From a virus: 64,000 nucleotides of DNA. How positions within the stretch are numbered: position 1 is the stretch's first letter; the number at the start of each line of letters is the position of its first letter. A program made the translations under genes and the position numbers. Under the pieces are notes generated by a model. The model was given only the letters and a program-made list of their open reading frames with translations, did no database searches and was not told where the DNA came from. This document shows positions 1 to 64,000 of the stretch, one piece after another. The DNA lies in the IMG/VR virus record IMGVR_UViG_3300042484_001802; one strand, given 5' to 3'.

Positions 1-546
1 ACAATCCAACGTTATGGTGGTTATAAAGAGGTTAGAGAACCAATTTTCAATTGTGATGAAAGTCAAATTATTAAAGGCGACAACATGATTAAAGCTGGTA
101 ATTCATTTTTAGATTTAATGGCTGAACGTGGAGCAGTTCTATTAGATACTGAAATTATTTTAGGTGATAATGAGCTGGGCTATACGGGACAACCAGATAA
201 GGTTTGGTTAATGATGAATAAGGATAACACCAATTACGGAATCGTAATTACTGATTGGAAAACAAATCAACCAAAAAACTTCGAGGTTCATCATTATACT
301 GGTAAATTGTATCCACCATTTAATGATTATCATGATAATGCATTAGGTCATTATTTTTTACAACTACCTCTTTATGTTCGTTTATTGTTAAAAATGTTAA
401 GTGGAACAAAATATGCCGATTTAAAATTACTAGGCGGTGTAATTGTATTATTAAAAGACGACGGAACATATGTTGAATATAAGGTACCGCCTGTTATTAG
501 TTCAACAATTTTAAGAATGGATTTAAGCAAATACACAAGAAAATGA
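1..546 (+). CDS. PD-(D/E)XK-family exonuclease (5'-truncated by the window edge)
   Basis: Frame is open from base 1. Motifs GQPDKV...ITDWKTN...YFLQLPLY match the D...DxK...Y-x-x-Q-L-x-x-Y pattern of RecB/Cas4-like phage nucleases. Confidence 0.7.
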   Translation, partial: TIQRYGGYKEVREPIFNCDESQIIKGDNMIKAGNSFLDLMAERGAVLLDTEIILGDNELGYTGQPDKVWLMMNKDNTNYGIVITDWKTNQPKNFEVHHYTGKLYPPFNDYHDNALGHYFLQLPLYVRLLLKMLSGTKYADLKLLGGVIVLLKDDGTYVEYKVPPVISSTILRMDLSKYTRK

Positions 547-1361
547 TAAAAAAAATAATTCATATCGCAGATTTACACATCCGTACATATCAAATGCACG
601 AGTTGTATAAAACACAGTTTGATAAGTTAATTGAAGAAGTACGTGAACATGCAGCACAATGGACTTCAGAAGGTATTCGATGGGAAGAAATTCGCATTGT
701 AATTGCTGGTGACATAGCACATCAAAAGATTAATATATCCAACGAACAATTACTATTAACTAGTTGGTTCTTAAATCAACTATCAAGTTATGGTATGGTT
801 GTTATCATCCCTGGAAATCACGACTTCTTAGAGAATAACCACGAGCGTTTAGACAGTATAACACCTATTATAGAATTGTTAAACAATAAAAATATTGTTT
901 ATTATAGAGACATGGGTGTTTATAAAGATGATAATGTTAATTGGGTTGTGTATTCATTATATCAGCATAATCAACGACCTGAATTTGAAAAAGAAGAAGG
1001 TAAACTACACATCGGATTATTTCACGGACCAATTCAAGGATTATCAACTGATTTAGGTTTTGAGTTTGAAGATGCATATGACCAATTAAATTTTAGAGAT
1101 TTAGATTTATTACTATGTGGCGACATTCACAAAAGACAAACCTTTACATTGCCTAGCGGTGGTAAAGGTGTAATGATTGGTTCTTTAATACAACAGAATT
1201 TCGGTGAGACAGTTAATCATCATGGTTATGGCGTCTATGATGTTAATACAAACACATATGAGTTTAAAAACTTACAAGTTGAACAACCATTTTTACATTT
1301 TAAAATCACAGACATAAATGATATCGAAGAGCAAAAAGAGCATCTCGTTAATCTTGGATGA
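543..1361 (+). CDS. sbcD: Metallophosphoesterase, SbcD/Mre11 (T4 gp47-like) nuclease subunit
   Basis: DLH, GD, PGNHD, FHG and GDIHK motifs; an SbcC-like ATPase lies 1.8 kb downstream. Confidence 0.85.
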   Translation: MIKKIIHIADLHIRTYQMHELYKTQFDKLIEEVREHAAQWTSEGIRWEEIRIVIAGDIAHQKINISNEQLLLTSWFLNQLSSYGMVVIIPGNHDFLENNHERLDSITPIIELLNNKNIVYYRDMGVYKDDNVNWVVYSLYQHNQRPEFEKEEGKLHIGLFHGPIQGLSTDLGFEFEDAYDQLNFRDLDLLLCGDIHKRQTFTLPSGGKGVMIGSLIQQNFGETVNHHGYGVYDVNTNTYEFKNLQVEQPFLHFKITDINDIEEQKEHLVNLG

Positions 1362-1839
1362 TGATTTTATACAATACTGCAAACTCAACAATATAGAGGA
1401 TCAACAATCATTTGCTAAAAGAATATTTAATCAAGGTTTCTCAATCATAAAGTACGGTGAAACCCCTAATGGGGTACAGGGTAAAGAGAAAATTGTGGAG
1501 AAGGAAGTTATCAAAGAAGTAATTGTTGAAAAGATTGTAGAGGTGGTGAAATTAGTAGAAGTCATCAAAGAAATACCTGTTGAGAAAATTGTGGAAATTA
1601 TAAAAGAAGTTCCAGTTAAAACGAAAGGGGAAACTCAAATTGTAACTAAAGAAGTTATTAAAGAGGTCTTTGTAGATAAAATAATCCCAGATGTTGAAAA
1701 GGATAAAACAATTCAAAAATTAACAGAGGAAAATCAAAAACTTACAAATGATTTAAATAAAATAACCACAGCGTTGGATAAGATGGGTAAAGCCAAGTAC
1801 CTTAAAAACAGCGACTTAAATGACTTGTATGGCGAATAA
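1318..1839 (+). CDS. Hypothetical protein with VEKIVEV/EVIKEV repeats and a C-terminal coiled coil
   Basis: ORF track; low-complexity V/E/K/I repeats. Confidence 0.7.
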   Translation: MISKSKKSISLILDDDFIQYCKLNNIEDQQSFAKRIFNQGFSIIKYGETPNGVQGKEKIVEKEVIKEVIVEKIVEVVKLVEVIKEIPVEKIVEIIKEVPVKTKGETQIVTKEVIKEVFVDKIIPDVEKDKTIQKLTEENQKLTNDLNKITTALDKMGKAKYLKNSDLNDLYGE

Positions 1840-1896
1840 AATCGGGCAACGGTTATTTTTTATTATGTGGTAAATAAAGTATATTAGTAAAAACAT

Positions 1897-2214
1897 ATGA
1901 ATATGACATTATTATTTTTCTGGGCTTTTATGGCTTACGGTATGACAACAATAATTGTTTACGGATCAATATTCGATAAACCTAGGGAGTTCATTAAGAG
2001 ACACTCAAAATTTTTTGGAGATCTTGTTGGTTGTATGCTTTGTACATCAACTTGGTGCGGATTTTTCTTATCATTAGTTTTGGGCGGGCTGTCAACTAAA
2101 ATATTTGACATTAATTGGATTCCAGCAATATTTTTTGATGGTATGTATACGGCCGGCATCGTCTGGGCTATAAACGGAATAGTTGAATTTTTTGAAGAAA
2201 GTAGAATAAAATAA
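1897..2214 (+). CDS. Small membrane protein, DUF1360-like
   Basis: Three hydrophobic segments and a CxxCxxxW motif (GCMLCTSTW). Confidence 0.55.
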   Translation: MNMTLLFFWAFMAYGMTTIIVYGSIFDKPREFIKRHSKFFGDLVGCMLCTSTWCGFFLSLVLGGLSTKIFDINWIPAIFFDGMYTAGIVWAINGIVEFFEESRIK

Positions 2215-2234
2215 TATAAATAAAATAACAAAAA

Positions 2235-3188
2235 ATGACATCAAGTGAATTTGAAGTAAAAAAAATTAAATGGTTGGAAACCGCTAAAACCAAAAAAGGT
2301 ATTATAGCACAGTTAGACCCTGACGGATTATATTCCGCGTTTATTATTAGTAGATTAACAGGATTAGATGTTGTTGGCGTATCGGATTTATATAACAACA
2401 TTTATGGTATTGATGAAAACGACAAGCTAAGTGATTATGTTTTTGTTGACGTTGAAATGTTCTTACCAGATGTATTATCTGTTGGTAATCATAATAACAT
2501 TACAAGCCCTAAAGTTTACGAGGAAATTAAAGACAGATTGGTTAATTGTTTAAACCCTAACTATCAGTTTGGTGTAACCGTAAAAGAATATACTGGTAAG
2601 TACCCGTTTGGTACCGCACATTATCTAATTGAATTATATTCAGAAGAATTAAATCTTCCTGAGTTATTTGAATCAAAAGAGTTATTACAACTTCTGTATA
2701 TTTCAGATGCGGTATATAATACGGTAAACAAATACCCCACAAACTTTAAGAACTGGGCAGATAAATTATTTAAAAACGATTTATTTCAAGATAAATTTTT
2801 AAAGGTATTATTTAAAAAATTTAGTTTCTCAAAAGACACAGAACGCTTATTAAACGAAGCAAAAAAGATGTTTGGTGGTTATGAATTCTTTAATAAACGT
2901 TTAAACAGTAAAAATATTGACGAAGAAACTCGTTTATCTTTGGTAAAAGAGAAATTAAATCACTTATCTTTACCATTCCAAAACTTAGGTATGGATTTTA
3001 CTAAAATAAACATGGATAAGAATATTAAACTTAATAGTCACAAATATGGTGGTTACAGTGGTAATGAATTACCAGAAGATATTACGCAAAACCCGGCATC
3101 ATTATATGAAAATGTGATGACAATTAATTACACAGGACAAAATATCATTTCTTTAACCTATATTCCAAAGGAAACACAAAATGTATAA
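2235..3188 (+). CDS. Hypothetical protein, possibly a divergent DHH-type phosphoesterase
   Basis: N-terminal LDPDG (DxDG), FVDVE and GNHNN motifs. Confidence 0.4.
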   Translation: MTSSEFEVKKIKWLETAKTKKGIIAQLDPDGLYSAFIISRLTGLDVVGVSDLYNNIYGIDENDKLSDYVFVDVEMFLPDVLSVGNHNNITSPKVYEEIKDRLVNCLNPNYQFGVTVKEYTGKYPFGTAHYLIELYSEELNLPELFESKELLQLLYISDAVYNTVNKYPTNFKNWADKLFKNDLFQDKFLKVLFKKFSFSKDTERLLNEAKKMFGGYEFFNKRLNSKNIDEETRLSLVKEKLNHLSLPFQNLGMDFTKINMDKNIKLNSHKYGGYSGNELPEDITQNPASLYENVMTINYTGQNIISLTYIPKETQNV

Positions 3189-5520
3189 TAACCCTTTTAT
3201 TAAAGTTGAGTGGGAAGATACTCCAGAGAATCTTACCCAAGAAAGAATCAAACGTGTTAAATCGTATTTCCAAAACAAATACAATAGCACGAATGTTAAG
3301 ATTGTTACAAAGACAATCAACAACTCATCCAATGCGAAGTTGAAATCGTTAGAGGCGTCTGATAATATATTGGACCCTCAATATCAAAAAAACTTGGTAA
3401 AGGAGTTCTTAACTGAGAACCAGTCAACGATTAAATGGGATTTTATAAATCGTTTAGATGACCGTGTTAATGGTGAAATCGATAAATTAAATCAGAACAA
3501 GGTTAGATATAATAAATGGTTTATTAAAAAGGTTGAATTCTCAAACTTCCTATCCTATGGTGAAGGGAATGTAATTGATTTTACAGATTTAGACGGCATC
3601 ACAGTAATTGAATCAACACCTAAAAATTTTGGTGGTAAGTCAACCGCAACTGTTGATTTATTGATGTTTTTGTTCTTTAATTCAACAACCAAAACAAAAA
3701 CTAACGGAGAGATATTCAACAAGTTTTCCGATTCAGATGAAGTTAAGGTAAAAGGTGAGGTTACAATTGATGGTGATGATTATCTTATCAGTAGAACTAT
3801 TACTCGCAAAAAAAGTAAGTCAGGTGAATACACGGTTAAAAATGATTTGGAGTTCTTTAAGAAATCACCAGAAGGTGAATTGATTAATTTATCTGGTGAA
3901 CAAAGAAGAGAGACAGAGATATTAATTACATCCGCTATTGGAACTGAAGAAGATTTCTTATCTACAATTTTAACAACTGGTTATAACTTAGAAGAACTTA
4001 TTGAAAGTAAACCAACTGCTAGAGGACAAATCATCACTAAATTTCTTGGGTTAGAATCCTTAAAACAAAAAGAGGATATTGCTAAAGAAATGTATAGTGA
4101 ATGGAGTAAGAAATTAGTTTCTAACACCAACAACAAAACAGATTTAGAGGATCAGATTAAAACGTTTGAAGATTCAATTGAAAATTCTAATACGCAGATT
4201 GGTGAATTAGGTGTAGCTTTAGATGGTTTTAAAGACGCCTTAAAAAATCTAGAAGATAGACGAGATTTTATATTGGGTCAAAAGAATAACGACATCGATG
4301 ATGATCTTATAAGAACTAACCCAACTTTATTGCAAAGAGAGATTGATGACCTTAAGCGTCTTCAATCATCTAGTAAGAGCCAAGGCGATGCGGTAAGTGT
4401 TGTGGAGCCATCGCAGTATTATTTAGACGAAGAACACGATAAGTTAAAAGATAAAGTTAATTCAATCGTTGTTGAAGGTAAACTGGTTAGTGAAACCATT
4501 ACTCGTAATGAAAATTTAGTTAATCAATTAGAAAAAGGTAGTGTATGTCCAACATGTCACAGAGCGTTAGATGAGGTTGACCACACTAGTGAGATTGAAA
4601 AAATCAAGAAAGAGATTGAGGATTTAAAAACTAAACAAGGGGAACTAAAATCTCAATACACCGAAGCAAATGACGCTGAAAAGTTATACGCTGCGATTAA
4701 AAAAGAATATGACGAATACGAAAGAAATAAACTTCGTAAAAGTAGATTCGAATTAGAGGTTGAACAAAAACAAGTTGAGATTGATTCTAAACAATCAAAG
4801 TTAGACCGCTATGATAGCAACAAATCTAAATTGGAAAATAACCAAAAGATTGAGGCAGAAATCATTACTTTAAGAACTAAGATTGAAACAGCAAACGCGG
4901 ATATTCAACAAACCTTAAACAATATTGAAAGACATAAAAATAATATTAGCAATCTTAAAGAAAAGATTGAAAACAATATTAAGTTGATTGAAAAAATTAA
5001 AGGCGAGGAAGAATATTTGCAAGTGTTCAAAACCTACTTGATGGTGTTTGGTAAGAATGGTATTTCAAAAGTTATCTTGAAAAATATGATACCACTTCTA
5101 AATCAAGAATTATCAAGATTGCTTTTAGATAGTTCATACTTCACACTAGAATTGAATATCAATGACAAGAATGAAGTTGAATTCATTATGATTGATAATG
5201 AAACAAGAGTGGTTAAACCACTTAATGCTGGCTCTGGTTATGAAAGAACAATATCGTCATTAGCATTAAGAAGTGTATTAACTAAAGTGTCATCTCTACC
5301 TAAACCAAACATTGTAGTGATGGACGAAGTATTTGGTAAGATAGCTGATGAAAATTTAGAAATGGTTGGTGAGTTCTTTAAAAAGATTAAGAATTATTTC
5401 GAACATATATTTGTTATCTCACACAACCCGTTAATTAGAAACTGGTCAGATAATATTATCATGGTTAAGAAAGATGATAACATATCATCAATCGACTATG
5501 TGACGGCTAAAATGAATTAG
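3181..5520 (+). CDS. sbcC: SbcC/Rad50 (T4 gp46-like) ABC ATPase with an N-terminal extension
   Basis: Walker A FGGKST, long coiled coil, zinc hook CPTC, signature GSGYE, Walker B VVMDE, H-loop ISH. Confidence 0.9.
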   Translation: MYNNPFIKVEWEDTPENLTQERIKRVKSYFQNKYNSTNVKIVTKTINNSSNAKLKSLEASDNILDPQYQKNLVKEFLTENQSTIKWDFINRLDDRVNGEIDKLNQNKVRYNKWFIKKVEFSNFLSYGEGNVIDFTDLDGITVIESTPKNFGGKSTATVDLLMFLFFNSTTKTKTNGEIFNKFSDSDEVKVKGEVTIDGDDYLISRTITRKKSKSGEYTVKNDLEFFKKSPEGELINLSGEQRRETEILITSAIGTEEDFLSTILTTGYNLEELIESKPTARGQIITKFLGLESLKQKEDIAKEMYSEWSKKLVSNTNNKTDLEDQIKTFEDSIENSNTQIGELGVALDGFKDALKNLEDRRDFILGQKNNDIDDDLIRTNPTLLQREIDDLKRLQSSSKSQGDAVSVVEPSQYYLDEEHDKLKDKVNSIVVEGKLVSETITRNENLVNQLEKGSVCPTCHRALDEVDHTSEIEKIKKEIEDLKTKQGELKSQYTEANDAEKLYAAIKKEYDEYERNKLRKSRFELEVEQKQVEIDSKQSKLDRYDSNKSKLENNQKIEAEIITLRTKIETANADIQQTLNNIERHKNNISNLKEKIENNIKLIEKIKGEEEYLQVFKTYLMVFGKNGISKVILKNMIPLLNQELSRLLLDSSYFTLELNINDKNEVEFIMIDNETRVVKPLNAGSGYERTISSLALRSVLTKVSSLPKPNIVVMDEVFGKIADENLEMVGEFFKKIKNYFEHIFVISHNPLIRNWSDNIIMVKKDDNISSIDYVTAKMN

Positions 5521-6311
5521 GTATTAAGATGTTGATAGATTGCGAGTAATGCTTTTTGAAATACGTCAATAGTGTTCTCGCAATCAGTTAACGCTTCATG
5601 AGCCATTTCTAATTTCTTAGCATACTCATCTGGATCTGGGTTAAACCCTTTCACTAAATCAGCGAGTGCGCTTGATTTTTTATTTTCGCCTGGAATTTGA
5701 TTGTACAATGTTTTATGTCTATCACTTGTCTTTGATAATTCAGCTAAAATTGGGTGAAATCTATATCTAAAGAATTCTAGTGTATCAAAGACCAAACGGT
5801 TTTTTGTTTTAAACACTTCACTTATTTCAACAAACGGCAAATCAAATGGTGCATTATGTATAAATAAAATAACATCACCATGAGAATCTAGATAGTTATC
5901 AAATTCTTCTAGTGCTTCTCTTTCTTCAGTAAATGATTCTGAGTTTGCTAAATCGTAATGGTTATATTTTAAAATTGCTTTTTTAGAATAACTAAACATC
6001 TTTTTTAATCTTTCTGGGTCATCTGGCAATTCTCTATCAGGTTCATCATTAACCTTGGCTAACATTTCTGGATTTAATTTAATTTTAACATTAAATCTAT
6101 CTATTTCAGCAAACCTTAGGGTTTCGGTATTAAAGAATGTCGCTATGGCTCCAATTTGGGTTAATTGGTCACCACTTGAGGGTCCACGGCCGGTTGTTTC
6201 GGTGTCGAAGAACACATATGTGTGATCAGCGTGGTCTGCAAACCACCTTAATAATTTATTAGCACCCGGAGAAACAATCTCCTCATTTAGCACGTCTAAG
6301 ATTTTTATCAT
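5517..6311 (-). CDS. DEDDh 3'-5' exonuclease (DnaQ-like)
   Basis: ExoI FFDTETTG, ExoII HNAPFD, ExoIII AHEALTD. Confidence 0.85.
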   Translation of the reverse strand: MIKILDVLNEEIVSPGANKLLRWFADHADHTYVFFDTETTGRGPSSGDQLTQIGAIATFFNTETLRFAEIDRFNVKIKLNPEMLAKVNDEPDRELPDDPERLKKMFSYSKKAILKYNHYDLANSESFTEEREALEEFDNYLDSHGDVILFIHNAPFDLPFVEISEVFKTKNRLVFDTLEFFRYRFHPILAELSKTSDRHKTLYNQIPGENKKSSALADLVKGFNPDPDEYAKKLEMAHEALTDCENTIDVFQKALLAIYQHLNT

Positions 6312-6351
6312 AATAATAAATATGAAATTTTTTTTATTGGGGTTAAAATCA

Positions 6352-6359
6352 TATATTTG
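6352..6359 (+). promoter_or_regulatory. Bacteroidota-type -7 promoter element (TAnnTTTG) upstream of clpP
   Basis: TATATTTG 17 nt before the clpP ATG; the same 8-mer occurs at 16661-16668, with variants at 1880, 17171, 20084 and 55493. Confidence 0.45.
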
Positions 6360-6376
6360 TTAAAAAGATAGATACT

Positions 6377-7048
6377 ATGACACCCAAAGATTACAAAGAT
6401 TTTGGTTTATATGCAAAAGACCGTGGGATTAGTTCCTTAAACATGCATTATCATCAAAAAAGTATTGAGGATAGTTTAACACCGTATGTCTTAGAAGAAA
6501 GACAAATGAATGTCACACAAATGGATGTTTTTTCACGTTTAATGATGGAAAGAATCATTTGGGTTGCTGGTGAGGTTAACGATAATATGTCAGTGATTAC
6601 TCAAGCACAGTTAATGTTCCTAGACAGTTTAGATACTAATGACATAACTATGCATATCGATACCCCAGGCGGAAGCGTTAAATCTGGTTTATCAATGGTT
6701 GATGTTATGGATTACATTAAGTCCGATATTAGGACGATTAATACTGGAATGGCCGCATCTATGGGTTCAATCCTTTTAGGAGCAGGAACAAAGGGAAAAC
6801 GTGGTTCATTGAGATTCTCAAGAACAATGTTACACCAATCATCTGGAGGTTTTAGAGGTAACATCCAAGATGCTAAGATTGATATGGTTGAGTGGGATAA
6901 ATTAAATAACACATTATTTGACCTATTAGGTGGTTATTGTGGTAAAACAGGTGAACAAGTTAAACAAGATGCATCTAGGGATCTCTGGTTGAGTTCTGAC
7001 GATGCTTTAGCATATGGTATTATTGACGAAGTTGTCAAAAGAAAATAG
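6377..7048 (+). CDS. clpP: ATP-dependent Clp protease proteolytic subunit
   Basis: DVFSRLMMERII, IDTPGGSV, GMAASMG (catalytic Ser), MLHQ (His), RDLWLS...YGIID. Confidence 0.95.
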   Translation: MTPKDYKDFGLYAKDRGISSLNMHYHQKSIEDSLTPYVLEERQMNVTQMDVFSRLMMERIIWVAGEVNDNMSVITQAQLMFLDSLDTNDITMHIDTPGGSVKSGLSMVDVMDYIKSDIRTINTGMAASMGSILLGAGTKGKRGSLRFSRTMLHQSSGGFRGNIQDAKIDMVEWDKLNNTLFDLLGGYCGKTGEQVKQDASRDLWLSSDDALAYGIIDEVVKRK

Positions 7049-7083
7049 GGTTAATTTATTCAACATTTTGGTTTCAACAAATC

Positions 7084-7109
7084 GGGAAGTTTTTAACTTC
7101 CCTTTTTTT
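7084..7109 (+). terminator. Rho-independent terminator after clpP
   Basis: GGGAAGTT-ttt-AACTTCCC stem followed by T7. Confidence 0.85.
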
Positions 7110-7132
7110 ATTTATTCCCTTATATTTATTCC

Positions 7133-7206
7133 TAGACCTTGTGGTTGAAGTCGAAGTGTCCCAGAGGCATTTGAGTTGGAATTAATACCAACGAATTCGG
7201 GTTCAA
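7133..7206 (+). ncRNA. Candidate structured 5' leader RNA (three-way junction)
   Basis: P1 7145-7155/7196-7206 (one G-G mismatch) encloses hairpins GTGTC-ccaga-GGCAT and GTTGG-aattaata-CCAAC; GC-richer than the surrounding intergenic DNA. Confidence 0.45.
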
Positions 7207-7227
7207 ATACAAAAAAAATATAAGGAA

Positions 7228-8025
7228 ATGAACAGAAGAATTTCAGTTAACACAACTGGTCTTGCTGTACCACAATCTTTCATTACTAAAGGTAAACAAA
7301 GATTAAAACAGCACATTGACACCGTATATCTTAATAACGGTGATGAGTTCGAAATCGAACTTTTTAATCCAACACACAATAAAGTTTTAGCAAAAATTGA
7401 GATGAATGGTAATGCCGTTGGTAATGGTATTATAATTCGTCCAGGTGAACGCGTTTTCCTCGAAAGATATCTTGATGAGGCAAAGAAGTTTTTATTTGAA
7501 ACATATGTTGTAAATGGTGATAATTTAGAAGTACAAGAAGCAATTGCTGATAATGGTGATGTGGTTATTAAGTTCTATAACGAAACTCCTCCACCGACAT
7601 ATTATAGCGGTAATTCAGGCACGTTAACGATATCTAACCCAGGTTGGATAAACAACACGGGAACACAATATTACAACATTCCAAACTTTTCCACAACAAG
7701 TACAAGTACGTTTTACAATGCGTCTTTAACAAGTGGAACGTTTAGTACCTCAAATACATTCTTAAACAACCCCGATAAGGTTAAAAAATCTAAAAGACAG
7801 GTTGAAACAGGTAGAGTTGAAAAGGGTTCCAATTCTAATCAATCCTTTACATACGATAGCACATCTTTCAATAGTTGGGCGTCTAACACAAATTGGTGGA
7901 AAATAAAACCCAAATCAACTCAATTGGTAACAATGGATGATTTGGCTACATATTGCACTGAATGTGGCGGGAAAAGGAAAAAAGACACATATAAGTTCTG
8001 CCCACAATGTGGTACAAAATACTAA
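7228..8025 (+). CDS. Hypothetical protein with a C-terminal zinc ribbon
   Basis: C-terminal CTECG...FCPQCG; S/T/N-rich linker. Confidence 0.7.
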   Translation: MNRRISVNTTGLAVPQSFITKGKQRLKQHIDTVYLNNGDEFEIELFNPTHNKVLAKIEMNGNAVGNGIIIRPGERVFLERYLDEAKKFLFETYVVNGDNLEVQEAIADNGDVVIKFYNETPPPTYYSGNSGTLTISNPGWINNTGTQYYNIPNFSTTSTSTFYNASLTSGTFSTSNTFLNNPDKVKKSKRQVETGRVEKGSNSNQSFTYDSTSFNSWASNTNWWKIKPKSTQLVTMDDLATYCTECGGKRKKDTYKFCPQCGTKY

Positions 8026-8050
8026 TAAACTAATCACAAGGTCTAACTCT

Positions 8051-8074
8051 GAGGTCGCTTTTGCGACCTCTTTG
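8051..8074 (+). terminator. Rho-independent terminator
   Basis: GAGGTCGC-tttt-GCGACCTC perfect 8-bp stem followed by TTTG. Confidence 0.75.
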
Positions 8075-8096
8075 TATTTATAATAAAACAGATAAT

Positions 8097-8432
8097 ATGA
8101 AGATTGATAAAACAAACATCCTATTAGTTTTGATTGCTTGTTTGGCTGGCTATACCATATTTCAAAATCAAGGTATAAAAACTGACGTTGCGGGTTATAA
8201 CGCTAAAATTGAATCCTTACAAAAGGAAATTGATTCGGTTTATATTGCAAACAAAGAAATAGACAATCAAATCGAAAAAGTTGATAATCACATTGTTAAT
8301 GTTGATAAAGATATCGACAACGTGACAAAAAACATAACTATTATTAAAAACAACACAGATGAAAAAGTTAATTCTATTACTACTATTGGTAATGTTGAGC
8401 TTGAGCAGTTATTCGCAAACAGATACAACTAA
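8097..8432 (+). CDS. N-terminal TM plus coiled-coil protein (i-spanin-like)
   Basis: Likely start is ATG 8097 (MKIDKTNILLVLIACLAGY); coiled coil follows; overlaps the next gene by 74 nt. Confidence 0.55.
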   Translation: MKIDKTNILLVLIACLAGYTIFQNQGIKTDVAGYNAKIESLQKEIDSVYIANKEIDNQIEKVDNHIVNVDKDIDNVTKNITIIKNNTDEKVNSITTIGNVELEQLFANRYN

Positions 8433-8784
8433 AGTTATTGTATTAGATACTACTAAAGTTACTATACCAACAAAAGTTGCTAGATTAGTATTTCAAGATT
8501 TGCTTCGTTACGACGGTGCTAAGTTAGAAATTATTGAGTTAAATAAAGTAATAACACTAAAAGACGAACAAATTGGTTTGTTTAAACAAAAAGACACTTT
8601 AAAAGACCAAAAAATAACAAACTTAGAAGTTATTATTTCTAAGAAAGATGAACAGTTTGGTTTAGAAAGACAAAAATCTGAAAGTTTATTAAAAGAACTT
8701 AAAGGGCAAAGAACCAAAACATTTTTATATAAAGTTGGAACTTATGTCGGGATAATTGCTACTAGTATATTATTGATTAAGTAA
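8359..8784 (+). CDS. Secreted coiled-coil protein with a C-terminal membrane anchor (spanin-like?)
   Basis: Signal peptide MKKLILLLLLVMLSLSSYS followed by Gln; hydrophobic C-terminus. Confidence 0.55.
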   Translation: MKKLILLLLLVMLSLSSYSQTDTTKVIVLDTTKVTIPTKVARLVFQDLLRYDGAKLEIIELNKVITLKDEQIGLFKQKDTLKDQKITNLEVIISKKDEQFGLERQKSESLLKELKGQRTKTFLYKVGTYVGIIATSILLIK

Positions 8785-8785
8785 T

Positions 8786-9427
8786 ATGAAAAAACATTTA
8801 ACAGCCAAGAATTTTATTATTGTTATTTTAATAATTTTATTATTCTTGGCTTTTTACAATCCAGGCGGGCATTTACCAAATAGAACAATCACAAGGGTTG
8901 ATTCAATAGGTTATGCCGTACACGATACAATATCAGTGGATAGTTTAATTGAGGTAGAAATTGAAATTGAGGTTCCAGTTGAGGTGGAGGTTGAAAAAAG
9001 AGTAGAGGTACAGGTATTAACACCAGTTGACACAACAGAAATTTTAAAGATTTATTTTGCGAAAATCCAACATAAAGATGTGCTAACATTACCTAACAAT
9101 GTTGGGACTATTACGATTATGGATACAATATCTAAAAATAGTATTGTTAACAGAAAGTTTATTAGTGACATTAAACAAATGATTATTAAAGATACAGTTT
9201 ACACAAAAGAACCTAAGAAAGGTCAAATGTACTTTGGATTTAATGGTAGTTTAAGTAAACCTGATGTAGTTTCACATCTTGGCACTGGTATAATGTATAA
9301 AACAAAAGAAGATAAGATATATCATCTAGGTATTGGTGTGGCAAACAGAATCTTAGACGGGACGACCGGAAAATTTACCCCATATGTTGACGGCGGTGTT
9401 TATTTTAAGATAAAAACAAGAAGGTAA
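8786..9427 (+). CDS. Membrane-anchored protein with a beta-rich C-terminus
   Basis: N-terminal TM helix, VEVE repeat, alternating aromatic/Gly strands at the C-terminus. Confidence 0.6.
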   Translation: MKKHLTAKNFIIVILIILLFLAFYNPGGHLPNRTITRVDSIGYAVHDTISVDSLIEVEIEIEVPVEVEVEKRVEVQVLTPVDTTEILKIYFAKIQHKDVLTLPNNVGTITIMDTISKNSIVNRKFISDIKQMIIKDTVYTKEPKKGQMYFGFNGSLSKPDVVSHLGTGIMYKTKEDKIYHLGIGVANRILDGTTGKFTPYVDGGVYFKIKTRR

Positions 9428-9431
9428 TTAA

Positions 9432-9911
9432 TTACTCAATAAAATTCCAAGGGTGTAAGGTAACCCCCACCACAAATAGATGTTCGTCCAATAATAGGGT
9501 GACTCTTTCAATACCTAAATGAACATCCCTACTACCTTCACTATCAACTATATATTCACTCCAATCTAATTGAAGAATGTGTTCAAATGTATCTTCGCCA
9601 TCATCGGTTAATGGTTCAACTTCAATTTCCACTTCAATATCCCTAGGACCGCGCACATTGGTTATTTCAATAGAATCAATCCCCCAACCCCTTAAAGTCA
9701 TATATAGGTCATAGACAATATTCATTTTACCAATTGGGTTAACATTATAAATTCTTTGCCCATCATATTGGCGCGGATGTTCAATTTCAACCTCAACATC
9801 GGTTCTGAAATCAAGTAAATCCTTACCTATACTTTCATTGATAAGACCTTTAGATAGGTTTTCAGCTAAGTTTTGAACCTGTTTTCTTTTTAATTTTATT
9901 GTTTTTGGCAT
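9432..9911 (-). CDS. Hypothetical acidic protein
   Basis: ORF track; N-terminal ...GLINES motif; preceded by TATTTAT on its own strand. Confidence 0.65.
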   Translation of the reverse strand: MPKTIKLKRKQVQNLAENLSKGLINESIGKDLLDFRTDVEVEIEHPRQYDGQRIYNVNPIGKMNIVYDLYMTLRGWGIDSIEITNVRGPRDIEVEIEVEPLTDDGEDTFEHILQLDWSEYIVDSEGSRDVHLGIERVTLLLDEHLFVVGVTLHPWNFIE

Positions 9912-9954
9912 AAAATTATATACTAATTTATAATAAATAGTTATATTATGCGAG

Positions 9955-10392
9955 ATGGTAACTTACATATTGTTTATTTATGCAAATTTTGAGGATCACG
10001 AGGACGTCGAGTTCTTTTGTACCGAACATTTCTCTCAAATATCTGAAAGAGGAGTTAAATACGTCATTGAAAAGGACGGTAATTGTATTATAATATTCGA
10101 ATCGGATAAAGATAAGGATAAATTAGATTCTGATTTAGAGGATTTATTGGATATTGAGCAAATAAACTTCTATTTTCTATTTGAACGGGCGTCAGTGGTA
10201 TCCGTATTTTTACCTGAAACCATCAAAGATTTCATATTTAAACCCCTAGAAAACGAGAATGTTAAACTTAAAATAACGGCTAATCGTAATCAAAAACACG
10301 ACCTAGATGACATCTTAGAAAAGATTGAAAATGGGGGGATTGAGAGCTTGACACTAGAAGAAAAAAAATTTCTGGATGATTTTGGAAAATAA
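9955..10392 (+). CDS. Hypothetical protein with a C-terminal DUF6576-like motif
   Basis: C-terminal LDDILEKIENGGIESLTLEEKKFL resembles the LDxILDKIxxxGxxSLTxEEKxFL motif of Bacteroidota proteins. Confidence 0.55.
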   Translation: MVTYILFIYANFEDHEDVEFFCTEHFSQISERGVKYVIEKDGNCIIIFESDKDKDKLDSDLEDLLDIEQINFYFLFERASVVSVFLPETIKDFIFKPLENENVKLKITANRNQKHDLDDILEKIENGGIESLTLEEKKFLDDFGK

Positions 10393-10433
10393 CTGGAAAA
10401 ATCGTACTATTGCTATACAAAACCCAAAAACGA

Positions 10434-11240
10434 ATGAAAAATACCAGCCCAATGGTTAAAACCGAAGAACTAAAATATTACATCAAGGATTTAAAAAGAA
10501 TCCCAGTAATAGAAGCGCAAAGAGAATTTGAAATTTTCATGGCGTTTAAAAACAAAGAGACAACTAAAGAACAAAAAAACGCTTTAGTTGAAGAATTGAT
10601 TTTAGGTAATTTAAGATTTGTTATTTCCGTTGCTAAGATGTATCAAAATCAAGGAATGGATTTATTGGATTTAATTTCAGAAGGCAATATTGGTTTGATG
10701 AAAGCCATTGATCGATTTGACGTTACTTCTGGTTTTAAATTTATATCATATGCTGTGTGGTGGGTGAAACAATCTATAATGCAGTCGTTAACGGAAAATT
10801 CAAGAACAATAAGAATACCGTCAAACGTTTTGCAAGATATTCAAAAGCAAAAGAAAATAAAAAATGAAGAGGATAGTTACCTTATCGAATACAATGATAA
10901 TGTTTTAATCGGTATTCCAACAACAGTTGATTTATATAAAGAAATAAATGAAGATGGTGACACATTAATAGAAGTTATTGCTAATCCTAATTCAATTGAC
11001 CCTATGGAATCTATGAATAATCTTGATGAGATTAAGAAAAAGATGAAGTATATGTTAGCAATCCTAGATGACAGAGAGAAAACCATTATTGAGGGTTATT
11101 TTGGTTTGTGTGGTACCGAAAGAAACCTAGATGACCTAGGTGAAGAATTTGGTTGCACCAAAGAACGTATTAGACAATTAAAAGATAAAGCAATTAAGAA
11201 ATTGCGAAACGAGAGTTTTGGACTCCTAAACTATTTATAA
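10434..11240 (+). CDS. RNA polymerase sigma-70 family factor (RpoD/SigA-like, no region 1.1)
   Basis: Region 2 NLRFVISVAKMY...DLISEGNIGLMKAIDRFD...GFKFISYAVWWVKQSI; region 4 TKERIRQLKDKAIKKLR. Likely start is ATG 10434. Confidence 0.92.
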   Translation: MKNTSPMVKTEELKYYIKDLKRIPVIEAQREFEIFMAFKNKETTKEQKNALVEELILGNLRFVISVAKMYQNQGMDLLDLISEGNIGLMKAIDRFDVTSGFKFISYAVWWVKQSIMQSLTENSRTIRIPSNVLQDIQKQKKIKNEEDSYLIEYNDNVLIGIPTTVDLYKEINEDGDTLIEVIANPNSIDPMESMNNLDEIKKKMKYMLAILDDREKTIIEGYFGLCGTERNLDDLGEEFGCTKERIRQLKDKAIKKLRNESFGLLNYL

Positions 11241-11257
11241 AAGTAAAAATTAAAGAC

Positions 11258-11551
11258 ATGAAAAAGTTAATTGATTTAATTAAAACATATAAACTACAAA
11301 TATTGGTAGTTTTAACACTTTTTTTCTTCTTTCGCTCTTGTAGTAATTCAAGTAAAGTGACTAAGTTAGAAAAAAATGAAAAGAAAAATATTGCGACAAT
11401 AGATAGTATCAATATTGCACATAAAAATGACAAAATCGCAATTCATAGTTTTTACGATAATTGGATTACACAAAAAGATAGAGGACCGCAGTTAATGGAA
11501 TTACATTTTATCGTTAAAGAAAATCTAAAAAAAGAACAAGAATCTAAATGA
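11258..11551 (+). CDS. Small membrane or lipoprotein-like protein
   Basis: Hydrophobic N-terminus ending FFFRSC. Confidence 0.6.
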   Translation: MKKLIDLIKTYKLQILVVLTLFFFFRSCSNSSKVTKLEKNEKKNIATIDSINIAHKNDKIAIHSFYDNWITQKDRGPQLMELHFIVKENLKKEQESK

Positions 11552-13092
11552 AACATTGGCTTAATACACATTATAAAACATTAATTGTTGCTGCGTTTTT
11601 GATACCAATCATAACTGTGGCAATAGTTTCAATATCTCACGTTACCCAATGGTACGGGATATCAAATCCCATTAGCTGGGCAATATATCTTTCAATAGGT
11701 ATTGAGATTGCAGCATTATCGGCATTAGCCGCCATCTCAGCAAACATGGGCAAGAAGGTGTATTTCCCATTTGCAATCGTTACCCTAGTTCAATTTATTG
11801 GTAATGTATTTTTTGCATATTCATACATTGATATTGATTCAAAATCTTTCCAGGATTGGGTGGGTTTAGTTTCCCCGTTATTAGAATTAACTGGGGTTGA
11901 ATCAACTGACTTTGTTGGTCATAAAAGATTTTTAGCGTTTTTTGCTGGGGGTATGTTACCAATAATATCTTTATCTTTCTTACATATGTTGGTTAAATTC
12001 ACAGAAGAAGATAGAGTTATTCAATCTAAAGAAGAAACTAAACCAGTTGAACCTACACAAACAATCGAACAATTAAAAGATTTTGTTGATGAAACAACAA
12101 GATTACGTTTATCTGAAAATGATTTAAAGATACTTGAAGAGGCATTATTAAATCCACCACCACCAAACGAGGCGTTATTAAAGGCGGCTGAAGAACGCAA
12201 AAGAAGAGGTGAGTTATTAAAGGAAATAATGAAGAACGACCAAGAGTTGGGTTTATATGATGAAGAACCTTATGCTGGTGCAAGCATATTCCCTAAAGAA
12301 GTGGAGTATACGGATGAATATAGTAAACCATTATATGAAAATCCAATACCAACACCTGTTGAACCACAAGTTGATTTAGAATTGGTTGAAGAAGAACCAG
12401 AAGAAGATATTTCTGATTGGGATGTGACGCTAATGGATGGGTTAGAAGATGAAGAACCATTTTTCACTGAAAAAGAAACGGAGAATATTTTCCAAGAAGA
12501 ACCAACAGAGGAAGAAATCCATGTAAATTTTTCCATTATAGAACCTGAAACGGAGAATATTTTCCAAGATAATACCACAGAAACTTTGGTTCCTGAAGAA
12601 GTGATTTCTAATTTATTAAATGAACTTATTGAAGATGTCGATAATCAGGAATTAAGAACAGAAGAACAAGTTCCTGAGTTATTTGTAATGCCAGAAGAGG
12701 TTGAAACGTTTAAAATAGATATTCGAGCAATTAACGAAATATTAAATGACGTTAATGAGGTTATTGATAACGAAGAAGACGACTTAAAAAAAAAAGATGA
12801 GCTAGAAATAACATCATCAATTGAAATTGTTGAAACACCTACGCCAACCCCAACGCCTACTGAAACACAATTAAATCGAGATACCGATTCATTATATTGG
12901 GAATCCGGTGAAAACCCAATCCCATTAGTTGATGATGAATCACCAACACAAGTAACTTACGAAGACAACACAAACGAATCACCAATTGAAGAATCGGAAC
13001 AATTTAATCCTTTTGGTTCTATTTTTCCAAGAGGTGGAAGTAAAATAATACCTAGAAATGTTAGAAATACGAAACGTAGAGGTTTTAGATAA
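11548..13092 (+). CDS. Multi-pass membrane protein with a long acidic low-complexity tail
   Basis: About four TM segments in the first 150 aa; E/D/P-rich tail with a duplicated ETENIFQ. Confidence 0.7.
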   Translation: MKHWLNTHYKTLIVAAFLIPIITVAIVSISHVTQWYGISNPISWAIYLSIGIEIAALSALAAISANMGKKVYFPFAIVTLVQFIGNVFFAYSYIDIDSKSFQDWVGLVSPLLELTGVESTDFVGHKRFLAFFAGGMLPIISLSFLHMLVKFTEEDRVIQSKEETKPVEPTQTIEQLKDFVDETTRLRLSENDLKILEEALLNPPPPNEALLKAAEERKRRGELLKEIMKNDQELGLYDEEPYAGASIFPKEVEYTDEYSKPLYENPIPTPVEPQVDLELVEEEPEEDISDWDVTLMDGLEDEEPFFTEKETENIFQEEPTEEEIHVNFSIIEPETENIFQDNTTETLVPEEVISNLLNELIEDVDNQELRTEEQVPELFVMPEEVETFKIDIRAINEILNDVNEVIDNEEDDLKKKDELEITSSIEIVETPTPTPTPTETQLNRDTDSLYWESGENPIPLVDDESPTQVTYEDNTNESPIEESEQFNPFGSIFPRGGSKIIPRNVRNTKRRGFR

Positions 13093-13684
13093 GACACTTT
13101 TGAATGTCAAAAAAAGAAAATCTAAAAAAACACAAATATTATTACATGACACTCATAGACGGTTAGATGAGTACATTATGATGTTAAAACATAGAAAGGA
13201 TGGGAAATATGAAGATATTCCCCATTTTTGTATTGATAAACTAGGTAATATCTATAAAATATTTGAACCAGAATATTCATCAAACACATTTAAGATACCT
13301 AAAATAGATAATGGGCAAATTAAAATTGCCATTGAAAATCTAGGTTGGTTAAATAAACATAGTGTAACTGGTATACTTTTTAATTGGATTAATAGCCCAT
13401 ATAGAGCCGACCCCTACATTAAGAATTGGCGCAATTATAGTTTTTGGGATAGGTACACCGAACCTCAAATGAATTCCTTGGCGGAGTTATGTATGGTACT
13501 CTGTGTTGAGTACGATATTAACTATCACTGCGTACCATCATCTGGTTATATTGAAAATTGTGAAAAGTTCCGCGGAATATTAAGTAAATCCAATTTCTCG
13601 AATATTTATACTGATATAAACCCTTCATTTAATTTTAATATATTCGAAGAACATGTCAAACAAGCAGAACTGGGGATACGATGA
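13058..13684 (+). CDS. N-acetylmuramoyl-L-alanine amidase-like (Amidase_2 fold), possibly degenerate
   Basis: ILLHDT, PHFCIDKLGNIY, IAIEN, YTEPQMNSLAEL, DINP; the second Zn-binding His is not evident. Confidence 0.6.
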   Translation: MLEIRNVEVLDKTLLNVKKRKSKKTQILLHDTHRRLDEYIMMLKHRKDGKYEDIPHFCIDKLGNIYKIFEPEYSSNTFKIPKIDNGQIKIAIENLGWLNKHSVTGILFNWINSPYRADPYIKNWRNYSFWDRYTEPQMNSLAELCMVLCVEYDINYHCVPSSGYIENCEKFRGILSKSNFSNIYTDINPSFNFNIFEEHVKQAELGIR

Positions 13685-14165
13685 TACAAAAAAGATGTTA
13701 AACAAACTTAGAACGTTAAACGAATCTAAGTCAAACACATCGTCAATCCTTAAAGAAGATATCCAACAAACTGAACCAACACCAGATAATGGGGTTGATT
13801 ACACAGTAATAAACGACGTTGAGGTGAAAATTCACTCATCCGATGAAAAAGATTTAATGATTTCAGACGAAGAGAAACAAGCAATTTCACAATTAATTGA
13901 TAATTTCCGTCAGCAAGTAGCTGAATTAGCAGAATTTGAAGAGGGATTTAACATCACCACAGATGAGGTTAGATTAGATGGTACAATACCAGACAACGAT
14001 ATTAGTTTTGTCTTTGTTATTGGATCTGAGAGTGGTGTGTATGTTAATTGCGACATGACTAAGTTAGAACCAGAAGTTATTCAAGTAATGGATAAACTTG
14101 AAAAATTCTATCACACATTTAGTGATTCCGCTAATGATTTCATTTTAAATAGAAAAAACAATTAA
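13653..14165 (+). CDS. Hypothetical acidic protein (possible virion internal protein)
   Basis: ORF track; LRTLNES and ILKED motifs. Confidence 0.65.
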   Translation: MSNKQNWGYDDTKKMLNKLRTLNESKSNTSSILKEDIQQTEPTPDNGVDYTVINDVEVKIHSSDEKDLMISDEEKQAISQLIDNFRQQVAELAEFEEGFNITTDEVRLDGTIPDNDISFVFVIGSESGVYVNCDMTKLEPEVIQVMDKLEKFYHTFSDSANDFILNRKNN

Positions 14166-14166
14166 A

Positions 14167-14406
14167 ATGGCATTAAGTAACGACGATAAGAAGGAAATTG
14201 AAAAAATAGCCAAAAAGGAAATCAAGGATTTCTTAGACACAACTAAGGCACACGAAATTGTAATTAAAATCATTCAGAAAGAACTAGGTTCAAAAAAAAT
14301 TGATGATAAGATAGTTGAGTTGTCAACTAAAGTTGTTGTTGAGTTATTCAAAACCTTATGGCAAAGAAAAGGTTTCTGGGAATCAGCACTTAAAAGCGTT
14401 AAATAA
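14167..14406 (+). CDS. Hypothetical protein
   Basis: ORF track; translationally coupled to both neighbours. Confidence 0.65.
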   Translation: MALSNDDKKEIEKIAKKEIKDFLDTTKAHEIVIKIIQKELGSKKIDDKIVELSTKVVVELFKTLWQRKGFWESALKSVK

Positions 14407-15296
14407 TGCAGTATACTAAGCCAAATTTAAACCGCGAATGGAATGAAGCACGTAGATACTCATTTTTAAAAAAAATGGGAAAGAAGGCGTGGGTTGAGTT
14501 TGCTAGTAAAAATTTTCAGATTTTAAATTATGAATCAATTAAAGACCAATTAGGTAATGTTGATTTAGATTATGAAAATTTAGATAAAGATAAGAAAATA
14601 CGCTTTGAAAGGGACTTTAAGAAAGGTGTTATTGAAATACCGATAGCTGTTAAAATATACGAGGATTATTACGATTTAGTAGGTGGTAACACAAGGTTAG
14701 CCGGTTTGATTAAAAACAACATAAACCCAAAACTATGGGTAATAGATGCGACGGATAAGATAGATGTTGAAGACCCAATAGAAGAAAGTAAAAATATTAT
14801 GAAAAAAGAGAATAAAGAATCAACCGACGCATCGTCATCTGGAGCATTTTCAGCCCCACTAGGCGCTAAAAACAAAGGTCTTGGTAAAGTTATAAAGAAA
14901 CCAATTTCTGGGCTTAAAAACAGCAAGAAATACAATGTTGAGCAAGATATGGACGAAGCTACTGACGCTTCATCATCCGGGGCTTATGATGTACCATTCG
15001 GCGCTGGTGGTAAATCACCATTAAAGATTGGTGGACCAAGCAGTGTTAAAACTAGTAGAGCGGTTAAAGATAAAAATTTTCCTAAGTGGGGTGGTCCTGG
15101 AGGTGTTTATGTTGCGGTAAAGGAAAAATGTAAAAAGTTTCCTTATTGTAACCAAGGGGATATTAATTCACTAGAGTTTATTTCGGAAGTAGAGGGTTTA
15201 AAGGAAGCAATTAACGAAGTTGCAAAAAAACACGGGTTTTCACCTAAAGAAGTTGAAAAATTAGTATTAAATGAAATAAAACAGATATTTATTTAG
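14406..15296 (+). CDS. ParB/Srx-like N-terminal domain plus a repeated ExTDASSSGA C-terminal region
   Basis: PIAV...DLVGGNTRLA resembles the ParB GxxRxxA motif; ESTDASSSGAF and EATDASSSGAY are duplicated. Confidence 0.5.
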   Translation: MQYTKPNLNREWNEARRYSFLKKMGKKAWVEFASKNFQILNYESIKDQLGNVDLDYENLDKDKKIRFERDFKKGVIEIPIAVKIYEDYYDLVGGNTRLAGLIKNNINPKLWVIDATDKIDVEDPIEESKNIMKKENKESTDASSSGAFSAPLGAKNKGLGKVIKKPISGLKNSKKYNVEQDMDEATDASSSGAYDVPFGAGGKSPLKIGGPSSVKTSRAVKDKNFPKWGGPGGVYVAVKEKCKKFPYCNQGDINSLEFISEVEGLKEAINEVAKKHGFSPKEVEKLVLNEIKQIFI

Positions 15297-15297
15297 T

Positions 15298-16623
15298 ATG
15301 AAAGTTAACGAATTAAAACAACTAATAGAAAATACCCTTGCTAAAGAGGTTAAAAAAGCAATATTAGAAAGTGCTGACGAAGTATATATAATAAAAAATA
15401 AAGAAGGTGAACCTATTGAAATGTGTGCAACTCAAGAAGAAGCAGACGAAAAATTAGATAGCTACCAAAAATCAGGTAAAGAATTCATCATCGAAAAAGA
15501 ACCAAAACCATCCATTGACGAATTAGACGAAATGGGTGAAAATTTAGAAAACATGGAAACAGAAAAACAACCAATGGAAGGAAATGAGTTCACAGGAGCT
15601 CTTAAAGCAGCTAAAGATGCTGGTGAAAAATCATTCACAGTAGATGGTAAAGAATATGATGTTGAAGAATGCTGGTCCAAACAAATGGAAGAAGATGAGT
15701 GTATGGAATGTGGTTCAAATATGAAAGAAGGTGATGACTCTGAACACAGCAAAAAATTTGATATGGCAATAGATACTTCAAAATATAAGTTTTTAAAGAA
15801 CATAAATACTAAAACTTCAAAAGATAAAACACCTGAAGAACATAATGAATCAATGGGCGACTCTGAAGACAAATATTCATTCAATAAATTAAAATTTGAA
15901 CCAAAATCAGAAGAAGGTGAAGTATCAGAAGATGATGCTCAAATGTGCTCTGAGTGCGGTTCTCAAATGTACGAAGGTGTGTGTAATGAGTGTGGTGGCG
16001 CAATGAATGAAAGCAAGAAAAGAAAGGTTAAATTAACTGAAAGTGAATTAGTTGACTTCATTAATAAAATAGTAAAAGAATCTGTTCCAGGTTTAAGAAT
16101 TGCTACTGATATGAAAAGTAAAAGTGGTAAAATTAATACTGACGCAAACAAAGAAACTGGTGATAAAATCAAAAAGTCATTAAATTTTGAGAATAATAAT
16201 AATCCAGATTTCCCTAATCAAATAGGTAAAGAAAAAGAAAAAGCAGCTAGAACAAATTCAGAAGATGAAGATGAATATGTTCAAGATTGGAGAGGTGGGT
16301 CAATGTTAGATTTAAAATATGATAGTGAGCCATCAGATCAATTTAAAGATAGATTAAAGAAAGCATTAGAAGGTGACAAAACAACTGGAAACGCACAAGA
16401 TGGTGACGTTGCTAATGTAATCAAAAGTGATTTAGGTAAAAAAATAGCGAAAGCGGTAGAAAGAAAAAAAGAAAACGTTAAAAAGATGCCATTGTACAAA
16501 AAAGATATTCAACCATCGAAAGAAACATCGTCGGTTAATGAATCTTTAAAAACCAAATCAGTTCTTAATGAGGAAATCAAAAGAATGAAGGATATGGTTC
16601 AGTACAATAAAAAAACTCAATAA
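15298..16623 (+). CDS. Charged protein with CxxC motifs, probable head-associated protein
   Basis: CMECG, CSECG...CNECG; repeated LIE/ILES/LTESEL/IVKES/LNEEIKRMK segments. Confidence 0.6.
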   Translation: MKVNELKQLIENTLAKEVKKAILESADEVYIIKNKEGEPIEMCATQEEADEKLDSYQKSGKEFIIEKEPKPSIDELDEMGENLENMETEKQPMEGNEFTGALKAAKDAGEKSFTVDGKEYDVEECWSKQMEEDECMECGSNMKEGDDSEHSKKFDMAIDTSKYKFLKNINTKTSKDKTPEEHNESMGDSEDKYSFNKLKFEPKSEEGEVSEDDAQMCSECGSQMYEGVCNECGGAMNESKKRKVKLTESELVDFINKIVKESVPGLRIATDMKSKSGKINTDANKETGDKIKKSLNFENNNNPDFPNQIGKEKEKAARTNSEDEDEYVQDWRGGSMLDLKYDSEPSDQFKDRLKKALEGDKTTGNAQDGDVANVIKSDLGKKIAKAVERKKENVKKMPLYKKDIQPSKETSSVNESLKTKSVLNEEIKRMKDMVQYNKKTQ

Positions 16624-16671
16624 TAACCTTTTAAATTTTCCTTTTATCCGCATATTTTAATATATTTGGGT

Positions 16672-17127
16672 ATGAGAAAACAGGAAGGGTATTTAGAATT
16701 TATCTCCTCGGAAAACTACAAAAATCAAGTGGAGGTTTGGTATCGCGCTTATAATATTATACGCGAAAAGGTTGAATTGTTTCACGATTTAATCACAACT
16801 TTACACACTATTATCGAAGAAACCTACTTGGGTCCTGATGTTCTAAATGAAGACAAGGATCAAAAGGGGCATTTCGATTGGTGCTGGAGAAAAACCCTAT
16901 CTAATTTCGAGAAAGAGAACATTCATTTTAAAGAAAGTGGTGCCCACTATGACTATTTTTGGGCTTTTTTCCACGAAGCATTCTATATAAATGAGGTTGA
17001 AGGTAAGAACAATCGAATCAAAGATTATTTTTATAAGTTATTCACATTCAATTACAAAAAAACCAGATCTGAGTTAGATATCCTAACGGAAATATACAAG
17101 GTATTCGAGTCAAATATCAAAAAGTAA
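16672..17127 (+). CDS. Hypothetical protein
   Basis: ORF track (ATG 16672 preferred over TTG 16666). Confidence 0.65.
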   Translation: MRKQEGYLEFISSENYKNQVEVWYRAYNIIREKVELFHDLITTLHTIIEETYLGPDVLNEDKDQKGHFDWCWRKTLSNFEKENIHFKESGAHYDYFWAFFHEAFYINEVEGKNNRIKDYFYKLFTFNYKKTRSELDILTEIYKVFESNIKK

Positions 17128-17193
17128 AAAAAAACCTCGATATTGACTTGTTAAACCGGGTTTTTTTATGTACATTAGATCAAAATAATTACT

Positions 17194-17373
17194 ATGGAAA
17201 CTTTAAAGAAAATCAAAGAGCTTGTCGAAAAGATGTCTGTTGATACCCAAAAAGTGTTTGAAAAGGGAAATCGAAGTGCATCTATTAGAGCAAGAAAACA
17301 TGCACAAGAAATTAAAGCACTATTAGGTGTATACAGAAAAGATATTCTAGAAGAAATTAAAAAACATGATTAA
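17194..17373 (+). CDS. Histone H1-like Hc1-family protein (59 aa, below the ORF-track cutoff)
   Basis: METLKKIKELVEKMSVDTQKVFEKGNRSASIRARKHAQEIKALLGVYRKDILEEIKKHD; GNxxAxxRARK motif of Hc1-like nucleoid proteins. Confidence 0.75.
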   Translation: METLKKIKELVEKMSVDTQKVFEKGNRSASIRARKHAQEIKALLGVYRKDILEEIKKHD

Positions 17374-17545
17374 ACAAATCGAAACTTTTTTATTGGTGCT
17401 CAGTTTAGTATACCTATTAAGGTTTGCTATTGAGTTTCTTCTTAAATTAAGAGATGAAAATCCTAAACCCATAGAGATTGCTAAAGTGAATCAAGTGTTC
17501 ATTTATTTAGCAATTTCATATGTGATAACATTTATTATTGTATAA
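17366..17545 (+). CDS. Small two-TM membrane protein (59 aa; holin-like topology)
   Basis: MIKQIETFLLVLSLVYLLRFAIEFLLKLRDENPKPIEIAKVNQVFIYLAISYVITFIIV; overlaps both neighbours. Confidence 0.6.
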   Translation: MIKQIETFLLVLSLVYLLRFAIEFLLKLRDENPKPIEIAKVNQVFIYLAISYVITFIIV

Positions 17546-18020
17546 CGTGTACGAACTAATATCAGATTTACGACCATATTTCTTTTCATTGCGAGAGATT
17601 GAAAAGAATGTCAGCTTAGACCTAAAAATACCAACAAACTGGAGGATAGAACATATCCAAGAAGTTGTGTCGCAATATAAATCAATGGGGTATAAAGTTC
17701 AAGACAAGAACGACAAATACCAATTAGTTTCATTAATTGCATTAGCAACACAAGAGGGGTATAACACTGCAAGGTCATGTGCCATAGAAATAATTAAATA
17801 CAATCTTGAATTAGAAGAAAAGGAAATATTATTTAAGGATAAGCAAAGGCAATTGCAAGAAGAATATCAAAACAAGATTAGAGAATTACAGGATCAATTT
17901 AAAAGCGAACCATTAGATAAATTAAAAGGAATTAATATTCAAAAAGAAGATGGAGAAACGGATAAAACAGGGGCTGGACTGGTTGAATCGGGAGATGGGG
18001 AAGGACCAGACGGAGATTGA
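17538..18020 (+). CDS. Hypothetical coiled-coil protein
   Basis: ORF track; start may be GTG 17547. Confidence 0.65.
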   Translation: MYNVYELISDLRPYFFSLREIEKNVSLDLKIPTNWRIEHIQEVVSQYKSMGYKVQDKNDKYQLVSLIALATQEGYNTARSCAIEIIKYNLELEEKEILFKDKQRQLQEEYQNKIRELQDQFKSEPLDKLKGINIQKEDGETDKTGAGLVESGDGEGPDGD

Positions 18021-18153
18021 TTTGCATAAGCAAAAAGTAATAGAAGAAATAAAAAAAATAGATAAATCAAAATTCTTTCAACCTAAACCAAAGAAAAAGA
18101 TATCTATATTAGATAAGATATTAATGATTTTCGGATATGGAAAAAAAGGGTGA
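17950..18153 (+). CDS. Hypothetical basic protein
   Basis: ORF track; overlapping operon arrangement. Confidence 0.55.
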   Translation: MEKRIKQGLDWLNREMGKDQTEIDLHKQKVIEEIKKIDKSKFFQPKPKKKISILDKILMIFGYGKKG

Positions 18154-18370
18154 CTTATTTAATCAATTAGCGATAATATCTGATTTAGTTGAAAGGTGTA
18201 ACTTGGTTAGTGTCTCAAGTACAATTGTTTTTGAATTAAACAGAGCAGAGTTTGAAAAAGTTTATACTTTAGTTACTCGTAAAACTAAAATGAGCGGCGG
18301 TATGCCAAAAGACACTTTTAATATTCAAATAGGCGAGGTTAACATATTATTTAATATGAATAATGCCTAA
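18137..18370 (+). CDS. Hypothetical protein
   Basis: ORF track. Confidence 0.55.
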   Translation: MEKKGDLFNQLAIISDLVERCNLVSVSSTIVFELNRAEFEKVYTLVTRKTKMSGGMPKDTFNIQIGEVNILFNMNNA

Positions 18371-18998
18371 ACAATTCATGCCTACTAAAACCCTTCGTGA
18401 TTAAAAAATCATAGAGTAGTTTTCTTTGGTAGGTTGTGATATCTTTAATGAAAAGAAAGTTCCTTCTTTTCTTCTTATGTAAATCATTTTTTACCAATTC
18501 AAATAATCTATCAGTATCATGTAGATTTTTGTTACCAAACACTTTGACATCATTTTCTATTTGAACGAATATTTTATTGTTCAATGTGAATATCTGACAA
18601 ATCTCCTCAATCCTATTAAGTTTGAACATCATTTCGTGATAACGGATGTGTTTTTTTTGTTCAAAATCATAGATACGTTCTTCTTCCCACCAAGGTATTA
18701 TTTCTTTAACCCTAAACTTAGGATCATCCAAGGACACCTCGATATTTCTACCTAGTTCGTCTTTTTTATATGCTTTATCAGTAGTTGACCATCTATTGAT
18801 GGGGTAAACTAGGAACAATTCAAAATTTAACTTAGTGCGCTTTCTACCTCTAATTTCAGCACAATATGTTGGTTTTCTTTGCGTTTTATACTCTGACCAG
18901 TAGTCCATAATAGTGCTACGTTTTGCACACTTATGTAGAACTTTCTTCTTTACACCATTTAGATATAAGATTATGAAATACTTAAAATTCTGCTTCAT
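18351..18998 (-). CDS. Hypothetical basic protein
   Basis: Likely start MKQNFKYF at 18998, in an ATGA overlap with the stop of the upstream small ORF. Confidence 0.65.
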   Translation of the reverse strand: MKQNFKYFIILYLNGVKKKVLHKCAKRSTIMDYWSEYKTQRKPTYCAEIRGRKRTKLNFELFLVYPINRWSTTDKAYKKDELGRNIEVSLDDPKFRVKEIIPWWEEERIYDFEQKKHIRYHEMMFKLNRIEEICQIFTLNNKIFVQIENDVKVFGNKNLHDTDRLFELVKNDLHKKKRRNFLFIKDITTYQRKLLYDFLITKGFSRHELFRHYSY

Positions 18999-19144
18999 AT
19001 GAATTTGGTGATTAAAGAATAAATCCCATAAACAGCAAATGCTGACCAGATAACGAGGAACCAAATAGCTGATTTTGTGGTATATTCGCTAACCTCATCA
19101 AACTGTCTTTTTAATTCTTTCTTTTTACAACTTGTACATGACAT
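18995..19144 (-). CDS. Small protein: N-terminal CxxC and C-terminal TM helix (49 aa)
   Basis: MSCTSCKKKELKRQFDEVSEYTTKSAIWFLVIWSAFAVYGIYSLITKFI; coupled to the downstream gene. Confidence 0.6.
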   Translation of the reverse strand: MSCTSCKKKELKRQFDEVSEYTTKSAIWFLVIWSAFAVYGIYSLITKFI

Positions 19145-19244
19145 AAGGTAATATAGTGGTTTATTATATATATTTCAACCCAATATTTCTTTTTTTGTTT
19201 TTTTTGTAATATATTTAATAATCTAATTAAAAATATTTATTAGA

Positions 19245-19769
19245 ATGGAAAACAAATGGTATGTGTTAAAAGTAACACCAGGAAAAGAAAGACAAATGAA
19301 TGAAAATTTTAATACGTTAATCGCATTAGATAGAATGGGTTACGTAAATAGATTCATATGCCCAATGGAAAAGGAGTTTGTTGTATTAAGAAAAAAGAAG
19401 GTTTTAAGGGATAAAATATTGTATAGCGGATATCTTTATTTTGAAACACCAAGAGAATTAAACGATAATGAATTAAAAGAAATCTCAAGCCATCCTTTTG
19501 TTATGTCTATGTTAGGGGATAAGAAACCTAGATTGATGGGTAGACACGATATTGGTAAAATTATTAAAGATGAGATGTTAAATGAACATAAGTATGTAAA
19601 ATCAATTACCTTTGTAGCGGGTGAGGATGTTGTACTAACAGACGGACCATTTGCTTCATTCAACGGTACCATTATGGAAATTAAAGGTGACAAAGTGGAA
19701 TTGCAAGTTAAAATTTTTGGTCGCTTAACACCTGTAACAATAGACATTCAAAATATTAAAAAGATATGA
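19245..19769 (+). CDS. nusG: Transcription termination/antitermination factor NusG
   Basis: NGN domain KWYVLKVTPGKE...YSGYLY; KOW domain GEDVVLTDGPFASFNGTI...VKIFGRLTPV. Confidence 0.9.
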   Translation: MENKWYVLKVTPGKERQMNENFNTLIALDRMGYVNRFICPMEKEFVVLRKKKVLRDKILYSGYLYFETPRELNDNELKEISSHPFVMSMLGDKKPRLMGRHDIGKIIKDEMLNEHKYVKSITFVAGEDVVLTDGPFASFNGTIMEIKGDKVELQVKIFGRLTPVTIDIQNIKKI

Positions 19770-20059
19770 GTAACCCAGAAGTTTTAATATATGTAGAACG
19801 CATTAAACATTTCCTTAAAATAAATGAAGATGCTAGAAACTATTTCATTGTTAATGGTAATGAAGATAAATTTTTCACCCAACTATCAAACATTTCAGAA
19901 AAAAATTTTAAAAAGAACGGAGAACCAGAATTGACAAAAGAGCAAATGGAATCCTTGCGTTTAAACGTTGTATTAGAAACTGTGGACGAAAGGCCGAAGT
20001 ATAGACAAGAAGGAATCTATTTTATTTTTAACGATTATCCACCAACTTCATTGAATTAG
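19766..20059 (+). CDS. Hypothetical protein
   Basis: ORF track. Confidence 0.6.
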   Translation: MSNPEVLIYVERIKHFLKINEDARNYFIVNGNEDKFFTQLSNISEKNFKKNGEPELTKEQMESLRLNVVLETVDERPKYRQEGIYFIFNDYPPTSLN

Positions 20060-20095
20060 GTTTCACTTTTCACTTTTTTTACGTATCTTTAATTT

Positions 20096-21160
20096 ATGAG
20101 AAAATTTCCAGTAGAACTAAAAATATACGAGACAACATATGGTACTGATATACCATCAGAACAATTATTTTTACTTTATTTTGATTCTGTGGTCTCAAAA
20201 GAGACGGGTAAAGAATATTATAACCCATTTGTTTTCACGCACTTTACGGAGAATGGTTTTGAAATTGAATGTCGTAATGTTAGAAATCGTAGACATGACA
20301 CCTATAATGATAATCTTTTAGTACACAAGGAAAAAGAGATTATGATTAAGATTTCTAGCTGTTCAGAAAAAGATCCTGACTTATACCAAATAGAGTTTTT
20401 TTACAATATTAAAAAGGGTAAAAGGGATGAGCAATTCTCTTTTTTAGATTTGAAAAAATACGAAAAGAAAAAAATTAAAGCAAACATTTCGTTGGTTAAA
20501 AGTGAGATGGGACATTTAGAAACGCAAGATTATGATTTACCAATACCAGATATTGATTTGGGATTAAACTACGGTAAAGATTTCTTAAAGGTTCACGATG
20601 TTATTATTGAAAAACTAAATAAACCAAGAGGTAAGGGTATTATTTTATTACACGGTGAGCCAGGTACTGGAAAAACATCTTATCTAAAGTACATTACCAA
20701 GTTAATAACCGAAAAGGATATTTTATTTATTCCGCCATCATTAGCTGAAGCATTATCTGAACCATCAATCATACCATTCTTAATGGAACATCGTGACAGT
20801 ATTTTAGTAATTGAAGATGCTGAACGTGTAATCTCAGATAGAGAGGGTAATGGTTCTCCGGCCGGTGTGTCTAATGTTTTAAACATAACAGACGGTATTT
20901 TGGGTGATTGTTTGAACATCCAAATAATTGCAACGTTTAACATGAAAAGAGAACGTATTGACCAAGCATTACTAAGAAAAGGTAGATTAATTGCTGAACA
21001 TAAATTTGAGAAACTAGCAATTGAGGATACAAACAATTTATTAAAGCATCTAAAAAAAGATATTGTTTCAGAAGAAGCAATGACACTTGCGGATATATAT
21101 AATATAGACATTGAACTTATCAAATCAACAAATAAAAATACAAGTAAAATAGGATTTTAA
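20096..21160 (+). CDS. AAA+ ATPase
   Basis: Walker A GEPGTGKT, Walker B LVIEDAE, SRH IDQALLRKGRL, C-terminal IGF. Confidence 0.9.
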   Translation: MRKFPVELKIYETTYGTDIPSEQLFLLYFDSVVSKETGKEYYNPFVFTHFTENGFEIECRNVRNRRHDTYNDNLLVHKEKEIMIKISSCSEKDPDLYQIEFFYNIKKGKRDEQFSFLDLKKYEKKKIKANISLVKSEMGHLETQDYDLPIPDIDLGLNYGKDFLKVHDVIIEKLNKPRGKGIILLHGEPGTGKTSYLKYITKLITEKDILFIPPSLAEALSEPSIIPFLMEHRDSILVIEDAERVISDREGNGSPAGVSNVLNITDGILGDCLNIQIIATFNMKRERIDQALLRKGRLIAEHKFEKLAIEDTNNLLKHLKKDIVSEEAMTLADIYNIDIELIKSTNKNTSKIGF

Positions 21161-21466
21161 ATGAAATTAATAACAGCAGAACAATTAAAAACAAAATTAA
21201 ATAACGGGGAAAAATTACTAGTGGACTTTTACGCTGAATGGTGTGGACCCTGCAAGTCGTTAATGCCTAGATTAGAAAAATTAGAACAAGAATTTTCACA
21301 TATTCAATTTGTTAAAATAGATGTTGACCAAAATCAATCGTATATGGCGGAGAGTGGTATTAGGTCTGTCCCAACAGTTAAAATTTATGATGGTGAAACG
21401 TTAATCAATCAATCTGCTGGGGCAAATCCAGATAAGTTTTATATAGAACATTTGGAAAAACTTTAA
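21161..21466 (+). CDS. trxA: Thioredoxin
   Basis: DFYAEWCGPCK, IRSVPT. Confidence 0.92.
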   Translation: MKLITAEQLKTKLNNGEKLLVDFYAEWCGPCKSLMPRLEKLEQEFSHIQFVKIDVDQNQSYMAESGIRSVPTVKIYDGETLINQSAGANPDKFYIEHLEKL

Positions 21467-21468
21467 TT

Positions 21469-21741
21469 ATGTATACAGTTAATATTTTTACATTAAATGG
21501 GTGTAGTCACTGCGTTGAATTAAAAAAAATGTTAAAGGAAAATAATATCACATTTAACGAACTTGAAATTTCACAACATAAATCAACTTTTGATGAGATT
21601 GTTAAATTAACTGGTAAAAACTCATTACCAACAACATATTTACAAAATCCTGAAACAGGTGCCGGACCAATTTTTGTTCCTGGGAGAGATTATCAGAGCA
21701 AAGAAGAACTGCTAGAAAAGATACTAAAATACATTAATTAA
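21469..21741 (+). CDS. Glutaredoxin-like protein
   Basis: GCSHC active site and SLPT cis-Pro loop. Confidence 0.8.
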   Translation: MYTVNIFTLNGCSHCVELKKMLKENNITFNELEISQHKSTFDEIVKLTGKNSLPTTYLQNPETGAGPIFVPGRDYQSKEELLEKILKYIN

Positions 21742-21753
21742 GATTATTTTAAT

Positions 21754-21780
21754 AAAGGGGATGAAAAATCCCCTTTTTTT
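21754..21780 (+). terminator. Rho-independent terminator ending the metabolic block
   Basis: AAAGGGGAT-gaaaa-ATCCCC followed by T7. Confidence 0.85.
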
Positions 21781-21802
21781 ATGTCAAGAAACATAATAAA
21801 AG

Positions 21803-21809
21803 TATTTAT
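21803..21809 (+). promoter_or_regulatory. Candidate phage late-promoter motif TATTTAT
   Basis: Recurs on the sense strand before many gene starts (7123, 8075, 11232, 15286, 19234, 21803, 22634, 25546, 27129, 31021, 32504, 57045; minus strand 6316-6322 and 9933-9939). Confidence 0.5.
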
Positions 21810-21829
21810 GTTAAAGTACCTAGACATAA

Positions 21830-22621
21830 ATGGCTTTACAACAGATAAATTGGTTACAAATTGATACAGCAAACGTCCCATCGGGGTCGATTGTTGATTT
21901 GGGGGCTATCTCCGGAGCATTGCATGCGGTTTACGCAGATAATTTATATATTTCAGGGCAAACGTTAGCCGAAGTCATTGCTGGATCAGGAACTGACGAA
22001 TTAAATTTATATACAGCATCATTAAAAAGCGCTATTGAACTTACTGGTTCAAATGTCACAATCAAGGGTGACTTATTGGTTAAAGGTACAACTACAGCGA
22101 TACAGTCAAACACTGTTAGTATAGGTGATAACATCATTGAATTAAATGGTTCAGCAGCTACTTTTGGTGGTTTATTGATAAAAGACCCAACTGCGCCAAA
22201 TACTATCTCAGGTTCATTATTATGGGACACTGTAAATGACCAATGGATTGCAGGCCCTGAAGGGTTTGAGGAAGCGATAATATTACAAGGTGATTATGAC
22301 GCTTTTTCTAGTTCAGTCGCAATAGCAATCAATGAAAGCGGTATTTGGAGACCAACCGGCTCATTTTATGCAACAACAAACGATTTAGAATTAACTGGTT
22401 CGTTAACAATTAAGGGTAATTTAAGAGTTGAGGGTACAACTACGTTAATTCAAACCACTGATCCTAATAGAGAATCTTTAATTGTATCCGGGGCAATGAA
22501 TATCGTTAAAAATCAAATAAATTCACAAGTTATTTCCGCATCATTAGCAATACAAGGACTAGGTAGGTTAGCTGACGCTAATCAGTTTGCAATTTTTGAT
22601 TGTGGTGATGGATTTTTCTAA
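21830..22621 (+). CDS. Tail fibre-related structural protein
   Basis: G/S/T-rich beta repeats (LTGSLTIKGNLRVEGTT); IGDNIIELN...LLWD module shared with neighbouring fibres. Confidence 0.7.
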   Translation: MALQQINWLQIDTANVPSGSIVDLGAISGALHAVYADNLYISGQTLAEVIAGSGTDELNLYTASLKSAIELTGSNVTIKGDLLVKGTTTAIQSNTVSIGDNIIELNGSAATFGGLLIKDPTAPNTISGSLLWDTVNDQWIAGPEGFEEAIILQGDYDAFSSSVAIAINESGIWRPTGSFYATTNDLELTGSLTIKGNLRVEGTTTLIQTTDPNRESLIVSGAMNIVKNQINSQVISASLAIQGLGRLADANQFAIFDCGDGFF

Positions 22622-22662
22622 TTAAAAATAAAGTATTTATATAAAACAACTAAAATTAAAAA

Positions 22663-25401
22663 ATGGCACAAATAATTAAACACAGAAGGGGTAGCGTCAC
22701 ACAACTGAAAGATGTTACAGCTAGAATAGGTGAACTGGTTATGGCCACCGGATCAATCGGTGACTTAAACGGACCTTTCCTATTTGTAGGTGAAACAGAA
22801 GGTGCAGCAGGTGCTTACCGCCCAACTTCAAAAATTTATCAGGGTTCAGCCGCCCCAACATTAACTGTTGGTTCACATGGTTCGGTACTTGATGGAACAC
22901 CATTTTATGCGTCAGGAAATGAATCATTGTACGTATTAAGTAAAGACGGTAACAGTAGATTAGATTTAACAGGTAACATCGAAGGAAATTTAATTTCTGG
23001 TGTAACAATTAACAATTTAACTGGTAGTAACGCGAATTACACAAACCTAACGGGAAACACGTTTACTAGTACAAATGGTAATATAACATCACTTACTGGT
23101 AGTAACGCGAATTACACGAATCTAACAGGAAACACGTTTACTAGTTTTAATTCTAATATTACATCACTTACAGGTAGTAACGCTAATATTTCAAATATTA
23201 CTGGAACTACACTTACAAGTACAAATGGTAATATAACATCACTTACTGGTAGTAACGCATTTGTTACAAATATAACTGGTGGAACTTTAACAGTTACAGG
23301 TACAACTAATTTAAATGGTGATCTTTTAATTAGCGGTAATACCATCCAAACAGGATCAATAGATTTAACGGGTAACATCGTTTTAGGTGGTAACATTACA
23401 ATTGGTGATCAAACAACAGATATTATCCAATTTGGTGGTGAAGTTAGTTCTTCAATTATACCAATTGTGGATAATTCGTTTGATTTAGGTTCAACGAATA
23501 AAAACTGGAGAAATTTACACGTAAGTGGAACTGCATATATCAATACTTTAGAAGCACAACAAGTTAATTTTAATAACTTAGGAATCTTAACTGACTTAGT
23601 TGTAAGTGGTAGCACTTATTTAGGTAATGGTGGTGACGTAACCGTTATTAGTGGTTCATTATATAATGATCAATTGACTGAAAAGAGAATGGTTGTTGTG
23701 GGTGCTGATGGTTTATTAACTGATTATAGTGGTTTAACATTTGATAACGGTAATTTAAATTTATCTGGTGCTCTTGAAGTAACAAACATTCAAGGTACCG
23801 GTTCATTATATCTAAAGGCAGATAAAAATGATTCAAGACATTTTGAGATTTATAATACATCAACAGTTGACACACACATTAAATCTAATGGTGGGTTAAG
23901 TTTCTTTGGTGATGACATAAATTACTTAAAAATAGATGACTCATTACAAACAGCAACAATTGTTGGTGTAAATGGTGTAATTGTTAGTTCTTCATTACAA
24001 GTAACTGGTTCAGTGTTCACTGACAAAATTTTAGGTACTGGTTCACTTTATTTACAACCCGATCAAATCGACGGAAGATATTTTGAAATTTATAACACAG
24101 GCGCAAGTGATGTACACATTAAATCTAGTAATGGTTTAAGTTTCTTTGGTGACGACACCAATTACTTAATGATTAATGATAGTGCACAAACAGCAACAAT
24201 TGTTGGTGTAAACGGTGTGTTTATTAGTTCATCATTAAATGTTACAGGTTCAACAACTTTAAATTCAACATTAGAAGTTAAAGGAGCAGCAGGACTTAAC
24301 TCAACTTTGGATGTTACAGGTTCAGCAATTTTAAAATCAACATTAGAAGTTCAAGGGGCAACAGGACTTAACTCAACTTTGGATGTAACAGGTTCAGCAA
24401 TTTTAAAATCAACATTACAGGTTGATTCAACATCAGAACTTAAAGGTGCTGTAGGTATGAACTCAAGTTTGGATGTAACAGGTTCAGCTCAATTTAAATC
24501 CACAATTAATGTTGATGGTGAAGCAACTTTATCATCTGCAACAGTTGAAGATTTAACACAGGATAGAATTGTTACAGTAGGTGTGGGCGGTTCATTAATT
24601 GACAGTTCAGGATTTACATATAATGGCACTCTTTTCAAAATTGGAAATGGTCAATTTGAGGTAGACACAAATGATGGCGATATTAGAACATCAGGTTCAT
24701 TAACTGTTAATGGTGGGCAAACAATTAATGGTAACACCACAATAAATGGTGTACTAACAGTAACAGGTAACACACAATTACAAGCAAACCTATATGTTTC
24801 AGGTAACTTAGAAGTTTTAGGATCAGCTACAGAAGTACACATTCAATCACAAACAATTGAATTAGATGATAATATAATTAGATTAAACGCATATTCACCT
24901 TTTGAAAGATATGCCGGATTTGAAGTTATCGATTCAGGTTCTTCTGGTGTTTCAGCATCTTTGGTATGGGATTCATTAAATGATTATTGGATGTTTGTTT
25001 CTGCTAGTGGTCAATCAAGTAAATTACTTGGTACAACTGCGGGAACTTATGGTTCTGAAACAAGTTTAACTAGTGGTACAATCCCTAAAGCAACTGGTTC
25101 TAATACAATCGGTGATAGTTCATTAACAGATGATGGTACAACATTAAGTTATAATACAAATAAATTCCAAGTAACATCAACAAACGGAAATACTTTAATT
25201 GCTGGTAACGTTACATTATCTTACTCAGGTGGAACCGATAACGGATCTAAAACATCTGCGATTGTTTTCAAAAACGGTTCGAATGTACTTGGTTACGTTT
25301 CAACAACTGTTGTTACAGAAGTAACTGATGGTTTATTAGGTTACAAAGTATCTAATGGTGCACTAGTATTCTCCGACTTAATTGACGGTGGTTCGTATTA
25401 A
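22663..25401 (+). CDS. Long tail fibre protein with internal repeats
   Basis: N-terminal IKHRRG...GEL fibre-attachment motif; 25-aa, about 80-aa and 12/24-aa internal repeats; C-terminal IDGGSY. Confidence 0.8.
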   Translation: MAQIIKHRRGSVTQLKDVTARIGELVMATGSIGDLNGPFLFVGETEGAAGAYRPTSKIYQGSAAPTLTVGSHGSVLDGTPFYASGNESLYVLSKDGNSRLDLTGNIEGNLISGVTINNLTGSNANYTNLTGNTFTSTNGNITSLTGSNANYTNLTGNTFTSFNSNITSLTGSNANISNITGTTLTSTNGNITSLTGSNAFVTNITGGTLTVTGTTNLNGDLLISGNTIQTGSIDLTGNIVLGGNITIGDQTTDIIQFGGEVSSSIIPIVDNSFDLGSTNKNWRNLHVSGTAYINTLEAQQVNFNNLGILTDLVVSGSTYLGNGGDVTVISGSLYNDQLTEKRMVVVGADGLLTDYSGLTFDNGNLNLSGALEVTNIQGTGSLYLKADKNDSRHFEIYNTSTVDTHIKSNGGLSFFGDDINYLKIDDSLQTATIVGVNGVIVSSSLQVTGSVFTDKILGTGSLYLQPDQIDGRYFEIYNTGASDVHIKSSNGLSFFGDDTNYLMINDSAQTATIVGVNGVFISSSLNVTGSTTLNSTLEVKGAAGLNSTLDVTGSAILKSTLEVQGATGLNSTLDVTGSAILKSTLQVDSTSELKGAVGMNSSLDVTGSAQFKSTINVDGEATLSSATVEDLTQDRIVTVGVGGSLIDSSGFTYNGTLFKIGNGQFEVDTNDGDIRTSGSLTVNGGQTINGNTTINGVLTVTGNTQLQANLYVSGNLEVLGSATEVHIQSQTIELDDNIIRLNAYSPFERYAGFEVIDSGSSGVSASLVWDSLNDYWMFVSASGQSSKLLGTTAGTYGSETSLTSGTIPKATGSNTIGDSSLTDDGTTLSYNTNKFQVTSTNGNTLIAGNVTLSYSGGTDNGSKTSAIVFKNGSNVLGYVSTTVVTEVTDGLLGYKVSNGALVFSDLIDGGSY

Positions 25402-25420
25402 CATAGAATTTCAATAATAC

Positions 25421-25452
25421 AAAAGGGAGAGTTTAATACTCTCCCTTTTTTT
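25421..25452 (+). terminator. Rho-independent terminator
   Basis: AAAAGGGAGAGT-ttaat-ACTCTCCC followed by T7. Confidence 0.85.
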
Positions 25453-25618
25453 GTTTATATAGTTTATTCAGCTTCAATCATTTTTAATATGAGCTAAGTA
25501 AGATAATTTTTCTTGGATTTCGTTTATTTAATCCTAATTTTTATGTATTTATAAGAAGACCTACATAGGTCTAATTAACCGTGGTACATACCACAAAACA
25601 TAGGAGAGAACCATATAT

Positions 25619-27088
25619 ATGGCACAAATAGTAAAACTGCGTAGGAGTAGTGTATCCGGTCAAAAACCCACTAACTCGAATTTACAATTGGGAGAATTAG
25701 CATTAAACACTACTGACGGTAAGGTTTATATGGCTAAATCTGGTTCTCTCGGGCCATCGGTTGAGGAATTAATTTTAACAAACACGGTTAATACAGGTTC
25801 AATACATCTTACTGGAGCTGTAACAGCGTCAAACTTTTCAGGTTCATTTATTGGTAATGCTAGCGGATTAACAACAGTACCATTTCACATATCTGGTTCA
25901 GATATTAGTGGAACAACAGTAAATAAAACATTTACAAAGTTACAATTTGATGATAGTACTGGATTAAATGTTGAAGAAACAGATCCAGGCACAGCATTCG
26001 TTTCAATCGGTTCACACTTCAAAGACATATTTGTGTCTGGTTCATCAATATTAAGAGCAACAGGTTCTGATGCTTTTGAAATTATTCCGGCAGGTGGGAT
26101 TGAAATTACAACATCAACTAGTGATACTAATGGTAATGGTTATGTTAAAGAATTAAACATTAGCGCGACATCATTATCGTCATCACTAAATGATAGAATT
26201 GATATTATAACTGGTTCGATTACTAGTTTATCATCATCTATCATCACAACATTAGATATTATAACAGGTTCCGTTGATTCTTTAAATTTATTCACATCAA
26301 GTGTAGTTTTAACAAGTGAAACAGGATCAATGACCGTGTTAAGTTCATCATATGCCTTAACTGCTTCATTTGCGTTAAATGCTGGAGGTGGTGCCGAAGG
26401 TAGGACAGCTAAACTAACACAATCATCACCTGCAACAACTTGGACATTTAACCACAATTTAGGAGAACAATACCCAGAAGTTACTGTTTATGACAGTTTA
26501 GGTTATGTGGTTATTCCTACCAATATATTGGCATACAGTAATAACCAAATGATTATCACATTCTCAAGTGCACAATCTGGTACGGTTACAGCAACAGTTG
26601 GTGGTGGTTTGCCGGAAATTAGTGCGAGTTATGCTGGTTATGTATTATCAAATAATGGGACAGTACCTTCTTGGAAATCTGGAATCGTTAGTGGTTCATT
26701 ACAAATAACTGAATTTGGTTATGCAATTACTGGTTCAAACACATTTACAGCTAATCAAACAATTAATGGAACCTTAACCATTAACAACGCAAAAATAGGA
26801 ACAACTTGTGTGTCTTTAGCGTCAACAACGACTGTTTTAAATTTAAGCACATTTGATGGTGTGAATATAGATTATGTTATCAAAAAAAGTGGTAATATGC
26901 GAGCAGGTAATGTTATGGGTGTATGGAATGGAAGCACTGTAAAATATAGTGAAACGTCAACAATGGATATTGGAGATACTAGCGAATTTACATTTACAAT
27001 TAACAATACTGGGGCTGTTACAGCCAATTTCACAACTGGAACTTGGGTTGTTGAAATATTTTATAGAGCGATTGGCGGGTGCTCTTAA
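25619..27088 (+). CDS. Tail fibre/structural protein
   Basis: MAQIVKLRRS...LGELALNTTDGKVY N-terminus paralogous to 22663; WTFNHNLG motif. Confidence 0.75.
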   Translation: MAQIVKLRRSSVSGQKPTNSNLQLGELALNTTDGKVYMAKSGSLGPSVEELILTNTVNTGSIHLTGAVTASNFSGSFIGNASGLTTVPFHISGSDISGTTVNKTFTKLQFDDSTGLNVEETDPGTAFVSIGSHFKDIFVSGSSILRATGSDAFEIIPAGGIEITTSTSDTNGNGYVKELNISATSLSSSLNDRIDIITGSITSLSSSIITTLDIITGSVDSLNLFTSSVVLTSETGSMTVLSSSYALTASFALNAGGGAEGRTAKLTQSSPATTWTFNHNLGEQYPEVTVYDSLGYVVIPTNILAYSNNQMIITFSSAQSGTVTATVGGGLPEISASYAGYVLSNNGTVPSWKSGIVSGSLQITEFGYAITGSNTFTANQTINGTLTINNAKIGTTCVSLASTTTVLNLSTFDGVNIDYVIKKSGNMRAGNVMGVWNGSTVKYSETSTMDIGDTSEFTFTINNTGAVTANFTTGTWVVEIFYRAIGGCS

Positions 27089-27171
27089 AATTAATTATTT
27101 AATACCCATTTAATTCGTTTAAAATTAGTATTTATTAGTAACACATTAGTGGAAAGTGAAACTAATAGATT

Positions 27172-30100
27172 ATGGCAAACGAATTTAAAATTAAGAACGG
27201 ACTTGTTGTGTCCGGATCAGCAGAAATTGAAAATAATTTAATCGTACGTGGTACCTTAACAGCGGATTTGGTAAACATCTCTCTTGTTAGTTCATCAGTA
27301 CTATATGAAAGTGGTTCAACCAAATTTGGTAACACTTCAGACGATTTTCATGAATTTACAGGTTCATTATCTATTAGCGGTTCGTTAAATATTAACGGAA
27401 CATCTTATACTTCAGCAACAAGCGGAACATCAGGTACTTCTGGTTCATCAGGAACTAGTGGTTCATCAGGAACTGCCGGCTCTAGTGGTACGTCAGGCAC
27501 ATCTGGTAGTTCAGGAACTGCTGGTACTTCGGGTTCTAGTGGCTCAAGCGGAACATCAGGAAGTTCTGGGTCTTCCGGAACAAGTGGAACCTCAGGTACG
27601 TCTGGGTCTTCTGGTTCGAGTGGTACTTCAGGTACGAGTGGGTCTTCAGGAAGTTCTGGTTCGTCAGGAACGAGTGGTACATCTGGCACTAGTGGAACGT
27701 CAGGTTCTTCTGGTAGTTCGGGGTCAAGCGGAACTTCAGGTTCTTCGGGTTCGTCTGGAACATCTGGAAGTTCAGGTTCTAGTGGAACGGCTGGCACTAG
27801 TGGTACATCAGGTTCTTCAGGTAGTTCTGGAACAAGTGGTAGTTCAGGGTCAAGTGGTACGTCTGGGACGAGTGGCACATCCGGGTCTTCAGGATCTAGT
27901 GGTACATCAGGTAGTTCAGGTTCATCTGGAACAAGTGGCACTTCAGGTACGTCAGGGTCTTCTGGTTCTAGTGGTACATCAGGGTCTTCTGGTAGCTCAG
28001 GAACGTCAGGTTCTAGTGGTACTAGTGGTAGTTCAGGTTCTAGTGGAACATCAGGTTCTTCAGGTAGTTCTGGAACAAGTGGAACTTCTGGTACATCGGG
28101 ATCAAGTGGATCTAGTGGAACATCGGGATCAAGTGGATCTAGTGGAACATCAGGTTCTTCGGGTTCAAGTGGTACCAGTGGTACATCTGGCTCTAGTGGA
28201 TCTAGCGGTACTGTAACAATGACTGGAACACAAGATAACGGTATCTTAACACTTAATGGTTCCTCACCAAATGCTACAGTTGAAAGTAATCTAAGATTTG
28301 ATGGCTCATTACTAACGGTTGTCGGCAATGAAACTATATCAGGTTCATTAATTGTTACAAACGACTTTACAGTATTAGGTTCTTCTTCAATATTATATGT
28401 AACATCATCACAACTTAGAATTGCAGATAATATTATCACAGTTAACACTTCAAATCCAGGCGCCAGATTTGGTGGTTTAGAGGTATTTGATTCTGGTTCA
28501 ATTAATAATGCCACCGGATCAATTCTTTGGGATTCTGTTAATAACAGATGGATATATCAAAATTCAAGTGATGCTGGTTATGGTGGGGGTATGTTTTTAT
28601 CTGGACCACGTAGTTCAGGGTCTTTAGGGTCTGAATTATCGTTAACAAGTGGTAAAATAGCAAAATCGGCAGGTGGTGACCATCTTAACGATTCAAATAT
28701 AACTGATACGGGTACTTTAGTATCAATAAATTCAAATACAGAAATAACAGGTACGTTAAGAGTAACTTCAAATTTATTTATTAACGGAACTTCATATACT
28801 GCTGCTACTTCAGGTACTTCGGGTACATCAGGTTCAAGTGGTACGTCTGGAACATCCGGTTCATCGGGAACTGCGGGTTCATCTGGAACATCAGGTAGTT
28901 CAGGGTCATCTGGTACATCAGGTTCTTCAGGTTCAAGTGGAACATCGGGCACTAGTGGAACATCAGGTAGTTCAGGTTCAAGTGGAACATCTGGGTCTTC
29001 TGGTAGTTCAGGAACGTCTGGAACAAGTGGAACATCCGGTTCTAATGGTTCTAGTGGAACTTCAGGTAGTTCTGGATCATCAGGTACTAGTGGTACTTCA
29101 GGTTCGTCAGGTAGTTCAGGGTCAAGCGGAACGTCTGGGTCTTCTGGTTCTAGTGGTACATCGGGTTCTAGTGGAACGTCGGGTTCTTCAGGTTCAAGTG
29201 GTAGTTCGGGATCAAACGGGTCAAGCGGTACTTCAGGTTCTAGTGGTTCTAGCGGCACATCGGGCAGTTCAGGTTCTTCTGGTTCGTCAGGCACTTCTGG
29301 ATCTAGTGGGTCTTCAGGTAGCTCAGGATCTAGTGGTTCATCAGGTTCATCAGGAAGTTCTGGGTCTTCTGGAACATCTGGTTCTAGCGGGTCTTCTGGG
29401 ACATCTGGTTCTAGTGGTAGTTCTGGCTCATCTGGATCTAGTGGTTCATCAGGAAGTTCTGGTTCGTCAGGTACTTCAGGTTCTAGTGGGTCTTCTGGAA
29501 GTTCTGGATCTAGTGGTTCATCAGGTTCATCAGGTTCATCAGGAAGTTCTGGTTCATCAGGCGCTGCGACAATTAATAGTAACGTAAACGATTATGTTTT
29601 AACAGCAACAGGTACCGCCGGACTAATTCAAGGTGAATCAAATTTAACATTTGATGGTTCAACATTATCAACGAGTAACGTTACCGCTACTGGTACGTAT
29701 AATACAAATGCGTCATCAAGTAGAAACAAATATAACGTTTATTCAACGGGTGCAAGTCCTTACGCTATTGGTATGCAATCAGCAATCACTTATGGTGGTT
29801 TAAATGACTGGGGAATGACCTTCCAATTTAACAACGACAGCGGCAGAGGATTCTGGTGGGGTGACGAAGGACATTCAACAGCACAAGGTGCTATGGCATT
29901 AACTACTGACGGTAGATTAACAGTGGCAAATGATGTTAGAATCGGTTATGGTGAATCTGACGTCACAACACCAACACTACCATTACAAGTATATGGTTCT
30001 GGTGGAACAATTGTTGATATTCAAGGTTCTAGTGGGCAGTTATTCTCGGTAACAGATGATTTAACTGGTGACATATTCTCTATTTCAGATATATCAGGTA

Positions 30101-30375
30101 TACCATTCATAAATGTTAATACAACAAATGGTACTAGTTTTGGATATCATATATTCCCATCAGTTAACAACACCTATAACTTAGGTACATCAGCACTTAG
30201 ATGGGCAAACGTTTTTACGAATGACTTACACTTAAGTAATGAAGGTAAAGAAGGTGGGAATGAAATTGATGGTACAACTGGTAATTGGACTATTCAGGAA
30301 GGGGAAGAAAATCTGTATATTATCAATAATAAGAATGGTAAAAAGTTCAAAATCAATCTAACGGAAATAGAATAA
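27172..30375 (+). CDS. Fibre protein with two (Ser-Gly-Ser/Thr)n collagen-like tracts
   Basis: Gly at every third residue over about 264 and 251 aa; phage-fibre-type C-terminal domain RWANVFTNDLHLSNEG...DGTTGNWTIQEGEENLY. Confidence 0.8.
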   Translation: MANEFKIKNGLVVSGSAEIENNLIVRGTLTADLVNISLVSSSVLYESGSTKFGNTSDDFHEFTGSLSISGSLNINGTSYTSATSGTSGTSGSSGTSGSSGTAGSSGTSGTSGSSGTAGTSGSSGSSGTSGSSGSSGTSGTSGTSGSSGSSGTSGTSGSSGSSGSSGTSGTSGTSGTSGSSGSSGSSGTSGSSGSSGTSGSSGSSGTAGTSGTSGSSGSSGTSGSSGSSGTSGTSGTSGSSGSSGTSGSSGSSGTSGTSGTSGSSGSSGTSGSSGSSGTSGSSGTSGSSGSSGTSGSSGSSGTSGTSGTSGSSGSSGTSGSSGSSGTSGSSGSSGTSGTSGSSGSSGTVTMTGTQDNGILTLNGSSPNATVESNLRFDGSLLTVVGNETISGSLIVTNDFTVLGSSSILYVTSSQLRIADNIITVNTSNPGARFGGLEVFDSGSINNATGSILWDSVNNRWIYQNSSDAGYGGGMFLSGPRSSGSLGSELSLTSGKIAKSAGGDHLNDSNITDTGTLVSINSNTEITGTLRVTSNLFINGTSYTAATSGTSGTSGSSGTSGTSGSSGTAGSSGTSGSSGSSGTSGSSGSSGTSGTSGTSGSSGSSGTSGSSGSSGTSGTSGTSGSNGSSGTSGSSGSSGTSGTSGSSGSSGSSGTSGSSGSSGTSGSSGTSGSSGSSGSSGSNGSSGTSGSSGSSGTSGSSGSSGSSGTSGSSGSSGSSGSSGSSGSSGSSGSSGTSGSSGSSGTSGSSGSSGSSGSSGSSGSSGSSGTSGSSGSSGSSGSSGSSGSSGSSGSSGSSGAATINSNVNDYVLTATGTAGLIQGESNLTFDGSTLSTSNVTATGTYNTNASSSRNKYNVYSTGASPYAIGMQSAITYGGLNDWGMTFQFNNDSGRGFWWGDEGHSTAQGAMALTTDGRLTVANDVRIGYGESDVTTPTLPLQVYGSGGTIVDIQGSSGQLFSVTDDLTGDIFSISDISGIPFINVNTTNGTSFGYHIFPSVNNTYNLGTSALRWANVFTNDLHLSNEGKEGGNEIDGTTGNWTIQEGEENLYIINNKNGKKFKINLTEIE
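27421..28212 (+). repeat. 9-nt-period coding repeat, tract 1 (about 88 SG[ST] triplets)
   Basis: Degenerate tandem repeat with heavy synonymous-codon variation. Confidence 0.95.
28810..29562 (+). repeat. 9-nt-period coding repeat, tract 2 (about 84 SG[ST] triplets)
   Basis: As tract 1; becomes almost pure SGS toward the 3' end. Confidence 0.95.
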
Positions 30376-30378
30376 TAT

Positions 30379-31011
30379 ATGGCTTTCAATATTGGTGGTA
30401 CAACCCTAAGTAGCTCAACAATTACACCTACAAGTGGATTGTTTACATTATCAAGTACGGAATTATCTGGAACTGGTTATGTAACAAAAGGCACAACAAA
30501 AGCATTTAGTGCTAATGGAAGTACTGGTGGTGCTTATAGTAATGGTTGGCAATATCCAAACAATACTGGGTGGGATGGTGCTGGTAATTGGCAAGTGTTT
30601 ACTGGGTCAAAAATTGGTTGGGTAACAGATGCACAAAGAGGTAGTGATTTTAGCACCTCAACAGGGAGATTTACCGCTTCTGTAGCTGGTTGGTATGTGT
30701 TTAGTGCAAGTGCATATGCGTTAAATGATTTAGCTGCGCCATATAACACTGGTTCAGGTTATATTCACTTACAATTTGCCAAAAATGGGTCAAGAGATTG
30801 GAACAACGGGTATAACCCATTAACGATTTATATGTATGGTGCTGCAGGAGGTAATTCTGGGGCTAGTAGTGGTTATGCAGATGGCGCAACAGTAAATGGT
30901 GTTATGCAACTTGCTGTTGGTGACTACGTTGAGATGCATATGTATATAAACGCAAATTCAACAAGAGTTTATGCACCATATACTACGTTTTTTGGTGCAC
31001 TAGTTGGTTAA
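30379..31011 (+). CDS. C1q-like domain protein (fibre head/adhesin), paralogue 1
   Basis: AFSA...FSTSTGRFTASVAGWYVFS...LAVGDYVE...TFFGAL: C1q/TNF-like signature. Confidence 0.75.
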   Translation: MAFNIGGTTLSSSTITPTSGLFTLSSTELSGTGYVTKGTTKAFSANGSTGGAYSNGWQYPNNTGWDGAGNWQVFTGSKIGWVTDAQRGSDFSTSTGRFTASVAGWYVFSASAYALNDLAAPYNTGSGYIHLQFAKNGSRDWNNGYNPLTIYMYGAAGGNSGASSGYADGATVNGVMQLAVGDYVEMHMYINANSTRVYAPYTTFFGALVG

Positions 31012-31039
31012 TAATATTTATATTTATAAAAAGTAAAAT

Positions 31040-31330
31040 ATGGTAACATACACAATTACATTATCAGATGCAGAAGACAAAGCATTAGGATATGTCGCAT
31101 TATCACAACAAGATTGGATGGAAAATGCAATTAAAGCAAGATGCGAAAACGCAATTCAAGAAATTTTTCAATTAGAAGTTGAAAGAAAGATTGCTGCGGG
31201 TGAATCAATAACTGGTACTAAAGAAGAAATTGTTTTAGCAGCTAATATTAGAAGTGCTGCTGAAAGAGCATCTGACCCACCACCAGACATTTATGGAATA
31301 ACTAATATAATCCCAGATCCTTTCGTATAA
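31040..31330 (+). CDS. Small fibre-associated protein (possible assembly chaperone)
   Basis: ORF track; sits between C1q paralogues. Confidence 0.6.
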   Translation: MVTYTITLSDAEDKALGYVALSQQDWMENAIKARCENAIQEIFQLEVERKIAAGESITGTKEEIVLAANIRSAAERASDPPPDIYGITNIIPDPFV

Positions 31331-31902
31331 TGGCAACATATATTGGTAATAGCACATTAACATCATCAACTTACACGGCATCAGGTAACTCACTTGGTGT
31401 CAGTGGTAATCTTGCTATTACTGGGAACGTTAGTATTAGTGGACAACCAGCATTTAACGCTAGAGGTACTGGTGGTTGGCTTTATAATAGTAGTTTTTCA
31501 GGTGCTGGATGGGGTGAATTAGGTTCTGGAATGGGTTGGGTGTCCACACAGCAAGGCACAGGTTCTTATGGATTTAATAATAGTAATGGCAGATACACCG
31601 CACCAATAACAGGAAAATATTATTTTCACGCATCTACACACTATTACAATGACAGTAACGGTACAGCAAATTATATACATTGGCTTTTTGGTGTGAATGG
31701 TTCACCAAGTTGGAATGTCGGAAGTACTCCATATAACATTTATGCTCACGGAGAAGTTGCCAACTATGCGGATGGTATTAACGTATCTGGTGTCATTAGT
31801 TTAAGTCAAGGTGATTATGTGAGTATACGTCCATATTGGGCTGGGAGTGGCGGTAGATTGTATGCTTACCACACATTATTTTGTGCACATTTAATCATGT
31901 AA
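31330..31902 (+). CDS. C1q-like domain protein, paralogue 2
   Basis: QPAFNA...FNNSNGRYTAPITGKYYF...LSQGDYVS...LFCAHL. Confidence 0.78.
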   Translation: MATYIGNSTLTSSTYTASGNSLGVSGNLAITGNVSISGQPAFNARGTGGWLYNSSFSGAGWGELGSGMGWVSTQQGTGSYGFNNSNGRYTAPITGKYYFHASTHYYNDSNGTANYIHWLFGVNGSPSWNVGSTPYNIYAHGEVANYADGINVSGVISLSQGDYVSIRPYWAGSGGRLYAYHTLFCAHLIM

Positions 31903-31905
31903 ATT

Positions 31906-32487
31906 ATGGGAATTAACGTAGGCGGTACAACATATGATTCAACGATATTCACACCAACAGGTGGGATATTAAACATTTCTGGTAATCTAACTATTGGTAC
32001 AGATTTAAAGTCATCTGGTCAACCTTGGTTTAATTCTAGAGGTGCAGCAGGTGCTTGGAGATATGCGTCAGATTTTGGTGGTGTAAATGGTTGGAGGGAA
32101 ATGGGTTCAACAATGTCATGGACAAATAACCAACAAGGCGCTGGTTCATACGGCTTTAGTAATAGTACTGGTAGATATACCGCACCAGTTGCTGGATATT
32201 ATCTTTTTTACACATCAGATTATTACCATAATGACAGTAATAGTACATCGAACTACATACATTATAATTTTTCCAGAAATGGTTCTTCTAGTTGGAACGC
32301 TAGCCAAAGTAGTCACACAATATATGGTCATGGCACCGTTGCAAATCACGTTGATGGCGTTGTTAACTCATGTATAATGTATCTAAACGTTGGTGATTAT
32401 TGCAGTAATTTAATTTATTGGGGTAGTGGTGGTTCTGGAAGAATATATACTGATTATCACTTATTCTGCGGGATATTAATCGGTTAA
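31906..32487 (+). CDS. C1q-like domain protein, paralogue 3
   Basis: QPWFNS...FSNSTGRYTAPVAGYYLF...LNVGDYCS...LFCGIL. Confidence 0.78.
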   Translation: MGINVGGTTYDSTIFTPTGGILNISGNLTIGTDLKSSGQPWFNSRGAAGAWRYASDFGGVNGWREMGSTMSWTNNQQGAGSYGFSNSTGRYTAPVAGYYLFYTSDYYHNDSNSTSNYIHYNFSRNGSSSWNASQSSHTIYGHGTVANHVDGVVNSCIMYLNVGDYCSNLIYWGSGGSGRIYTDYHLFCGILIG

Positions 32488-32514
32488 ATAACAAATTTTA
32501 TTCTATTTATAGTT

Positions 32515-33189
32515 ATGGGTTTATATAGAGGACCAAAAATATTTACTGAAGGTTTAACATTTGCTTTAGATGCTGGAACCTCAAGATCGTATCCTGGTAC
32601 AGGAACATCTTGGACAGCTATTAGAGGTAATAGTGTTGGTACACTATATAATGGTGTTGGTTACACAACTGCCAAAGGTGGTGGTTTAACTTTTGATGGA
32701 TCAAATGACTATGTTGAGTTAAATAGAAATGACATACTTTTAGGAACCAATCCATTTACATTTGAATGTTTTTATACTATCAATGCATTTAATGGTGGTG
32801 GTGAAATATTTGGAACCTATGGTTCAGGATATTCATCATCAAGTTATGTTTGGATATCTGGTGAATATGGGTTTTATATTGGGGGAGCTGTTTATTATCC
32901 CGGATACCCCCTTGGTGCCGGTACATATTGCATGACAGTAACTAGAACAAGTTTTGGGTACACTGTTTTATACAAAAATGGTGTAGCTGTTAATACCGGA
33001 ACATTAACTGGAAGTTTAACTGCCGGACCAAATTATAGAATCGGTGCTGACACAACTAGTGCAGGCGGCGTTGGTGGTGAGAGATTAAATGGGGCCGTTT
33101 ATTCAATAAAGGTATATGACCGAGATTTTACAGCGGATGAAGTTTTAAATAATTATAATGCTCAAAAATCAAGATACGGATTAACTTAA
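32515..33189 (+). CDS. LamG/concanavalin A-like domain protein, paralogue 1
   Basis: GLTFALDAG..SYPG, FDGSNDYV, LYKNG, VYDRDFTADEV..NYNAQKSRYGL. Confidence 0.8.
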   Translation: MGLYRGPKIFTEGLTFALDAGTSRSYPGTGTSWTAIRGNSVGTLYNGVGYTTAKGGGLTFDGSNDYVELNRNDILLGTNPFTFECFYTINAFNGGGEIFGTYGSGYSSSSYVWISGEYGFYIGGAVYYPGYPLGAGTYCMTVTRTSFGYTVLYKNGVAVNTGTLTGSLTAGPNYRIGADTTSAGGVGGERLNGAVYSIKVYDRDFTADEVLNNYNAQKSRYGLT

Positions 33190-33199
33190 AATTAAAAAT

Positions 33200-33529
33200 A
33201 TGTTAGAAAATAGAAGATGGTTAGTAATACCAACAAGCACAACTGGTTCAATAAATTTTGACCAAGTAAAAGAATCAAGTATTGATAGTTTAAGGTTATC
33301 TGTCGATGGGTCTAAGACGTTTGTTAAATACGATGTGATGGTTGTTGAAACAACCACAACTGAAACTCAAATAAACGCAGAAACTGGCGATGAAATGACA
33401 ATTACAACTGAAGCCGGAATTTATGGTAGACCAGACATATACTCAGAAGAATATCCTGAGTATACTCATGAAGAAATTTTAGAATTATTAAGCACAACTG
33501 AATGGACAACACCAATAGAAAATAAATGA
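33200..33529 (+). CDS. Small acidic fibre-associated protein
   Basis: ORF track; LRLSVDGSKTFVKY and YTHEEILELL...EW motifs, in phage fibre-locus context. Confidence 0.6.
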   Translation: MLENRRWLVIPTSTTGSINFDQVKESSIDSLRLSVDGSKTFVKYDVMVVETTTTETQINAETGDEMTITTEAGIYGRPDIYSEEYPEYTHEEILELLSTTEWTTPIENK

Positions 33530-34752
33530 GTGTAAACATACCAAACATAACAAGCGATGGATTAGTTTTTGGATATGACGCACATCCTAGTAGTAGATTT
33601 GCGCCAGGTCCACCACTAAGAAACGTGTGTTCAGGAATAGGGTTTGGTTATGGAAACCAAAATAGTTCCCTTTTCAAAAAACAGAATTCAACGTATACTG
33701 CGGTAATTCCAGGTGTTGGAACAAGAACAGTATACGCTGTTGAAACGTATAATGATTATAATGGTGGTTCGGGTAACTGTTGTTTATCATTATTTACTTT
33801 TGGTGGTGTAAGTGTTAGTTCTAGTACACCATATACGTATCAAATTATTTACAGAACGAAAACAGATAATGTTGGTGCAAACTATATGTACCACTATGAG
33901 TATGGACCAAGTGGGTATTTAACAGAATACGGATTACATAGTACAAGTAGAAGAACTGCATTAGGTGATGGTTGGTGGCACGCTTGGGGACAATTTACAT
34001 CTAACGCAAGTGCCAATTATTTTAATTTGTATCTTTTTCATTATGAATATGGTGTTCACAATAAAATAGAAGTTGCAGACGTTTCATTAACACCAGGTAA
34101 TAGTATTTTAAGACCATCACAATTCCCAGCACTTAACAGTACACGCGCAGGTACTGCGGCGTTATTAGATTTAAAAGGTAACGCACTTATTAATGCGTCC
34201 GATATTACATATGATGCAAACGGTTATCCATATTTTGATGGTACTAATGATCAAATAATTTTAGATAGCTACGCAACTACAGTACCTAACGGTAACATAA
34301 CTGTGGAGGCGGTTGTTAAATTCACGGCAATGAATGCAAATAAAGTAGTTGTAGCACATGGTGGGAATGGTTCAAATGATAAAGGGTTTTTGTTCTTATA
34401 TGAAAACTCAACTTATGGTTTAGCATTTGCAATCTACGACAATCCAAATTTTGGTTGGGCTAGAACAGGTATTGGTAGCCCTGCAACACAGTACGTGAAT
34501 CAATATATTCATATGGTTGGTACATATGATAATCAATACGTTAGATTATATATCAATGGAAATTTAATTCAAACAGTACAATTTACTGGTGGATTTGAAA
34601 GACAAAACACATTTAGGATTGGTAATGAAGTTAATAGAAGTTATTTTATGAGTGGCGAAATACCTGTTGTTAAATTGTATAATAAAGTATTAACAGCAAC
34701 AGAGATAACAAATAATTATAATGGATATAAAAGTAGATATGGTTTAACATAA
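33526..34752 (+). CDS. LamG-like domain protein with an inserted domain, paralogue 2
   Basis: GLVFGYDA, YFDGTNDQI, HMVGTYD...LYING, LYNKVLTATEI..NYNGYKSRYGL. Confidence 0.8.
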   Translation: MSVNIPNITSDGLVFGYDAHPSSRFAPGPPLRNVCSGIGFGYGNQNSSLFKKQNSTYTAVIPGVGTRTVYAVETYNDYNGGSGNCCLSLFTFGGVSVSSSTPYTYQIIYRTKTDNVGANYMYHYEYGPSGYLTEYGLHSTSRRTALGDGWWHAWGQFTSNASANYFNLYLFHYEYGVHNKIEVADVSLTPGNSILRPSQFPALNSTRAGTAALLDLKGNALINASDITYDANGYPYFDGTNDQIILDSYATTVPNGNITVEAVVKFTAMNANKVVVAHGGNGSNDKGFLFLYENSTYGLAFAIYDNPNFGWARTGIGSPATQYVNQYIHMVGTYDNQYVRLYINGNLIQTVQFTGGFERQNTFRIGNEVNRSYFMSGEIPVVKLYNKVLTATEITNNYNGYKSRYGLT

Positions 34753-36269
34753 TGAATATAGGCCCAAGAAATATTACAAGTGGTTTGGTTTTCGGTTATG
34801 ATACTGGAGGTGAGAATAGATTTTACCCTGGGGAACCAACAACCAACATTTTACCAAGTCCAGAATACAATGGTAGATTTGCTGCTGGAAACGGTTGGGG
34901 AACTTATAATACAAACAAATATTGTGGTAACAATGGTTGTGCGGTACATTGGACAATCCCATCAATATCAAGCGTATCAAGTAATATTATTACAACATCA
35001 AGCGCCCATCAAATATTATCATTTGATGTTATTCAACCTAACGCAACTGGAGGCGGTGTAAATGCTGGACAAAATTATGTTGCTAAAAAAATAAGTGATA
35101 CACAATTTTCATTACATGAATATAATAGTTCTCAAGATGGTTCACAAGGTTATATAAACCCAACGACTGGATTTTTTAAAGTACATGATGCATATGCTAA
35201 TGATACTAGAATATCTGTAAGCGCTTCTGGATTTCCGACGGGATGGTGGGGATCACCCCACTTACCAAACTCTGGTTTGATTAAAGAAATTGTACCAAAC
35301 GGTGGTAGAGTTCCTGGTACAAATTCTTTAAGATTACACGCATATAGACCAGATGGTGTTGTTGACGGAATGGCGTATGGTGTTTACACATCGGTAAATC
35401 AAGGACAAGTAATTACGTTATCATTTTGGCACAAAGCAGCGTCACCAACTTCAGTTGGTCAATCATGTGGTTGGAGTTCATATTTTGGTGGAAACTCAGC
35501 ACCTAGTGGCGGGTTTACCTTGGGTGAAAAATGGCAAAAATATCAATTAACTTGGACAGCATCTGTTACATATGGTTTCATTTTATATTTTTGGCCACCA
35601 GCGTTATCTACTTTTGACATGGCGGATATGCAAGTAGAGGTAAAAGACCACGCAACACCGTTTACATTAAGTTCAAGGTCAAATACAAATGCATTGTTAG
35701 ATGTTACTGGAAACAGAACAATAAATGTGTCAAACATGTCATTTGATTCAAATGCTATTCCTGTTTTTGATGGCACAAATGATTATCTTAGCATTGGGTC
35801 TGTTAATTTATTTGCGATGACAAATTCCACACTAGAAGCGGTTATTTACATGAATAACTTGTCTAGTCCAGACAATTCATATAATATATTTGGTGGTATA
35901 TCTGATGAGGGTTATCATGGTTATCATGAAATTAGAAATAGTGGTAGCGGTTATAAAATGACATATTGGACATCATCAAATGGGTGGCAATATGCAAATA
36001 CGTCTTTATCCGCTGGAATATGGTATCATGTTGTTTGGGTATGGGTTGGAACAACACTTACTTGGTACTTAAATGGTGTTTCTGATGGTAGTTACGCGTT
36101 CTCATCATTTTCACCGTATGGATTAGGTATAAATAGAATTAGTTCATTCCCAAATGAAAGGTATATGAATGGTAAAATACCTCTTGCTAAAATTTATAAC
36201 AGAGCACTATCCGCTTCTGAAATATCACAACACTATTACTCATACAAAACCAGATTTGGAATAAGTTAA
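34752..36269 (+). CDS. LamG-like domain protein with inserted (CBM-like) domains, paralogue 3
   Basis: GLVFGYDT, FDGTNDYL, WYHVVWVW...WYLNG, IYNRALSASEI...KTRFGI. Confidence 0.8.
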   Translation: MNIGPRNITSGLVFGYDTGGENRFYPGEPTTNILPSPEYNGRFAAGNGWGTYNTNKYCGNNGCAVHWTIPSISSVSSNIITTSSAHQILSFDVIQPNATGGGVNAGQNYVAKKISDTQFSLHEYNSSQDGSQGYINPTTGFFKVHDAYANDTRISVSASGFPTGWWGSPHLPNSGLIKEIVPNGGRVPGTNSLRLHAYRPDGVVDGMAYGVYTSVNQGQVITLSFWHKAASPTSVGQSCGWSSYFGGNSAPSGGFTLGEKWQKYQLTWTASVTYGFILYFWPPALSTFDMADMQVEVKDHATPFTLSSRSNTNALLDVTGNRTINVSNMSFDSNAIPVFDGTNDYLSIGSVNLFAMTNSTLEAVIYMNNLSSPDNSYNIFGGISDEGYHGYHEIRNSGSGYKMTYWTSSNGWQYANTSLSAGIWYHVVWVWVGTTLTWYLNGVSDGSYAFSSFSPYGLGINRISSFPNERYMNGKIPLAKIYNRALSASEISQHYYSYKTRFGIS

Positions 36270-36305
36270 TTTTTATTTTCAAAGATTTTTATTTATATTA
36301 CCAAT

Positions 36306-37046
36306 ATGAACAATATTGGGTTTGGTATATTCTGTTTTGGTGAAAATTATTATTACAAGGGAACTATTGAGAAAATGGATAAAATTCTTAGTAGTGGTTA
36401 TTCATGTTATATTTTAACAGATACCCCCGATTATTTCACAAAGAGAGAAAATTTAACAATATTAACTTATCATAGAGAATTTAAATCTTATTATGATAAG
36501 ATGTTGATACCCAAGACAATATTAAAAGAAAAAGACATCTGCATCTTGCTTGATGCCGACATATATGTAAAAGATTATTCATTTTTAGAGGAATTAAAAA
36601 CGTATAATTTTTTACCGGGAATTACATATGCTGAAACCCTAGAAAGACATCCAGGAAGAAACAAAACAGTTAACGATATTGGAATGACTGATAGGGAATG
36701 GACATCATATAAGTTATATGCTGAAAAGATTAGCCCAAACTTTAAAAATTTCAACACAATATGGGAATACATATTGATAATCAATAAGATAGGATTCCAA
36801 CAAGAAAGATTTTACAAAGTTTATGAGAAATTACAAATAGCAAAAGAGTTCTCTGATTTAGAATTGAACAAAGAAGTTAATGGTGCTGGCGAAGGTGTGT
36901 CAATATCAATCGCAGCACAATTATCTGGTTGTGACATTCAATTAGACCCTAAGTTATTTGAAATAGTAAAAGATAAAATGGTTAGTATATCTCGAAGATT
37001 TACAAACCCAGAGTTTTTACCAGATTTTATGAAAGATGATATCTAA
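36306..37046 (+). CDS. Putative GT-A fold glycosyltransferase
   Basis: ILTD and ILLDADIY (DxD) motifs; first gene of the glyco-enzyme island. Confidence 0.5.
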   Translation: MNNIGFGIFCFGENYYYKGTIEKMDKILSSGYSCYILTDTPDYFTKRENLTILTYHREFKSYYDKMLIPKTILKEKDICILLDADIYVKDYSFLEELKTYNFLPGITYAETLERHPGRNKTVNDIGMTDREWTSYKLYAEKISPNFKNFNTIWEYILIINKIGFQQERFYKVYEKLQIAKEFSDLELNKEVNGAGEGVSISIAAQLSGCDIQLDPKLFEIVKDKMVSISRRFTNPEFLPDFMKDDI

Positions 37047-37764
37047 TTCCGACTATATTAAACAATATATTACTAACAACGATGATGTCGCAGTACCTTA
37101 TCGTTGGACTCATGGTGCCACTGATTTACATTTAGGCGACGGTATTGTTGTTTACTCATTAATACAGCATATGAGGGCTAAGAATTGCGTTTGTATTGGT
37201 TCTGGTGGTGGGTTTATACCTAGAATAATCACACAAGCTAGACATGATTTATATAAAGAAGGTATTTTTGAGGGTGATGATAATTTAAGTTGGGGTGATA
37301 TTGGTGTTACTTACGTTGTTGATGCCTGTAATGGCATTGGTGGACCAAATGACCTAGAAAATGAAGAATCCTTCTACAGGAAACACTTTCATCCACGTTT
37401 TATTAAGGACACATCTGAAAACGCCTTTTATAATTTTTTTATTCTTCAGGATATCAAAATAGATTTCTTGTTTATTGACGGTGACCATTCATATGAAGGT
37501 GTAAAAAAAGATTTTGACCTTTATTCCACAATATTATCTGAAAAAGGTGTGATAGTTATTCACGACACTGATGAAAAATACGAAGAATCATTAATAATTT
37601 CAGAAGACGCAAAAAAAGATCATTTCCCCTTTGATGGTCCAGCTAAATTAGTTAAAGAATTACAAAATAATTCCGCCTGGAACTTGATTAATCTACATAA
37701 TTTTCGTATATTACCTACAAAACCGGCATCAACTGGGATTACAATTATTAACAGAAAATTATGA
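37036..37764 (+). CDS. Class I SAM-dependent methyltransferase (Methyltransf_24-like)
   Basis: CIGSGGG, FLFIDGDHSYEGVKKDF, GVIVIHD. Confidence 0.85.
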   Translation: MISNSDYIKQYITNNDDVAVPYRWTHGATDLHLGDGIVVYSLIQHMRAKNCVCIGSGGGFIPRIITQARHDLYKEGIFEGDDNLSWGDIGVTYVVDACNGIGGPNDLENEESFYRKHFHPRFIKDTSENAFYNFFILQDIKIDFLFIDGDHSYEGVKKDFDLYSTILSEKGVIVIHDTDEKYEESLIISEDAKKDHFPFDGPAKLVKELQNNSAWNLINLHNFRILPTKPASTGITIINRKL

Positions 37765-38612
37765 TTCGATTAGTTACAGTTATTGGGCATGGAGTCAAAC
37801 TGCTACCGCATTTCATTAAACATTATCAAAAACATGTTGATGAAATTAATATTGTTGTCTATGAAACAGAAAACAATAGATTAATTGGTAATGAAGTTAA
37901 AGAAATTATTGATGGCTACGAAAAGGTTAATATCGTTAAAGTTGTCAAGGATCGTGTTTTTGATTGGGAAAAGGTCACCTATCTATACAATAAAACAAAA
38001 AACAAACATCCAAATGATTGGTGGGTTATTGCAGATATAGATGAGTTTCATTTATATCCAAACGATGATTTAAAGATGTTAATAACAAATTGTAACAAAT
38101 ATGGTTGGGATTTAGTCAGAGGTGGCTTTATAGATAGAATTGGTCCTGATGGTGAGTTTGTTGAATTGAAAGATGATGAATCCATATGGGAACAATATCC
38201 AAACGCAGGGTTTTTTAGATATCCAATGAGTAATGCTAATCCTAATAAGATTTGTGTTATGAAAGGGTATGTTGAATTAACAAGCGGGCAACACTACGCC
38301 AAGTTAGATGGTTTTACAACATGGAAGTGGCAAGGATGGAATCATCCCCTAATATATGATTCTGGTTACGTACAAGTCCATCATTTTAAATGGGATAAAA
38401 CATCAATTGATAGAATTAAGGATGTTGCAAATGTTAAGCAAGCATATGCATACTCTGACGAATATCAAGTGATGTATGATAAACTAAGAAAGAGTAAATT
38501 TAAGATAGATTTAAATAAATCAGAATTTATGTTTGAATTGGGGCTTAAAACACCAGAATATAAAACATATAGAAACTGGAATAAACTAATAAAAAAAATA
38601 AAAACAATATGA
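37761..38612 (+). CDS. Glycosyltransferase family 2-like
   Basis: HFIKHY, WWVIADIDEF, HHFKW. Confidence 0.7.
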   Translation: MIRLVTVIGHGVKLLPHFIKHYQKHVDEINIVVYETENNRLIGNEVKEIIDGYEKVNIVKVVKDRVFDWEKVTYLYNKTKNKHPNDWWVIADIDEFHLYPNDDLKMLITNCNKYGWDLVRGGFIDRIGPDGEFVELKDDESIWEQYPNAGFFRYPMSNANPNKICVMKGYVELTSGQHYAKLDGFTTWKWQGWNHPLIYDSGYVQVHHFKWDKTSIDRIKDVANVKQAYAYSDEYQVMYDKLRKSKFKIDLNKSEFMFELGLKTPEYKTYRNWNKLIKKIKTI

Positions 38613-38824
38613 GCAAAGAAGTAACACTTAAAGACGAAAAACTTGAGGCACAACTTTTAGAACAAAGAAAAGTTAAATCCTTAGAAAAAATTGCAGCGTC
38701 ATTAGACGCATTAGCCATTTGGTTTGAAGAAATCGATAAGGAAGATTGGAGCAGTAGAATACAATATTATTTATCTGAATTCCATGATGTTGTAAAACCG
38801 AAAGACCCAACCATAAATGGTTAA
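38609..38824 (+). CDS. Hypothetical protein
   Basis: ORF track; coupled to neighbours. Confidence 0.6.
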   Translation: MSKEVTLKDEKLEAQLLEQRKVKSLEKIAASLDALAIWFEEIDKEDWSSRIQYYLSEFHDVVKPKDPTING

Positions 38825-40214
38825 AAAATTAGGTATCATAGTACCCTATAGAGATAGGGAAAAGCATTTGGAAGAATTTAAAAAAAGGATGTCTAGGTAT
38901 TTTAAAAACTTAGACATTCCTTATGAAATTATAATTGTTCACCAAGATAATGCTAAACTTTTTAATAGAGGCATGCTTTTAAACATTGGGTTTAAGCATG
39001 CTGAAAATTTAAAATGTGACTATGTTGTTTTTCATGATGTTGACATGTTACCATTACATGTTGATTATAGTTACTCTGATGTTCCATTACATTTAGTGAC
39101 CAATTTTAGTGAAATAAAAAAGGTTAAAGCCAAGGAAATCTTTGATGAATATTTTGGTGGTGTAACTTTATTTCCAATGGACTTATTCAATAAAGTTAAC
39201 GGGTTTTCTAACAAATATTGGGGTTGGGGTTACGAAGACACAGATTTATTATTACGTTGCATTAAAAAAAATATACCATTAGATTCTGTTAAATTAACTA
39301 ATTCAAGACCTAAAGGTAAATCTTTAAAATTTAACGGTGTAAATGCGTATATTAAAGGTAAAAATAATATAGATTTAAATAAACCTCAAACAATTTTCGT
39401 CTCTTTTTATCCTGATAAAATAATGTTTGACCATACTAAGGTTGTTGATGATTATAACATTTTTACAATACCTGGATATGATACCGCTTTTAGTTACAAT
39501 TCATTTTTAAGATACAACTTCTGCACTTTTAATCAAAAACATGATGCGTTATATGTTAATTCAAAGATAAAAACGAATTATAAAACCAACATGTGTGTCA
39601 CTATTGATACAAATAAAATTTGTGTTTACCAAGATGGTATTTTAATAGATAAAATTGGGAATTCAGAAAAATTGTTAAAATACAAAAATGAAAAGTTTTT
39701 TTATTTGGGTTCAAGTAAACCAGATAGCGATGAACCAAAATTTTTCAAAGGATATATCGATGCGTTTGCAATAATTCCAGAAGTATTATCTGATGAAGAT
39801 GTTTTTAATTTATCACAAAATTCAGCATACTTTTTAAACAAGGTTTGTGATTCCTTATCAATATATTATGACGCTAATTTTATTGAAAACTATAAATTAA
39901 CTGATTTATCGGGAAATGATAATGATGGTGAAATTGTAAATTGTAATATTGTTGATTTGGACATTGAAGAATATAAAATAGTTAAAATACCACATAGAAG
40001 AGATTGTACTTTTTATTTACTGGATCACGAAGAAAATGGTTTTTTAAATAATAGATGGAAAACAGATGCAACAAGGTGGAATCAATTAAGATTTCATAAT
40101 GAAGTTTCAAAGAATGATAAACTATTGGAAAATGATGGTTTATCTGATTTAAAATATACAAAACACGGCATAAAAGTCGTAGATAATATAACACACATTA
40201 ACGTTGGAATATGA
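38817..40214 (+). CDS. GT7 (beta-1,4-galactosyltransferase-like) with an inserted LamG-like domain
   Basis: IIVPYRDR, FNRGMLLNIG, FHDVD, YFGGV, NGFSNKYWGWGYED; insert SLKFNG...VYQDG...FKGYID; then the GT7 C-terminus DGLSDLKY. Confidence 0.85.
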   Translation: MVKKLGIIVPYRDREKHLEEFKKRMSRYFKNLDIPYEIIIVHQDNAKLFNRGMLLNIGFKHAENLKCDYVVFHDVDMLPLHVDYSYSDVPLHLVTNFSEIKKVKAKEIFDEYFGGVTLFPMDLFNKVNGFSNKYWGWGYEDTDLLLRCIKKNIPLDSVKLTNSRPKGKSLKFNGVNAYIKGKNNIDLNKPQTIFVSFYPDKIMFDHTKVVDDYNIFTIPGYDTAFSYNSFLRYNFCTFNQKHDALYVNSKIKTNYKTNMCVTIDTNKICVYQDGILIDKIGNSEKLLKYKNEKFFYLGSSKPDSDEPKFFKGYIDAFAIIPEVLSDEDVFNLSQNSAYFLNKVCDSLSIYYDANFIENYKLTDLSGNDNDGEIVNCNIVDLDIEEYKIVKIPHRRDCTFYLLDHEENGFLNNRWKTDATRWNQLRFHNEVSKNDKLLENDGLSDLKYTKHGIKVVDNITHINVGI

Positions 40215-41641
40215 ACCATAAATTAGGTATTTGTGTACCCTATAGAAATAGAAAAGAACACCTTGATAGATTAATCCCACATTTATCTAAACATTTAGAT
40301 TCCCAAGGAATTGATTATAAATTTTATGTTGCACATCAAGTAGATGACAAACTTTTTAACAGAGGTGCAATGAAAAATATTGCAGCTAAACACGCATTAG
40401 AAGATGGTTGTGATTATATTGCTTGGCACGACGTGGATATGTTGACGTTTGAAGATAGTGATTATTCATATCCAGAAGAAACTCCGATTCATATTGCAAC
40501 TATGTTGTCAAAATACAATTATGGTATAAACTATGATCAATACTTTGGCGGAGTAGTGTTGTTTAATAAAGAACATTTAGAAAAAACAAATGGGTACTCA
40601 AACGACTATTGGGATTGGGGTATGGAAGACGATGATTTGTTTTGGAGATGTTATTATGAAAATTATACAACAGGAAAAATAAAACGTTCATATACCAATA
40701 AACAATACGCGGAATTTAATGGCGTTACATCTAAAATAGAAATACCAAGTACTAGGGAATTAGTTAATTTATTACATAATGACCACACAATTTCTATTTT
40801 ATTTAATGCGGAACAACAACAAGAAAAGGTTCCAATTTGGATGATTGGTGATGAACAAAAACGCTTCATTGAATACCCCATATTTAGAAAAACCGGAGGG
40901 TATAATTACGGTTTATCTTTTAATAATTCTAGGGCAGTTACAATGTGTTTGTTTAACGAAAGAAGACAAACAATCTACAATTGGCTGAAAAGATTTGAAA
41001 ACATGTGGACGTGGGTTACACTAACATATAATAAAGAAGAGGAACGAATATTCTTTTATCTAAATGATGAATTTGGTCGGAATATGAATGGAATCAAAGA
41101 AGACGCTTATTTCCCAGCGTTTGGTAAACTTCTTAGGTACAATACAACAACTCCATTTTATTTAGGACACGATTCAGACATGAACACATTCTTTAAGGGT
41201 AAAATAGCCGAAATTAAGATATATGACAAGTTTTTTCCACACGTTGATATCGGTCAAGTGTTTGATACTGAGAAAGATGGGTTAATTTTACATCACGATT
41301 TCTCAAATAGAGAAAATAATGTTATATTTGATAATGTGGATGCTCACGAATGTATTGGAACCGATATTGTTTATGGTTCAGAGGATGTTGATGTGATTGA
41401 AAACGTAGTACCATTTAGACGAGAGGGTAAATTTTATTGTTTACCACACGTAGATGAAGGGTTTGTTGGTGGAAGATGGGCTAAGGGTGAAACCACAGCT
41501 AAAAACGAAAAAAGATTTGTTACAGAAATGCAACAGAAAAAAATAAATTACAAAGACGATGGGTTGTCAACATTAAAATATGAATTGGTTAGCGTTGAAA
41601 ACTATAGTAACAAATGTGTAATGATAAACACAAAATTATAA
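40211..41641 (+). CDS. Second GT7 with an inserted LamG-like domain
   Basis: VPYRNR, FNRGAMKN, WHDVD, YFGGV, NGYSNDYWDWGMEDDD; insert EFNG...WVTLTY...FKGKIAEIKIYD; C-terminal DGLSTLKY. Confidence 0.85.
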   Translation: MNHKLGICVPYRNRKEHLDRLIPHLSKHLDSQGIDYKFYVAHQVDDKLFNRGAMKNIAAKHALEDGCDYIAWHDVDMLTFEDSDYSYPEETPIHIATMLSKYNYGINYDQYFGGVVLFNKEHLEKTNGYSNDYWDWGMEDDDLFWRCYYENYTTGKIKRSYTNKQYAEFNGVTSKIEIPSTRELVNLLHNDHTISILFNAEQQQEKVPIWMIGDEQKRFIEYPIFRKTGGYNYGLSFNNSRAVTMCLFNERRQTIYNWLKRFENMWTWVTLTYNKEEERIFFYLNDEFGRNMNGIKEDAYFPAFGKLLRYNTTTPFYLGHDSDMNTFFKGKIAEIKIYDKFFPHVDIGQVFDTEKDGLILHHDFSNRENNVIFDNVDAHECIGTDIVYGSEDVDVIENVVPFRREGKFYCLPHVDEGFVGGRWAKGETTAKNEKRFVTEMQQKKINYKDDGLSTLKYELVSVENYSNKCVMINTKL

Positions 41642-41642
41642 A

Positions 41643-43058
41643 ATGGCGAAGAAAAAAATTAATAAGGGTGAGAATCCTTTATATGTTGACACAAAAGACA
41701 AACTAGATAAAATAGGTCCGGGTATGTGTTTGGCAAAATGGACACAAGTTACGATACATTTACAAAATGGTCATAACCACTCTTGCCATCACCCTACGAC
41801 TCATAAAATATCTGATAAGGAAATTATTAGAAATCCATCAGCTCTACATAATACTCGATATAAGAAAGAGAAAAGAAGAGAAATGTTGGAGGGTAAAAGA
41901 CCTGAAGAATGTGATTATTGCTGGAGTGTAGAAGATAACTCTGATAGTTTCTCTGATCGTGTTTTCAAGTCAAGTGAGAAATGGTCTTTACCACACTATG
42001 ATGCAATTGCAAATTCTGACTGGAGAGATGACATCAACCCAAAGTATGTTGAGGTAGCATTTTCCAATGCGTGTAACTTTAAATGTTCATATTGTGCACC
42101 ACAGTTCTCGTCACAATGGACGGCTGAAATTGAAAAATTTGGTGGTTACAAAACAAGCACAAAGTTTAATGATCCAGAGCACATGTTAAGGGAAAACACC
42201 AAACCGTTCTTACATACGGATAGTAATCCATACGTTGATGCTTTTTGGAAATGGTGGCCGGATTTATATCGTGACTTATATACGTTTAGAATCACTGGAG
42301 GAGAACCGCTATTATCAAAAGATACTTGGGGTGTTTTAGATTATATCATAGAACAAAAAGAACCAAATAGAGAATTGAATTTAGCTATTAATTCAAATCT
42401 AGGTGTGCCAGACAAACTGATAGATGAATTTATTGAAAAAATATCAAGAATTACCGAAGAAAATCGTGTAAAAGAATTTGTTATTTTCACATCATGCGAT
42501 GCCTGGGGAGAACAAGCTGAGTACATTAGAAATGGTTTAGTGTTTAATAGGTTTTGGGATAATGTGAATAAAATACTTAGTAAGTGTCCTAGAGTAACTT
42601 TAACGTTCATGGTGACATATAATGCGTTATCAGTGTTCTCATTTAATAAATTAATTAAAGGGGTATACGATTTAAAAAACGAATATGGCTCCAAGCAAAG
42701 ATATTGGGATTCCGCAGTTTTCTTGGACACATCATACCTAAGATATCCATTTCATCAAGCAGTTCAAGTGTTACCATATCAATTTTCTAATAATGTTTTA
42801 GAACAAGCAATTAATGCTGAGTTCTTAGGTACATTGGAATTTACAAATAACTATATTGGTTACACTGATATTGAAATTCAAAAATTAAAAAGGATATATG
42901 ATTGGATGATATCACCACAAGATGCAAATAAACAAATGGCGAATAGAAAAGATTTTCACACGTTTTTCACTGAACACGATAGAAGACGTGGAACCGATTT
43001 CCTTAAAACCTTTCCAGAACTAGAAGAGTTCTATAACTTTTGTGGAACCATAAAATAA
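41643..43058 (+). CDS. Radical SAM protein with an N-terminal auxiliary Cys cluster
   Basis: CNFKCSYC, TGGEP; N-terminal C...SCHH...CDYC. Confidence 0.9.
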   Translation: MAKKKINKGENPLYVDTKDKLDKIGPGMCLAKWTQVTIHLQNGHNHSCHHPTTHKISDKEIIRNPSALHNTRYKKEKRREMLEGKRPEECDYCWSVEDNSDSFSDRVFKSSEKWSLPHYDAIANSDWRDDINPKYVEVAFSNACNFKCSYCAPQFSSQWTAEIEKFGGYKTSTKFNDPEHMLRENTKPFLHTDSNPYVDAFWKWWPDLYRDLYTFRITGGEPLLSKDTWGVLDYIIEQKEPNRELNLAINSNLGVPDKLIDEFIEKISRITEENRVKEFVIFTSCDAWGEQAEYIRNGLVFNRFWDNVNKILSKCPRVTLTFMVTYNALSVFSFNKLIKGVYDLKNEYGSKQRYWDSAVFLDTSYLRYPFHQAVQVLPYQFSNNVLEQAINAEFLGTLEFTNNYIGYTDIEIQKLKRIYDWMISPQDANKQMANRKDFHTFFTEHDRRRGTDFLKTFPELEEFYNFCGTIK

Positions 43059-43063
43059 TAACT

Positions 43064-43798
43064 ATGAATTTAACAGTTAAACATAAGAAACCGTATTCAA
43101 TTGTTCCATTAGACAAATACAATATTTGTAAATACACTGCAAACCCTGTAATGAATGAAAAATCTTACACGTTATTTGTTGATGTTAAAATAAATAAAGA
43201 TGAGTGTGATAAAGAAGCTGGAATAATTGTTAGACCAGGTATGCACGCTGGGTTTTTATTTGCACAACCTAATCTTCTAAAGTTTGGTTTCTGGTTTTTT
43301 AAAAATGATGAGCCAATTTATAAAGAGGTTTTCAAATTATTAACTGACGATGATTTTGATGAACATTTGTTTTGTGTAGCAACCGATGACGCAGATACAA
43401 AGATTATAAAAGTATACGTTAATAGCAATTTAATTGGTGAGATTGATTACAGTGAATATGATAGAAAACACAGCTACGTTGGTACACCTTATTATTTTGG
43501 TGTCGCTAATCCATTCTTAGTTGCTAGACCTTTTGATTACTATGGTTCGTTTAATTATAGATTTGCTGGGTTATTGGATATGATTGTTGAGGATATCGAG
43601 GAATTAAAACAAATTCATGAACACGTCACAGTACACCCAAGATTGGAGTACAACATATTCAAAGAAGATTACAAGTATAAACCAAATTTTGTTTTTTACT
43701 TTGATTTTGAAAACCAAAGTAACTACAAGGTTTGGGATGTTTCAGAAAACAATAATTTTCTATGTAAGATTTTAGATAGAGACAATAATTTAATTTAA
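43064..43798 (+). CDS. Stand-alone LamG-like beta-sandwich protein
   Basis: Likely start is ATG 43064; KVYVNS, PYYFG and FYFDF resemble the GT7 inserts. Confidence 0.5.
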   Translation: MNLTVKHKKPYSIVPLDKYNICKYTANPVMNEKSYTLFVDVKINKDECDKEAGIIVRPGMHAGFLFAQPNLLKFGFWFFKNDEPIYKEVFKLLTDDDFDEHLFCVATDDADTKIIKVYVNSNLIGEIDYSEYDRKHSYVGTPYYFGVANPFLVARPFDYYGSFNYRFAGLLDMIVEDIEELKQIHEHVTVHPRLEYNIFKEDYKYKPNFVFYFDFENQSNYKVWDVSENNNFLCKILDRDNNLI

Positions 43799-43806
43799 CA
43801 TATTTT

Positions 43807-44436
43807 ATGATTAAGAATTTAGAACAATACGAAATTGTTAAAGATCCACAATACACCAAAGAAGATTTGGTTAATTTTGAAACCTTAATTAGCGAACACT
43901 GGGAAGGTGGTAAGATTAGAGGACCAGTGCATTTATCTGACGGTAATGAAGAACCGTTAATTGAAATTTTTAAAAGAGTAAAAAAAACCGATTGGGTATT
44001 TTCAACTTGGCGCTCACACTACCACGCATTACTCAAAGGTATTTCTCCGGTTTGGTTAGAAGAAGAAATCTTGGCCGGTAAGTCAATTACCATCTGTAAC
44101 ATACCAGAAAGATTCTACGCGTCAGCAATCGTTGGTGGAATACTACCAATTGCTTTAGGTGTTGCAAAAGGAATTAAAATGAGTGGTGGAGATGAAAAAG
44201 TGTGGTGTTGTATTGGTGATATGACATTTGAAAGCGGATTATTCTATGAAGTACACAAATACGCTAGACGCTTTGATTTACCATTACATTTTATTGTTGA
44301 GGATAACGATAAATCGACCAACACACCAACATTGGCTGCTTGGAAAGAAAAGCGTGAACTACCAGACGATGTAATATACTACAAATACGAATCAAAATAC
44401 CCTCACTATGGAACTGGAAAGTGGATTAACTTTTAA
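43807..44436 (+). CDS. TPP-dependent dehydrogenase E1 alpha-like subunit (short)
   Basis: GPVHLSDGNE, STWRSHYH, SAIVGG, GDMTFESG...EDN TPP-binding motif. Confidence 0.85.
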   Translation: MIKNLEQYEIVKDPQYTKEDLVNFETLISEHWEGGKIRGPVHLSDGNEEPLIEIFKRVKKTDWVFSTWRSHYHALLKGISPVWLEEEILAGKSITICNIPERFYASAIVGGILPIALGVAKGIKMSGGDEKVWCCIGDMTFESGLFYEVHKYARRFDLPLHFIVEDNDKSTNTPTLAAWKEKRELPDDVIYYKYESKYPHYGTGKWINF

Positions 44437-45799
44437 AATAGCTTACGACTATTGGAATCCAATTACAAATATGCCCTTCCCTAACGGATGGGCAAAATTT
44501 TTAAGAGAGGATTTTATTGAGAACGGCAAACACAATCCACAACATCACTATTCATCTACACATAGCGAACTTAACAATCAGTTTAAGTATAGAAATAGAG
44601 AAGACGTTGGTGGAATTCACATCATAACCGAAAAATATGATGAGGATATCACCTATTTCTATTTACTAGAAGGTGTGGGATGTGATTTCCGCCTTTTCAT
44701 GGACATTAGTCAGGATAATCGATATAGCACACTCCTTATTAAAAATATGAGCGCTAAGGCGCTTAAAATGGCTCAGGATGGACAGTTAAAAATTGTTATT
44801 AACTATTCACACGAACCCATAGGTGATGATTTGTTATTTGACCTAATTGGTGAGTTTTGTTCTAAAAATGGAATACCAGAAAAAAATATTATGTTTTTCA
44901 CTGGGTGTATGAATATCAATCATTTGTGTCAACAAAGTTTATCAAAATATAAGTTTAAAGTTTACACGGATAATGTTGTTATGTCAACTTCTGGACAATC
45001 ACTTAGGAATCTGATGGATGGTGGAAAACATAACGAATTAAACTATGAAACGACCTTAATAACGGAATCTGAAATTGAAACAGACGTTAGAGATAAACAT
45101 TTTATTTGTTTAAATAGAAATAGCCATAAAGGACATCGATTAAATCTTGGATTGTTTGTTGAAAGTGAAAATCTATGGGATAAATTCTATATTAGTTTTT
45201 TAGAGGATCTTAAATCACATGATAGAATCCATAACACCACACACGGGTTTAGAAATATGGAGTTTAGAAATCAATTACTAGACGCATTACCTGATTTTAT
45301 AAAAAAAACACCGTTAGAACTTGATACACAATCACTTAACGATGAACAAAGAATGTGTTTTAGTGTTGTGAGAGCGTATCGTAAAGATTTATATCTGAAC
45401 AGTTACATTTACGTGGTTACAGAAACCAAATTTGATAAACATATCTATTTTTCAGAGAAAATCTGTAATCCAATGATAGTTCTACAACCGTTCATTGTAT
45501 TTGGTGCAGCACACTTCTTAAAATACCTTAAAAAACTTGGATTCAAAACATTTAGTCCGTTTATTGATGAGACATATGATGATGAAGAAAATGATGAAAA
45601 AAGATTGATATTACTATGTAATTTAATCAAAAAATTAAGTAAATTGGGTAGGTTAGAAATACATGAATGGTATAACTCTATCAAGGACATATTAGTCCAC
45701 AATAGAAACTTACTTTATCAAATGTCGTTCAATAATAATTTCGAAAACAGGTTTATAGAAACTTTAAATTATGAAAAAAATATTAATAACAGGGTGTAA
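44408..45799 (+). CDS. Putative GT-B glycosyltransferase (GT10-like [ST]EK motif), paralogue A
   Basis: FICLNR...HR, VVTET...FSEKICNP...QPFIVFG...LKKLGFKTF...IDETYD. Confidence 0.5.
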   Translation: MELESGLTFKIAYDYWNPITNMPFPNGWAKFLREDFIENGKHNPQHHYSSTHSELNNQFKYRNREDVGGIHIITEKYDEDITYFYLLEGVGCDFRLFMDISQDNRYSTLLIKNMSAKALKMAQDGQLKIVINYSHEPIGDDLLFDLIGEFCSKNGIPEKNIMFFTGCMNINHLCQQSLSKYKFKVYTDNVVMSTSGQSLRNLMDGGKHNELNYETTLITESEIETDVRDKHFICLNRNSHKGHRLNLGLFVESENLWDKFYISFLEDLKSHDRIHNTTHGFRNMEFRNQLLDALPDFIKKTPLELDTQSLNDEQRMCFSVVRAYRKDLYLNSYIYVVTETKFDKHIYFSEKICNPMIVLQPFIVFGAAHFLKYLKKLGFKTFSPFIDETYDDEENDEKRLILLCNLIKKLSKLGRLEIHEWYNSIKDILVHNRNLLYQMSFNNNFENRFIETLNYEKNINNRV

Positions 45800-47675
45800 C
45801 GGTTTGGTAGGTACACATTTAGTTAAGAAATGCACAAACATGGGCTATGACGTTATTGGCGTGGACATTACCCCAGTAACCAATTTACAAAATGTAAATA
45901 ACTTTAAGTTTATCCAAGCGGATTTAACAAAAGGAGATGTCATTGAGCAAATTTTCAATGAAAATAACTTAGATGCTGTGTTTAACACTTTTGGTGTTAA
46001 AGGTTCTCCATTAAAAGCGAAAAATCAGCCAGTATCTTTTTTATATCCATCATTTAAAATTAACACAGAGATTATTAACCAATGTGCTAAAAAACAAATT
46101 TGGTTAGTGTTTGTAAGTTCTGTTGGGGTATATGCACCTGCTGAAAAATTTGTTGAGGATACCGTATGGAGTACATTACCATCTGATGCGGATTGGTTCC
46201 CATCTTGGAGTAAAAGAATGGGTGAACTTTTGTTAGAAGCATATAAGGTTCAATACAATTATAATAATTGGGCTATTATTCGCCCAGCAAATATTTTTGG
46301 TGAGTATGATGATTTTGAAGGTAACGGAACAGTAATAGCATCCACAATTAAAAAGGTATTTGAAGCTAATAATGAAATTGAAGCATGGGGCGATGGTACA
46401 CCAATCAGAGATTTTGTATATGCTGGTGATGTTGCAGATGCTATTATTGATTTATACTTAAACGACAAGCGCATCACAGTTAACTTCGGTGCCGGTGAAG
46501 AAATTACTATCAAACAAATGATTGATACCGTTATCAAGGTAAGCGGTAAATCGTTGGCTGTTAAATGGGATTCAAGTAAACCTAATGGTGATATGAGAAG
46601 ACAAATGGATATCACCAAACAAAAGGAAAATAATTTATTACCAAAATTAGGTTTTGAAAATGCGATAAGTGAAACCTATTCACATTATAAAAAAACACAA
46701 CAAATGATAACTAAAAATTCTAAGATATTAATCACCGGTGGATCTGGATTAGTGGGCCAAAACTTAACCAATAAATTAGTTAGTGAGGGCTACAGAGATA
46801 TTCGCGTAACAATACACAGAAAAATGCCAAGAATACAACATCCTAATGTTGAATATCTAATGATTGATTTAGAAACAAGAGAAGGCGCTTTAGAAGCTAC
46901 TAAAAATGTTGATGCGGTGTTTCATTGCGCAGCATCCACATCTAATGCGGTAGATACTGTTGTTGATCCGTTGGCGCACGTTACACCGAATGTGGCGATG
47001 AATAATTTTCTTATTGACGCCGCCTGGAGAAATAAAGTTAAAAAATATATCTTCTTATCGTCAAATACAATATACCCACCAAAAGGTGATGAACCAGTGG
47101 TTGAAACCGATTTTGTATTCAGTGACATTTACCCAGTTTATTTCCCAGTCGGTTGGATGAAAAGATATGCGGAAATTCAATGTGAATTATATTCCAAATA
47201 CCTACCAGAAAAGATGGTTACAGTTATTGTTAGACCAGCAAATCTTTTTGGACCACATGACAAATATGATTTCAATAAATGTCATGTAACACCAGCAACA
47301 ATCAGAAAGGTTGCAGATAAACTGAATCCAATACCAGTATGGGGTGATGGGTTAGAAGTTAGAGATTTATTATTCATTGATGACTTTGTTGACGCGTTAT
47401 TATTAATCTTAGAGAAACAAGAAACACACGATGTGTTCAATGTTGGTTCAAATAAGGGGTATACCGTAAATGATGTGTTAACAACAATGAAAAACATTGC
47501 AGAATATGATGCACCAATTGAATATGTTCAAGGAAAACCATCAATGATTCCTGTTAGATATATTGATTCAAATAAAATTAATAAAGTACTTGGTTGGGAA
47601 CCTAAAACAGAACTATCTGTTGGACTTAAAAAGGCGTACGATTGGTATTTAACAAATAGAGAAGAATTTAATTAA
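45771..47675 (+). CDS. Tandem (two-domain) NAD-dependent epimerase/reductase, GDP-fucose synthase-like
   Basis: Two Rossmann motifs (TGCNGLVG, TGGSGLVG), two RPANxFG and two WGDGxxxRD motifs. Confidence 0.88.
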   Translation: MKKILITGCNGLVGTHLVKKCTNMGYDVIGVDITPVTNLQNVNNFKFIQADLTKGDVIEQIFNENNLDAVFNTFGVKGSPLKAKNQPVSFLYPSFKINTEIINQCAKKQIWLVFVSSVGVYAPAEKFVEDTVWSTLPSDADWFPSWSKRMGELLLEAYKVQYNYNNWAIIRPANIFGEYDDFEGNGTVIASTIKKVFEANNEIEAWGDGTPIRDFVYAGDVADAIIDLYLNDKRITVNFGAGEEITIKQMIDTVIKVSGKSLAVKWDSSKPNGDMRRQMDITKQKENNLLPKLGFENAISETYSHYKKTQQMITKNSKILITGGSGLVGQNLTNKLVSEGYRDIRVTIHRKMPRIQHPNVEYLMIDLETREGALEATKNVDAVFHCAASTSNAVDTVVDPLAHVTPNVAMNNFLIDAAWRNKVKKYIFLSSNTIYPPKGDEPVVETDFVFSDIYPVYFPVGWMKRYAEIQCELYSKYLPEKMVTVIVRPANLFGPHDKYDFNKCHVTPATIRKVADKLNPIPVWGDGLEVRDLLFIDDFVDALLLILEKQETHDVFNVGSNKGYTVNDVLTTMKNIAEYDAPIEYVQGKPSMIPVRYIDSNKINKVLGWEPKTELSVGLKKAYDWYLTNREEFN

Positions 47676-48712
47676 TGAAATACGTACTAACATCTGGATG
47701 CTCATTTACTAGGATAGGTTTCTTTAACGGAATGTCAGTTACTGGTGATTTTAAACAAATCCACAAACAAGGCAATCCTAACCTTTTTAAATGGACTGAT
47801 TGGTTACAAGAATCATTGGGTGAGGAGTATTCTGTAATCAATCTAGCGTCACAAACAAATGATAATGTTACAATCTCTAGAACGATATTTTATTGGGTTA
47901 ACGAGTTAATGAGTAAGGGTGTTAACCCAGAAGATATTCATGTGATTATTCAATGGAGCACACCACAAAGAACCAATTTTTATGTACCAAAGGATAAATT
48001 GCCGAGAGGTAAAGAATACTATGGACATACTAGTCATTATCTAAAAAATGATGACATATATGATAATGGTGTGTTTTATTTAACTGGCGGTTTTAATTTA
48101 CAAGATGCTAGTGAAAAGTTTAAACTTAGAGAACTACTAAAGGAGTATATCTATTACTATGGCGGTGATAATGGCATGGTTAACCAAACACTCGCCTGGT
48201 TAGAGAATTGGTCTAATCTTAAACTATTTTTTCAAAAACATAAAATAAAACACAATTACATTTCAATGTGTGATATCTTATCAGAATCAATGCAACGAAC
48301 TGGTTTTGGTTTTTACGCTGGACTTAAAGAGCACGAGTTTGAACGCGCTGTTTTGGATGAGAAACTAATTGCAGATACAAGCAAGGATCAATGTTGGTTA
48401 GAACAGAATGAGTTATTTAGACCGTATATAAATAACATAGGGCTATATGATGATTTTTGGTTATTTAAAACGCCTACACACAAGTATGGTGGATTATTAG
48501 AATGGACAATAAAAAATTATGATAAGGTTAATCTAGAAAAATACGTTAATTTTAACGAACACCAATTAGATGTTACAATCTATGAAGAATGTATTCAACA
48601 GAAAATTAATGAAAGAGATTATTTAAAATCCGGAAGATGGTACGGACATACATCATCAATAATGGCTAGAAAATTTGTAATTGAGGAATTACTACCAACA
48701 TTAAATTTATAA
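47675..48712 (+). CDS. SGNH/GDSL-like protein
   Basis: TSGCSFT, IQWS...R and a C-terminal GH. Confidence 0.5.
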   Translation: MKYVLTSGCSFTRIGFFNGMSVTGDFKQIHKQGNPNLFKWTDWLQESLGEEYSVINLASQTNDNVTISRTIFYWVNELMSKGVNPEDIHVIIQWSTPQRTNFYVPKDKLPRGKEYYGHTSHYLKNDDIYDNGVFYLTGGFNLQDASEKFKLRELLKEYIYYYGGDNGMVNQTLAWLENWSNLKLFFQKHKIKHNYISMCDILSESMQRTGFGFYAGLKEHEFERAVLDEKLIADTSKDQCWLEQNELFRPYINNIGLYDDFWLFKTPTHKYGGLLEWTIKNYDKVNLEKYVNFNEHQLDVTIYEECIQQKINERDYLKSGRWYGHTSSIMARKFVIEELLPTLNL

Positions 48713-48714
48713 AA

Positions 48715-49491
48715 ATGAATACATTAGTTGAAAATGGTTACATAATTGAAGATGCTAAAGATTTACTATCTGAAGAAGATTTTAAAGAACTAGATGGTTT
48801 ATGTGATGCTATAAGTGTCTCCGAAAAAAAACATACAAAATTTTATCAATTTGAATATTGTTTAACAAAAGAAGACGTAAATTATTTTGGTTTAACTGGC
48901 GAAAATTCTAGTGTTAAATTTTCAGATAGAATTGATGTTAGTGATAGTACAGAAAAAAAATTTTCAGTTGAAATGAAAAAAAAACTGATTCAAAAATACT
49001 TTGATTCGGTGCAAACATATGCTGAAAGTTTTTATGAAATAGATAGGTTTTCTTATTTATGTGATAAAATGTCACATGCAATTGCTGACAAATATTATTC
49101 ACATATTTTTAATTTAGATAATTTTAGAAAAAAAGAAATACACAGCACCACTCAAAGGATTGCAACATATGATGAAGATTGTCATATTGCTAAACATAAA
49201 GATGGTTTTAACAATAAAAGGTTATTTGTTATTTTAGTATACCTAAATAAAGAATGGGAAGATACCAATGGGGGAGATTTAGTTATTTACTCTAAAAACA
49301 ATGATAAAATTTCATTAACACCAAAAGCCCCAAGCGTTTGTGTTTTAGATTTCACAAAAAATAATTTAGAACATGAGGTGTTAAAAGTTATAGATGGTAC
49401 AAGATACACATATGTGTCTTTTTATGAGGTGTCAGAATCTTTAATGATAACAGACGAATGGAAAAAACACAAGATAAAAAAAATGATATAA
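48715..49491 (+). CDS. 2OG-Fe(II) oxygenase (prolyl-hydroxylase-like)
   Basis: HKD, YLNKEW...GGDL, HEV, RY. Confidence 0.85.
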   Translation: MNTLVENGYIIEDAKDLLSEEDFKELDGLCDAISVSEKKHTKFYQFEYCLTKEDVNYFGLTGENSSVKFSDRIDVSDSTEKKFSVEMKKKLIQKYFDSVQTYAESFYEIDRFSYLCDKMSHAIADKYYSHIFNLDNFRKKEIHSTTQRIATYDEDCHIAKHKDGFNNKRLFVILVYLNKEWEDTNGGDLVIYSKNNDKISLTPKAPSVCVLDFTKNNLEHEVLKVIDGTRYTYVSFYEVSESLMITDEWKKHKIKKMI

Positions 49492-50675
49492 TGACAGAAA
49501 CATTTTGCCCACTACCATTTATTCATTTTAACGCATATCCAGACAAACAAATTAAACCTTGTTGCTACTCGCAATCATTTTTTGAAAATACCACATTAAA
49601 AAATCAAGATATTGTTACCGCTTTTAATTCTGAAGAATACCAGAAACTACGAAATGATTTACTAAATGGCGTTGAACACAAGTTCTGTGATGTTTGTTGG
49701 AAAACAGAAAAAAATGGTGGAGAAAGCCAAAGAAATAAATGGTCTAATTTTTATAAAGATAAAAAAGAAGACATTATCCAAAAAACAAAAAAAGATGGGT
49801 ATTATCGACCTGACTTTGTTTCTTTAGATTTAAGACCTTCAAATATATGTAATTTCAAGTGTAGAACATGTACTCCAGATTTTTCAACAACCTGGATTGA
49901 TGAAAGAACTAAATTTAGGGAAATTATGGGCAATGAGTTTGAAGATTATAAAACTCAAATTACATCATTTGACATTCCACAAGAAAATATTGATAACCTA
50001 GAGAAAATCTATTTTGCTGGTGGTGAACCATTGTATATGGATGAGATGTATAAGTTTCTAGACAAGATTAAAAATAAACAAAATACTGAAGTGTATTTTA
50101 ATACTAATTTTAGTATTGTAAAACACAAAAATCAATCGGTTTTTGATTTATTTAAAGGGTTTAAAAACGTACACTTTGCAATATCTTGTGATGGTTATGG
50201 TGCCATTGGTGAATATGTTAGAACTAATTTTAAGTGGGATGCGTTTAAAGAAAATGTTAACATGTTAACCAACATTATAAACAACGGAACTAATTTTTCA
50301 TATGGTTTTCAATATACCTCATCATTATTAAATTGTTTTCATTTTTTTGATTTTAGGGATAAATTGTACGAGTTGAATTTTATCTCAAACGACAATCAAT
50401 TACAATTTGGGGTGGCGGAGTATCCGTTTTGGTTAAATCCAGCACATTTTGATTTAAAAGATGAGGTTATTAGGTATTTTGAAAGTAAAATAGATACAAT
50501 ACAAAATAGTTCGTTGCGCACTGAATTGAACAATTACATGATTTACTTGAAAACCTTCAACGACCCTCATTTTTATGCCTTGCATTATTTAAAAAATTTC
50601 ATTAAATTAGGTGATGAGACCAATAACACGGTTTTACCTGAAGAATTAACATATCTAAAAAAATATCTTATATGA
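49491..50675 (+). CDS. Radical SAM protein with an N-terminal SPASM/Twitch-like Cys cluster
   Basis: Likely start is ATG 49491 (MTETFCPLPF); PCC, CDVC, CNFKCRTC, AGGEP. Confidence 0.9.
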   Translation: MTETFCPLPFIHFNAYPDKQIKPCCYSQSFFENTTLKNQDIVTAFNSEEYQKLRNDLLNGVEHKFCDVCWKTEKNGGESQRNKWSNFYKDKKEDIIQKTKKDGYYRPDFVSLDLRPSNICNFKCRTCTPDFSTTWIDERTKFREIMGNEFEDYKTQITSFDIPQENIDNLEKIYFAGGEPLYMDEMYKFLDKIKNKQNTEVYFNTNFSIVKHKNQSVFDLFKGFKNVHFAISCDGYGAIGEYVRTNFKWDAFKENVNMLTNIINNGTNFSYGFQYTSSLLNCFHFFDFRDKLYELNFISNDNQLQFGVAEYPFWLNPAHFDLKDEVIRYFESKIDTIQNSSLRTELNNYMIYLKTFNDPHFYALHYLKNFIKLGDETNNTVLPEELTYLKKYLI

Positions 50676-51193
50676 CCTACAAAGACGAATTAACTAGAGC
50701 CATGACATATATTGGAGAACAAGAAAATAGTGTCTTCATGGGACAATCTGTGGCTTTCCCTGGAACATCATTGTATGGTACATTAACAAATGTATCTAAA
50801 GATAAATTAATTGAATTTCCGGTATTGGAAGAAACCCAAACAGGCGTTGCGTTAGGGATGAGTTTAACCGATAAGTGTGTTGTGTCAATTTACCCAAGAT
50901 GGGACTTTTTAATATTGGCGACTAATCAATTGGTGAATCACATAGATAAGTTTGAATTGATGACAGGACACGCACCACACGTAATCATTAGAGTTGGTGT
51001 TGGTAGCACAAACCCATTGGACCCCGGACATCAACATAAAGCAGATTATACAGAAGCATTTAAATTATTAATGCAACAAGTTGAGGTTATAAATTTAACT
51101 GAAGCAAATCAAGTTTTCGATACATATAAAAGGGCGTATGATAACAAAAAACCAATAATCATTTGTGAATACCCCGACCTATACAATGCATAG
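50672..51193 (+). CDS. TPP-dependent E1 beta/transketolase pyrimidine-binding domain (no C-terminal domain)
   Basis: MGQSV, EFPVLEETQTGVALG, NQLVN, GHQH. Confidence 0.85.
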   Translation: MTYKDELTRAMTYIGEQENSVFMGQSVAFPGTSLYGTLTNVSKDKLIEFPVLEETQTGVALGMSLTDKCVVSIYPRWDFLILATNQLVNHIDKFELMTGHAPHVIIRVGVGSTNPLDPGHQHKADYTEAFKLLMQQVEVINLTEANQVFDTYKRAYDNKKPIIICEYPDLYNA

Positions 51194-52547
51194 ACCAACT
51201 TTTGGATACGATATAATAACACCTAGGGGTGAATTACCTAATGGATTAGATCCTGCTAGATTTAAATTCATTTATGACCAAGTTAAATGGAACTTTAGGG
51301 AGATATTGTATTTTAATAGTTTAGATACTAATCCAGTTTATTTAGCTGGGCACTTTGACCACAAAATAATTAAAAAAAGTGTTTATGAAATCCACAAAAA
51401 TAGACAACAAGGTATAAACGAAGTATGGTATTATACAATAGAACCATTTGGTAATTTCAGGGGATTTTTGGGTCTGTTAAATGGTAAAGTGGATGATGAA
51501 TTCACTATACATATGTCAGATATTGCAAAACACGAAATAATCTCAGGGAACGGTCGTTTATTGATCAATTACACTATTGATGGGGGTATCGATGTTAATA
51601 GAAACACAATAACTAAATTGTTTGAACTTTTAAAAGCAACAAACATCCCATTTCGTAAGATTTACTTTCTTATGAATGATATTAATTTTAAAGGTAATCT
51701 TGAAAAAATTAGTGGGATTCAAAATTTAAATGTGTTTCATTTTAATTTAGCGTTGATGCAAAAGTCAAATGAAATATATAATACATTATTACATGAAGGT
51801 CGTTATTTCTTTTGGAAAAATAATACTTCATTTGTTTCCAAAGTTACACGTATTGAAGATTTCGAATTAAATTTAACCAAAAAGGATAAGAAATTTTTGA
51901 TGTTAAATCGTAACTGGAAGATGCATAGATTGGAGTTAATTAAAACACTCAGGGATAACGGTTTATTGGAAGATTCATTGGTATCGTGGGATAAGAATAT
52001 GGTTAGCCACAGCGAAGCAAGAGCATTTATTGAAAAATATGACGATGCTGAGTTAATGGAAATCATGAAGAACGAATCATCGATTTTAGATTATCCAGAT
52101 ATCGCAAATGTTCATGGTTATGGTTTTGAAACAAAAGAAATATACTTACAAAGTTTTTTTCATATTGTTGGTGAAACTATTTATTATCAAGATGACACAC
52201 CATCTGGATACGTTTCAGAAAAACCGTTTAAACCAATGGCACACTTTCAACCATTTATATTTGCGGGACCGGCCGGTGTTATTAAACATTTGAATGAATT
52301 AGGATTTAAATCTTTTCACCCATATATTGATGAAACATATGATTCGATTACGGATGATAATGAGAGAATGAAAGCAATTTGTAACGAAGTCATTCGTCTA
52401 GGTAAACTAACTAAAGATGAAATGATTGATATTACGATGAAATTAAAAAGTGTTTTATACCACAACTATAGGATGCTATTTAATATTGGCTCACCAAAGC
52501 TCCAAGACGATAATAGAAATAACGTAATTGAATTTTTAAATAAATAA
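51186..52547 (+). CDS. Putative GT10-like glycosyltransferase, paralogue B
   Basis: FLMLNR...HR, IVGET...YVSEKPFKP...QPFIFAG...LGFKSF...IDETYD. Confidence 0.5.
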   Translation: MHRPTFGYDIITPRGELPNGLDPARFKFIYDQVKWNFREILYFNSLDTNPVYLAGHFDHKIIKKSVYEIHKNRQQGINEVWYYTIEPFGNFRGFLGLLNGKVDDEFTIHMSDIAKHEIISGNGRLLINYTIDGGIDVNRNTITKLFELLKATNIPFRKIYFLMNDINFKGNLEKISGIQNLNVFHFNLALMQKSNEIYNTLLHEGRYFFWKNNTSFVSKVTRIEDFELNLTKKDKKFLMLNRNWKMHRLELIKTLRDNGLLEDSLVSWDKNMVSHSEARAFIEKYDDAELMEIMKNESSILDYPDIANVHGYGFETKEIYLQSFFHIVGETIYYQDDTPSGYVSEKPFKPMAHFQPFIFAGPAGVIKHLNELGFKSFHPYIDETYDSITDDNERMKAICNEVIRLGKLTKDEMIDITMKLKSVLYHNYRMLFNIGSPKLQDDNRNNVIEFLNK

Positions 52548-54226
52548 TGAGTTATATAATTGGGATATCGGCATACTATCACGATTCTTCAGCTTGTTTG
52601 TTGAAGGATGGCGAATTGTTGTTTGCGTGTGAAGAAGAAAAATTCACAGGCATAAAACATGATAGTTCATTCCCAAATAAAACTATTGAATATATCTTTA
52701 AAAAGTATAATTTAACTAAAAAAGATATTGAGGCAGTATGTTATTATGAAGATTTAGATTTAAAATTACAAAGAGTTATTAATAACTCAAAAAAAGTTTT
52801 CCTTAAGGCACCAATATATGCTATTAAGAATGTATATAATGTTTTAAAAAACAAAAAAGATGTTAAGAAGAATTTAGCAAAAATATCTGATAAGGTTTTC
52901 TACTCTAAACATCACGACTCACATACATACTATTCATTTTATACATCACCATTTAATGACGCTGTTGTTTTATCGGTTGATGGTGTTGGTGAAAGTGAAA
53001 CAATACAAATTGCCACCATCTATAATAATAAGTTATATCAAATACCACACACAGAATACCCAAACTCATTAGGGTTATTTTATTCTGCTATGACATCTTT
53101 CTTAGGGTTTAAACCCAATGAAGGTGAATATAAAGTAATGGGTTTGGCATCTTATGGAAACCCTAAAAAATATAGACAAAAAATAGATTCATTAATTTCG
53201 TACAAACAAGGGTTTTTAACTTGCAATATGGATTGTTTTGTTTGGGATAGAAGTGACAAGGTTATGTTTAATCATAACCTATCAAAAAAATTAGGGATTG
53301 AAAATAGATTACCAGATGAAAAACTAACAGTACAACATCACGATTTAGCGGCCGCGGTTCAAGAAACCTACGAAGTTATTTTAAGTAAAATACTAGAAGA
53401 GATATCAATATTAACTAACACTAGAAATTTATGTCTTAGCGGTGGCTGTGCTTACAACGGATCAGCAAATGGAAAGTTAACAAATAACGGTTGGTTTAAA
53501 AATTTATGGATACCTCCAGCACCATCTGATGCAGGATCGGCTATTGGTGCGTGTTTAAATTATCTGGACACTAATAATAAACTAACAAAAAAGATTGACA
53601 CAACACCGTTCTTAGGCCCAGAATACACTAATGAGGAATACTTGTCGGTTATCGATGAAGAAATAGTGAGATACAGTGAAATAAGTAGAGAAAAACTATT
53701 AAAATTAATTTCTACCGAATTATATAATGGCAAAGTTGTTGGATGGTTCCAGGGTAAAATTGAATTTGGTTCTAGAGCATTGGGTAACAGGTCGATACTA
53801 GCAAATCCAATGATAATTGGTATGCAAAAGAAGATTAATCGTGTTATAAAGAAGCGAGAACTTTTTAGACCATTTGCACCTATGGTGACAAAAGAAAATC
53901 AAACAAAATATTTTCTATATGACAAGGACGTGCCATATATGAATCAAGTTGTTAAGGTTAAAAAGGAATACGTTGGTAAGTTAATCGCAACAACTCACGT
54001 TGACGACACAGCTAGAATTCAAACAGTTACAAGTGAAAATAACGTATATGACTTATTAATTGAATTTGAAAAGATTAGTGGTGTATCAGTATTATTGAAC
54101 ACATCATTTAACGTTAAAGATAAAACAATGGTGTTAACACCACAAGATGCTATGGATACTTTTTTAGACACGGAAATGGATGTCTTAGTATTAGGTAATA
54201 ATGTAATTTATAAAAAAACAATATGA
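52547..54226 (+). CDS. Carbamoyltransferase (NodU/CmcH/TobZ family)
   Basis: YHDSSA, EEEKF..IKH, HHDSH, DGVGE, GEYKVMGLASYG, GGCAYN, EFGSRALGNRSIL, FRPFAP, LLNTSFN. Confidence 0.95.
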   Translation: MSYIIGISAYYHDSSACLLKDGELLFACEEEKFTGIKHDSSFPNKTIEYIFKKYNLTKKDIEAVCYYEDLDLKLQRVINNSKKVFLKAPIYAIKNVYNVLKNKKDVKKNLAKISDKVFYSKHHDSHTYYSFYTSPFNDAVVLSVDGVGESETIQIATIYNNKLYQIPHTEYPNSLGLFYSAMTSFLGFKPNEGEYKVMGLASYGNPKKYRQKIDSLISYKQGFLTCNMDCFVWDRSDKVMFNHNLSKKLGIENRLPDEKLTVQHHDLAAAVQETYEVILSKILEEISILTNTRNLCLSGGCAYNGSANGKLTNNGWFKNLWIPPAPSDAGSAIGACLNYLDTNNKLTKKIDTTPFLGPEYTNEEYLSVIDEEIVRYSEISREKLLKLISTELYNGKVVGWFQGKIEFGSRALGNRSILANPMIIGMQKKINRVIKKRELFRPFAPMVTKENQTKYFLYDKDVPYMNQVVKVKKEYVGKLIATTHVDDTARIQTVTSENNVYDLLIEFEKISGVSVLLNTSFNVKDKTMVLTPQDAMDTFLDTEMDVLVLGNNVIYKKTI

Positions 54227-54339
54227 AAAAATTAATTAAATGGTTCTTAGATAAGATTGAAAGAATCAAAAGAGATCGTAAACTTAAAAAGAAAATTGCT
54301 GAGTTAAAGAAGAGAGACCCATTCATTTATAAACACTAA
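54223..54339 (+). CDS. Small basic protein ending KKRDPFIYKH (38 aa)
   Basis: ATGA overlap with the carbamoyltransferase stop; MKKLIKWFLDKIERIKRDRKLKKKIAELKKRDPFIYKH. Confidence 0.65.
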   Translation: MKKLIKWFLDKIERIKRDRKLKKKIAELKKRDPFIYKH

Positions 54340-54350
54340 AAACATTACAA

Positions 54351-55472
54351 TTGGAAAACAAGGAAATATTAAAAGATTACGTTTGCTTAATGCCATTCTT
54401 ATCCACCGACGTTCAGCAAGCATCACAATTCGTTTGTTGCCCATCTTGGTGCTTTAAAAGTTTAAGAGTAGATGAGAATGGCGAAGAAGAAGATTGGGCA
54501 TCTTACTTTGACACTAGCGCAGACGTAATGAGGAACTGGACATCAACGCCAGCACATGACATTAGAAAATCAATGGTTGATGGTTCATACAGACATTGCA
54601 ATCATGTAGTGTGTCCAAGATTAAATCAATTAATCAATGGTAGTGAGACCACGCCATATATGTTTATGAAGAAGGAAGAATTTCAAAAAACCTTTAACAT
54701 ATACAATGAGGAAGATTTAAAAAAGTTTGACACGCCACCAGAAGAAATATTGTTTGGGTTTGATAGAAGTTGCAATCTTAAATGTCCTAGCTGTAGGGTA
54801 AACTTAATACCAAATGACAATGTCGAATCTGAGGATTATAAAAATAAATTACATCTACTAAACTCAATCGAGAAGAATTTTGCTAGTAATTTAAAAAGAA
54901 TAATGATAACCGGTAGTGGTGATCCGTTCTATTCTAAAATCTATCGCGATTACTTAATAAATTTTGACAGTAGTAAGTACCCCAAGTTAGAAGCGTTACA
55001 GATTATAACCAATGGTAACTTATTAAACGAAAAAATGTGGAATTCAATGAAAGCAACTCCACATATTAAAATCATTGAGATTAGTATTGATGCCGGAACT
55101 AAAGACACATATGAGAACAAAACAAGGTTAAATGGTAAATGGGATGTGTTAATGGAAAATCTACGTTTTTTAAGTACCCAGAATCACATTATTGAGGAGT
55201 TTGTGTTATCAATGGTTGTTAGTAAACACAACTATAAAGAAATGTATACATTTTACGAATTGATAACAAACATATTTAAAAATTCAAATTTTAAATGGGG
55301 ACTATCAATCAACTATAGACAATTGGTTGATTGGGGCACATTTTCTAAAGAAACATTAGAAGAATTACAGGTTTTCAACATAGAACACCCTGATTATCAA
55401 GATTTTATGTCTGAATTAAAAAAAATACACAACCAGCCGTTTGTTAATCATAATTTCAACCATCTTCTATAG
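54351..55472 (+). CDS. Radical SAM protein with an N-terminal Cys cluster
   Basis: CLMPF, VCCPSW, C...CP, CNLKCPSC, TGSGDPF; TTG start. Confidence 0.9.
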   Translation: MENKEILKDYVCLMPFLSTDVQQASQFVCCPSWCFKSLRVDENGEEEDWASYFDTSADVMRNWTSTPAHDIRKSMVDGSYRHCNHVVCPRLNQLINGSETTPYMFMKKEEFQKTFNIYNEEDLKKFDTPPEEILFGFDRSCNLKCPSCRVNLIPNDNVESEDYKNKLHLLNSIEKNFASNLKRIMITGSGDPFYSKIYRDYLINFDSSKYPKLEALQIITNGNLLNEKMWNSMKATPHIKIIEISIDAGTKDTYENKTRLNGKWDVLMENLRFLSTQNHIIEEFVLSMVVSKHNYKEMYTFYELITNIFKNSNFKWGLSINYRQLVDWGTFSKETLEELQVFNIEHPDYQDFMSELKKIHNQPFVNHNFNHLL

Positions 55473-55504
55473 GTTTTTTGATTTTTTTTAGTTATATTAG
55501 TAAT

Positions 55505-55939
55505 ATGATATACTGGTTAACAGGCCAACCTGGCGCAGGAAAAACAACCTTAGCAAAATACTTAGTGGAATACTTTCCGAAAGATGAGGTTACTCACATC
55601 GATGGAGATGACTTAAGGGACATCTTTAAAAACAAGGACTATTCCATAACAGGTAGAAGATTAAACATCCAAAGAGCACAATACATTGCACAATTCATGC
55701 ATAGTAAGGGACATAATGTTATTGTGTCCTTAGTTTCACCATATCGAGACCAAAGAGAAGAATTTAAATTTAGCACATCGGTTGTTGAGATTTATGTACA
55801 CACCACAGAAGATAGAGGTAGGAACCAATTTCATGTTGAGGAATATGAACCACCATTAGAAAATTTTATAGACATAGATACAACAATAAAAAACGAAACA
55901 GATTCGTATTTTGAACTATTAAAAAAATTATCATTATGA
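55505..55939 (+). CDS. cysC: Adenylyl-sulfate (APS) kinase
   Basis: WLTGQPGAGKTT, IDGDDLR, VSLVSPY, YEPP; likely start is ATG 55505. Confidence 0.85.
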   Translation: MIYWLTGQPGAGKTTLAKYLVEYFPKDEVTHIDGDDLRDIFKNKDYSITGRRLNIQRAQYIAQFMHSKGHNVIVSLVSPYRDQREEFKFSTSVVEIYVHTTEDRGRNQFHVEEYEPPLENFIDIDTTIKNETDSYFELLKKLSL

Positions 55940-56451
55940 TGACAAATGGTATTATCATTGACAATTTTTTAGACAATGTTGATGAAATAAGAGAGGAAGC
56001 GTTGTTATTAGATTATACTAAATCATTACCCGAAAGTGAAGGTTGGAAAGGGTTTAGGTGTTTAAATGGAAACATGTTGACACTTGATTTACATGAAAAA
56101 ATTAAAGAAAAGTTAGTTGAAACTAATATAAAATTTGATAATTGTGATATGAGGTGTTTTTTTCATTATACATTGGAAGAACATAATGTAGGTAAAAAAA
56201 ACACACATCGTGATTATGGTTTTGATTATGCTGGGGTTTTATACCTAGCACCAAACCCACAAAAAAATTCAGGTACGTCTTTTTATAATGATTTAGGTGA
56301 AGAAACCGGTTACTTGGAAAACGTTTATAATAGATTAGTAATTTATCCAGCGAATGAGTTACACTCTTTAAAAGAATCTTTTGGTAACGATATTAATAAT
56401 GGTAGATTAACTTTCACGTTTTTTTGTAAATTAAAAAATAACAATATATGA
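55936..56451 (+). CDS. 2OG-Fe(II) oxygenase-like (DUF6445-like)
   Basis: IIDNFL, HRD, AGVLYL, GTSFY, NRLVIY...LH, RLT..FF. Confidence 0.75.
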   Translation: MMTNGIIIDNFLDNVDEIREEALLLDYTKSLPESEGWKGFRCLNGNMLTLDLHEKIKEKLVETNIKFDNCDMRCFFHYTLEEHNVGKKNTHRDYGFDYAGVLYLAPNPQKNSGTSFYNDLGEETGYLENVYNRLVIYPANELHSLKESFGNDINNGRLTFTFFCKLKNNNI

Positions 56452-56828
56452 GTAAGAAATATGCAATGTACATCGGTAGGTGGCAAAATTGGCATAAAGG
56501 TCACGAATGGTTGATCCGTCAACAAATGGACCAAGGTAAGAACATATGGGTAGCTATTAGGGATGTTGAAGTTGACGAGAACAACCCTAAAACAGCTCAA
56601 GAGGTTTTTCAAATGTTAATCCAGGAGCCCTTTTTTAACGAGAATTTTGATAAGATTTTACTATCAATTATCCCAGATATTGAATCGGTTAATTATGGTA
56701 GAGGTGTTGGTTACGATGTTATTTATCACGAGCCACCGGCGGATGTTGCGGTAATAAGCGGAACTGCTATTAGAACTGGACATATGACCGCTGATGGCTC
56801 AATAAAATATGACCAAACAAAAGGATAA
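56448..56828 (+). CDS. Minimal HxGH nucleotidyltransferase (cytidylyltransferase/ATP-sulfurylase-like)
   Basis: IGRWQNWHKGH, YGRGVGY, ISGTAIR. Confidence 0.75.
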   Translation: MSKKYAMYIGRWQNWHKGHEWLIRQQMDQGKNIWVAIRDVEVDENNPKTAQEVFQMLIQEPFFNENFDKILLSIIPDIESVNYGRGVGYDVIYHEPPADVAVISGTAIRTGHMTADGSIKYDQTKG

Positions 56829-57043
56829 TGATTGTAGAACGTAAACGACATATAGCCAAAACAATATCCTATCGTATTATAAGCACTATAATAGGTTTCC
56901 TTATAATGTGGTGGGTTAGTGGATCTATTAAGATTGGTGCAACCTTTGGTGTGGCTGAATTAGTATACAAACCTATTCAATATTACCTACATGAAAGGAT
57001 TTGGTATAGATGGATAAAGTTCGGGGTAAAAGATAAAAAATAA
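56828..57043 (+). CDS. DUF2061-like small membrane protein
   Basis: RHIAKTISYRII...YYLHERIW. Confidence 0.8.
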   Translation: MIVERKRHIAKTISYRIISTIIGFLIMWWVSGSIKIGATFGVAELVYKPIQYYLHERIWYRWIKFGVKDKK

Positions 57044-57067
57044 GTATTTATATATAAATTAGAAAAT

Positions 57068-58555
57068 ATGAGAACAGTATTGATAGGATCAGATTTTATG
57101 TACGATAAGGATGGTAATTTAAGACCCATTGAAATAAACACTGCGGTTGGTTGGGATGGTCCCGAAAAAGTCGAGGAAGATGTTGATTGTTTGGATTTAA
57201 CAAATTTATATCAATTTGTTGAGGATAATAATTTCCAAACGATACATTATGTTGGTGATATTGGTCCATTACACGTGACATTAATGACACATTATAGCGG
57301 AAGTTCTGTTACATATGAATTTCACGGGGTTGGTGCAACTTCCATTACAGTTCCATACATAGAAGATACTGAAACGACTTTAATTATTAGGAGTGCATAT
57401 GACACAACAGCACTAGTGGATGACACATATTGTAAGGATAAAATAGAGTTCATGAATCTAATTAAAGATTCTTCTTTTGGCTCCCAATTTGCGTACATTG
57501 ACGAAAATAACACATTGGTGTCAAATATCACATCTATAAATGATAACGGCGAACACCCTAATTTTATTTTAAAATCTAGATTTCCAGGTTATGACAAGTT
57601 AATTTATCCAAAATTTTTTAAAGTTACAACTCAATCTGAATTAGACACTATAATAGCAAATAATGTTACAAGTGAGTATTTTTTAATGGAGTACCTATGT
57701 AACGTCAATAAACTATGGGAAGGGCATTTAACGGTGATAAGAAGTTTAAACATTTTAGTCCCACCAAATTTAGAATCAATTCAAATTGGCCAATATACAA
57801 AATTGAATCAAAATATGTTACTAGATAATGTGACATATGATTCAATCACATTTGAAGTATATTCAGATTTCAAAGAGAGTTATAGTACAAACCCACCTAC
57901 CGGTTTTCAACCTAAATTATTGAATACTGATATGGTAGAAATGGCAGATGGGACATTAAAAACTGCATTGGATTTACAAATTGGGGACGTTATTAAAACA
58001 ATTGAAATACCAAATGAAAAGGGAACTAGTATAGATAGTTACGTATCCTCCGAATTTGGGCTTACGTACGATACGTTGGTAAGTGATGCAATATATACAA
58101 CTAATGTCGTAACCAAAAAACAAAAAGTAAACACCTTAACTTTTATAAATGAATTAACATTTGAAGATGCTAGTACCTGGGAAGATACTATGGGCTCAAA
58201 GTATTTGATAGACAGAGAAGGTGTGGTTATGTTTAAATCATTATGGGGGATATTTCCAGGAGATGTGGTTATATTATTAGATACTACTGATGATAATATA
58301 AATTTTGTAAGAAAAACAGTTACATCAAATATTCAAGTTAAGAGAGTGTTCTCTGGTTGGTTTATTTCAGTTGATACCGCTATGTTATTTTTAACTAAAA
58401 CAGCCGGGTCAACCAATAACGAATCATATGTTTCAATTGAACATAACCTTATATCTTGTCCCAATTGGACATGTACAAACGCTTGCTGGTCCATCTGTCC
58501 ATCATGTCCGAAGTATATGTCTTGTCAATCTAATTACTGTTTTCCAGTATGTTAA
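57068..58555 (+). CDS. Circularly permuted ATP-grasp-like domain + Hint domain + C-terminal Cys-rich peptide
   Basis: N-terminal GSDFMYDKDGNLRPIEINT (D...ExN), DK, ILKSR, LMEY; Hint block A-like VEMADGTLKTALDLQIGDVI (about aa 283); terminal IEHN (aa 460); then 35 aa with 8 Cys. Confidence 0.7.
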   Translation: MRTVLIGSDFMYDKDGNLRPIEINTAVGWDGPEKVEEDVDCLDLTNLYQFVEDNNFQTIHYVGDIGPLHVTLMTHYSGSSVTYEFHGVGATSITVPYIEDTETTLIIRSAYDTTALVDDTYCKDKIEFMNLIKDSSFGSQFAYIDENNTLVSNITSINDNGEHPNFILKSRFPGYDKLIYPKFFKVTTQSELDTIIANNVTSEYFLMEYLCNVNKLWEGHLTVIRSLNILVPPNLESIQIGQYTKLNQNMLLDNVTYDSITFEVYSDFKESYSTNPPTGFQPKLLNTDMVEMADGTLKTALDLQIGDVIKTIEIPNEKGTSIDSYVSSEFGLTYDTLVSDAIYTTNVVTKKQKVNTLTFINELTFEDASTWEDTMGSKYLIDREGVVMFKSLWGIFPGDVVILLDTTDDNINFVRKTVTSNIQVKRVFSGWFISVDTAMLFLTKTAGSTNNESYVSIEHNLISCPNWTCTNACWSICPSCPKYMSCQSNYCFPVC

Positions 58556-58584
58556 TAACCTTCTTAAATAAATTTAAATAAAAA

Positions 58585-58674
58585 ATGGCAACAATTATAT
58601 CAAATACAGACATCAATACTTTAAACACCACAATTACAACAATAGGTAGTTTAATTGTAACAGCAAACAGTTAG
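58585..58674 (+). CDS. 29-aa Thr/Ile/Asn-rich peptide
   Basis: MATIISNTDINTLNTTITTIGSLIVTANS; A-rich leader like other genes here; fills the gap between two genes. Confidence 0.55.
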   Translation: MATIISNTDINTLNTTITTIGSLIVTANS

Positions 58675-58697
58675 TATAAAATCTAATAAGTTATTTT

Positions 58698-59231
58698 ATG
58701 ATACATTTCATACCAAATATTCTTACTAAGGATGAGTGTGAATACTTAACGAATCAATTTGATTTCGAAAGAAAATATCAAATCTCGGCGGATAATGAAT
58801 ATACTGGCACCAATATATCATATGGGTTTGCCCCTTCATTTGCGTTTAATACCTATTTAAATAAATTAAAATCAAAAGTGTTAGAATATAACAATAATTT
58901 TGATGATTTATTCAATGTAAACACATTTGTTAGGGAATATATGAACACCTCAATGTTAAAAAAACATTTAGATAGAAAAGACATTAGTGTTACTATGTCT
59001 ATATGTTTAGAATCCACAATAAATAAAGAATGGCCGTTATGTGCGGAAATCGGAAATAAGGAATATTGTTTCAACACAAATATTGGTGACGGTATTTTAT
59101 TATTTGATGCGGATAAAATCACACATTGGAGGGAACCCTTAATATGTCTGGAGAAAGAAAGAGTTGTCCAATTTTTTTTACATTGGAAACCTTCTGATTA
59201 CGTCGCAAAAAAAACAAAATCATTATTATAA
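58698..59231 (+). CDS. 2OG-Fe(II) oxygenase
   Basis: LKKHLDR, GDGILL, HWRE, QFFLHW. Confidence 0.8.
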   Translation: MIHFIPNILTKDECEYLTNQFDFERKYQISADNEYTGTNISYGFAPSFAFNTYLNKLKSKVLEYNNNFDDLFNVNTFVREYMNTSMLKKHLDRKDISVTMSICLESTINKEWPLCAEIGNKEYCFNTNIGDGILLFDADKITHWREPLICLEKERVVQFFLHWKPSDYVAKKTKSLL

Positions 59232-59242
59232 AAAAATAAATT

Positions 59243-59827
59243 ATGCCATTTACATATACAATAGAGTCAACCTTTTTAACAAAAGAAGAATGTGATTTAA
59301 TATTAGATTTTTCATTAAAAGAATTAAAATTAGTACCATCGGAAATTCTTACCAATTACACCGATGGTGGCGACGTTAATACCGATATTAGAAAATCAAA
59401 TCAAGTATTTTACCCCTATTATAAAAAATTTCCATTTTTATTAGAAAAAATGAGTAAATTATTAAATCAACATATTTTTGTTAAAGGGTTCGATTTAGAT
59501 TTTAAAGAAAGTCAATTTCAGTTTACTGAGTATCATCCAGGCGGACATTTTGGCTGGCATAGAGATGCTCATGGAAAAAAAATAACGGATTATGACAGGT
59601 ATTGTTCATTAGTGATACAACTAAATGATGAGTATGGAGAGGGTGATTTACAAATAAAAGATGATCAGAATGGGACCCTAACAGTTGAAAAGGGTACAGG
59701 AAATTTGATATTATTTTTATCAAATATTGAACATAGAGTAGTGCCAGTAAAAAGTGGGATTAGATATACACTAGTTAATTGGGTGAAATTAAAACAAAAA
59801 AAAGATTATAAAAAAACACTTTTATAG
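59243..59827 (+). CDS. 2OG-Fe(II) oxygenase (PKHD/P4H-like)
   Basis: QFTEY..GGHFGWHRD, GEGDL, HRVVPV.SGIRYTLVNW. Confidence 0.9.
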   Translation: MPFTYTIESTFLTKEECDLILDFSLKELKLVPSEILTNYTDGGDVNTDIRKSNQVFYPYYKKFPFLLEKMSKLLNQHIFVKGFDLDFKESQFQFTEYHPGGHFGWHRDAHGKKITDYDRYCSLVIQLNDEYGEGDLQIKDDQNGTLTVEKGTGNLILFLSNIEHRVVPVKSGIRYTLVNWVKLKQKKDYKKTLL

Positions 59828-59828
59828 C

Positions 59829-60146
59829 ATGAAAATAAATTTTAAAGAAATATTAAATGCTTGGTATAATGTTATAAATCACACACCAGAACAAAAGGAA
59901 TTAGCAGATAAAAGATTCGCTATATGTTTAGAATGCCCCTCTAAAATAGAAATTTTAAAAGACAAGAAATGGCTTTTTAAATGTAAAGAATGTGGTTGTC
60001 CTTTAGGCGCAAAAGTTTACACTGAAACAACATACCTTACTAAAGACAAATCTTGTCCACTTGATAAATGGAAAGAAGTTGAAATGGAATTTATGAGTAA
60101 ACATAGTGACACGATTAAATATAAAACTAAAAAAACATTTCTTTAG
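59829..60146 (+). CDS. Small Cys-rich (Zn/Fe-binding) protein
   Basis: RFAICLECP...CKECGCPL..K...CPLDKW. Confidence 0.7.
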   Translation: MKINFKEILNAWYNVINHTPEQKELADKRFAICLECPSKIEILKDKKWLFKCKECGCPLGAKVYTETTYLTKDKSCPLDKWKEVEMEFMSKHSDTIKYKTKKTFL

Positions 60147-60148
60147 TT

Positions 60149-60838
60149 ATGGGTTATTTAATAAACGATGACCTTTTATGGGTGATCACCCCTAAATGTG
60201 CTAGCGACTCAATAGAAACTGCATTATTAAACTCAAGTTTAAATTTAAAAAAATATAGCGAGCACTTCGAACAACATACCCATATGCATATACCACTAAA
60301 CGAGTGCTTAACTAAGTTTGGTAAAAAAGAAACAATATGTATCACTAGAGATTGGTTTGAAAAATGGTTAAGTTCATTAAATTTTATTTGGGATTATATA
60401 GAATTATATAGTGAATATGAACCAGTATGTAAATGGGAGGACATCAATAATAATGTTATTTATGAGATATTTGATAGCGAATTTGTAAATAAACTTTACT
60501 CATTAAATCATACCTCTAATGAAGAATGTTTTTTGAAATTATTAAAAAGGAACACCGAAGATATTATAAACGTACCCAAAGAAATTTATGGAATAATAAT
60601 AACTCTAATATCTGAACGCTATTGGAAAAGTAATGTAAAATGCACATATGAATTTGATATTAAAAAATTAGACGATTTTGTTAATTTCATTGAAAATAGG
60701 TTTGGTGAAAAATTAATAATAGAAAAGAAAAACGTATCTACAAAAAGACCAAATAAATTAATAGTAAATAATGAATTAAAATCTTTTGTTTGGGAAAAAT
60801 TTGAAAAAATATTTGAAAAAAGAAATCAATTAATTTAA
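60149..60838 (+). CDS. Sulfotransferase-family-like protein
   Basis: PKCAS (5'-PSB-like) and RDWFEKWLS (3'-PB-like). Confidence 0.6.
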   Translation: MGYLINDDLLWVITPKCASDSIETALLNSSLNLKKYSEHFEQHTHMHIPLNECLTKFGKKETICITRDWFEKWLSSLNFIWDYIELYSEYEPVCKWEDINNNVIYEIFDSEFVNKLYSLNHTSNEECFLKLLKRNTEDIINVPKEIYGIIITLISERYWKSNVKCTYEFDIKKLDDFVNFIENRFGEKLIIEKKNVSTKRPNKLIVNNELKSFVWEKFEKIFEKRNQLI

Positions 60839-60839
60839 T

Positions 60840-61508
60840 ATGGCAACTATTTGGACATTTGGGGATTCATTTACTTCTGGAGACGGGTGTGTAGAAAACC
60901 TAAGAATTAGAGACGGCGATTTTAGATATTATAACGAATATAAAAAACTAGGTAGTGATATATGGCCTAATTTATTAGGTAAAACTTTAGGATATGACGT
61001 AAAAAATCTAGGAAAAAGTGGTGCAAGTAATGACTATATTTTAGATTCTATTATTGATAATTTTAACATGATAGAACCAAATGATGTGGTGATAATTGAA
61101 AAAACATTTTACCAAAGATTTGATATACCTAAATCAACGGGTGATGGGTTTCAAACAATTTACGCTGAAGGACTTTATCAACTTTCTATTGATTTAAAAA
61201 TGGAAAGATATTCTTGTGAAGATAAATTAGAAATTGAAACGGTATTAAATTATGGTGTTTTATTTTCCGACAATAAATTATTTAAAGAAAGACAAGATAA
61301 ACGATTTGAATTTATACAAGCACAATTAAATAATAAAACAGATAAAATATTAATATGGGATGTTTTAGATTTTTTAGACGGTAAAATTGAAACGATAGGT
61401 CAACACACTGAGGGTAATATAAAAGATTATCATTTTAGTTTTAATGGTCATAAAAGATTTAGCGAATTTCTATACAAAAAATTATATATTAAACCCTCAT
61501 TAGTTTAA
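60840..61508 (+). CDS. SGNH/GDSL-like hydrolase or acyltransferase
   Basis: FGDSFT, NLGKSGASN, DYHFSFNGH. Confidence 0.7.
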   Translation: MATIWTFGDSFTSGDGCVENLRIRDGDFRYYNEYKKLGSDIWPNLLGKTLGYDVKNLGKSGASNDYILDSIIDNFNMIEPNDVVIIEKTFYQRFDIPKSTGDGFQTIYAEGLYQLSIDLKMERYSCEDKLEIETVLNYGVLFSDNKLFKERQDKRFEFIQAQLNNKTDKILIWDVLDFLDGKIETIGQHTEGNIKDYHFSFNGHKRFSEFLYKKLYIKPSLV

Positions 61509-62240
61509 ATGTTAGTCGATAAAAAATTTATTTTTATAAGTTTACCAAGATGTGCATCAACATCATTTATGATTACGTGTGTTAAAAACAAAATACCAAT
61601 AGAGCATTTCAACTCAAACCATGATAATCAGTTGATTAAAATCAATGAATGGGAAAAAATGGGTAATGAAGAATTGGCAGATAGATTAGTACATGCACAC
61701 GAACCATTACATATGTTACAAGAAAAATTTGGGACGAGCAACCAAATTATTTCAATAAGACGAAATAAGTACGATAGATTTTTATCTTTATGGAAACACA
61801 TCATAGACGAATTACACAGAATTAACAAACTTGATATTGCTGACATCTTTTCAAAATTAACAACTAATGATCTGTTTGATAATATTAAACCAAATGACAT
61901 TTATAATTCGGAAAATAGAGTTAAAGTTATTGATAATTTTTTATCTAGGTTAGAAATTTCAAAAGAAGAATCTTACACTAAAAATATGTTAGATATATTG
62001 TTTATGCCAGTAGTTGAACTTACAAATAACGACCCAAATATTATCTGGTTTGATATTAACAGTTTGAGAGATTTAGAAAATTGGGTGTCAAAAAAACTAA
62101 ATAGAGATTTTAAAATGGAAAAAATAAATTCAAGTAAACATTTTAATTCAGTAATGGAGAACGATGATAATTTTAAACAGAAATATGATAATCTTTATAA
62201 AGAATTTGACCAAAGAAAAACAACTAAAACATTATTGTAA
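61509..62240 (+). CDS. Sulfotransferase-family-like protein
   Basis: FIFISLPRCASTS, RNKYDRFLSLW, INSS. Confidence 0.65.
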   Translation: MLVDKKFIFISLPRCASTSFMITCVKNKIPIEHFNSNHDNQLIKINEWEKMGNEELADRLVHAHEPLHMLQEKFGTSNQIISIRRNKYDRFLSLWKHIIDELHRINKLDIADIFSKLTTNDLFDNIKPNDIYNSENRVKVIDNFLSRLEISKEESYTKNMLDILFMPVVELTNNDPNIIWFDINSLRDLENWVSKKLNRDFKMEKINSSKHFNSVMENDDNFKQKYDNLYKEFDQRKTTKTLL

Positions 62241-63409
62241 TGGAAATTCAATTTTGGTATAGCGATATTTTACCAAATACAAATATTAGAAATTCAATCG
62301 AAAAAATAGATAGTGACATCTTATTTAAAAATATCCACACCGATAAGGTAGATGTTACAAAATTAAATTTTTTATTTTTTTTGTTAGAAACTGAATGGAC
62401 TAATTCCGATATCCCAAACATAGCGTATACTCATTCTAGTGAATTTATTGAATTACTAATTAAATTACAATCTGAAAATTTCTATTTTATGTGTAATAAT
62501 TCTGGGGAAGCCGAACTTTGGGTGGATAATTTATCCTTGAATTTTTTTAATTTGTTAAAAAAAAATAAAATTGATTTTAACAGATTAATAATTGTAAATA
62601 ACGATTCATCTAAAATTGGTATAGGTAAAACAAAATATGGGGATTTTATATTAAACACCTGTTTTTTTCCTAATTTCTTTTTATCTACCTATGAGCATTT
62701 AAAGTCATATGTAACTGAATTAAACCCTAACACCATACCTGATAAAAAATTCTTATGTTTAAATAGAAGAATGGGTTATGAAAAATATAAATTAATCGAG
62801 AGGTTATATCATATGGGGTTGTTAAATGACACCAGATTTTCTTGGGTAAAAAATAGCACGAATAAAAATCTGTTAAATAAAGAATTACTTAATGAATTAA
62901 ACATAGATGTTGATAACTTTAACCCTATTCAGTTAGAAGATGATGTAATGTATGGTGCTGATTTAGTTATGGAAAAGTATCTTTACACCATAAACCCCAA
63001 ATGGTATTATAAAAGTAAAGTTAATATTATATTGGAAACAATGCTATACCCAAATTCAATTCATCTGACAGAAAAAACCTGGAAAGCAATTTATTTAGGT
63101 GTCCCGTTTGTTATATATTCACCATCTAAACACTATCTTAAAACCTTAAGGGATATGGGATTCAAGACATTTAATTCTGTGATTAATGAGGATTATGATG
63201 AGATGCTAGGTAAAGATAAAATAACACAAGTTATAAAAAGCGCTGAAGAACTGGCTAGTATCTATGACACCCCCAAAGTATTAGATATATGTAGATTTAA
63301 CCAAGAATTATATTTTAATTTTCAACACAGAAAAAAAATATATAATGAGTTTTTTTTAAATAAAATTTGTGATGTTAAAAACTTAACAATTCCTAAAACA
63401 TTAATTTAA
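62240..63409 (+). CDS. Putative GT10-like glycosyltransferase, paralogue C
   Basis: FLCLNRR, ILET...LTEKTWKA...VPFVIY...MGFKTF...INEDYD. Confidence 0.5.
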   Translation: MEIQFWYSDILPNTNIRNSIEKIDSDILFKNIHTDKVDVTKLNFLFFLLETEWTNSDIPNIAYTHSSEFIELLIKLQSENFYFMCNNSGEAELWVDNLSLNFFNLLKKNKIDFNRLIIVNNDSSKIGIGKTKYGDFILNTCFFPNFFLSTYEHLKSYVTELNPNTIPDKKFLCLNRRMGYEKYKLIERLYHMGLLNDTRFSWVKNSTNKNLLNKELLNELNIDVDNFNPIQLEDDVMYGADLVMEKYLYTINPKWYYKSKVNIILETMLYPNSIHLTEKTWKAIYLGVPFVIYSPSKHYLKTLRDMGFKTFNSVINEDYDEMLGKDKITQVIKSAEELASIYDTPKVLDICRFNQELYFNFQHRKKIYNEFFLNKICDVKNLTIPKTLI

Positions 63410-64000
63410 ATGGGTAATAAAATTGATTTAAAAAATTATACGTGTAGTGTGCCATTTACATCATTAGAAATACATAACAATGTTTGTTTTGTGTGCTGTC
63501 CATCCTGGTTACCAAACAAAGTAGAACTTAGTGAAATTCCATTAAAAGATGTTTATAATAGCGAACCAATTATTGATATAAGAAACTCGATATTAGATGG
63601 TTCATTTAGATATTGTAGTCAAGAGCTTTGTCCTTATTTAAGTAAATTAGTGAAGTATGGTGCGGAATCTGGGCCAGTCACTTTAAAATCAAATTCAAAT
63701 GTTAATAGCCCTATTGTAAAAAATAACGCACCAGATTATTTGATGATGAATTTTGATAGAACATGTAACTACAAATGTCCATCATGTAGAGTTGATTTAA
63801 TAGTTGAAAATAGTGAGGGTATAAAACGTGTAGAAAAAACAATAGAGGAGATTGATAATCACTACTCGAAATATGTTAAAACCCTATATATTACTGGATC
63901 AGGGGATCCGTTTGTTTCTGTCGGATTCAGAAATTATCTAAGAAATTTTAACCCTAAAAAATACCCAAACTTAAATTCCATACACCTACACACAAATGCG
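63410..64000 (+). CDS. Radical SAM protein (3'-truncated by the window edge), paralogue of 54351-55472
   Basis: MGNKIDLKNYTCSVPF...VCCPSW...CSQELCP...FDRTCNYKCPSCR...ITGSGDPF; open to the window end. Confidence 0.9.
   Translation, partial: MGNKIDLKNYTCSVPFTSLEIHNNVCFVCCPSWLPNKVELSEIPLKDVYNSEPIIDIRNSILDGSFRYCSQELCPYLSKLVKYGAESGPVTLKSNSNVNSPIVKNNAPDYLMMNFDRTCNYKCPSCRVDLIVENSEGIKRVEKTIEEIDNHYSKYVKTLYITGSGDPFVSVGFRNYLRNFNPKKYPNLNSIHLHTNA

Follow-up and report, generated by a model that had tools for sequence, protein, structure and literature searches.

Does the distal end of a gene island in an uncultured large phage encode the making and decoration of a small peptide, as a RiPP-like tailoring cassette would, or do its genes serve the phage in some other way? 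The locus occupies positions 57,044-64,000 of the window (the whole 64,000-nt stretch of DNA analysed), and our answer, at somewhat under an even chance, is that this phage unit produces and decorates a small peptide of the disulfide type, by means of a self-cutting ligase-Hint precursor and enzymes recruited by a shared C-terminal tag. In line with the original prediction that this is not a described system, neither a description of such a cassette in the literature nor a described isolate carrying one was found.

Extent and conservation of the unit

The open reading frames listed for 57,068-64,000 are all present and in place on the plus strand, in the order ligase-Hint gene, 29-aa micro-gene, two 2OG-Fe(II) oxygenase genes, zinc-ribbon-like gene, sulfotransferase-like gene 1, SGNH-like gene, sulfotransferase-like gene 2, a gene for a 389-aa protein and a radical SAM gene. 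The predicted tight packing is confirmed, with intergenic gaps of -1 to 11 nt over 58,698-63,410. The cassette is headed by a promoter-like motif, GTATTTATA (57,044-57,052, plus strand), 16 nt before the ATG at 57,068. That such a motif opens the cassette holds beyond this phage: TATTTAT precedes the ligase-Hint homologue by 17-27 nt in 47 of 59 non-redundant loci, regardless of the upstream gene. The window has four copies of GTATTTATA, a number not above chance (at least four also occurred in 21 of 100 shuffles); all four are on the plus strand, 20-70 nt 5' of a start codon, and they include copies before the ORFs at 22,663 (with a weak structural-protein PHROG match) and 25,619 (without family match).

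Gene content was compared across 64 non-redundant related loci, with enzymes counted on 51. The ligase-Hint gene and the micro-gene occur together in 61/64. The zinc-ribbon gene almost always accompanies the ligase-Hint gene, being present in 49 of the 51 ligase-Hint-anchored loci, while anchoring in the reverse direction recovers the ligase-Hint gene in 51/52; one contig even carries two complete triads of ligase-Hint, micro-gene and zinc-ribbon genes (L054 and L071). The enzymes predicted to accompany the ligase-Hint gene in other genomes do so: any sulfotransferase-like gene is found in 40/51 loci, any 2OG gene in 40/51 and radical SAM in 24/51. A strict C-terminal tag, K-x-(T/S)-(L/I)-(L/I), is borne by 72, 65, 59, 43, 40 and 32% of the genes at positions +1 to +6 after the ligase-Hint gene, and by at most 7% of those upstream, except for 16% at position -1. 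Codon usage in the tag is the same as in the interior of the genes that bear it, Ser in the tag is encoded by both TCN and AGT codons, and the tag is retained in 36 of 233 cases with a distance of over 40 nt to the following gene; it is thus selected at the amino-acid level. The co-occurrence of the genes, together with a tag that starts after the ligase-Hint gene, indicates that the cassette is a real unit with a conserved anchor.

Positions 57,044-64,000 would be the head and first half of this conserved phage transcription unit, which is probably expressed late. A contig 99% identical to the source (L010) extends past the window end and carries four further tagged genes there; with the genes for PAPS supply lying upstream, the pathway is not self-contained within 57,045-64,000, contrary to what had been proposed. 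The upstream module, noted beforehand as a putative PAPS supply, comprises an APS kinase gene (55,478-55,939, plus strand; PF01583 at 2.5e-17), found upstream of the ligase-Hint gene in 25 of 44 loci with room, a gene for a 126-aa HxGH/ISGTxIR nucleotidyltransferase-like protein (56,448-56,828, plus strand; motifs GRWQNWHKGH and ISGTAIR) and a gene for a 71-aa DUF2061-like protein (56,828-57,043, plus strand; PF09834 on orthologues), which is syntenic with the other two. The 126-aa protein gave no match in an HMM search; its gene is always paired with the APS kinase gene in related loci, and its motifs make it a candidate minimal ATP sulfurylase.

The ligase-Hint protein and its partners

The 495-aa product of the first gene (57,068-58,555, plus strand) combines, by structure, ATP-grasp-like and Hint folds with a Cys-rich tail. 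Residues 1-282 (57,068-57,913, plus strand) are modelled with a pLDDT of 91.4 as a permuted ATP-grasp amide ligase of the glutathione-synthetase (GS)/GspS/YgiC type; an ATP-grasp HMM search of this domain gave zero matches. Foldseek retrieved GS (5e-6) and YjfC/YgiC (4e-5), and 11 of the top 12 matches in VIA-wide belonged to the GS/GspS/YgiC clade or were the Cp1B ligase, with middling Z-scores of 5.6-8.1 (best 8.1) over 184-222 residues. Foldseek and VIA-align matches were almost only GS, GspS, YgiC/YjfC, trypanothione synthetase and Cp1B, with TTLL at VIA-align rank 10. The GS-type matches cover residues 1-276 and classical ATP-grasp proteins only those from about 55 onwards, which fits the GS-type permutation. 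D9, E22, N24, R108, D118 and R225 are invariant among 71 diverse members, the first three as the motif D9...E22-x-N24.

The Hint domain (residues 279-460; 57,902-58,447, plus strand) has its best VIA matches in BIL2 (6y75_B, Z 15.4), the NpuDnaB intein (Z 15.1) and hedgehog (1at0, Z 14.2), and its best hit in the PDB profile search is 2jmz (4e-7). In the model K283 occupies the first intein position, and residues 458-460 fall where the intein ends. This Hint has neither an N-terminal nucleophile nor a His in block B and retains only the C-terminal His459-Asn460. Across the 71 members, position 1 is K, H, L or I (with a single Thr) and never Cys or Ser, the block-B position is S, T, N, A, G or V and never His, and the terminal His-Asn is found in 71/71. 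The block-F His of inteins has no conserved counterpart in the family, so that the rate of any asparagine cyclisation is uncertain. What follows the His-Asn is freely exchanged in kind and ranges from 23 to 1240 aa: short Cys peptides, domains of 150-1240 aa, or a Cys peptide next to a second Hint that is complete and has Cys1.

In the source phage this region is a hypervariable tail of 35 aa (residues 461-495 plus the stop codon; 58,448-58,555, plus strand) with eight Cys and one Lys (in CPSCPK), modelled at a pLDDT below 50. Pro, Tyr, Ser and Gly abound in tails of this kind. Outside the Cys residues their identity is 22%, versus 68% for the body of the protein, with pN in the tail 3-4 times as high as in the body and omega rarely above 1. 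All 61 non-redundant tails have an even number of Cys (counts include 6 and 10) and contain C-x0-2-K, and exactly one Lys is present in 48/61.

The micro-gene (58,585-58,674, plus strand) encodes 29 aa ending in TTIGSLIVTANS and starts 14-29 nt past the ligase-Hint stop codon in the 61 loci that have it. Its 53 distinct sequences share a core IGxLI(V/I), a C-terminal Ser (50/53) and Asn at position -2 (45/53). This is far stronger conservation than that of the Cys tail, which makes the suggested role as a second hypervariable core peptide unlikely. The zinc-ribbon-like protein (59,829-60,146, plus strand; 105 aa, Cys-rich, tagged ...TKKTFL) is related to DUF6171 and has the invariant residues R29, C36, C52, C55, C57, K62, C76 and W81; its PDB matches are weak zinc ribbons only.

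The tagged enzymes

The first oxygenase (58,698-59,231, plus strand; tagged ...KKTKSLL) matches phrog_2954 at 2.7e-20; the second (59,243-59,827, plus strand; tagged ...YKKTLL) is of the P4H/PKHD type and matches PF13640 at 1.1e-13, phrog_61 at 6e-30 and PiuC (9ghl) at 2.4e-6. Both have the HxD...H motif. Sulfotransferase-like protein 1 (60,149-60,838, plus strand; ending ...KRNQLI; motifs PKCASDS and TRDWFEKWLS) and protein 2 (61,509-62,240, plus strand; tagged ...TTKTLL; motifs PRCASTS and RRNKYDRFLS; phrog_3347 at 6.6e-5) are similar to each other (E 2e-6), and the former resembles an orthologue in L006 that is itself just over Pfam cut-offs. From these motifs and weak HMM evidence we regard both as putative sulfotransferases. 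Between them lies a possible SGNH/GDSL-like protein (60,840-61,508, plus strand; tagged ...IKPSLV; FGDS at residues 7-10), whose match to PF13472 (4.9e-4; 21 bits, cut-off 32.9) is below threshold. The last gene (63,410-64,000, plus strand), of which the window end leaves only the 5' part, encodes a radical SAM enzyme whose N-terminal region is Cys-rich (CNYKCPSC); the full form in L010 has 349 aa and ends ...NKTLI. Its orthologues reach PF04055 (29.5-34.8 bits) and match NF033640, an N-terminal twitch radical SAM family, at 1e-15, under its cut-off.

These assignments agree with the original domain calls except for the "GT-like" label of the 389-aa protein (62,240-63,409, plus strand; tagged ...IPKTLI), an ORF with zero matches in Pfam, PHROG, NCBIfam or PDB profile searches and with no family match for the 120 homologues listed out of 288; tblastn finds two more similar stretches upstream inside the window. 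Overall, the RiPP-like reading is partly supported: the anchored unit stands, self-containment does not, and the second core peptide is unlikely.

Peptide tailoring and its rivals

In the mechanism that we favour, the 495-aa protein would be enzyme and precursor in one. Its Hint domain would cut after Asn460 by asparagine cyclisation and free the 35-aa tail; the ATP-grasp domain would activate a carboxylate and form one amide bond, involving either the freed peptide (through its single Lys or new N-terminus) or one of the conserved C-termini encoded next door, with the micro-gene product and the zinc-ribbon protein as fixed accessory parts. The shared tag would recruit the 2OG hydroxylases, sulfotransferases, SGNH and radical SAM proteins and, in other lineages, a Trp halogenase, the sulfotransferases being supplied by the phage's own PAPS genes. 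It is plausible that these cassette enzymes tailor the released peptide, and they may hydroxylate, sulfate or otherwise modify the peptide itself or a glycan that it carries. The P4H/PKHD-type and AspH-type 2OG enzymes and the Trp halogenase are of kinds more typical of protein side-chain modification. The halogenase occurs in L006 and L168, both with two Trp in the tail, and not in the visible part of L169, which has a tail without Trp; for many Trp-containing tails, that of the source phage included, it is not nearby.

The main rival, which we consider rather unlikely but far from negligible, is a surface-glycan island, in which the tagged enzymes and the upstream genes would build a sulfated, carbamoylated or acetylated glycan on a virion protein (a collagen-like fibre or LamG proteins) or on the host envelope. 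The triad would then independently release or attach variable cargo displayed on the virion, its adjacency reflecting a common late surface-decoration region. The setting speaks for this: the cassette is contiguous with, and the distal end of, an island of about 27 kb with sugar-nucleotide, glycosyltransferase and carbamoyltransferase genes, a content that, with its GT7-LamG fusions and a GT4-methyltransferase, is typical of glycan assembly, the SGNH gene would fit as well, and the promoter-like motif is common to the ORFs at 22,663 and 25,619. Enzyme sets also differ between phages in the mix-and-match manner of glycan islands, and the sulfotransferase-like proteins have their nearest analogues among carbohydrate enzymes, namely the Gal-3-O-sulfotransferase PHROG and HS2ST (the profile alignment to the latter is non-significant, yet PRCASTS, HxH and RDxxxRxxS line up). 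Moreover, long-tail members that have Ig/BACON-like domains and sit immediately upstream of the tail sheath gene possess the triad but no enzyme block. However, the strict tag sets in precisely at the first gene past the ligase-Hint gene and seldom occurs on the glycan-type genes upstream, P4H/PKHD-type and AspH-type oxygenases and a Trp halogenase are more typical of protein or peptide substrates, and the enzyme block accompanies short Cys tails rather than long cargo domains (it is absent from all three long-tail forms, L007, L008 and L166).

It is improbable that the Hint domain frees an unmodified disulfide-rich mini-peptide that, once the cell has lysed, acts extracellularly as toxin, signal or adhesin, with a ligase domain of other purpose and neighbouring enzymes irrelevant to the peptide. 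The position of the Hint directly before a polymorphic C-terminus is that of the pretoxin-Hint modules of polymorphic toxins, and the even Cys count and raised pN of the tails agree with such an effector. Nevertheless, an immunity-like variable gene is absent, the two fixed neighbours being conserved without co-variation, as is any secretion or trafficking domain; tail omega rarely exceeds 1; and the ligase catalytic residues are invariant family-wide, which argues that ligase and cargo work together.

Least probable of all is that no cleavage occurs and the Hint is a structural relic, the attached tail serving metal binding or redox in a small-molecule ligase akin to those of GSH or peptide-polyamine synthesis: GS, GspS and YgiC enzymes do make small amides and the Hint has lost Cys1, the block-B His and a conserved His in block F, but its His459-Asn460 is invariant, the exchangeability of the region beyond would be odd for a cofactor module, and Cys counts of 6 and 10 misfit Cys4 metal sites.

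Organization of the cassette and conservation of its core

The window consists of phage-like DNA of about 31% GC, with nearly every gene on the plus strand. Upstream of the cassette lie SbcCD-like and sigma-factor genes, a 1067-aa collagen-repeat protein, LamG-domain proteins and two GT7-LamG fusions, together with several radical SAM genes, a fused epimerase/dehydratase, a 2OG oxygenase and a carbamoyltransferase; these are followed by genes for an APS kinase (55478-55939), a 126-aa nucleotidyltransferase-like protein (56448-56828) and a DUF2061 protein (56828-57043), referred to as the PAPS trio. The cassette itself is headed by the promoter-like motif GTATTTATA (57044, plus strand), after which come the 495-aa ligase-Hint ORF (57068-58555), a 29-aa ORF referred to as the micro-gene (58585-58674), two 2OG oxygenases, a 105-aa Cys-rich, zinc-ribbon-like protein (59829-60146), two sulfotransferase-like proteins flanking a weak SGNH match, a 389-aa protein without a family match and the start of a radical SAM gene. 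ORFs, motif and domain searches bear out the gene list of the original prediction from 57044 onwards. In L010, a contig 99% identical to the window, the block extends past the window end: the radical SAM gene is completed (349 aa), and one more sulfotransferase-like gene, one more 2OG gene (each the third of its kind) and an SDR-like gene are added, all four carrying the C-terminal tag described below. Next come an SGNH-like gene without the tag and a large GT4-methyltransferase.

Copies of GTATTTATA occur in the window at 8074, 22633, 25545 and 57044, all four on the plus strand and 20-70 nt ahead of start codons. The ORFs behind them include one of 912 aa at 22663 (weak match to a structural-protein PHROG) and one of 489 aa at 25619 (no family match), and the motif may act as a late promoter in this phage group. 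Its TATTTAT element is found 17-27 nt ahead of the ligase-Hint start in 47 of 59 loci, irrespective of the upstream gene.

Co-occurrence was assessed in 80 loci from viral contigs and several from other collections, with neighbours scored by tblastn. The micro-gene begins 14-29 nt past the ligase-Hint stop in 61 of 64 non-redundant loci, and among the 51 loci with at least 7 kb available downstream the zinc-ribbon-like gene is present in 49; conversely, 51 of 52 loci anchored on the zinc-ribbon-like gene contain the ligase-Hint gene. We refer to these three genes as the triad. Any sulfotransferase-like gene and any 2OG gene are each present in 40/51 loci, and a downstream radical SAM gene in at least 24/51, the tblastn count being a lower bound. 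The PAPS trio lies directly upstream in about 57% of loci and is occasionally downstream instead. In the window (55478-57043) its members are the APS kinase, a nucleotidyltransferase with HxGH and ISGTxIR motifs and the DUF2061 gene, which co-travel in most related loci; judging by its motifs, the 126-aa protein is a candidate minimal ATP sulfurylase, by which the phage would have a PAPS supply of its own. Two complete triads with unrelated tails were also observed about 38 kb apart on one 211-kb contig (L054 and L071).

The micro-gene product, compared over 53 distinct sequences, has a C-terminal Ser in 50 and a core of the form IGxLI(V/I). Its ending ...IVTAN-S resembles intein block G; a split C-intein was rejected on the grounds that several lineages end in ...THS or ...HTS and that block F is missing, and a second hypervariable core peptide on the grounds that the product is far more conserved than the tail. 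No match was obtained when the cassette, the 495-aa protein and two distant members were searched by DNA search and tblastn against 50,697 phage records from isolates, and a literature search found no paper describing the cassette layout.

The ligase-Hint protein and its cargo

The 495-aa protein has no Pfam, PHROG or NCBIfam match and belongs to a large family. One search gave 767 proteins, of which the 120 listed are 60-99% identical and lie on contigs of up to 335 kb, and at 50% identity 253 clusters were counted. A structure model based on 71 diverse members has a mean pLDDT of 87.6 and a pTM of 0.84, and the ligase domain (residues 1-282), modelled alone, reaches a pLDDT of 91.4. Foldseek matched it to GS and YgiC/YjfC at E values of 5e-6 to 1e-4, and in a VIA-wide search 11 of the 12 top matches were of the GS/GspS/YgiC clade or the Cp1B ligase (rank 10 was a TTLL). 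The VIA-align Z scores for this clade are 5.6-8.1 over 184-222 residues, which are middling values in a consistent list of neighbours: eukaryote-type glutathione synthetases, YgiC/YjfC, glutathionylspermidine and trypanothione synthetases, and the Cp1B ligase. GS-type matches span model residues 1-276, whereas classical ATP-grasp enzymes (RimK, LysX/ArgX, Ddl) cover only about 55-280. A circular permutation of glutathione synthetase is attributed to Polekhina et al. 1999, as cited in PMC2845819. The model fits a minimal ATP-grasp domain of the GS/GspS/YgiC clade with this GS-type permutation, which would explain why D9 and E22-x-N24 are at the extreme N-terminus. All three residues are invariant in the 71 members and include a putative Mg-binding E-x-N motif; ligase residues 10-37 align with residues 286-311 of biotin carboxylase, a weak local alignment. 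Neither the window protein nor any of the 71 members was matched by the ATP-grasp or GSP_synth models of Pfam or NCBIfam.

The GS/GspS/YgiC enzymes that provide the nearest folds for residues 1-276 (2hgs, 1m0w, 2io7, 7uka) acyl-phosphorylate a peptide C-terminal carboxylate and couple it to an amine, and their E-x-N Mg motif precedes the ATP-binding strands, as it does here. YgiC and YjfC are peptide-spermidine ligases according to Pederick et al. 2023, as cited in PMC12568646. Unlike these enzymes, to which its sequence identity is 8-15%, the window ligase has only 282 residues, lacks about the first 145 residues of GS and is fused to a Hint domain and to its own candidate substrate.

Residues 279-460 are predicted by the model to form a Hint beta-fold. 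The closest comparison is Tetrahymena BIL2 (6y75_B; Z 15.4, rmsd 2.2 over 139 residues), followed by the NpuDnaB intein (Z 15.1), a C. thermocellum BIL (2lwy, Z 14.4) and the hedgehog autoprocessing domain (1at0, Z 14.2), and a PDB profile search with the domain retrieved the KlbA intein (2jmz) at 4e-7. The terminal H459-N460 pair is present in 71/71 diverse members; in a set of 25 close relatives Asn is retained in all and position 459 is Q or L in two. Across the 71 members no Cys or Ser nucleophile occurs at intein position 1 (K23, H22, L13, I7, T1, Y1) and no His of the block-B TxxH motif (the column reads S46, T13, N5, A3, G2, V1), nor is there a +1 nucleophile among the commonest residues listed after the terminal Asn (A, L, P, V, F and I, covering 50/71 members). 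C-terminal cleavage by Asn cyclisation is established chemistry for inteins and BIL domains. Since a +1 nucleophile is lacking, cleavage rather than splicing is expected, and from its residues the Hint domain is expected to be capable only of cleavage at the C-terminal junction.

This arrangement is reminiscent of the pretoxin-HINT modules (PF07591; Zhang et al. 2012, PMC3482391), in which a Hint autopeptidase lies directly ahead of a polymorphic C-terminal module. As in PT-HINT and BIL proteins, where the Hint-fold autopeptidase is thought to free that module, a conserved catalytic junction is followed in the window family by freely exchangeable cargo. Unlike these proteins, the window Hint has no Cys/Ser at position 1, no block-B His and no PF07591 match, the window protein giving no Pfam match at E values up to 0.1. 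PF07591 matched only 3 of the 71 scanned members, probably through the second Hint of the double-Hint forms discussed below, since all four of these lie in the 71-member set. PT-HINT hosts are secreted filaments of the Rhs/CdiA type, whereas the carrier here is a phage cytoplasmic ligase; it is not accompanied by an immunity gene, and its cargo is mostly a Cys peptide of 23-62 aa.

In the window protein the cargo is the Cys-rich tail (residues 461-495). Tails of close relatives comprise 23-62 residues after Asn460, with a non-Cys identity of 22% against 68% for the body and a pN 3-4-fold that of the body. Omega is likewise higher in the tail (0.2-1.0, compared with 0.08-0.3 for the body) and is not clearly above 1, saturation and alignment uncertainty limiting the test, and positive selection was therefore not retained as an explanation. 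The 61 non-redundant tails all have an even number of Cys residues (4, 6, 8 or 10) and a C-x0-2-K motif, and 48 of them have exactly one Lys; Asp (1.8%) and Glu (2.2%) are scarce, while Pro, Tyr, Ser and Gly are common. A zinc site was rejected in that counts of 6 and 10 suit disulfides better than Cys4 sites.

The distant members carry either domains of 150-1240 residues after the His-Asn pair or a Cys peptide ahead of another Hint, which is complete, with Cys1 and a terminal His-Asn of its own. In the four double-Hint forms (P0187; P0194, L006:10001-11959; P0213, L168:3394-5274; P0239, L169:6933-8909), a short peptide sits between the cleavage-only Hint and the complete second Hint. They resemble the engineered SICLOPPS arrangement, and by analogy the peptide could be excised, transferred or cyclised. 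Three long-cargo forms (L007:150-5153, L008:10001-12994, L166:8001-9989) have C-terminal domains of 200-1240 aa (Ig/BACON-like) and lie directly ahead of a tail sheath gene. A micro-gene homologue with an acidic ending (...EEES, ...DSEE) lies upstream in L007 and L166; none was found at L008.

The C-terminal tag and the substrate of the tagged enzymes

The genes downstream of the ligase-Hint gene share a C-terminal tag, scored strictly as K-x0-2-(T/S)-(L/I/F)-(L/I/F/V)-COOH. It is found on 72, 65, 59, 43, 40 and 32% of the genes at positions +1 to +6, and on no more than 7% of upstream genes except at position -1 (16%), falling to 0-5% further away. Codon usage at the tag is that of the interior of the same genes, the Ser position is written with both TCN and AGT codons, and a gap of more than 40 nt lies behind 36 of the 233 tagged genes; based on this codon usage, the mixed Ser codons and the persistence before wide gaps, the tag is selected as protein. 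The same evidence rules out, for the downstream block, a nucleotide signal for initiation of the next gene or a by-product of ATGA overlaps, which do account for many of the looser L/I endings among the island genes upstream. That the tagged block starts directly after the ligase-Hint gene is our strongest evidence that the cassette, as originally predicted, is a real unit. Eleven genes in a row, from unrelated families (window 58698-63409 and L010:16343-19009), all end in K-x-(T/S)-(L/I)-(L/I)-COOH. Lys aside, we take the tag to fit the class-I PDZ-binding motif (S/T-x-hydrophobic-COOH) and to resemble the C-terminal ClpX signals of the MuA type.

Both 2OG proteins that follow the micro-gene contain HxD...H; the one at 59243-59827 matches PF13640 with 52 bits (cut-off 27) and the one at 58698-59231 matches a PHROG at 2.7e-20. 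The sulfotransferase-like proteins conserve P-(K/R)-C-A-S-x-S, HxH and R-x7-S motifs. The window copies have phrog_3347 (6.6e-5) as their sole family match, an orthologue in L006 matches PF00685 and PF03567 at 23 bits (cut-off 22), and their profile aligns best, not significantly, with heparan-sulfate 2-O-sulfotransferase. The radical SAM protein contains PF04055 and scores 57.8 bits against NF033640 (N-terminal twitch family), for which the cut-off is 170. PADLOC defence models returned nothing meaningful.

The 389-aa protein (62240-63409), listed as GT-like in the original prediction, gave no match in Pfam, PHROGs, NCBIfam, PADLOC or a PDB profile search, and Pfam matched none of the 120 homologues listed out of 288; a presumed likeness to the E...TEK motif of fucosyltransferases serves as a lead only. 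By tblastn two similar upstream stretches were located, taken as ORFs of 463 aa (44408-45799) and 460 aa (51165-52547), which in alignments with the 389-aa protein show 20 and 25% identity. All three lack a family match, and E266 and E278-K279 are invariant in all members.

The tagged enzymes may act on the released peptide. The polarity of the block, which begins after the ligase-Hint gene, supports such a substrate, as do the P4H/PKHD-type oxygenases, with an AspH-type enzyme in L001. Tagged Trp halogenases also speak for it: L006 and L168 each have one together with two Trp in the tail, and in L169, with a Trp-free tail, none was seen in the visible part of the locus. The long-cargo relatives L007, L008 and L166 keep the triad without the enzyme block, which was likewise counted in favour of the peptide. 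Tail Pro is 4.2 where 2OG genes are present and 2.1 where they are absent (n = 31 and 7), only a hint, as relatedness is uncorrected. Alternatively, these enzymes may act on a glycan: the cassette forms the distal end of a long sugar-nucleotide, glycosyltransferase and carbamoyltransferase island, the sulfotransferase-like profile leans, without significance, towards the heparan-sulfate enzyme, SGNH and GT4-methyltransferase genes are present, and enzyme sets are shuffled among phages. On that reading the block would be a phage island for surface-glycan sulfation of unusual richness, and its tag would be unexplained. The two substrates would be reconciled by a glycopeptide carrying sulfate or hydroxyl groups.

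The 1067-aa protein (27172-30375) contains five collagen triple-helix repeat stretches (PF01391, 2.6e-70) and coincides with a local GC peak of up to 43%, against about 31% overall. The P4H-type 2OG and GT7 galactosyltransferase-like genes could be equally suited to collagen-type hydroxylation and glycosylation. Two tandem paralogues at 38817-41641 fuse GT7 (beta-1,4-galactosyltransferase-like) to a LamG/concanavalin-like domain, and this pair followed by a 471-aa radical SAM gene recurs in L008 and L166.

Relation to known systems and a possible ligation step

The original prediction had proposed a RiPP-like pathway, an interpretation that is partly supported. A gene-encoded precursor with a variable core, as in RiPP clusters, is found here, since the tail varies strongly around conserved Cys and Lys positions; a link between enzymes and core would rest on co-occurrence and the shared tag. 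The leader would be a 460-aa two-domain protein, and Pfam, NCBIfam and PHROG scans of the cassette revealed no RRE or leader peptidase family; we infer that the Hint domain takes the place of the latter. In borosin precursors (OphMA), the enzyme domain is fused to its own core peptide. Similarly, the window protein unites a putative modifying enzyme with a C-terminal peptide that is proposed to be cut out later; unlike in borosins, the enzyme is an ATP-grasp ligase instead of an N-methyltransferase, and release would be by a built-in Hint instead of a separate prolyl oligopeptidase. The setting of a short hypervariable Cys-rich peptide, with genes for a radical SAM enzyme, a hydroxylase, a sulfotransferase and, depending on the lineage, a halogenase close by, also recalls the radical SAM-matured SCIFF/ranthipeptides, the sulfated RiPP RaxX/RaxST and the range of modifications seen in conotoxins. 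In contrast to these, no leader peptide or RRE was recognised in the cassette, no C-terminal SPASM was detected, and a radical SAM gene was scored by tblastn in only 24/51 loci. Graspetide cores are rich in Asp/Glu, with Thr/Ser/Lys for side-chain macrocycles; membership was rejected given the low Asp and Glu content of the tails and a Z of only 4.0 between the ligase and 7mgv.

Virus glycosylation islands, such as those of chloroviruses, mimivirus fibrils and mycobacteriophage virions, resemble the region in their long run of sugar-nucleotide, glycosyltransferase and sugar-decorating genes beside fibre genes. To our knowledge, no report on these islands mentions a gene of the ligase-Hint-peptide kind, enzymes sharing a C-terminal tag or a phage PAPS module.

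If the released tail is indeed what the tagged enzymes tailor, large uncultured phages would hold a self-processing route to modified disulfide-rich peptides. Three elements not known together would be combined: an amide ligase that carries its own substrate, a one-sided Hint as release protease, and tag-marked enzymes fed by phage PAPS. It would amount to a new way to ribosomal natural products, a use of Hint domains beyond splicing, hedgehog processing and toxin release, and possibly a new signal for protein recruitment or ligation. The family is large and hypervariable at the would-be product, which suggests a role in phage-host or phage-environment conflict.

A more far-reaching proposal, which we consider unlikely, is that the cassette is a virus-encoded peptide or protein ligation system. 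The tag of the enzymes and of the zinc-ribbon-like protein, together with the ...N-S-COOH end of the micro-gene product, would be carboxylate substrates of the ligase or docking handles, which the GS/YgiC-type ligase would couple to the cargo, either at its one conserved Lys or at the N-terminus that release by the Hint domain creates. Such chemistry would correspond to a LysW-like carrier or to ubiquitin-like tagging in a phage, with cargos as small as Cys knots of 23 aa and as large as Ig-like domains of 1200 aa, and the double-Hint relatives might yield cyclised peptides. In the LysW/LysX system (ArgX; 3vpb, 5k2m), an ATP-grasp ligase likewise accompanies a small zinc-ribbon protein, ligation takes place at the C-terminal carboxylate of that protein and downstream enzymes act on the tethered substrate; ArgX and LysX are among the structural matches of the ligase (Z 5.2 and 4.6). 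Unlike LysW, the zinc-ribbon-like protein of the window, which has no detectable LysW similarity, ends in K-T-L-L and not in an acidic sequence, and the tag is also on the enzymes, so that the likeness is one of analogy only; acidic C-termini are confined to the micro-gene products of the long-tail lineages. The parts of the system are of known kinds, and the tag and a ligation step could make it more than that.

A further short gene was noted upstream of the PAPS trio. The 38-aa ORF at 54223-54339 overlaps the carbamoyltransferase stop codon and ends in ...RDPFIYKH, an ending kept as ...RDPF(I/T)YNH in L001, L002 and L006; the ORF itself was located by tblastn in several other loci.

Follow-up and report, generated by a model that had tools for sequence, protein, structure and literature searches.

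In pretoxin-HINT (PT-HINT) proteins, the HINT domain is placed just before the toxin that is released (PMC3482391). Similar to PT-HINT domains and B-type bacterial intein-like (BIL) domains, the Hint domain described here directly precedes a C-terminal module of high polymorphism, for which it would serve as a releasing peptidase and not as a splicing element (PMC3482391). Different from polymorphic toxins, however, the protein possesses no secretion or trafficking domain and no RHS or filamentous repeats, and it is accompanied by no variable immunity gene. Moreover, its N-terminal partner is an enzyme domain, its cargo is a Cys scaffold of 30–60 amino acid residues instead of a toxin enzyme, and its family is found only in phages. 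In BUBL of Tetrahymena, a BIL domain activates the C-terminus of the upstream module and transfers it to Lys without ATP (PMC8616854). BIL2 was among the top structural matches of the first Hint domain (Hint-1) of this study, and homologs with two Hint domains, including P0178, P0195, and P0214, resemble BUBL in having a small module between the Hint domains. The module flanked in BUBL is ubiquitin-like, whereas that flanked here is a Cys scaffold of the disulfide type. In addition, Hint-1 lacks Cys1, most members of the family, that of the window included, have no second Hint domain, and the ATP-grasp domain is always present. In RiPP precursors of the borosin/omphalotin type, a methyltransferase and its own C-terminal core peptide are in one chain, from which the peptide is released by a separate protease. 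The likeness to the protein of this study is one of architecture only: an enzyme and a C-terminal peptide form one polypeptide, from which later excision is predicted here, and release would be built in via the Hint domain. Finally, Peptidase_S74 domains, the intramolecular chaperones of phage tail fibers and endosialidases, have an SD-x-x-x-K motif and self-cleave before the Ser. The protein of the window has no such domain, but some homologs end in it, where it follows a Cys-rich segment instead of a triple beta-helix fiber.

The gene encoding this protein is in a window of 64,000 nucleotides, which is the whole stretch of DNA analyzed (IMG/VR record IMGVR_UViG_3300042484_001802) and is from an uncultured marine jumbo phage. 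The features of the gene and its neighbors are listed in Table 1. The search identified 767 homologs, most of which were also about 495 amino acid residues long. Clustering of the family gave over 750 clusters when the identity was set to 90% and 253 when it was set to 50%; its members were metagenomic and all viral. Scans of the protein with Pfam, PHROG, and NCBIfam gave nothing usable, and no Pfam match was found even at E-values of up to 10. Neither the protein (tblastn) nor its upstream neighbor genes (blastn) matched any of 50,697 INPHARED phage records. With the single protein as query, related loci were found 36 times in IMG/VR and not at all in GTDB genomes, and fold searches of Atlas and BFVD yielded nothing beyond unnamed viral clusters of the family itself and Hint matches of a generic kind. 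Thus, the family is phage-restricted. No description of an ATP-grasp-Hint fusion or of permuted ATP-grasps in phages was found in the literature, nor was the fusion found to be described in a survey of jumbo phages (PMC7824862). The full-length AF2 model of the protein had a pLDDT of 88 and a pTM of 0.85. The features of the ATP-grasp domain, the Hint domain, their junction with the tail, and the tail itself are far beyond chance, and the fusion is a real and new domain architecture, of which we in part infer the mechanism. Taken as a whole, a self-processing protein of three parts is the explanation that we consider fairly probable.

Table 1. Features of the ATP-grasp-Hint gene and its neighborhood in the window.
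Feature	Residues	Coordinates	Strand	Basis or remark
Whole ORF: ATP-grasp, Hint, and Cys-rich tail		57068..58555	+	Intact, 495 aa (P0001)
Minimal circularly permuted ATP-grasp ligase-like domain	1–280	57068..57907	+	Model, VIA-align, Foldseek
Mg-binding-type hairpin D9...E22-x-N24 at the extreme N-terminus	9–24	57092..57139	+	Conservation, hhalign
Hint domain of the cleavage-only type, lacking the block-B His and an N-terminal nucleophile	283–460	57914..58447	+	Foldseek, profile, columns
His459-Asn460, predicted scissile site (Asn cyclization, cut after Asn460)	459–460	58442..58447	+	Conservation
Hypervariable 8-Cys tail	461–495	58448..58552	+	Framework C-x4-C-x3-C-x3-C-x2-C-x5-C-x4-C-x3-C
29-aa micro-ORF ending ...IGxLIxxANS		58585..58674	+	Strictly linked to the gene
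Two oxygenase-type genes: 177 aa without Pfam match, 194-aa 2OG-Fe(II) oxygenase		58698..59827	+	
Protein of 105 aa: six conserved Cys, two CxxC-type motifs		59829..60146	+	
Sulfotransferase-like genes (229 aa, 243 aa) with SGNH-like gene between		60149..62240	+	
Upstream block: APS kinase, 171-aa DUF6445-like ORF (55936–56451), 126-aa nucleotidyltransferase-like protein, DUF2061 membrane protein		55478..57043	+	

The N-terminal domain, modeled alone, had a pLDDT of 94.5. Its best fold matches, over residues 1–277, were glutathionylspermidine synthetase (GspS)/YgiC/YjfC, eukaryotic glutathione synthetase (GS), and the putative glutathionylspermidine synthase 3n6x. The VIA-align Z-scores of the GS, GspS, YgiC, and CP-ATP-grasp structures ranged from 7.3 to 8.0 (8.0 for GS-like 5oeu, 7.8 for GspS 2io7, and 7.7 for YgiC 7uka); Z-scores of up to 8 are "middling" on the tool's own scale, and the likeness to ATP-grasps is one of fold. 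The top nine matches and 11 of the top 12 were ATP-grasp ligases of the permuted type, the exception being TTLL11 at rank 10. The permuted-type matches ran from about residue 1 to about residues 250–280 with Z-scores of 5.9–8.0, whereas non-permuted ATP-grasps (TTLL, RimK, LysX/ArgX, and Ddl) aligned with residues 55–282 only. Foldseek matches ranged from 3e-6, for yeast glutathione synthetase, to 7e-5. Conservation was assessed with 144 aligned homologs whose identities went down to 22%. Residues E22, N24, R108, D118, and R225 were invariant in all 144 rows, D9 was kept in 142 rows and K169 in 143; K169 is within FILKS and E208 within LMEY. The permuted ATP-grasp domain that the sequence-only reading had placed at the N-terminus is therefore supported by the fold matches and by the conservation of D9, E22, N24, and K169.

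As in the permuted ATP-grasp ligases, the Mg-type D...E-x-N hairpin of the phage domain comes ahead of the rest of the fold, and its spacing of 13 residues is that of YgiC. The domain thereby has the metal-binding pattern acidic-x(12-13)-E-x-N, to which K169 adds a phosphate-binding type of Lys. When the family was aligned by hhalign with YgiC and the synthetase domain of Gss, the hairpin was the only part aligned (45 columns, E-value of 0.16), and it was paired with D102...E115-x-N117 of YgiC. Weak profile matches showed the D...E-x-N motif also in biotin carboxylases. GspS and YgiC have 100–300 more residues ahead of the hairpin, whereas the phage domain starts exactly there. At the position two residues ahead of the first acidic ligand, moreover, they have Arg, which is R100 in YgiC, and the phage domain has Gly7. 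Different from the permuted ATP-grasp ligases, the phage domain is also fused to a Hint domain and has no significant sequence-profile similarity to them, and the family HMMs GSP_synth, CP_ATPgrasp_1/2, and GSH_synth_ATP had no match in the 495-residue protein. Residues 1–280 are fold-level kin of the GspS/GS sequence families and not a member of them. The metal and phosphate roles of D9, E22, N24, and K169 are assigned by motif position and not from a ligand-bound structure; that the metal, phosphate, and Arg residues are conserved speaks for a probably active, carboxylate-activating ligase.

The Hint domain matched inteins, BIL2, and hedgehog in Foldseek (E-values of 4e-7 to 1e-5, target TM-scores of 0.65–0.75). 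In a comparison of the family profile with PDB, the KlbA intein MJ0781 was found at 7e-9, and E-values of 1e-3 to 1e-2 were obtained for several inteins, BIL2, and hedgehog; the single 495-residue sequence matched no Hint model of Pfam, Hint-1 being too divergent. The best profile match, like the domain described here, is an intein without an N-terminal nucleophile, and the first Cys of the tail follows Asn460 by 2–5 residues in most sequences. Both observations would fit an intein of class 2 (KlbA type) or class 3 that splices the ATP-grasp domain directly to the tail. This is very improbable, however. The first position of the domain is Lys283, in a column with K (65), S (12), G (12), D (10), and T (9), also E; block B reads T374-M-G-S377, and its His column is Ser in 92 of the 144 rows. 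The +1 residue is Leu here and most commonly A, L, P, F, or Y among the homologs; in 143 rows, Cys occurs there once and Ser or Thr a further 15 times. How far away the first Cys lies also varied. No Cys is found in residues 283–460, hence there is no block-F Cys nucleophile. Splicing inteins of classes 1–3 were thus rejected on the N-terminal nucleophile, the +1 nucleophile, and the block-B His. A mobile intein was also rejected, since the Hint domain has no Cys and is present in all 144 aligned homologs, which include no intein-free allele; P0162, the one relative seen to lack a Hint domain, is a remnant left by truncation, and its E22 is changed to G.

The His-Asn pair at the end of the Hint domain was conserved where the splicing residues were not. 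His459 was found in 136 and Asn460 in 142 of the 144 aligned rows. The tail statistics covered 138 tail-bearing and 5 tail-less homologs: all 138 of the former had Asn460 and 133 had His459, whereas HN was lost in two and kept in three of the latter (Fisher p = 0.02, small n). HN ends a near-invariant segment, V455-S-I-E-H-N460, and no columns of the protein vary more than those directly after it, the entropy rising from 0.0–0.3 bits to 3.3–3.6 bits at the +1 and +2 positions. The block-F position, residue 439, is D or H in just 96 of the 144 rows and Met here; the machinery for Asn cyclization is therefore not that of the textbook. By its sequence, the domain appears to have lost all needs for splicing and N-terminal cleavage while retaining the penultimate His and the terminal Asn. 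Fold, profile, and column statistics thus bear out what had been read from the sequence alone: a Hint domain at residues 283–460 with splicing disabled and His-Asn intact, followed, as had been predicted, by a hypervariable tail.

The cargo after HN ranged from mini-proteins with 4–16 Cys to domains of 100–240 amino acid residues and BACON-bearing extensions of 700–1200 residues. In 14 aligned homologs, the Cys-rich segment was followed by a second self-cleaving domain. In seven of them it was a canonical Cys1...HN Hint domain (Hint-2), which matched PT-HINT and Intein_splicing, with Intein_splicing above the Pfam cut-off in all three scanned; homolog P0197 had a weak PT-HINT match. In the other seven it was Peptidase_S74 after ...K|SD, whose best Pfam match was 25.3 bits at a cut-off of 22. 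The segments bounded by two predicted cuts had an even number of Cys in 14 of 14 cases and matched the short tails that end freely in sister proteins. In these variants, self-cleaving sites would be on both sides of the Cys-rich segment. Given that the variants add a second self-cleaving domain, the comparative support for the predicted autocleavage after Asn460 is strengthened, and the putative self-release of a disulfide-rich peptide is, by comparison of the homologs, well supported.

In the tails of 120 close homologs, C480, K482, C486, and C491 were invariant and P481 was kept in 114. Most Cys columns of this close family were near-invariant, and two were about 85% conserved. The non-Cys entropy of the tail was 2.47 bits, compared with 0.82 and 1.04 bits for the ATP-grasp and Hint domains. 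The dN of the tail was about 4–5 times that of the domains; omega was about 0.5–0.7 in the tail and 0.23 in the domains, but it was not robustly above 1 and dS was saturated, and positive selection is for that reason not claimed. The tail, whose pLDDT was just 55–65, matched no named Cys-knot family of Pfam. It shows the pattern of disulfide-rich mini-proteins of the knottin, hevein, or conotoxin kind, in which a fixed framework of paired Cys bears hypervariable loops, here at 2.5 bits. The number of Cys was even in all 106 short tails, 37 of which had 6 or 10. Of the proposed "disulfide- or metal-rich" peptide, the disulfide part fits this strict evenness; the metal part is disfavored, and a Zn- or Fe-S-binding tail was rejected, as 6 and 10 Cys are not multiples of four.

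The tail could also stay attached. In such a single chain, the Hint domain would be a spacer or a peptide-binding module and the tail a glycan or receptor knob or a cytoplasmic metal-binding domain, although sets of four ligands are a misfit for the tails with 6 or 10 Cys. The composition of the tails (C, G, S, P, Y, and W) is reminiscent of small carbohydrate-binding Cys knots. Distant homologs carry BACON domains, putative binders of glycans, in their cargo, the gene sits among fibre-like and glycan-modifying genes, and HN is retained in the three tail-less proteins mentioned above. We nevertheless regard an uncleaved protein as unlikely: HN is kept where position 1 and the block-B His are not, His-Asn has no known structural role, and excision would agree with both the flanking by a second autoproteolytic domain and the sudden end of conservation.

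With self-release, the single reaction of the Hint domain would most likely be the conversion of Asn460 to a succinimide, which breaks the Asn460-Leu461 bond. The cut is predicted to free the C-terminal cargo as a peptide of 35 amino acid residues with 8 Cys. Its four disulfides would form once the peptide leaves the reducing cytoplasm, for instance at lysis, and its loops would evolve fast on the fixed Cys scaffold. The candidate substrates of the putative ligase would be the released peptide, through its new amine, Lys482, or its C-terminal carboxylate, or the 29-residue micro-ORF peptide.

The sequence-only reading had proposed that the protein's own ATP-grasp domain could ligate or cyclize the peptide, which would unite precursor, protease, and ligase in one gene. 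The peptide might be closed head to tail or as a lariat to Lys482, or else be joined to a virion protein or some other molecule. The nearest fold relatives, which are GS, GspS, YgiC, TTLL, RimK, LysX/ArgX, and Cp1B, form amides on peptide or protein carboxylates, often C-terminal ones, Cp1B being among them according to PMC12568646. The close-family tail has the invariant Lys482, usually a C-terminal Cys, and few or no acidic residues, and P0162, a stand-alone N-terminal domain without Hint domain and tail, has lost E22 too (n = 1). In addition, the covalent tethering of an enzyme to its substrate has a precedent in borosins. However, all five invariant residues of the ATP-grasp domain are kept in the five homologs without a Cys-rich tail, and the Hint-2 and S74 variants keep the invariants as well. 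Conservation of the ligase thus does not track the type of tail, and the claim of a substrate in cis found no support. The micro-ORF peptide is an equally good candidate, and we consider a substrate in cis unlikely. A complex prediction of the ATP-grasp domain, ATP, and two Mg with the 35-residue tail had a score of 0.00, which counts neither way.

The micro-ORF, 24–41 amino acid residues long across loci, was directly downstream of the gene in 32 of the 33 loci examined and upstream in the remaining one, including those of relatives with 25–30% identity and of tail-less relatives. Its presence tracks the ATP-grasp-Hint core and not the cargo. With a pN/pS of 0.26, it is under purifying selection, and its conservation far exceeds that of the tail. 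The ATP-grasp domain may therefore act on this peptide, either in a graspetide-like manner on Thr/Ser and the single Asp/Glu or on the carboxyl end of ...ANS, and may join it to the amine exposed by the Hint domain, with the Cys-rich cargo being separate or the second partner. Adjacency is the only link, however; the peptide has just one acidic residue and might just as well be a small protein with a structural or regulatory role, and we rate its role as substrate slightly lower still than that of the released peptide.

Downstream of the micro-ORF, Pfam 2OG-FeII_Oxy_3 was found in 59243–59827, and the pair of oxygenase-type genes was syntenic in related loci. Locus L001 has an extra gene of the Asp_Arg_Hydrox family (PF05118) between the pair, of which the window has no counterpart. 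The 105-residue Cys6 protein was encoded within about 2 kb in nearly all loci with Cys-rich tails, including the distant L006 and L007, and was not found in the tail-less loci L011–L014 or the two-Hint loci L004/L005. The 243-residue protein was next to the Sulfotransfer_2 cluster in an Atlas feature search (score of 0.96, a lead only), and sulfotransferase-like homologs directly followed the micro-ORF in distant loci. In the upstream block, which was syntenic in L001, L002, L004, and L011–L013, APS_kinase and DUF2061 were identified by Pfam. The window showed no enrichment of the upstream motif AGTATTTATA, which had 17 matches in it where 19.6 were expected, and no terminator-like sites were found around the gene.

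The most far-reaching arrangement, which we hold to be improbable to much the same degree as an uncleaved protein, is a peptide factory and conjugation device in one gene. The Hint domain would excise a hypervariable disulfide-knot peptide, and the ATP-grasp domain would activate a carboxylate and thereby close the peptide to a ring or lariat or attach it to a protein of the virion, to a molecule of the host, or to the micro-ORF peptide. Sister variants might do so without ATP through a thioester of the second Hint domain, in a SICLOPPS- or BUBL-like manner, and the neighboring oxygenases, halogenases, and sulfotransferases might decorate the product as in conotoxins.

At about 280 amino acid residues and beginning at the metal hairpin, the N-terminal domain is the smallest permuted ATP-grasp met in this analysis. 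A minimal ATP-grasp domain and a Hint domain that would only cleave, with non-nucleophilic +1 residues, have practical appeal in peptide display and in the design of self-cleaving tags. The micro-ORF, the Cys6 protein, and the PAPS-supply and sulfotransferase-like genes suggest a larger, undescribed cassette for tailoring peptides or glycans in jumbo phages. If cleavage is true, phages would have in this family a widespread means of making small disulfide-rich peptides, for which neither a leader peptide nor a separate protease is needed, and the fast change of loops on a fixed Cys frame points to a direct role in the contact of phage with host or of phage with competitor in the sea.

The main gene, an intact ORF, joins an ATP-grasp domain (residues 1-280), a Hint domain (283-460) and a Cys-rich tail (461-495), which confirmed the architecture described in the sequence-only reading. 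It is located in a long, tightly packed run of same-strand genes in a window with a G+C content of 32%. Given that this run also encodes virion structural proteins, an SbcC-like nuclease, a collagen-repeat protein, glycosyltransferases and sugar epimerases, the window is phage DNA. Related contigs were 236-335 kb long and, on one of them, a distant homolog adjoins a tail-sheath gene, which identifies these as jumbo myovirus-like phages. The main-gene protein was not recognized by Pfam, PHROGs or NCBIfam, and neither it nor its neighbors had a match among 50,697 deposited phage genomes. A word-indexed search identified 767 homolog clusters at 90% identity, mostly of ~495 aa, and an exhaustive HMMER search found 253 homologs among 50%-identity representatives. 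Close loci were found 36 times in IMG/VR and never in the representative genomes of GTDB, and the Atlas clusters of this family were 96-100% viral.

Positions of the main gene, its neighbors and related genes (L-numbers, related loci compared with the window)
Feature	Sequence	Position	Strand	Remark
Main gene	window	57068-58555	+	495 codons
Micro-ORF	window	58585-58674	+	29 aa, Thr/Asn-rich, end ...IGSLIVTANS
Cys6 protein	window	59829-60146	+	105 aa, C-x2-C ... C-x2-C-x-C ... C
APS kinase, 126-aa nucleotidyltransferase-like protein, DUF2061	window	55478-57043	+	upstream of main gene
Sulfotransferase-like genes	window	60149-62240	+	downstream of main gene; PAPS-loop-like P-R-x-G-S-T-S in relatives
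Collagen-triple-helix-repeat protein	window	27172-30375	+	1067 aa; Pfam Collagen 2.6e-70
Two tandem paralogs, GT7 galactosyltransferase and Laminin_G_3 fused	window	38817-41641		near collagen-repeat gene
P0162, stand-alone ATP-grasp-domain copy	L009	1175-2026		283 aa, without Hint or tail
Flavin-dependent Trp halogenase	L004	10813-12357		beside distant homolog
Flavin-dependent Trp halogenase	L006	6415-7644		beside distant homolog

The full-length model (pLDDT 88, pTM 0.85) matched inteins, Tetrahymena BIL2 and the hedgehog autoprocessing domain with E values of 4e-7 to 1e-5 and target TM scores of 0.65-0.75. With the family profile, E values were 7e-9 for the KlbA intein and ~1e-3 to 1e-2 for further inteins, BIL2 and hedgehog. 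The three defining features of a splicing intein that were tested were all absent. Hint position 1 was non-nucleophilic (K65, S12, G12, D10 and T9 of 144 rows), the block-B His position was Ser, the domain lacked any Cys, and the residue after Asn460 (+1) was almost never Cys, Ser or Thr. These column statistics exclude all three splicing routes. Of the 144 rows, 136 have His459 and 142 have Asn460, in agreement with the earlier proposal of a Hint domain that lacks splicing features and retains an intact His-Asn pair. Thus, the sole reaction left to this domain would be Asn cyclisation, with a predicted cut after Asn460.

Among the homologs with at least 20 residues past the Hint domain, Asn460 was conserved in 138/138 and His459 in 133/138, and the His-Asn dipeptide was lost in two of the five tail-less homologs. 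In 120 close homologs, V455-S-I-E-H-N460 was nearly invariant, and the three columns after Asn460 were the most variable of the protein (3.3, 3.6, and 2.7 bits). Mean entropy of the non-Cys tail positions was 2.47 bits, compared with 0.82 in the ATP-grasp domain and 1.04 in the Hint domain, so that a conserved His-Asn ahead of a hypervariable tail, as previously anticipated, was borne out; Lys482 and most tail Cys columns were fixed or nearly so. The tail dN was 4-5 times that of the domains (omega about 0.5-0.7 vs. 0.23), from which positive selection is not claimed because synonymous sites are saturated. The cargo after His-Asn was also polymorphic, comprising 106 short tails with 4-12 Cys and 18 longer non-standard extensions; some cargo was very long and contained BACON domains. 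Seven aligned sequences have a second Hint domain directly after the Cys-rich segment. This Hint is fully canonical, with C-F-x-x-G-T at its start and H-N and a few Lys-rich residues at its end, and the three examples scanned all exceeded the cut-off of Pfam Intein_splicing. In seven others, the segment was followed, after '...K|SD', by a Peptidase_S74 domain. These segments are thus bracketed on both sides by self-cleaving sites, and they match the free-ending tails of sister proteins. The number of Cys was even in 106/106 short tails (4, 6, 8, 10, or 12) and in 14/14 bracketed segments. This strict pairing and the many 6- and 10-Cys forms favor disulfides over tetrahedral metal sites. If disulfide-bonded, the peptide would function outside the reducing cytoplasm. 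His-Asn retention, the sharp boundary, polymorphic cargo, bracketing domains and even Cys numbers support excision, and the predicted self-release of a Cys-rich peptide holds as part of a partly supported interpretation, in which action of the ligase on this peptide is a proposed further step.

In the alignment of 144 homologs, whose identities went down to 22%, E22, N24, R108, D118, and R225 were invariant and D9, T25, D100, Y111, N165, K169, and P181 were conserved in at least 90%. All full-length members begin with M-[RK]-x-V-L-I-G-x-D...E-I-N-T at residue 1. The model of residues 1-282 alone (pLDDT 94.5) was scanned exhaustively against 48,161 PDB representatives, in which permuted-type ATP-grasp ligases took every place among the top nine and eleven among the top twelve, all aligned from about residue 1 on. 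These included the glutathione-synthetase-like effector 5oeu (Z 8.0, rmsd 5.3 Å, 214 residues), E. coli glutathionylspermidine synthetase 2io7 (Z 7.8, 4.5 Å, 202 residues; model 1-277 on chain residues 310-608), YgiC 7uka (Z 7.7, 4.2 Å, 194 residues), the further GspS/GS-type structures 3n6x, 3k1t, 2wyo and 3kaj (Z 7.3-7.5) and the E-64 ligase Cp1B 9cjn (Z 6.8), although Z scores of 8 or below can reflect a common arrangement. Classical non-permuted ATP-grasps (TTLL, ArgX/LysX, RimK, Ddl, GAR synthetase) scored Z 4-6 and aligned only with residues 55-282, as a moved Mg-ligand hairpin predicts. Foldseek matched this domain to yeast glutathione synthetase (3e-6) and YgiC (4e-5). Given that the top list is nearly one family type, the match extends over the full domain, and residues that are invariant lie at ATP-grasp motif positions, the modeled fold of residues 1-280 is accepted as a permuted-type ATP-grasp. 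By hhalign, sequence-level kinship to YgiC or the Gss synthetase domain was not demonstrable; only the hairpin aligned (E 0.16), with D9/E22/N24 paired at equal spacing with D102/E115/N117. Gly7 of the main-gene protein stands where YgiC has an Arg, two positions ahead of its first acidic ligand. Sequence-level membership in the GSP_synth, CP_ATPgrasp or GSH_synth families was rejected.

The five invariant ATP-grasp residues were kept in every aligned homolog whatever its cargo, including five without a Cys tail, which argues against a ligase role restricted to the fused peptide. In P0162, the single stand-alone N-terminal domain found, the otherwise invariant Glu22 is Gly. P0162 is probably a decaying remnant, and its loss of E22 together with Hint and tail hints, from one case, at a ligase-peptide link. 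The micro-ORF, whose pN/pS of 0.26 indicates a real coding gene, had homologs of 24-41 aa adjoining the main gene in 33/33 loci inspected (directly downstream in 32, upstream in one), also beside tail-less and 25-30%-identity relatives. Close relatives share the ending ...IGxLIxxANS, and distant ones ...LIK[VI]KH[LT]. Occurrence of the micro-ORF follows that of the ATP-grasp-Hint core, for which it is a serious candidate substrate or partner.

The Cys6 protein (~100 aa) was found within 2 kb of the gene in nearly all Cys-tail loci, including the distant L006 and L007, and went undetected in L011-L014, which are tail-less, and in the two-Hint loci L004/L005. Its only family match was a weak DUF6171 lead; it may assist the cargo, perhaps through a redox or chaperone function. 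The wider neighborhood was conserved down to 25-30% identity, with APS kinase, a small nucleotidyltransferase, DUF2061, 2OG oxygenases, sulfotransferase-like genes and radical SAM enzymes, as well as Trp halogenases in some lineages. These enzymes could tailor a peptide or a glycan. Both the APS kinase and sulfotransferase-like groups flank the main gene in most related phages, so that a sulfation theme is conserved around it. The homologs beside the Trp-halogenase genes have Trp within their Cys-rich segments; the window's own flanks yielded no such halogenase.

Exact copies of AGTATTTATA occur at 22632-22641 and 57043-57052 (+), 25-31 nt upstream of the ORF starts 22663 and 57068, and one-mismatch copies precede the ORFs at 21830, 25619, and 27172. 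A promoter role is unproven, since the motif was not enriched in the window (17 matches vs. 19.6 expected). The collagen-repeat gene has long spurious ORFs in other frames across its repeats. The proteins encoded at 58698-61508 (+) share similar Lys-rich, hydrophobic C-termini (...KSLL, ...KTLL, ...KTFL, ...NQLI, ...PSLV), which may be a compositional effect of the A+T-rich genome.

Borosins are enzyme-precursor fusions, and the main-gene protein resembles their overall enzyme-precursor logic. Similar to pretoxin-HINT domains, which sit just ahead of a released module (PMC3482391), the Hint domain of this family is followed by polymorphic cargo. The two-Hint variants resemble the arrangement of Tetrahymena BUBL, whose BIL domain moves an upstream small domain onto lysine without ATP (PMC8616854). 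The main-gene protein would work most like an enzyme-attached pretoxin-HINT or BIL-type releasing module. Literature searches found no paper on an ATP-grasp-Hint fusion or this family. This phage protein architecture is real and abundant, and it has not been described so far.

What the first reader, a model, noticed from the sequence alone, without database searches (positions are those of the whole stretch)
58698..63409. Seven consecutive unrelated proteins share a C-terminal tag (K-[ST]-L-[LIV]-COOH)
Seen: the C-termini of the seven ORFs after the Hint gene are KKTKSLL, DYKKTLL, KTKKTFL, EKRNQLI, YIKPSLV, KTTKTLL and TIPKTLI. They belong to different families (two 2OG oxygenases, a Cys-rich protein, two sulfotransferase-like, one SGNH-like, one GT-like), so shared ancestry does not explain it. 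Six of seven fit [ST]-x-[LIV]-COOH preceded by basic residues, which is the established class I PDZ-ligand pattern. The roughly 20 enzymes upstream (36-57 kb), including GT paralogues A and B, mostly lack it. Inference: a docking or targeting tag recruiting tailoring enzymes to a common scaffold, substrate or compartment, or a degron (the phage encodes its own ClpP and an AAA ATPase). Caveat: most of these stops abut the next start, so A/T-rich translation-initiation constraints could bias the ends. However, the motif stays in register with the stop codon for gaps from -1 to 11 nt.
Basis: partly seen in the sequence, partly recalled or inferred. Interest (0 to 1): 0.85.

Follow-up and report, generated by a model that had tools for sequence, protein, structure and literature searches.

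The report
Shared C-terminal tag on phage enzymes
In this uncultured giant phage and its relatives, almost every enzyme encoded next to one ligase/self-cutting protein ends in the same four residues (Lys, Ser/Thr, Leu/Ile, Leu/Ile); selection keeps this ending, so it probably plugs unrelated enzymes into a common partner, which has not been identified.

Summary
The seven ORFs end as stated. An identical contig shows the run is eleven genes long.

- **Specificity:** in a complete 237-kb relative, the strict tag [KR][ST][LIFMV][LIVM]-COOH occurs on 6 of 288 ORFs. All six are consecutive and lie beside the homologue of window gene 57068-58555. Background is 0/300 ORFs and 0/131 tightly coupled genes.
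- **Selection on the peptide:** homologues keep the tag down to about 35% identity. Codons vary (Ser by TCN and AGT, Leu by five codons), all three stop codons occur, and downstream contexts differ.
- **Spread:** about ten unrelated families carry it, including 2OG oxygenases, a radical SAM enzyme, a Trp halogenase, an SGNH-like protein and a Zn-ribbon protein. Cyanophage homologues do not.
- **Position:** it sits on a variable, disordered tail.
- **Neighbour:** tagged genes flank a permuted ATP-grasp/Hint protein with a hypervariable Cys-rich end.

Best reading (0.42): a docking tag that brings tailoring enzymes to a shared hub or substrate. No reader was found, and a complete relative has no PDZ domain. 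A degron, a ligase handle and membrane targeting remain possible.

This scan found the same tag earlier on related DNA (e1-5557614, e1-5339694). I found no paper describing it.

The parts
58698..59231 (+). O1, 177 aa, remote 2OG-oxygenase fold. Tag KSLL at 59217-59228.
   Evidence: hhalign to the O2 family: 83%, E 8.7e-6. All 10 distinct homologues end K-S-L-[LI].
59243..59827 (+). O2, 194 aa, 2OG-Fe(II) oxygenase. Tag KTLL at 59813-59824.
   Evidence: Pfam PF13640, 1.1e-13. The tag is kept down to about 41% identity with varied codons. AF2 model: the fold ends at residue 185, residues 186-194 are coil, and pLDDT is below 50 at 192-194.
59829..60146 (+). O3, 105 aa, Cys-rich Zn-ribbon-like protein. 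Tag KTFL at 60132-60143.
   Evidence: Alignment A2: conserved Cys core, then a linker variable in length and sequence, then K-x-[KT]-K-[TS] and two hydrophobic residues. 14 of 16 distinct homologues carry the strict tag.
60149..60838 (+). O4, 229 aa, paralogue of O6. Degenerate tag NQLI at 60824-60835.
   Evidence: Same BLAST family as O6. Homologues end NQLI, NTLI, NHLI or NYLI. No significant Pfam match.
60840..61508 (+). O5, 222 aa, SGNH/GDSL-like (weak match). Tag PSLV at 61494-61505.
   Evidence: Pfam GDSL matches below the curated cut-off. Homologues end KP[ST]L[IV].
61509..62240 (+). O6, 243 aa, no Pfam family. Tag KTLL at 62226-62237.
   Evidence: 21 of 29 distinct family members carry the strict tag, and 29 of 29 end in two hydrophobic residues, down to 34% identity.
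62240..63409 (+). O7, 389 aa, no Pfam family. Tag KTLI at 63395-63406.
   Evidence: Homologues with 54-100% identity keep [KNS]-[TS]-L-I. Homologues below 38% identity, from other phage lineages, lack it.
63410..64000 (+). Radical SAM enzyme cut by the window end. The full protein (349 aa) ends NKTLI.
   Evidence: Identical contig L003, 11171-12220. Pfam Radical_SAM 1.7e-7.
57068..58555 (+). Untagged neighbour and candidate hub or substrate. It has a permuted ATP-grasp-like domain, a Hint/BIL domain ending in an invariant His-Asn, and a hypervariable Cys-rich tail of about 35 aa.
   Evidence: Alignment A1. Foldseek hits: BIL2 6y75 at 1e-7 and eukaryotic glutathione synthetases 3kaj/1m0w at about 3e-5 (model pLDDT 67). 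Tagged genes flank it in every locus seen.
58585..58674 (+). Conserved 29-aa Thr/Asn/Ile-rich small ORF directly after the Hint gene. Relatives of the G001 type have a 45-49 aa Lys-rich ORF at the same place.
   Evidence: An ORF is present in the gap after the Hint gene in all 19 distinct loci, and it is conserved as peptide within each type.

Best explanation
The tag is a short linear docking motif. A basic run and K-[ST] are followed by two hydrophobic residues and the free carboxylate, all on a flexible tail.

It lets a changing set of unrelated, free-standing tailoring enzymes bind one common reader. That brings them to a shared macromolecular substrate or assembly encoded by the same cassette. 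These enzymes include 2OG hydroxylases, a radical SAM enzyme, a flavin Trp halogenase, an SGNH-like protein, a Zn-ribbon protein and several families of unknown fold.

The leading candidate for the hub is the ATP-grasp/Hint/Cys-rich protein (57068-58555), possibly together with the small ORF that follows it.

Shown: the tag exists, is under peptide-level selection, is cassette-specific, lies on a disordered tail, and co-occurs with the Hint gene. Inferred: that it binds anything, and what it binds.
For: 1. **Specificity.** In the complete relative G001, 6 of 288 ORFs carry the strict tag. All six are consecutive and abut the Hint-gene homologue. Background is 0/300.
2. **Peptide-level selection.** Among 192 distinct tails, position -4 is K in 112 and position -3 is T in 76 and S in 51. 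Ser is encoded by TCA/TCT (27 tails) and by AGT (18). Leu uses TTA, CTT, CTA, TTG and CTC. Stop codons are TAA 130, TGA 39 and TAG 23. The tag is kept whatever the downstream gap or gene, and on minus-strand and isolated genes.
3. **Motif architecture.** In nearly every family the last four residues are more conserved than the 4-12 residues before them. O3 has a linker of variable length. The O2 tail is unstructured in a confident model.
4. **Linkage to the Hint gene.** Tagged runs flank it in the window, G001, G003, L005, L014, L071, L075 and others. The gene was found in 4 of 5 contigs with tagged genes and in 0 of 5 control contigs whose homologues lack the tag, although all ten contigs are fragments.
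5. **Division of labour.** Precursor-supply enzymes in the same cluster are untagged: APS kinase, a small nucleotidyltransferase-like protein, TPP-enzyme subunits and a tandem epimerase/dehydratase. That the tagged families act on a finished substrate is my inference.
6. **Not ancestral.** Cyanophage 2OG homologues (about 30% identity) and distant O7 homologues lack the tag.
Against: - No reader has been identified.
- No PDZ domain is present in the complete relative G001.
- Linkage to the Hint gene is neighbourhood evidence only. Some tagged genes lie about 50 kb from it (G003), and one tagged homologue sits alone in a different phage context (L023).
- Tag variants do not switch in concert within genomes. 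The Zn-ribbon family keeps F-L in both lineages while its neighbours have L-I. So there is no co-variation signal pointing to a specific pocket.
- In the L021 lineage the K-[ST] part is degenerate and only the two terminal hydrophobic residues persist.
Confidence: 0.42

Rival explanations
1. Degron or timer. The basic-then-hydrophobic C-terminus is read by a host AAA+ protease or unfoldase, for example in the manner of the ClpX 'C-motif 2' of MuA (RRKKAI-COOH; from my own knowledge). The whole enzyme set would then be short-lived or remodelled.
For: The tail is exposed, basic and ends in hydrophobic residues with a free carboxylate. One signal on a whole co-expressed set would give it a common lifetime. 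A host reader would explain why no phage-encoded reader was found.
Against: The tag is unlike the proteolysis tag encoded by the tmRNA of relative G001, which ends AVAA. The window's 'ClpP' matches head-maturation protease families best. A general degron would not be expected on 6 consecutive genes and on none of the other 282 ORFs. The conserved hydroxyl residue at -3 is not a feature of known ClpX motifs (my own knowledge).
Confidence: 0.15
2. Ligase handle. The ATP-grasp domain of the neighbouring protein activates the terminal carboxylate of the tag, as glutathione synthetase, RimK and tubulin-tyrosine ligase do with C-terminal carboxylates. It then extends or ligates the enzymes covalently.
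For: The N-domain model resembles permuted, glutathione-synthetase-type ATP-grasp enzymes. Its E-x-N and Lys/Arg positions are invariant. The exact placement of the motif at the carboxylate fits a carboxylate-reading enzyme. K and S/T in the tag are potential nucleophiles.
Against: No known biology needs ten enzymes to be C-terminally ligated. The known protein-tail ATP-grasp ligases act on acidic tails (my own knowledge). The fold assignment rests on a model with pLDDT 67. The ligase has more obvious candidate substrates: its own released Cys-rich peptide and the adjacent small ORF.
Confidence: 0.12
3. Membrane or compartment address. The polybasic run plus two terminal hydrophobic residues holds the enzymes at the inner membrane or at a phage assembly site where the substrate is made.
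For: K is enriched from -4 to -7, followed by two hydrophobic residues. A small membrane protein family (71 aa, 56828-57043) and glycan-type enzymes lie in the same cluster.
Against: Two hydrophobic residues next to a charged carboxylate make a very weak membrane anchor. The conserved S/T and the strict terminal register point to a protein reader. No amphipathic helix is predicted in the O2 tail.
Confidence: 0.1
4. By-product of gene organisation. The ending reflects A/T-rich junction sequence, translational coupling, termination context, or recombination at repeated gene junctions. The peptide itself has no function.
For: The genome has about 30% G+C. Most junctions in the run are tight, and K, I and L are cheap codons here.
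Against: None of 131 tightly coupled background genes has the tag. Codons at every tag position vary, including both Ser codon families, and all three stop codons occur. The tag persists with gaps of 20-60 nt, before different downstream genes, on the minus strand and on isolated genes.
Confidence: 0.04

Closest known systems
Class I PDZ-binding motifs (X-[S/T]-X-hydrophobic-COOH)
   Same: Four-residue C-terminal motif with a hydroxyl residue at -2, a hydrophobic last residue and a free carboxylate, on an exposed tail of unrelated proteins. Six of the seven window ORFs fit the pattern.
   Different: No PDZ domain is detected in a complete related phage. Position -1 is also strictly hydrophobic, and K at -3 is conserved. 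In one lineage the S/T is lost while the two hydrophobic residues persist. In my knowledge, bacterial PDZ domains are mostly periplasmic or membrane-bound, whereas these enzymes have no obvious export signal.
Peroxisomal targeting signal 1 (-[SAC]-[KRH]-[LM]-COOH) read by Pex5
   Same: One very short C-terminal address shared by many unrelated enzymes and read by a single receptor. This is the best conceptual analogue.
   Different: The residue order differs (K-[ST]-L-[LI] rather than S-K-L). The setting is a tailed phage of bacteria, with no peroxisome and no known receptor.
C-terminal short linear motifs that dock on beta-hairpin docking domains in NRPS/PKS assembly lines
   Same: Short C-terminal peptides on flexible tails bring biosynthetic proteins together within one gene cluster (my own knowledge; the topic appears in PMC11186497, found but not read).
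   Different: Those motifs pair two specific subunits. Here one tag is shared by about ten families of free-standing tailoring enzymes, and no docking domain has been recognised.
Phage hub-binding tails: T4 clamp-binding C-termini of gp43, gp33 and gp55, and T7 acidic tails of gp2.5 and gp4
   Same: Unrelated phage proteins carry a similar C-terminal tail that docks on one hub protein (my own knowledge; also cited in scan note e1-173140).
   Different: Those are DNA replication or transcription proteins with hydrophobic-aromatic or acidic tails. Here the proteins are tailoring enzymes with a basic tail ending in two hydrophobic residues, and the hub is unknown.
Dockerin-cohesin (cellulosome)
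   Same: Unrelated enzymes share a C-terminal module that plugs them into a scaffold.
   Different: A dockerin is a folded domain of about 70 residues. This tag is 4-7 residues long.
Pretoxin-HINT / bacterial intein-like (BIL) releasing domains
   Same: The neighbouring protein has a Hint fold with a terminal His-Asn followed by a hypervariable C-terminal module.
   Different: This concerns the neighbouring protein, not the tag. It is fused to a permuted ATP-grasp-like domain, and what follows it is a Cys-rich peptide of about 35 aa rather than a toxin domain.

Membership tests
Class I PDZ ligand | [S/T]-x-hydrophobic-COOH at the extreme C-terminus | tested here: met
   Six of seven window ORFs fit. 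T or S is at the corresponding position in 127 of 192 distinct tails.
Class I PDZ ligand | A PDZ domain that reads it | tested here: not met
   PF13180, PF00595 and PF17820 give no match at E <= 1 in the complete relative G001, while the control genomes ring. A host PDZ domain cannot be excluded because the host is unknown.
Peroxisomal targeting signal 1 | [SAC]-[KRH]-[LM]-COOH | tested here: not met
   The consensus is K-[ST]-[LI]-[IL]. The last three residues are [ST] followed by two hydrophobic residues.
ssrA-type degron | C-terminus ending in small nonpolar residues (L/V-A-A), as added by tmRNA | tested here: not met
   The tmRNA of relative G001 encodes a tag ending A-V-A-A. The enzyme tag ends L-I or L-L.
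ClpX C-motif 2 (MuA-like) | Basic residues followed by a short nonpolar end that ClpX recognises | not testable with these tools
   The basic-then-hydrophobic character is similar. Recognition can only be shown by degradation or binding assays.
Beta-clamp-binding motif | Q-L-[SD]-L-F-type pentapeptide | tested here: not met
   There is no conserved Gln and no terminal aromatic residue. Positions -5 and -4 are mostly K, N or T.
Short linear motif (generic definition) | A short island of conservation within a disordered, poorly conserved region | tested here: met
   The last four residues are more conserved than positions -5 to -16 in nearly every family. O3 has a linker of variable length. The O2 tail is coil with low pLDDT.
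Short linear motif (generic definition) | Convergent presence on non-homologous proteins | tested here: met
   The tag is found on 2OG oxygenases, radical SAM, Trp halogenase (PF04820, 5e-94), an SGNH-like protein, a Zn-ribbon protein and several families with no Pfam match. It is absent from cyanophage 2OG homologues.

The most novel reading that the evidence does not exclude
These uncultured giant phages use a four-residue C-terminal 'address code'. Any enzyme that acquires K-[ST] plus two hydrophobic residues at its carboxyl end is recruited to the ATP-grasp/Hint precursor complex. The phage can then swap tailoring enzymes in and out of a modular peptide- or protein-modification pathway. 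This is the reverse of RiPP logic, where the substrate's leader is read by each enzyme. It would be the first enzyme-side recruitment tag described for a viral or bacterial biosynthetic cluster.
Probability: 0.3. Interest if true: 0.88.

Novelty: new variant of a known kind. Interest (0 to 1): 0.76.

Why it matters
If the tag is a recruitment signal, it shows a simple and evolvable way of assembling a multi-enzyme pathway. Four residues would be enough to enrol an enzyme of any fold. That would explain how these phage cassettes shuffle enzyme families so freely.

The tag is also a practical annotation handle. It marks which of the many 'hypothetical' genes in these widespread freshwater phages belong to one pathway. 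The neighbouring ligase/Hint protein alone has more than 700 metagenomic homologues, none of them annotated.

The question is directly testable with peptides and pull-downs.

Tried and rejected
- **Complex prediction.** The ATP-grasp/Hint protein (alignment A1) with the tagged Zn-ribbon protein O3 (A2) scored 0.02 against a mark of 0.32. The tool's verdict is no answer, neither for nor against binding.
- **PDZ search.** Three Pfam PDZ models found nothing in the complete relative G001.
- **Cultured relatives.** The Hint protein and O6 have no match in 50,697 GenBank phage records, and 7 kb of window DNA has none either. No annotated or cultured relative is therefore available. The SbcC-like gene is at most 24% identical to a Microcystis phage and to huge uncultured phages.
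- **Sequence search of solved structures** with the A1 profile gave nothing significant.
- **Literature.** Seven full-text searches found no description of this tag or cassette. The nearest context is Iyer et al. 2010 (PMC2938197). It describes tandem dioxygenase arrays in cyanophages and proposes hydroxylation followed by sulfation of co-encoded fibre-like proteins.
- **Concerted switching.** I looked for tag variants that change together within a genome, which would point to a co-evolving pocket. None was seen. The preference for a last L or I follows the enzyme family, not the genome.
- **Whole genome.** None is held for the window, so the genome-wide census used the complete relative G001 instead.
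- **Nucleotide-level explanations** (late-promoter-like or junction repeats) were rejected on the codon evidence.


Full report
**1. The observation**

ORF listing and direct reading of the junctions confirm the seven endings: KSLL, KTLL, KTFL, NQLI, PSLV, KTLL and KTLI.
- The window is a fragment of an uncultured tailed phage. It has SbcCD-like nuclease genes and a head-maturation protease, about 30% G+C, and nearly all genes on one strand.
- No whole genome is held for it. IMG/VR holds identical or near-identical contigs.
- On contig L003, identical to the window over these genes, the run continues past the window edge. The truncated radical SAM ends KTLI, and three more genes end KNII, KSLI and NKLI. 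That makes eleven consecutive genes.

**2. It is not chance and not a junction artefact**

I used the strict pattern [KR][ST][LIFMV][LIVM]-COOH.
- Composition predicts about 0.001 hits per protein.
- The observed background is 0 of 300 ORFs (window 1-36 kb plus the rest of the complete relative) and 2 of 432 ORFs in control phage loci.
- The complete 237-kb relative G001 has 288 ORFs. Exactly six carry the strict tag. All six are consecutive, at 8552-12739, directly upstream of the homologue of window gene 57068-58555.
- Of 131 tightly coupled genes elsewhere in these genomes, none has the tag. In the run the count is 7 of 10, and 10 of 10 end in two hydrophobic residues (p = 2e-9).

**3. Selection acts on the peptide**

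tblastn of the seven proteins against 76 related loci shows the ending is retained down to roughly 35-40% identity. The residues just upstream vary freely. Across 192 distinct tails:
- Position -4 is K in 112.
- Position -3 is T in 76 and S in 51. Ser is written with TCA/TCT (27 tails) and with AGT (18).
- Leu at -2 uses TTA, CTT, CTA, TTG and CTC.
- All three stop codons occur (TAA 130, TGA 39, TAG 23).

The tag is kept before different downstream genes, with gaps from overlaps to more than 60 nt. It is also kept on minus-strand genes and on isolated genes.

In nearly every family the last four residues are more conserved than the 4-12 residues before them.
- In the Zn-ribbon family the folded core is followed by a linker of variable length and then the tag.
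- In a confident AF2 model of O2 (pLDDT 86.5) the fold ends at residue 185. The last nine residues are coil, with pLDDT below 50 at the tip.

This is the anatomy of a short linear motif on a flexible tail.

**4. Who carries it**

All-against-all clustering of 1,851 ORFs shows the tag on these groups:
- The 2OG-oxygenase families. O2 matches Pfam at 1e-13, and O1 is a remote relative.
- The O4/O6 family, which has no Pfam match.
- The O7 family.
- A radical SAM family.
- The SGNH-like O5 family.
- The Zn-ribbon O3 family.
- A flavin-dependent tryptophan halogenase (PF04820, 5e-94).
- Several families with no Pfam match (fam4, fam17, fam35).

The tag is not ancestral. Cyanophage 2OG homologues end differently, and O7 homologues below 38% identity, from other phage lineages, lack it.

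Enzymes in the same cluster that look like precursor supply are untagged: APS kinase, a small nucleotidyltransferase-like protein, TPP-enzyme subunits and a tandem epimerase/dehydratase.

The seven ORFs represent about five independent folds, because O4/O6 and O1/O2 are related pairs. The labels 'sulfotransferase-like' and 'GT-like' are not supported by Pfam.

**5. What the tagged genes surround**

In every locus with enough sequence, the tagged genes flank one untagged gene, the homologue of 57068-58555. Its alignment and model show three parts:
- An N-terminal domain with ATP-grasp motifs in permuted order. The model resembles eukaryotic glutathione synthetases (E about 3e-5).
- A Hint/BIL domain. 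The best Foldseek hit is BIL2, 6y75, at 1e-7. The alignment shows no conserved Cys, Ser or Thr where inteins carry their N-terminal nucleophile (my reading), while the terminal His-Asn is invariant.
- A hypervariable tail of 25-45 residues with a conserved Cys framework.

A conserved small ORF always follows it. It is 29 aa in the window lineage and 45-49 aa in the G001 lineage.

The family has more than 700 metagenomic homologues, all unannotated. It has none in GenBank phages. Among 185,579 species genomes it has one hit, a 3.7-kb contig binned with a Pelagibacterales MAG that carries the same cassette with tagged neighbours.

The gene was found in 4 of 5 contigs holding tagged genes. One of these is a 912-aa multi-Hint variant right next to a tagged run. 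It was found in 0 of 5 control contigs, but all ten contigs are fragments.

**6. Mechanism**

The evidence fits a docking motif that enrols unrelated tailoring enzymes at a common hub or substrate. The ATP-grasp/Hint protein, or its complex with the small ORF, is the leading candidate. Only neighbourhood supports that last step.

Alternatives that stay open:
- **A degron.** The tag is unlike the tmRNA-encoded tag of relative G001, which ends AVAA. The 'ClpP' in the window matches head-protease families best.
- **A handle for the ATP-grasp ligase.** Such enzymes activate carboxylates, but no biology is known that requires ligating ten enzymes.
- **A weak membrane or site address.**

A pure junction or translation by-product is largely excluded.

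The PDZ label is a pattern match only. No PDZ domain is present in the complete relative.

**7. Novelty**

Shared C-terminal address or docking motifs are a known kind. Examples are PTS1, PDZ ligands, clamp-binding tails and the docking motifs of NRPS/PKS assembly lines. A single four-residue tag shared by about ten families of tailoring enzymes in a phage cassette is not described in any paper I could find.

The scan has already recorded the same tag on related DNA (e1-5557614, e1-5339694). Other first-reader notes cover the same stretch. Those notes are not independent evidence, but my tests agree with them.

I rate it a new variant of a known kind.

Noticed in passing
window 57068-58555: A fusion protein of three parts: a permuted ATP-grasp-like domain, a Hint/BIL domain with an invariant terminal His-Asn, and a hypervariable Cys-rich tail. 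The alignment shows no conserved N-terminal nucleophile in the Hint domain. The layout looks built to release a peptide of about 35 aa with 8 Cys. It has more than 700 unannotated metagenomic homologues.
   Followed up: partly
window 58585-58674: A conserved 29-aa Thr/Asn/Ile-rich ORF directly after the Hint gene. The G001 lineage has an unrelated 45-49 aa Lys-rich ORF ending K-H-L-S at the same position. It could be a second substrate, a scaffold peptide or an adaptor.
   Followed up: partly
L021:1151-3889 (contig G002): A 912-aa variant of the ATP-grasp/Hint protein. It has three Hint/intein-type stretches and an AXH-like match, and ends V-H-N-K with no Cys-rich tail. It sits directly upstream of a run of genes ending in L-I, where the K-[ST] part of the tag is degenerate.
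   Followed up: partly
L077:9879-11087 (G001): A flavin-dependent tryptophan halogenase (PF04820, 5e-94) carrying the KTLI tag. The Cys-rich tails of the same lineage contain conserved Trp residues, which suggests a halogenated peptide product.
   Followed up: no
L084:14503 to L085:523 (G001): The complete relative encodes a tmRNA (tag ending A-D-Y-A-V-A-A) and 21 tRNA genes in one block.
   Followed up: no
L092 (VHCC01000082.1): The only hit in cellular genome collections is a 3.7-kb contig binned in a 'Candidatus Pelagibacterales' lake MAG. It carries the same cassette: a 2OG gene ending KTII, a 645-aa Hint protein, a 49-aa ORF and a Zn-ribbon gene ending KTIL. It is probably a mis-binned phage fragment, and perhaps a hint at a freshwater SAR11-type host.
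   Followed up: partly
window 32515-36269: Three neighbouring fibre-like ORFs end in a shared R-[YF]-G-[LI]-[TS] C-terminus (RYGLT, RYGLT, RFGIS). Relatives show RYGV and RFGI. This is probably a paralogous fibre C-terminal module.
   Followed up: no
window 43040-43798, 48715-49491, 49458-50675, 54351-55472: Four upstream enzymes end in two hydrophobic residues without the K-[ST] part (NNLI, KKMI, KYLI, NHLL). Relatives of the last one, a radical SAM, mostly end NKTLI. These may be weaker or decaying copies of the tag.
   Followed up: partly
window 38817-41641: Two tandem GT7-type glycosyltransferases, each with a concanavalin-A/LamG-like domain. Both are untagged.
   Followed up: no
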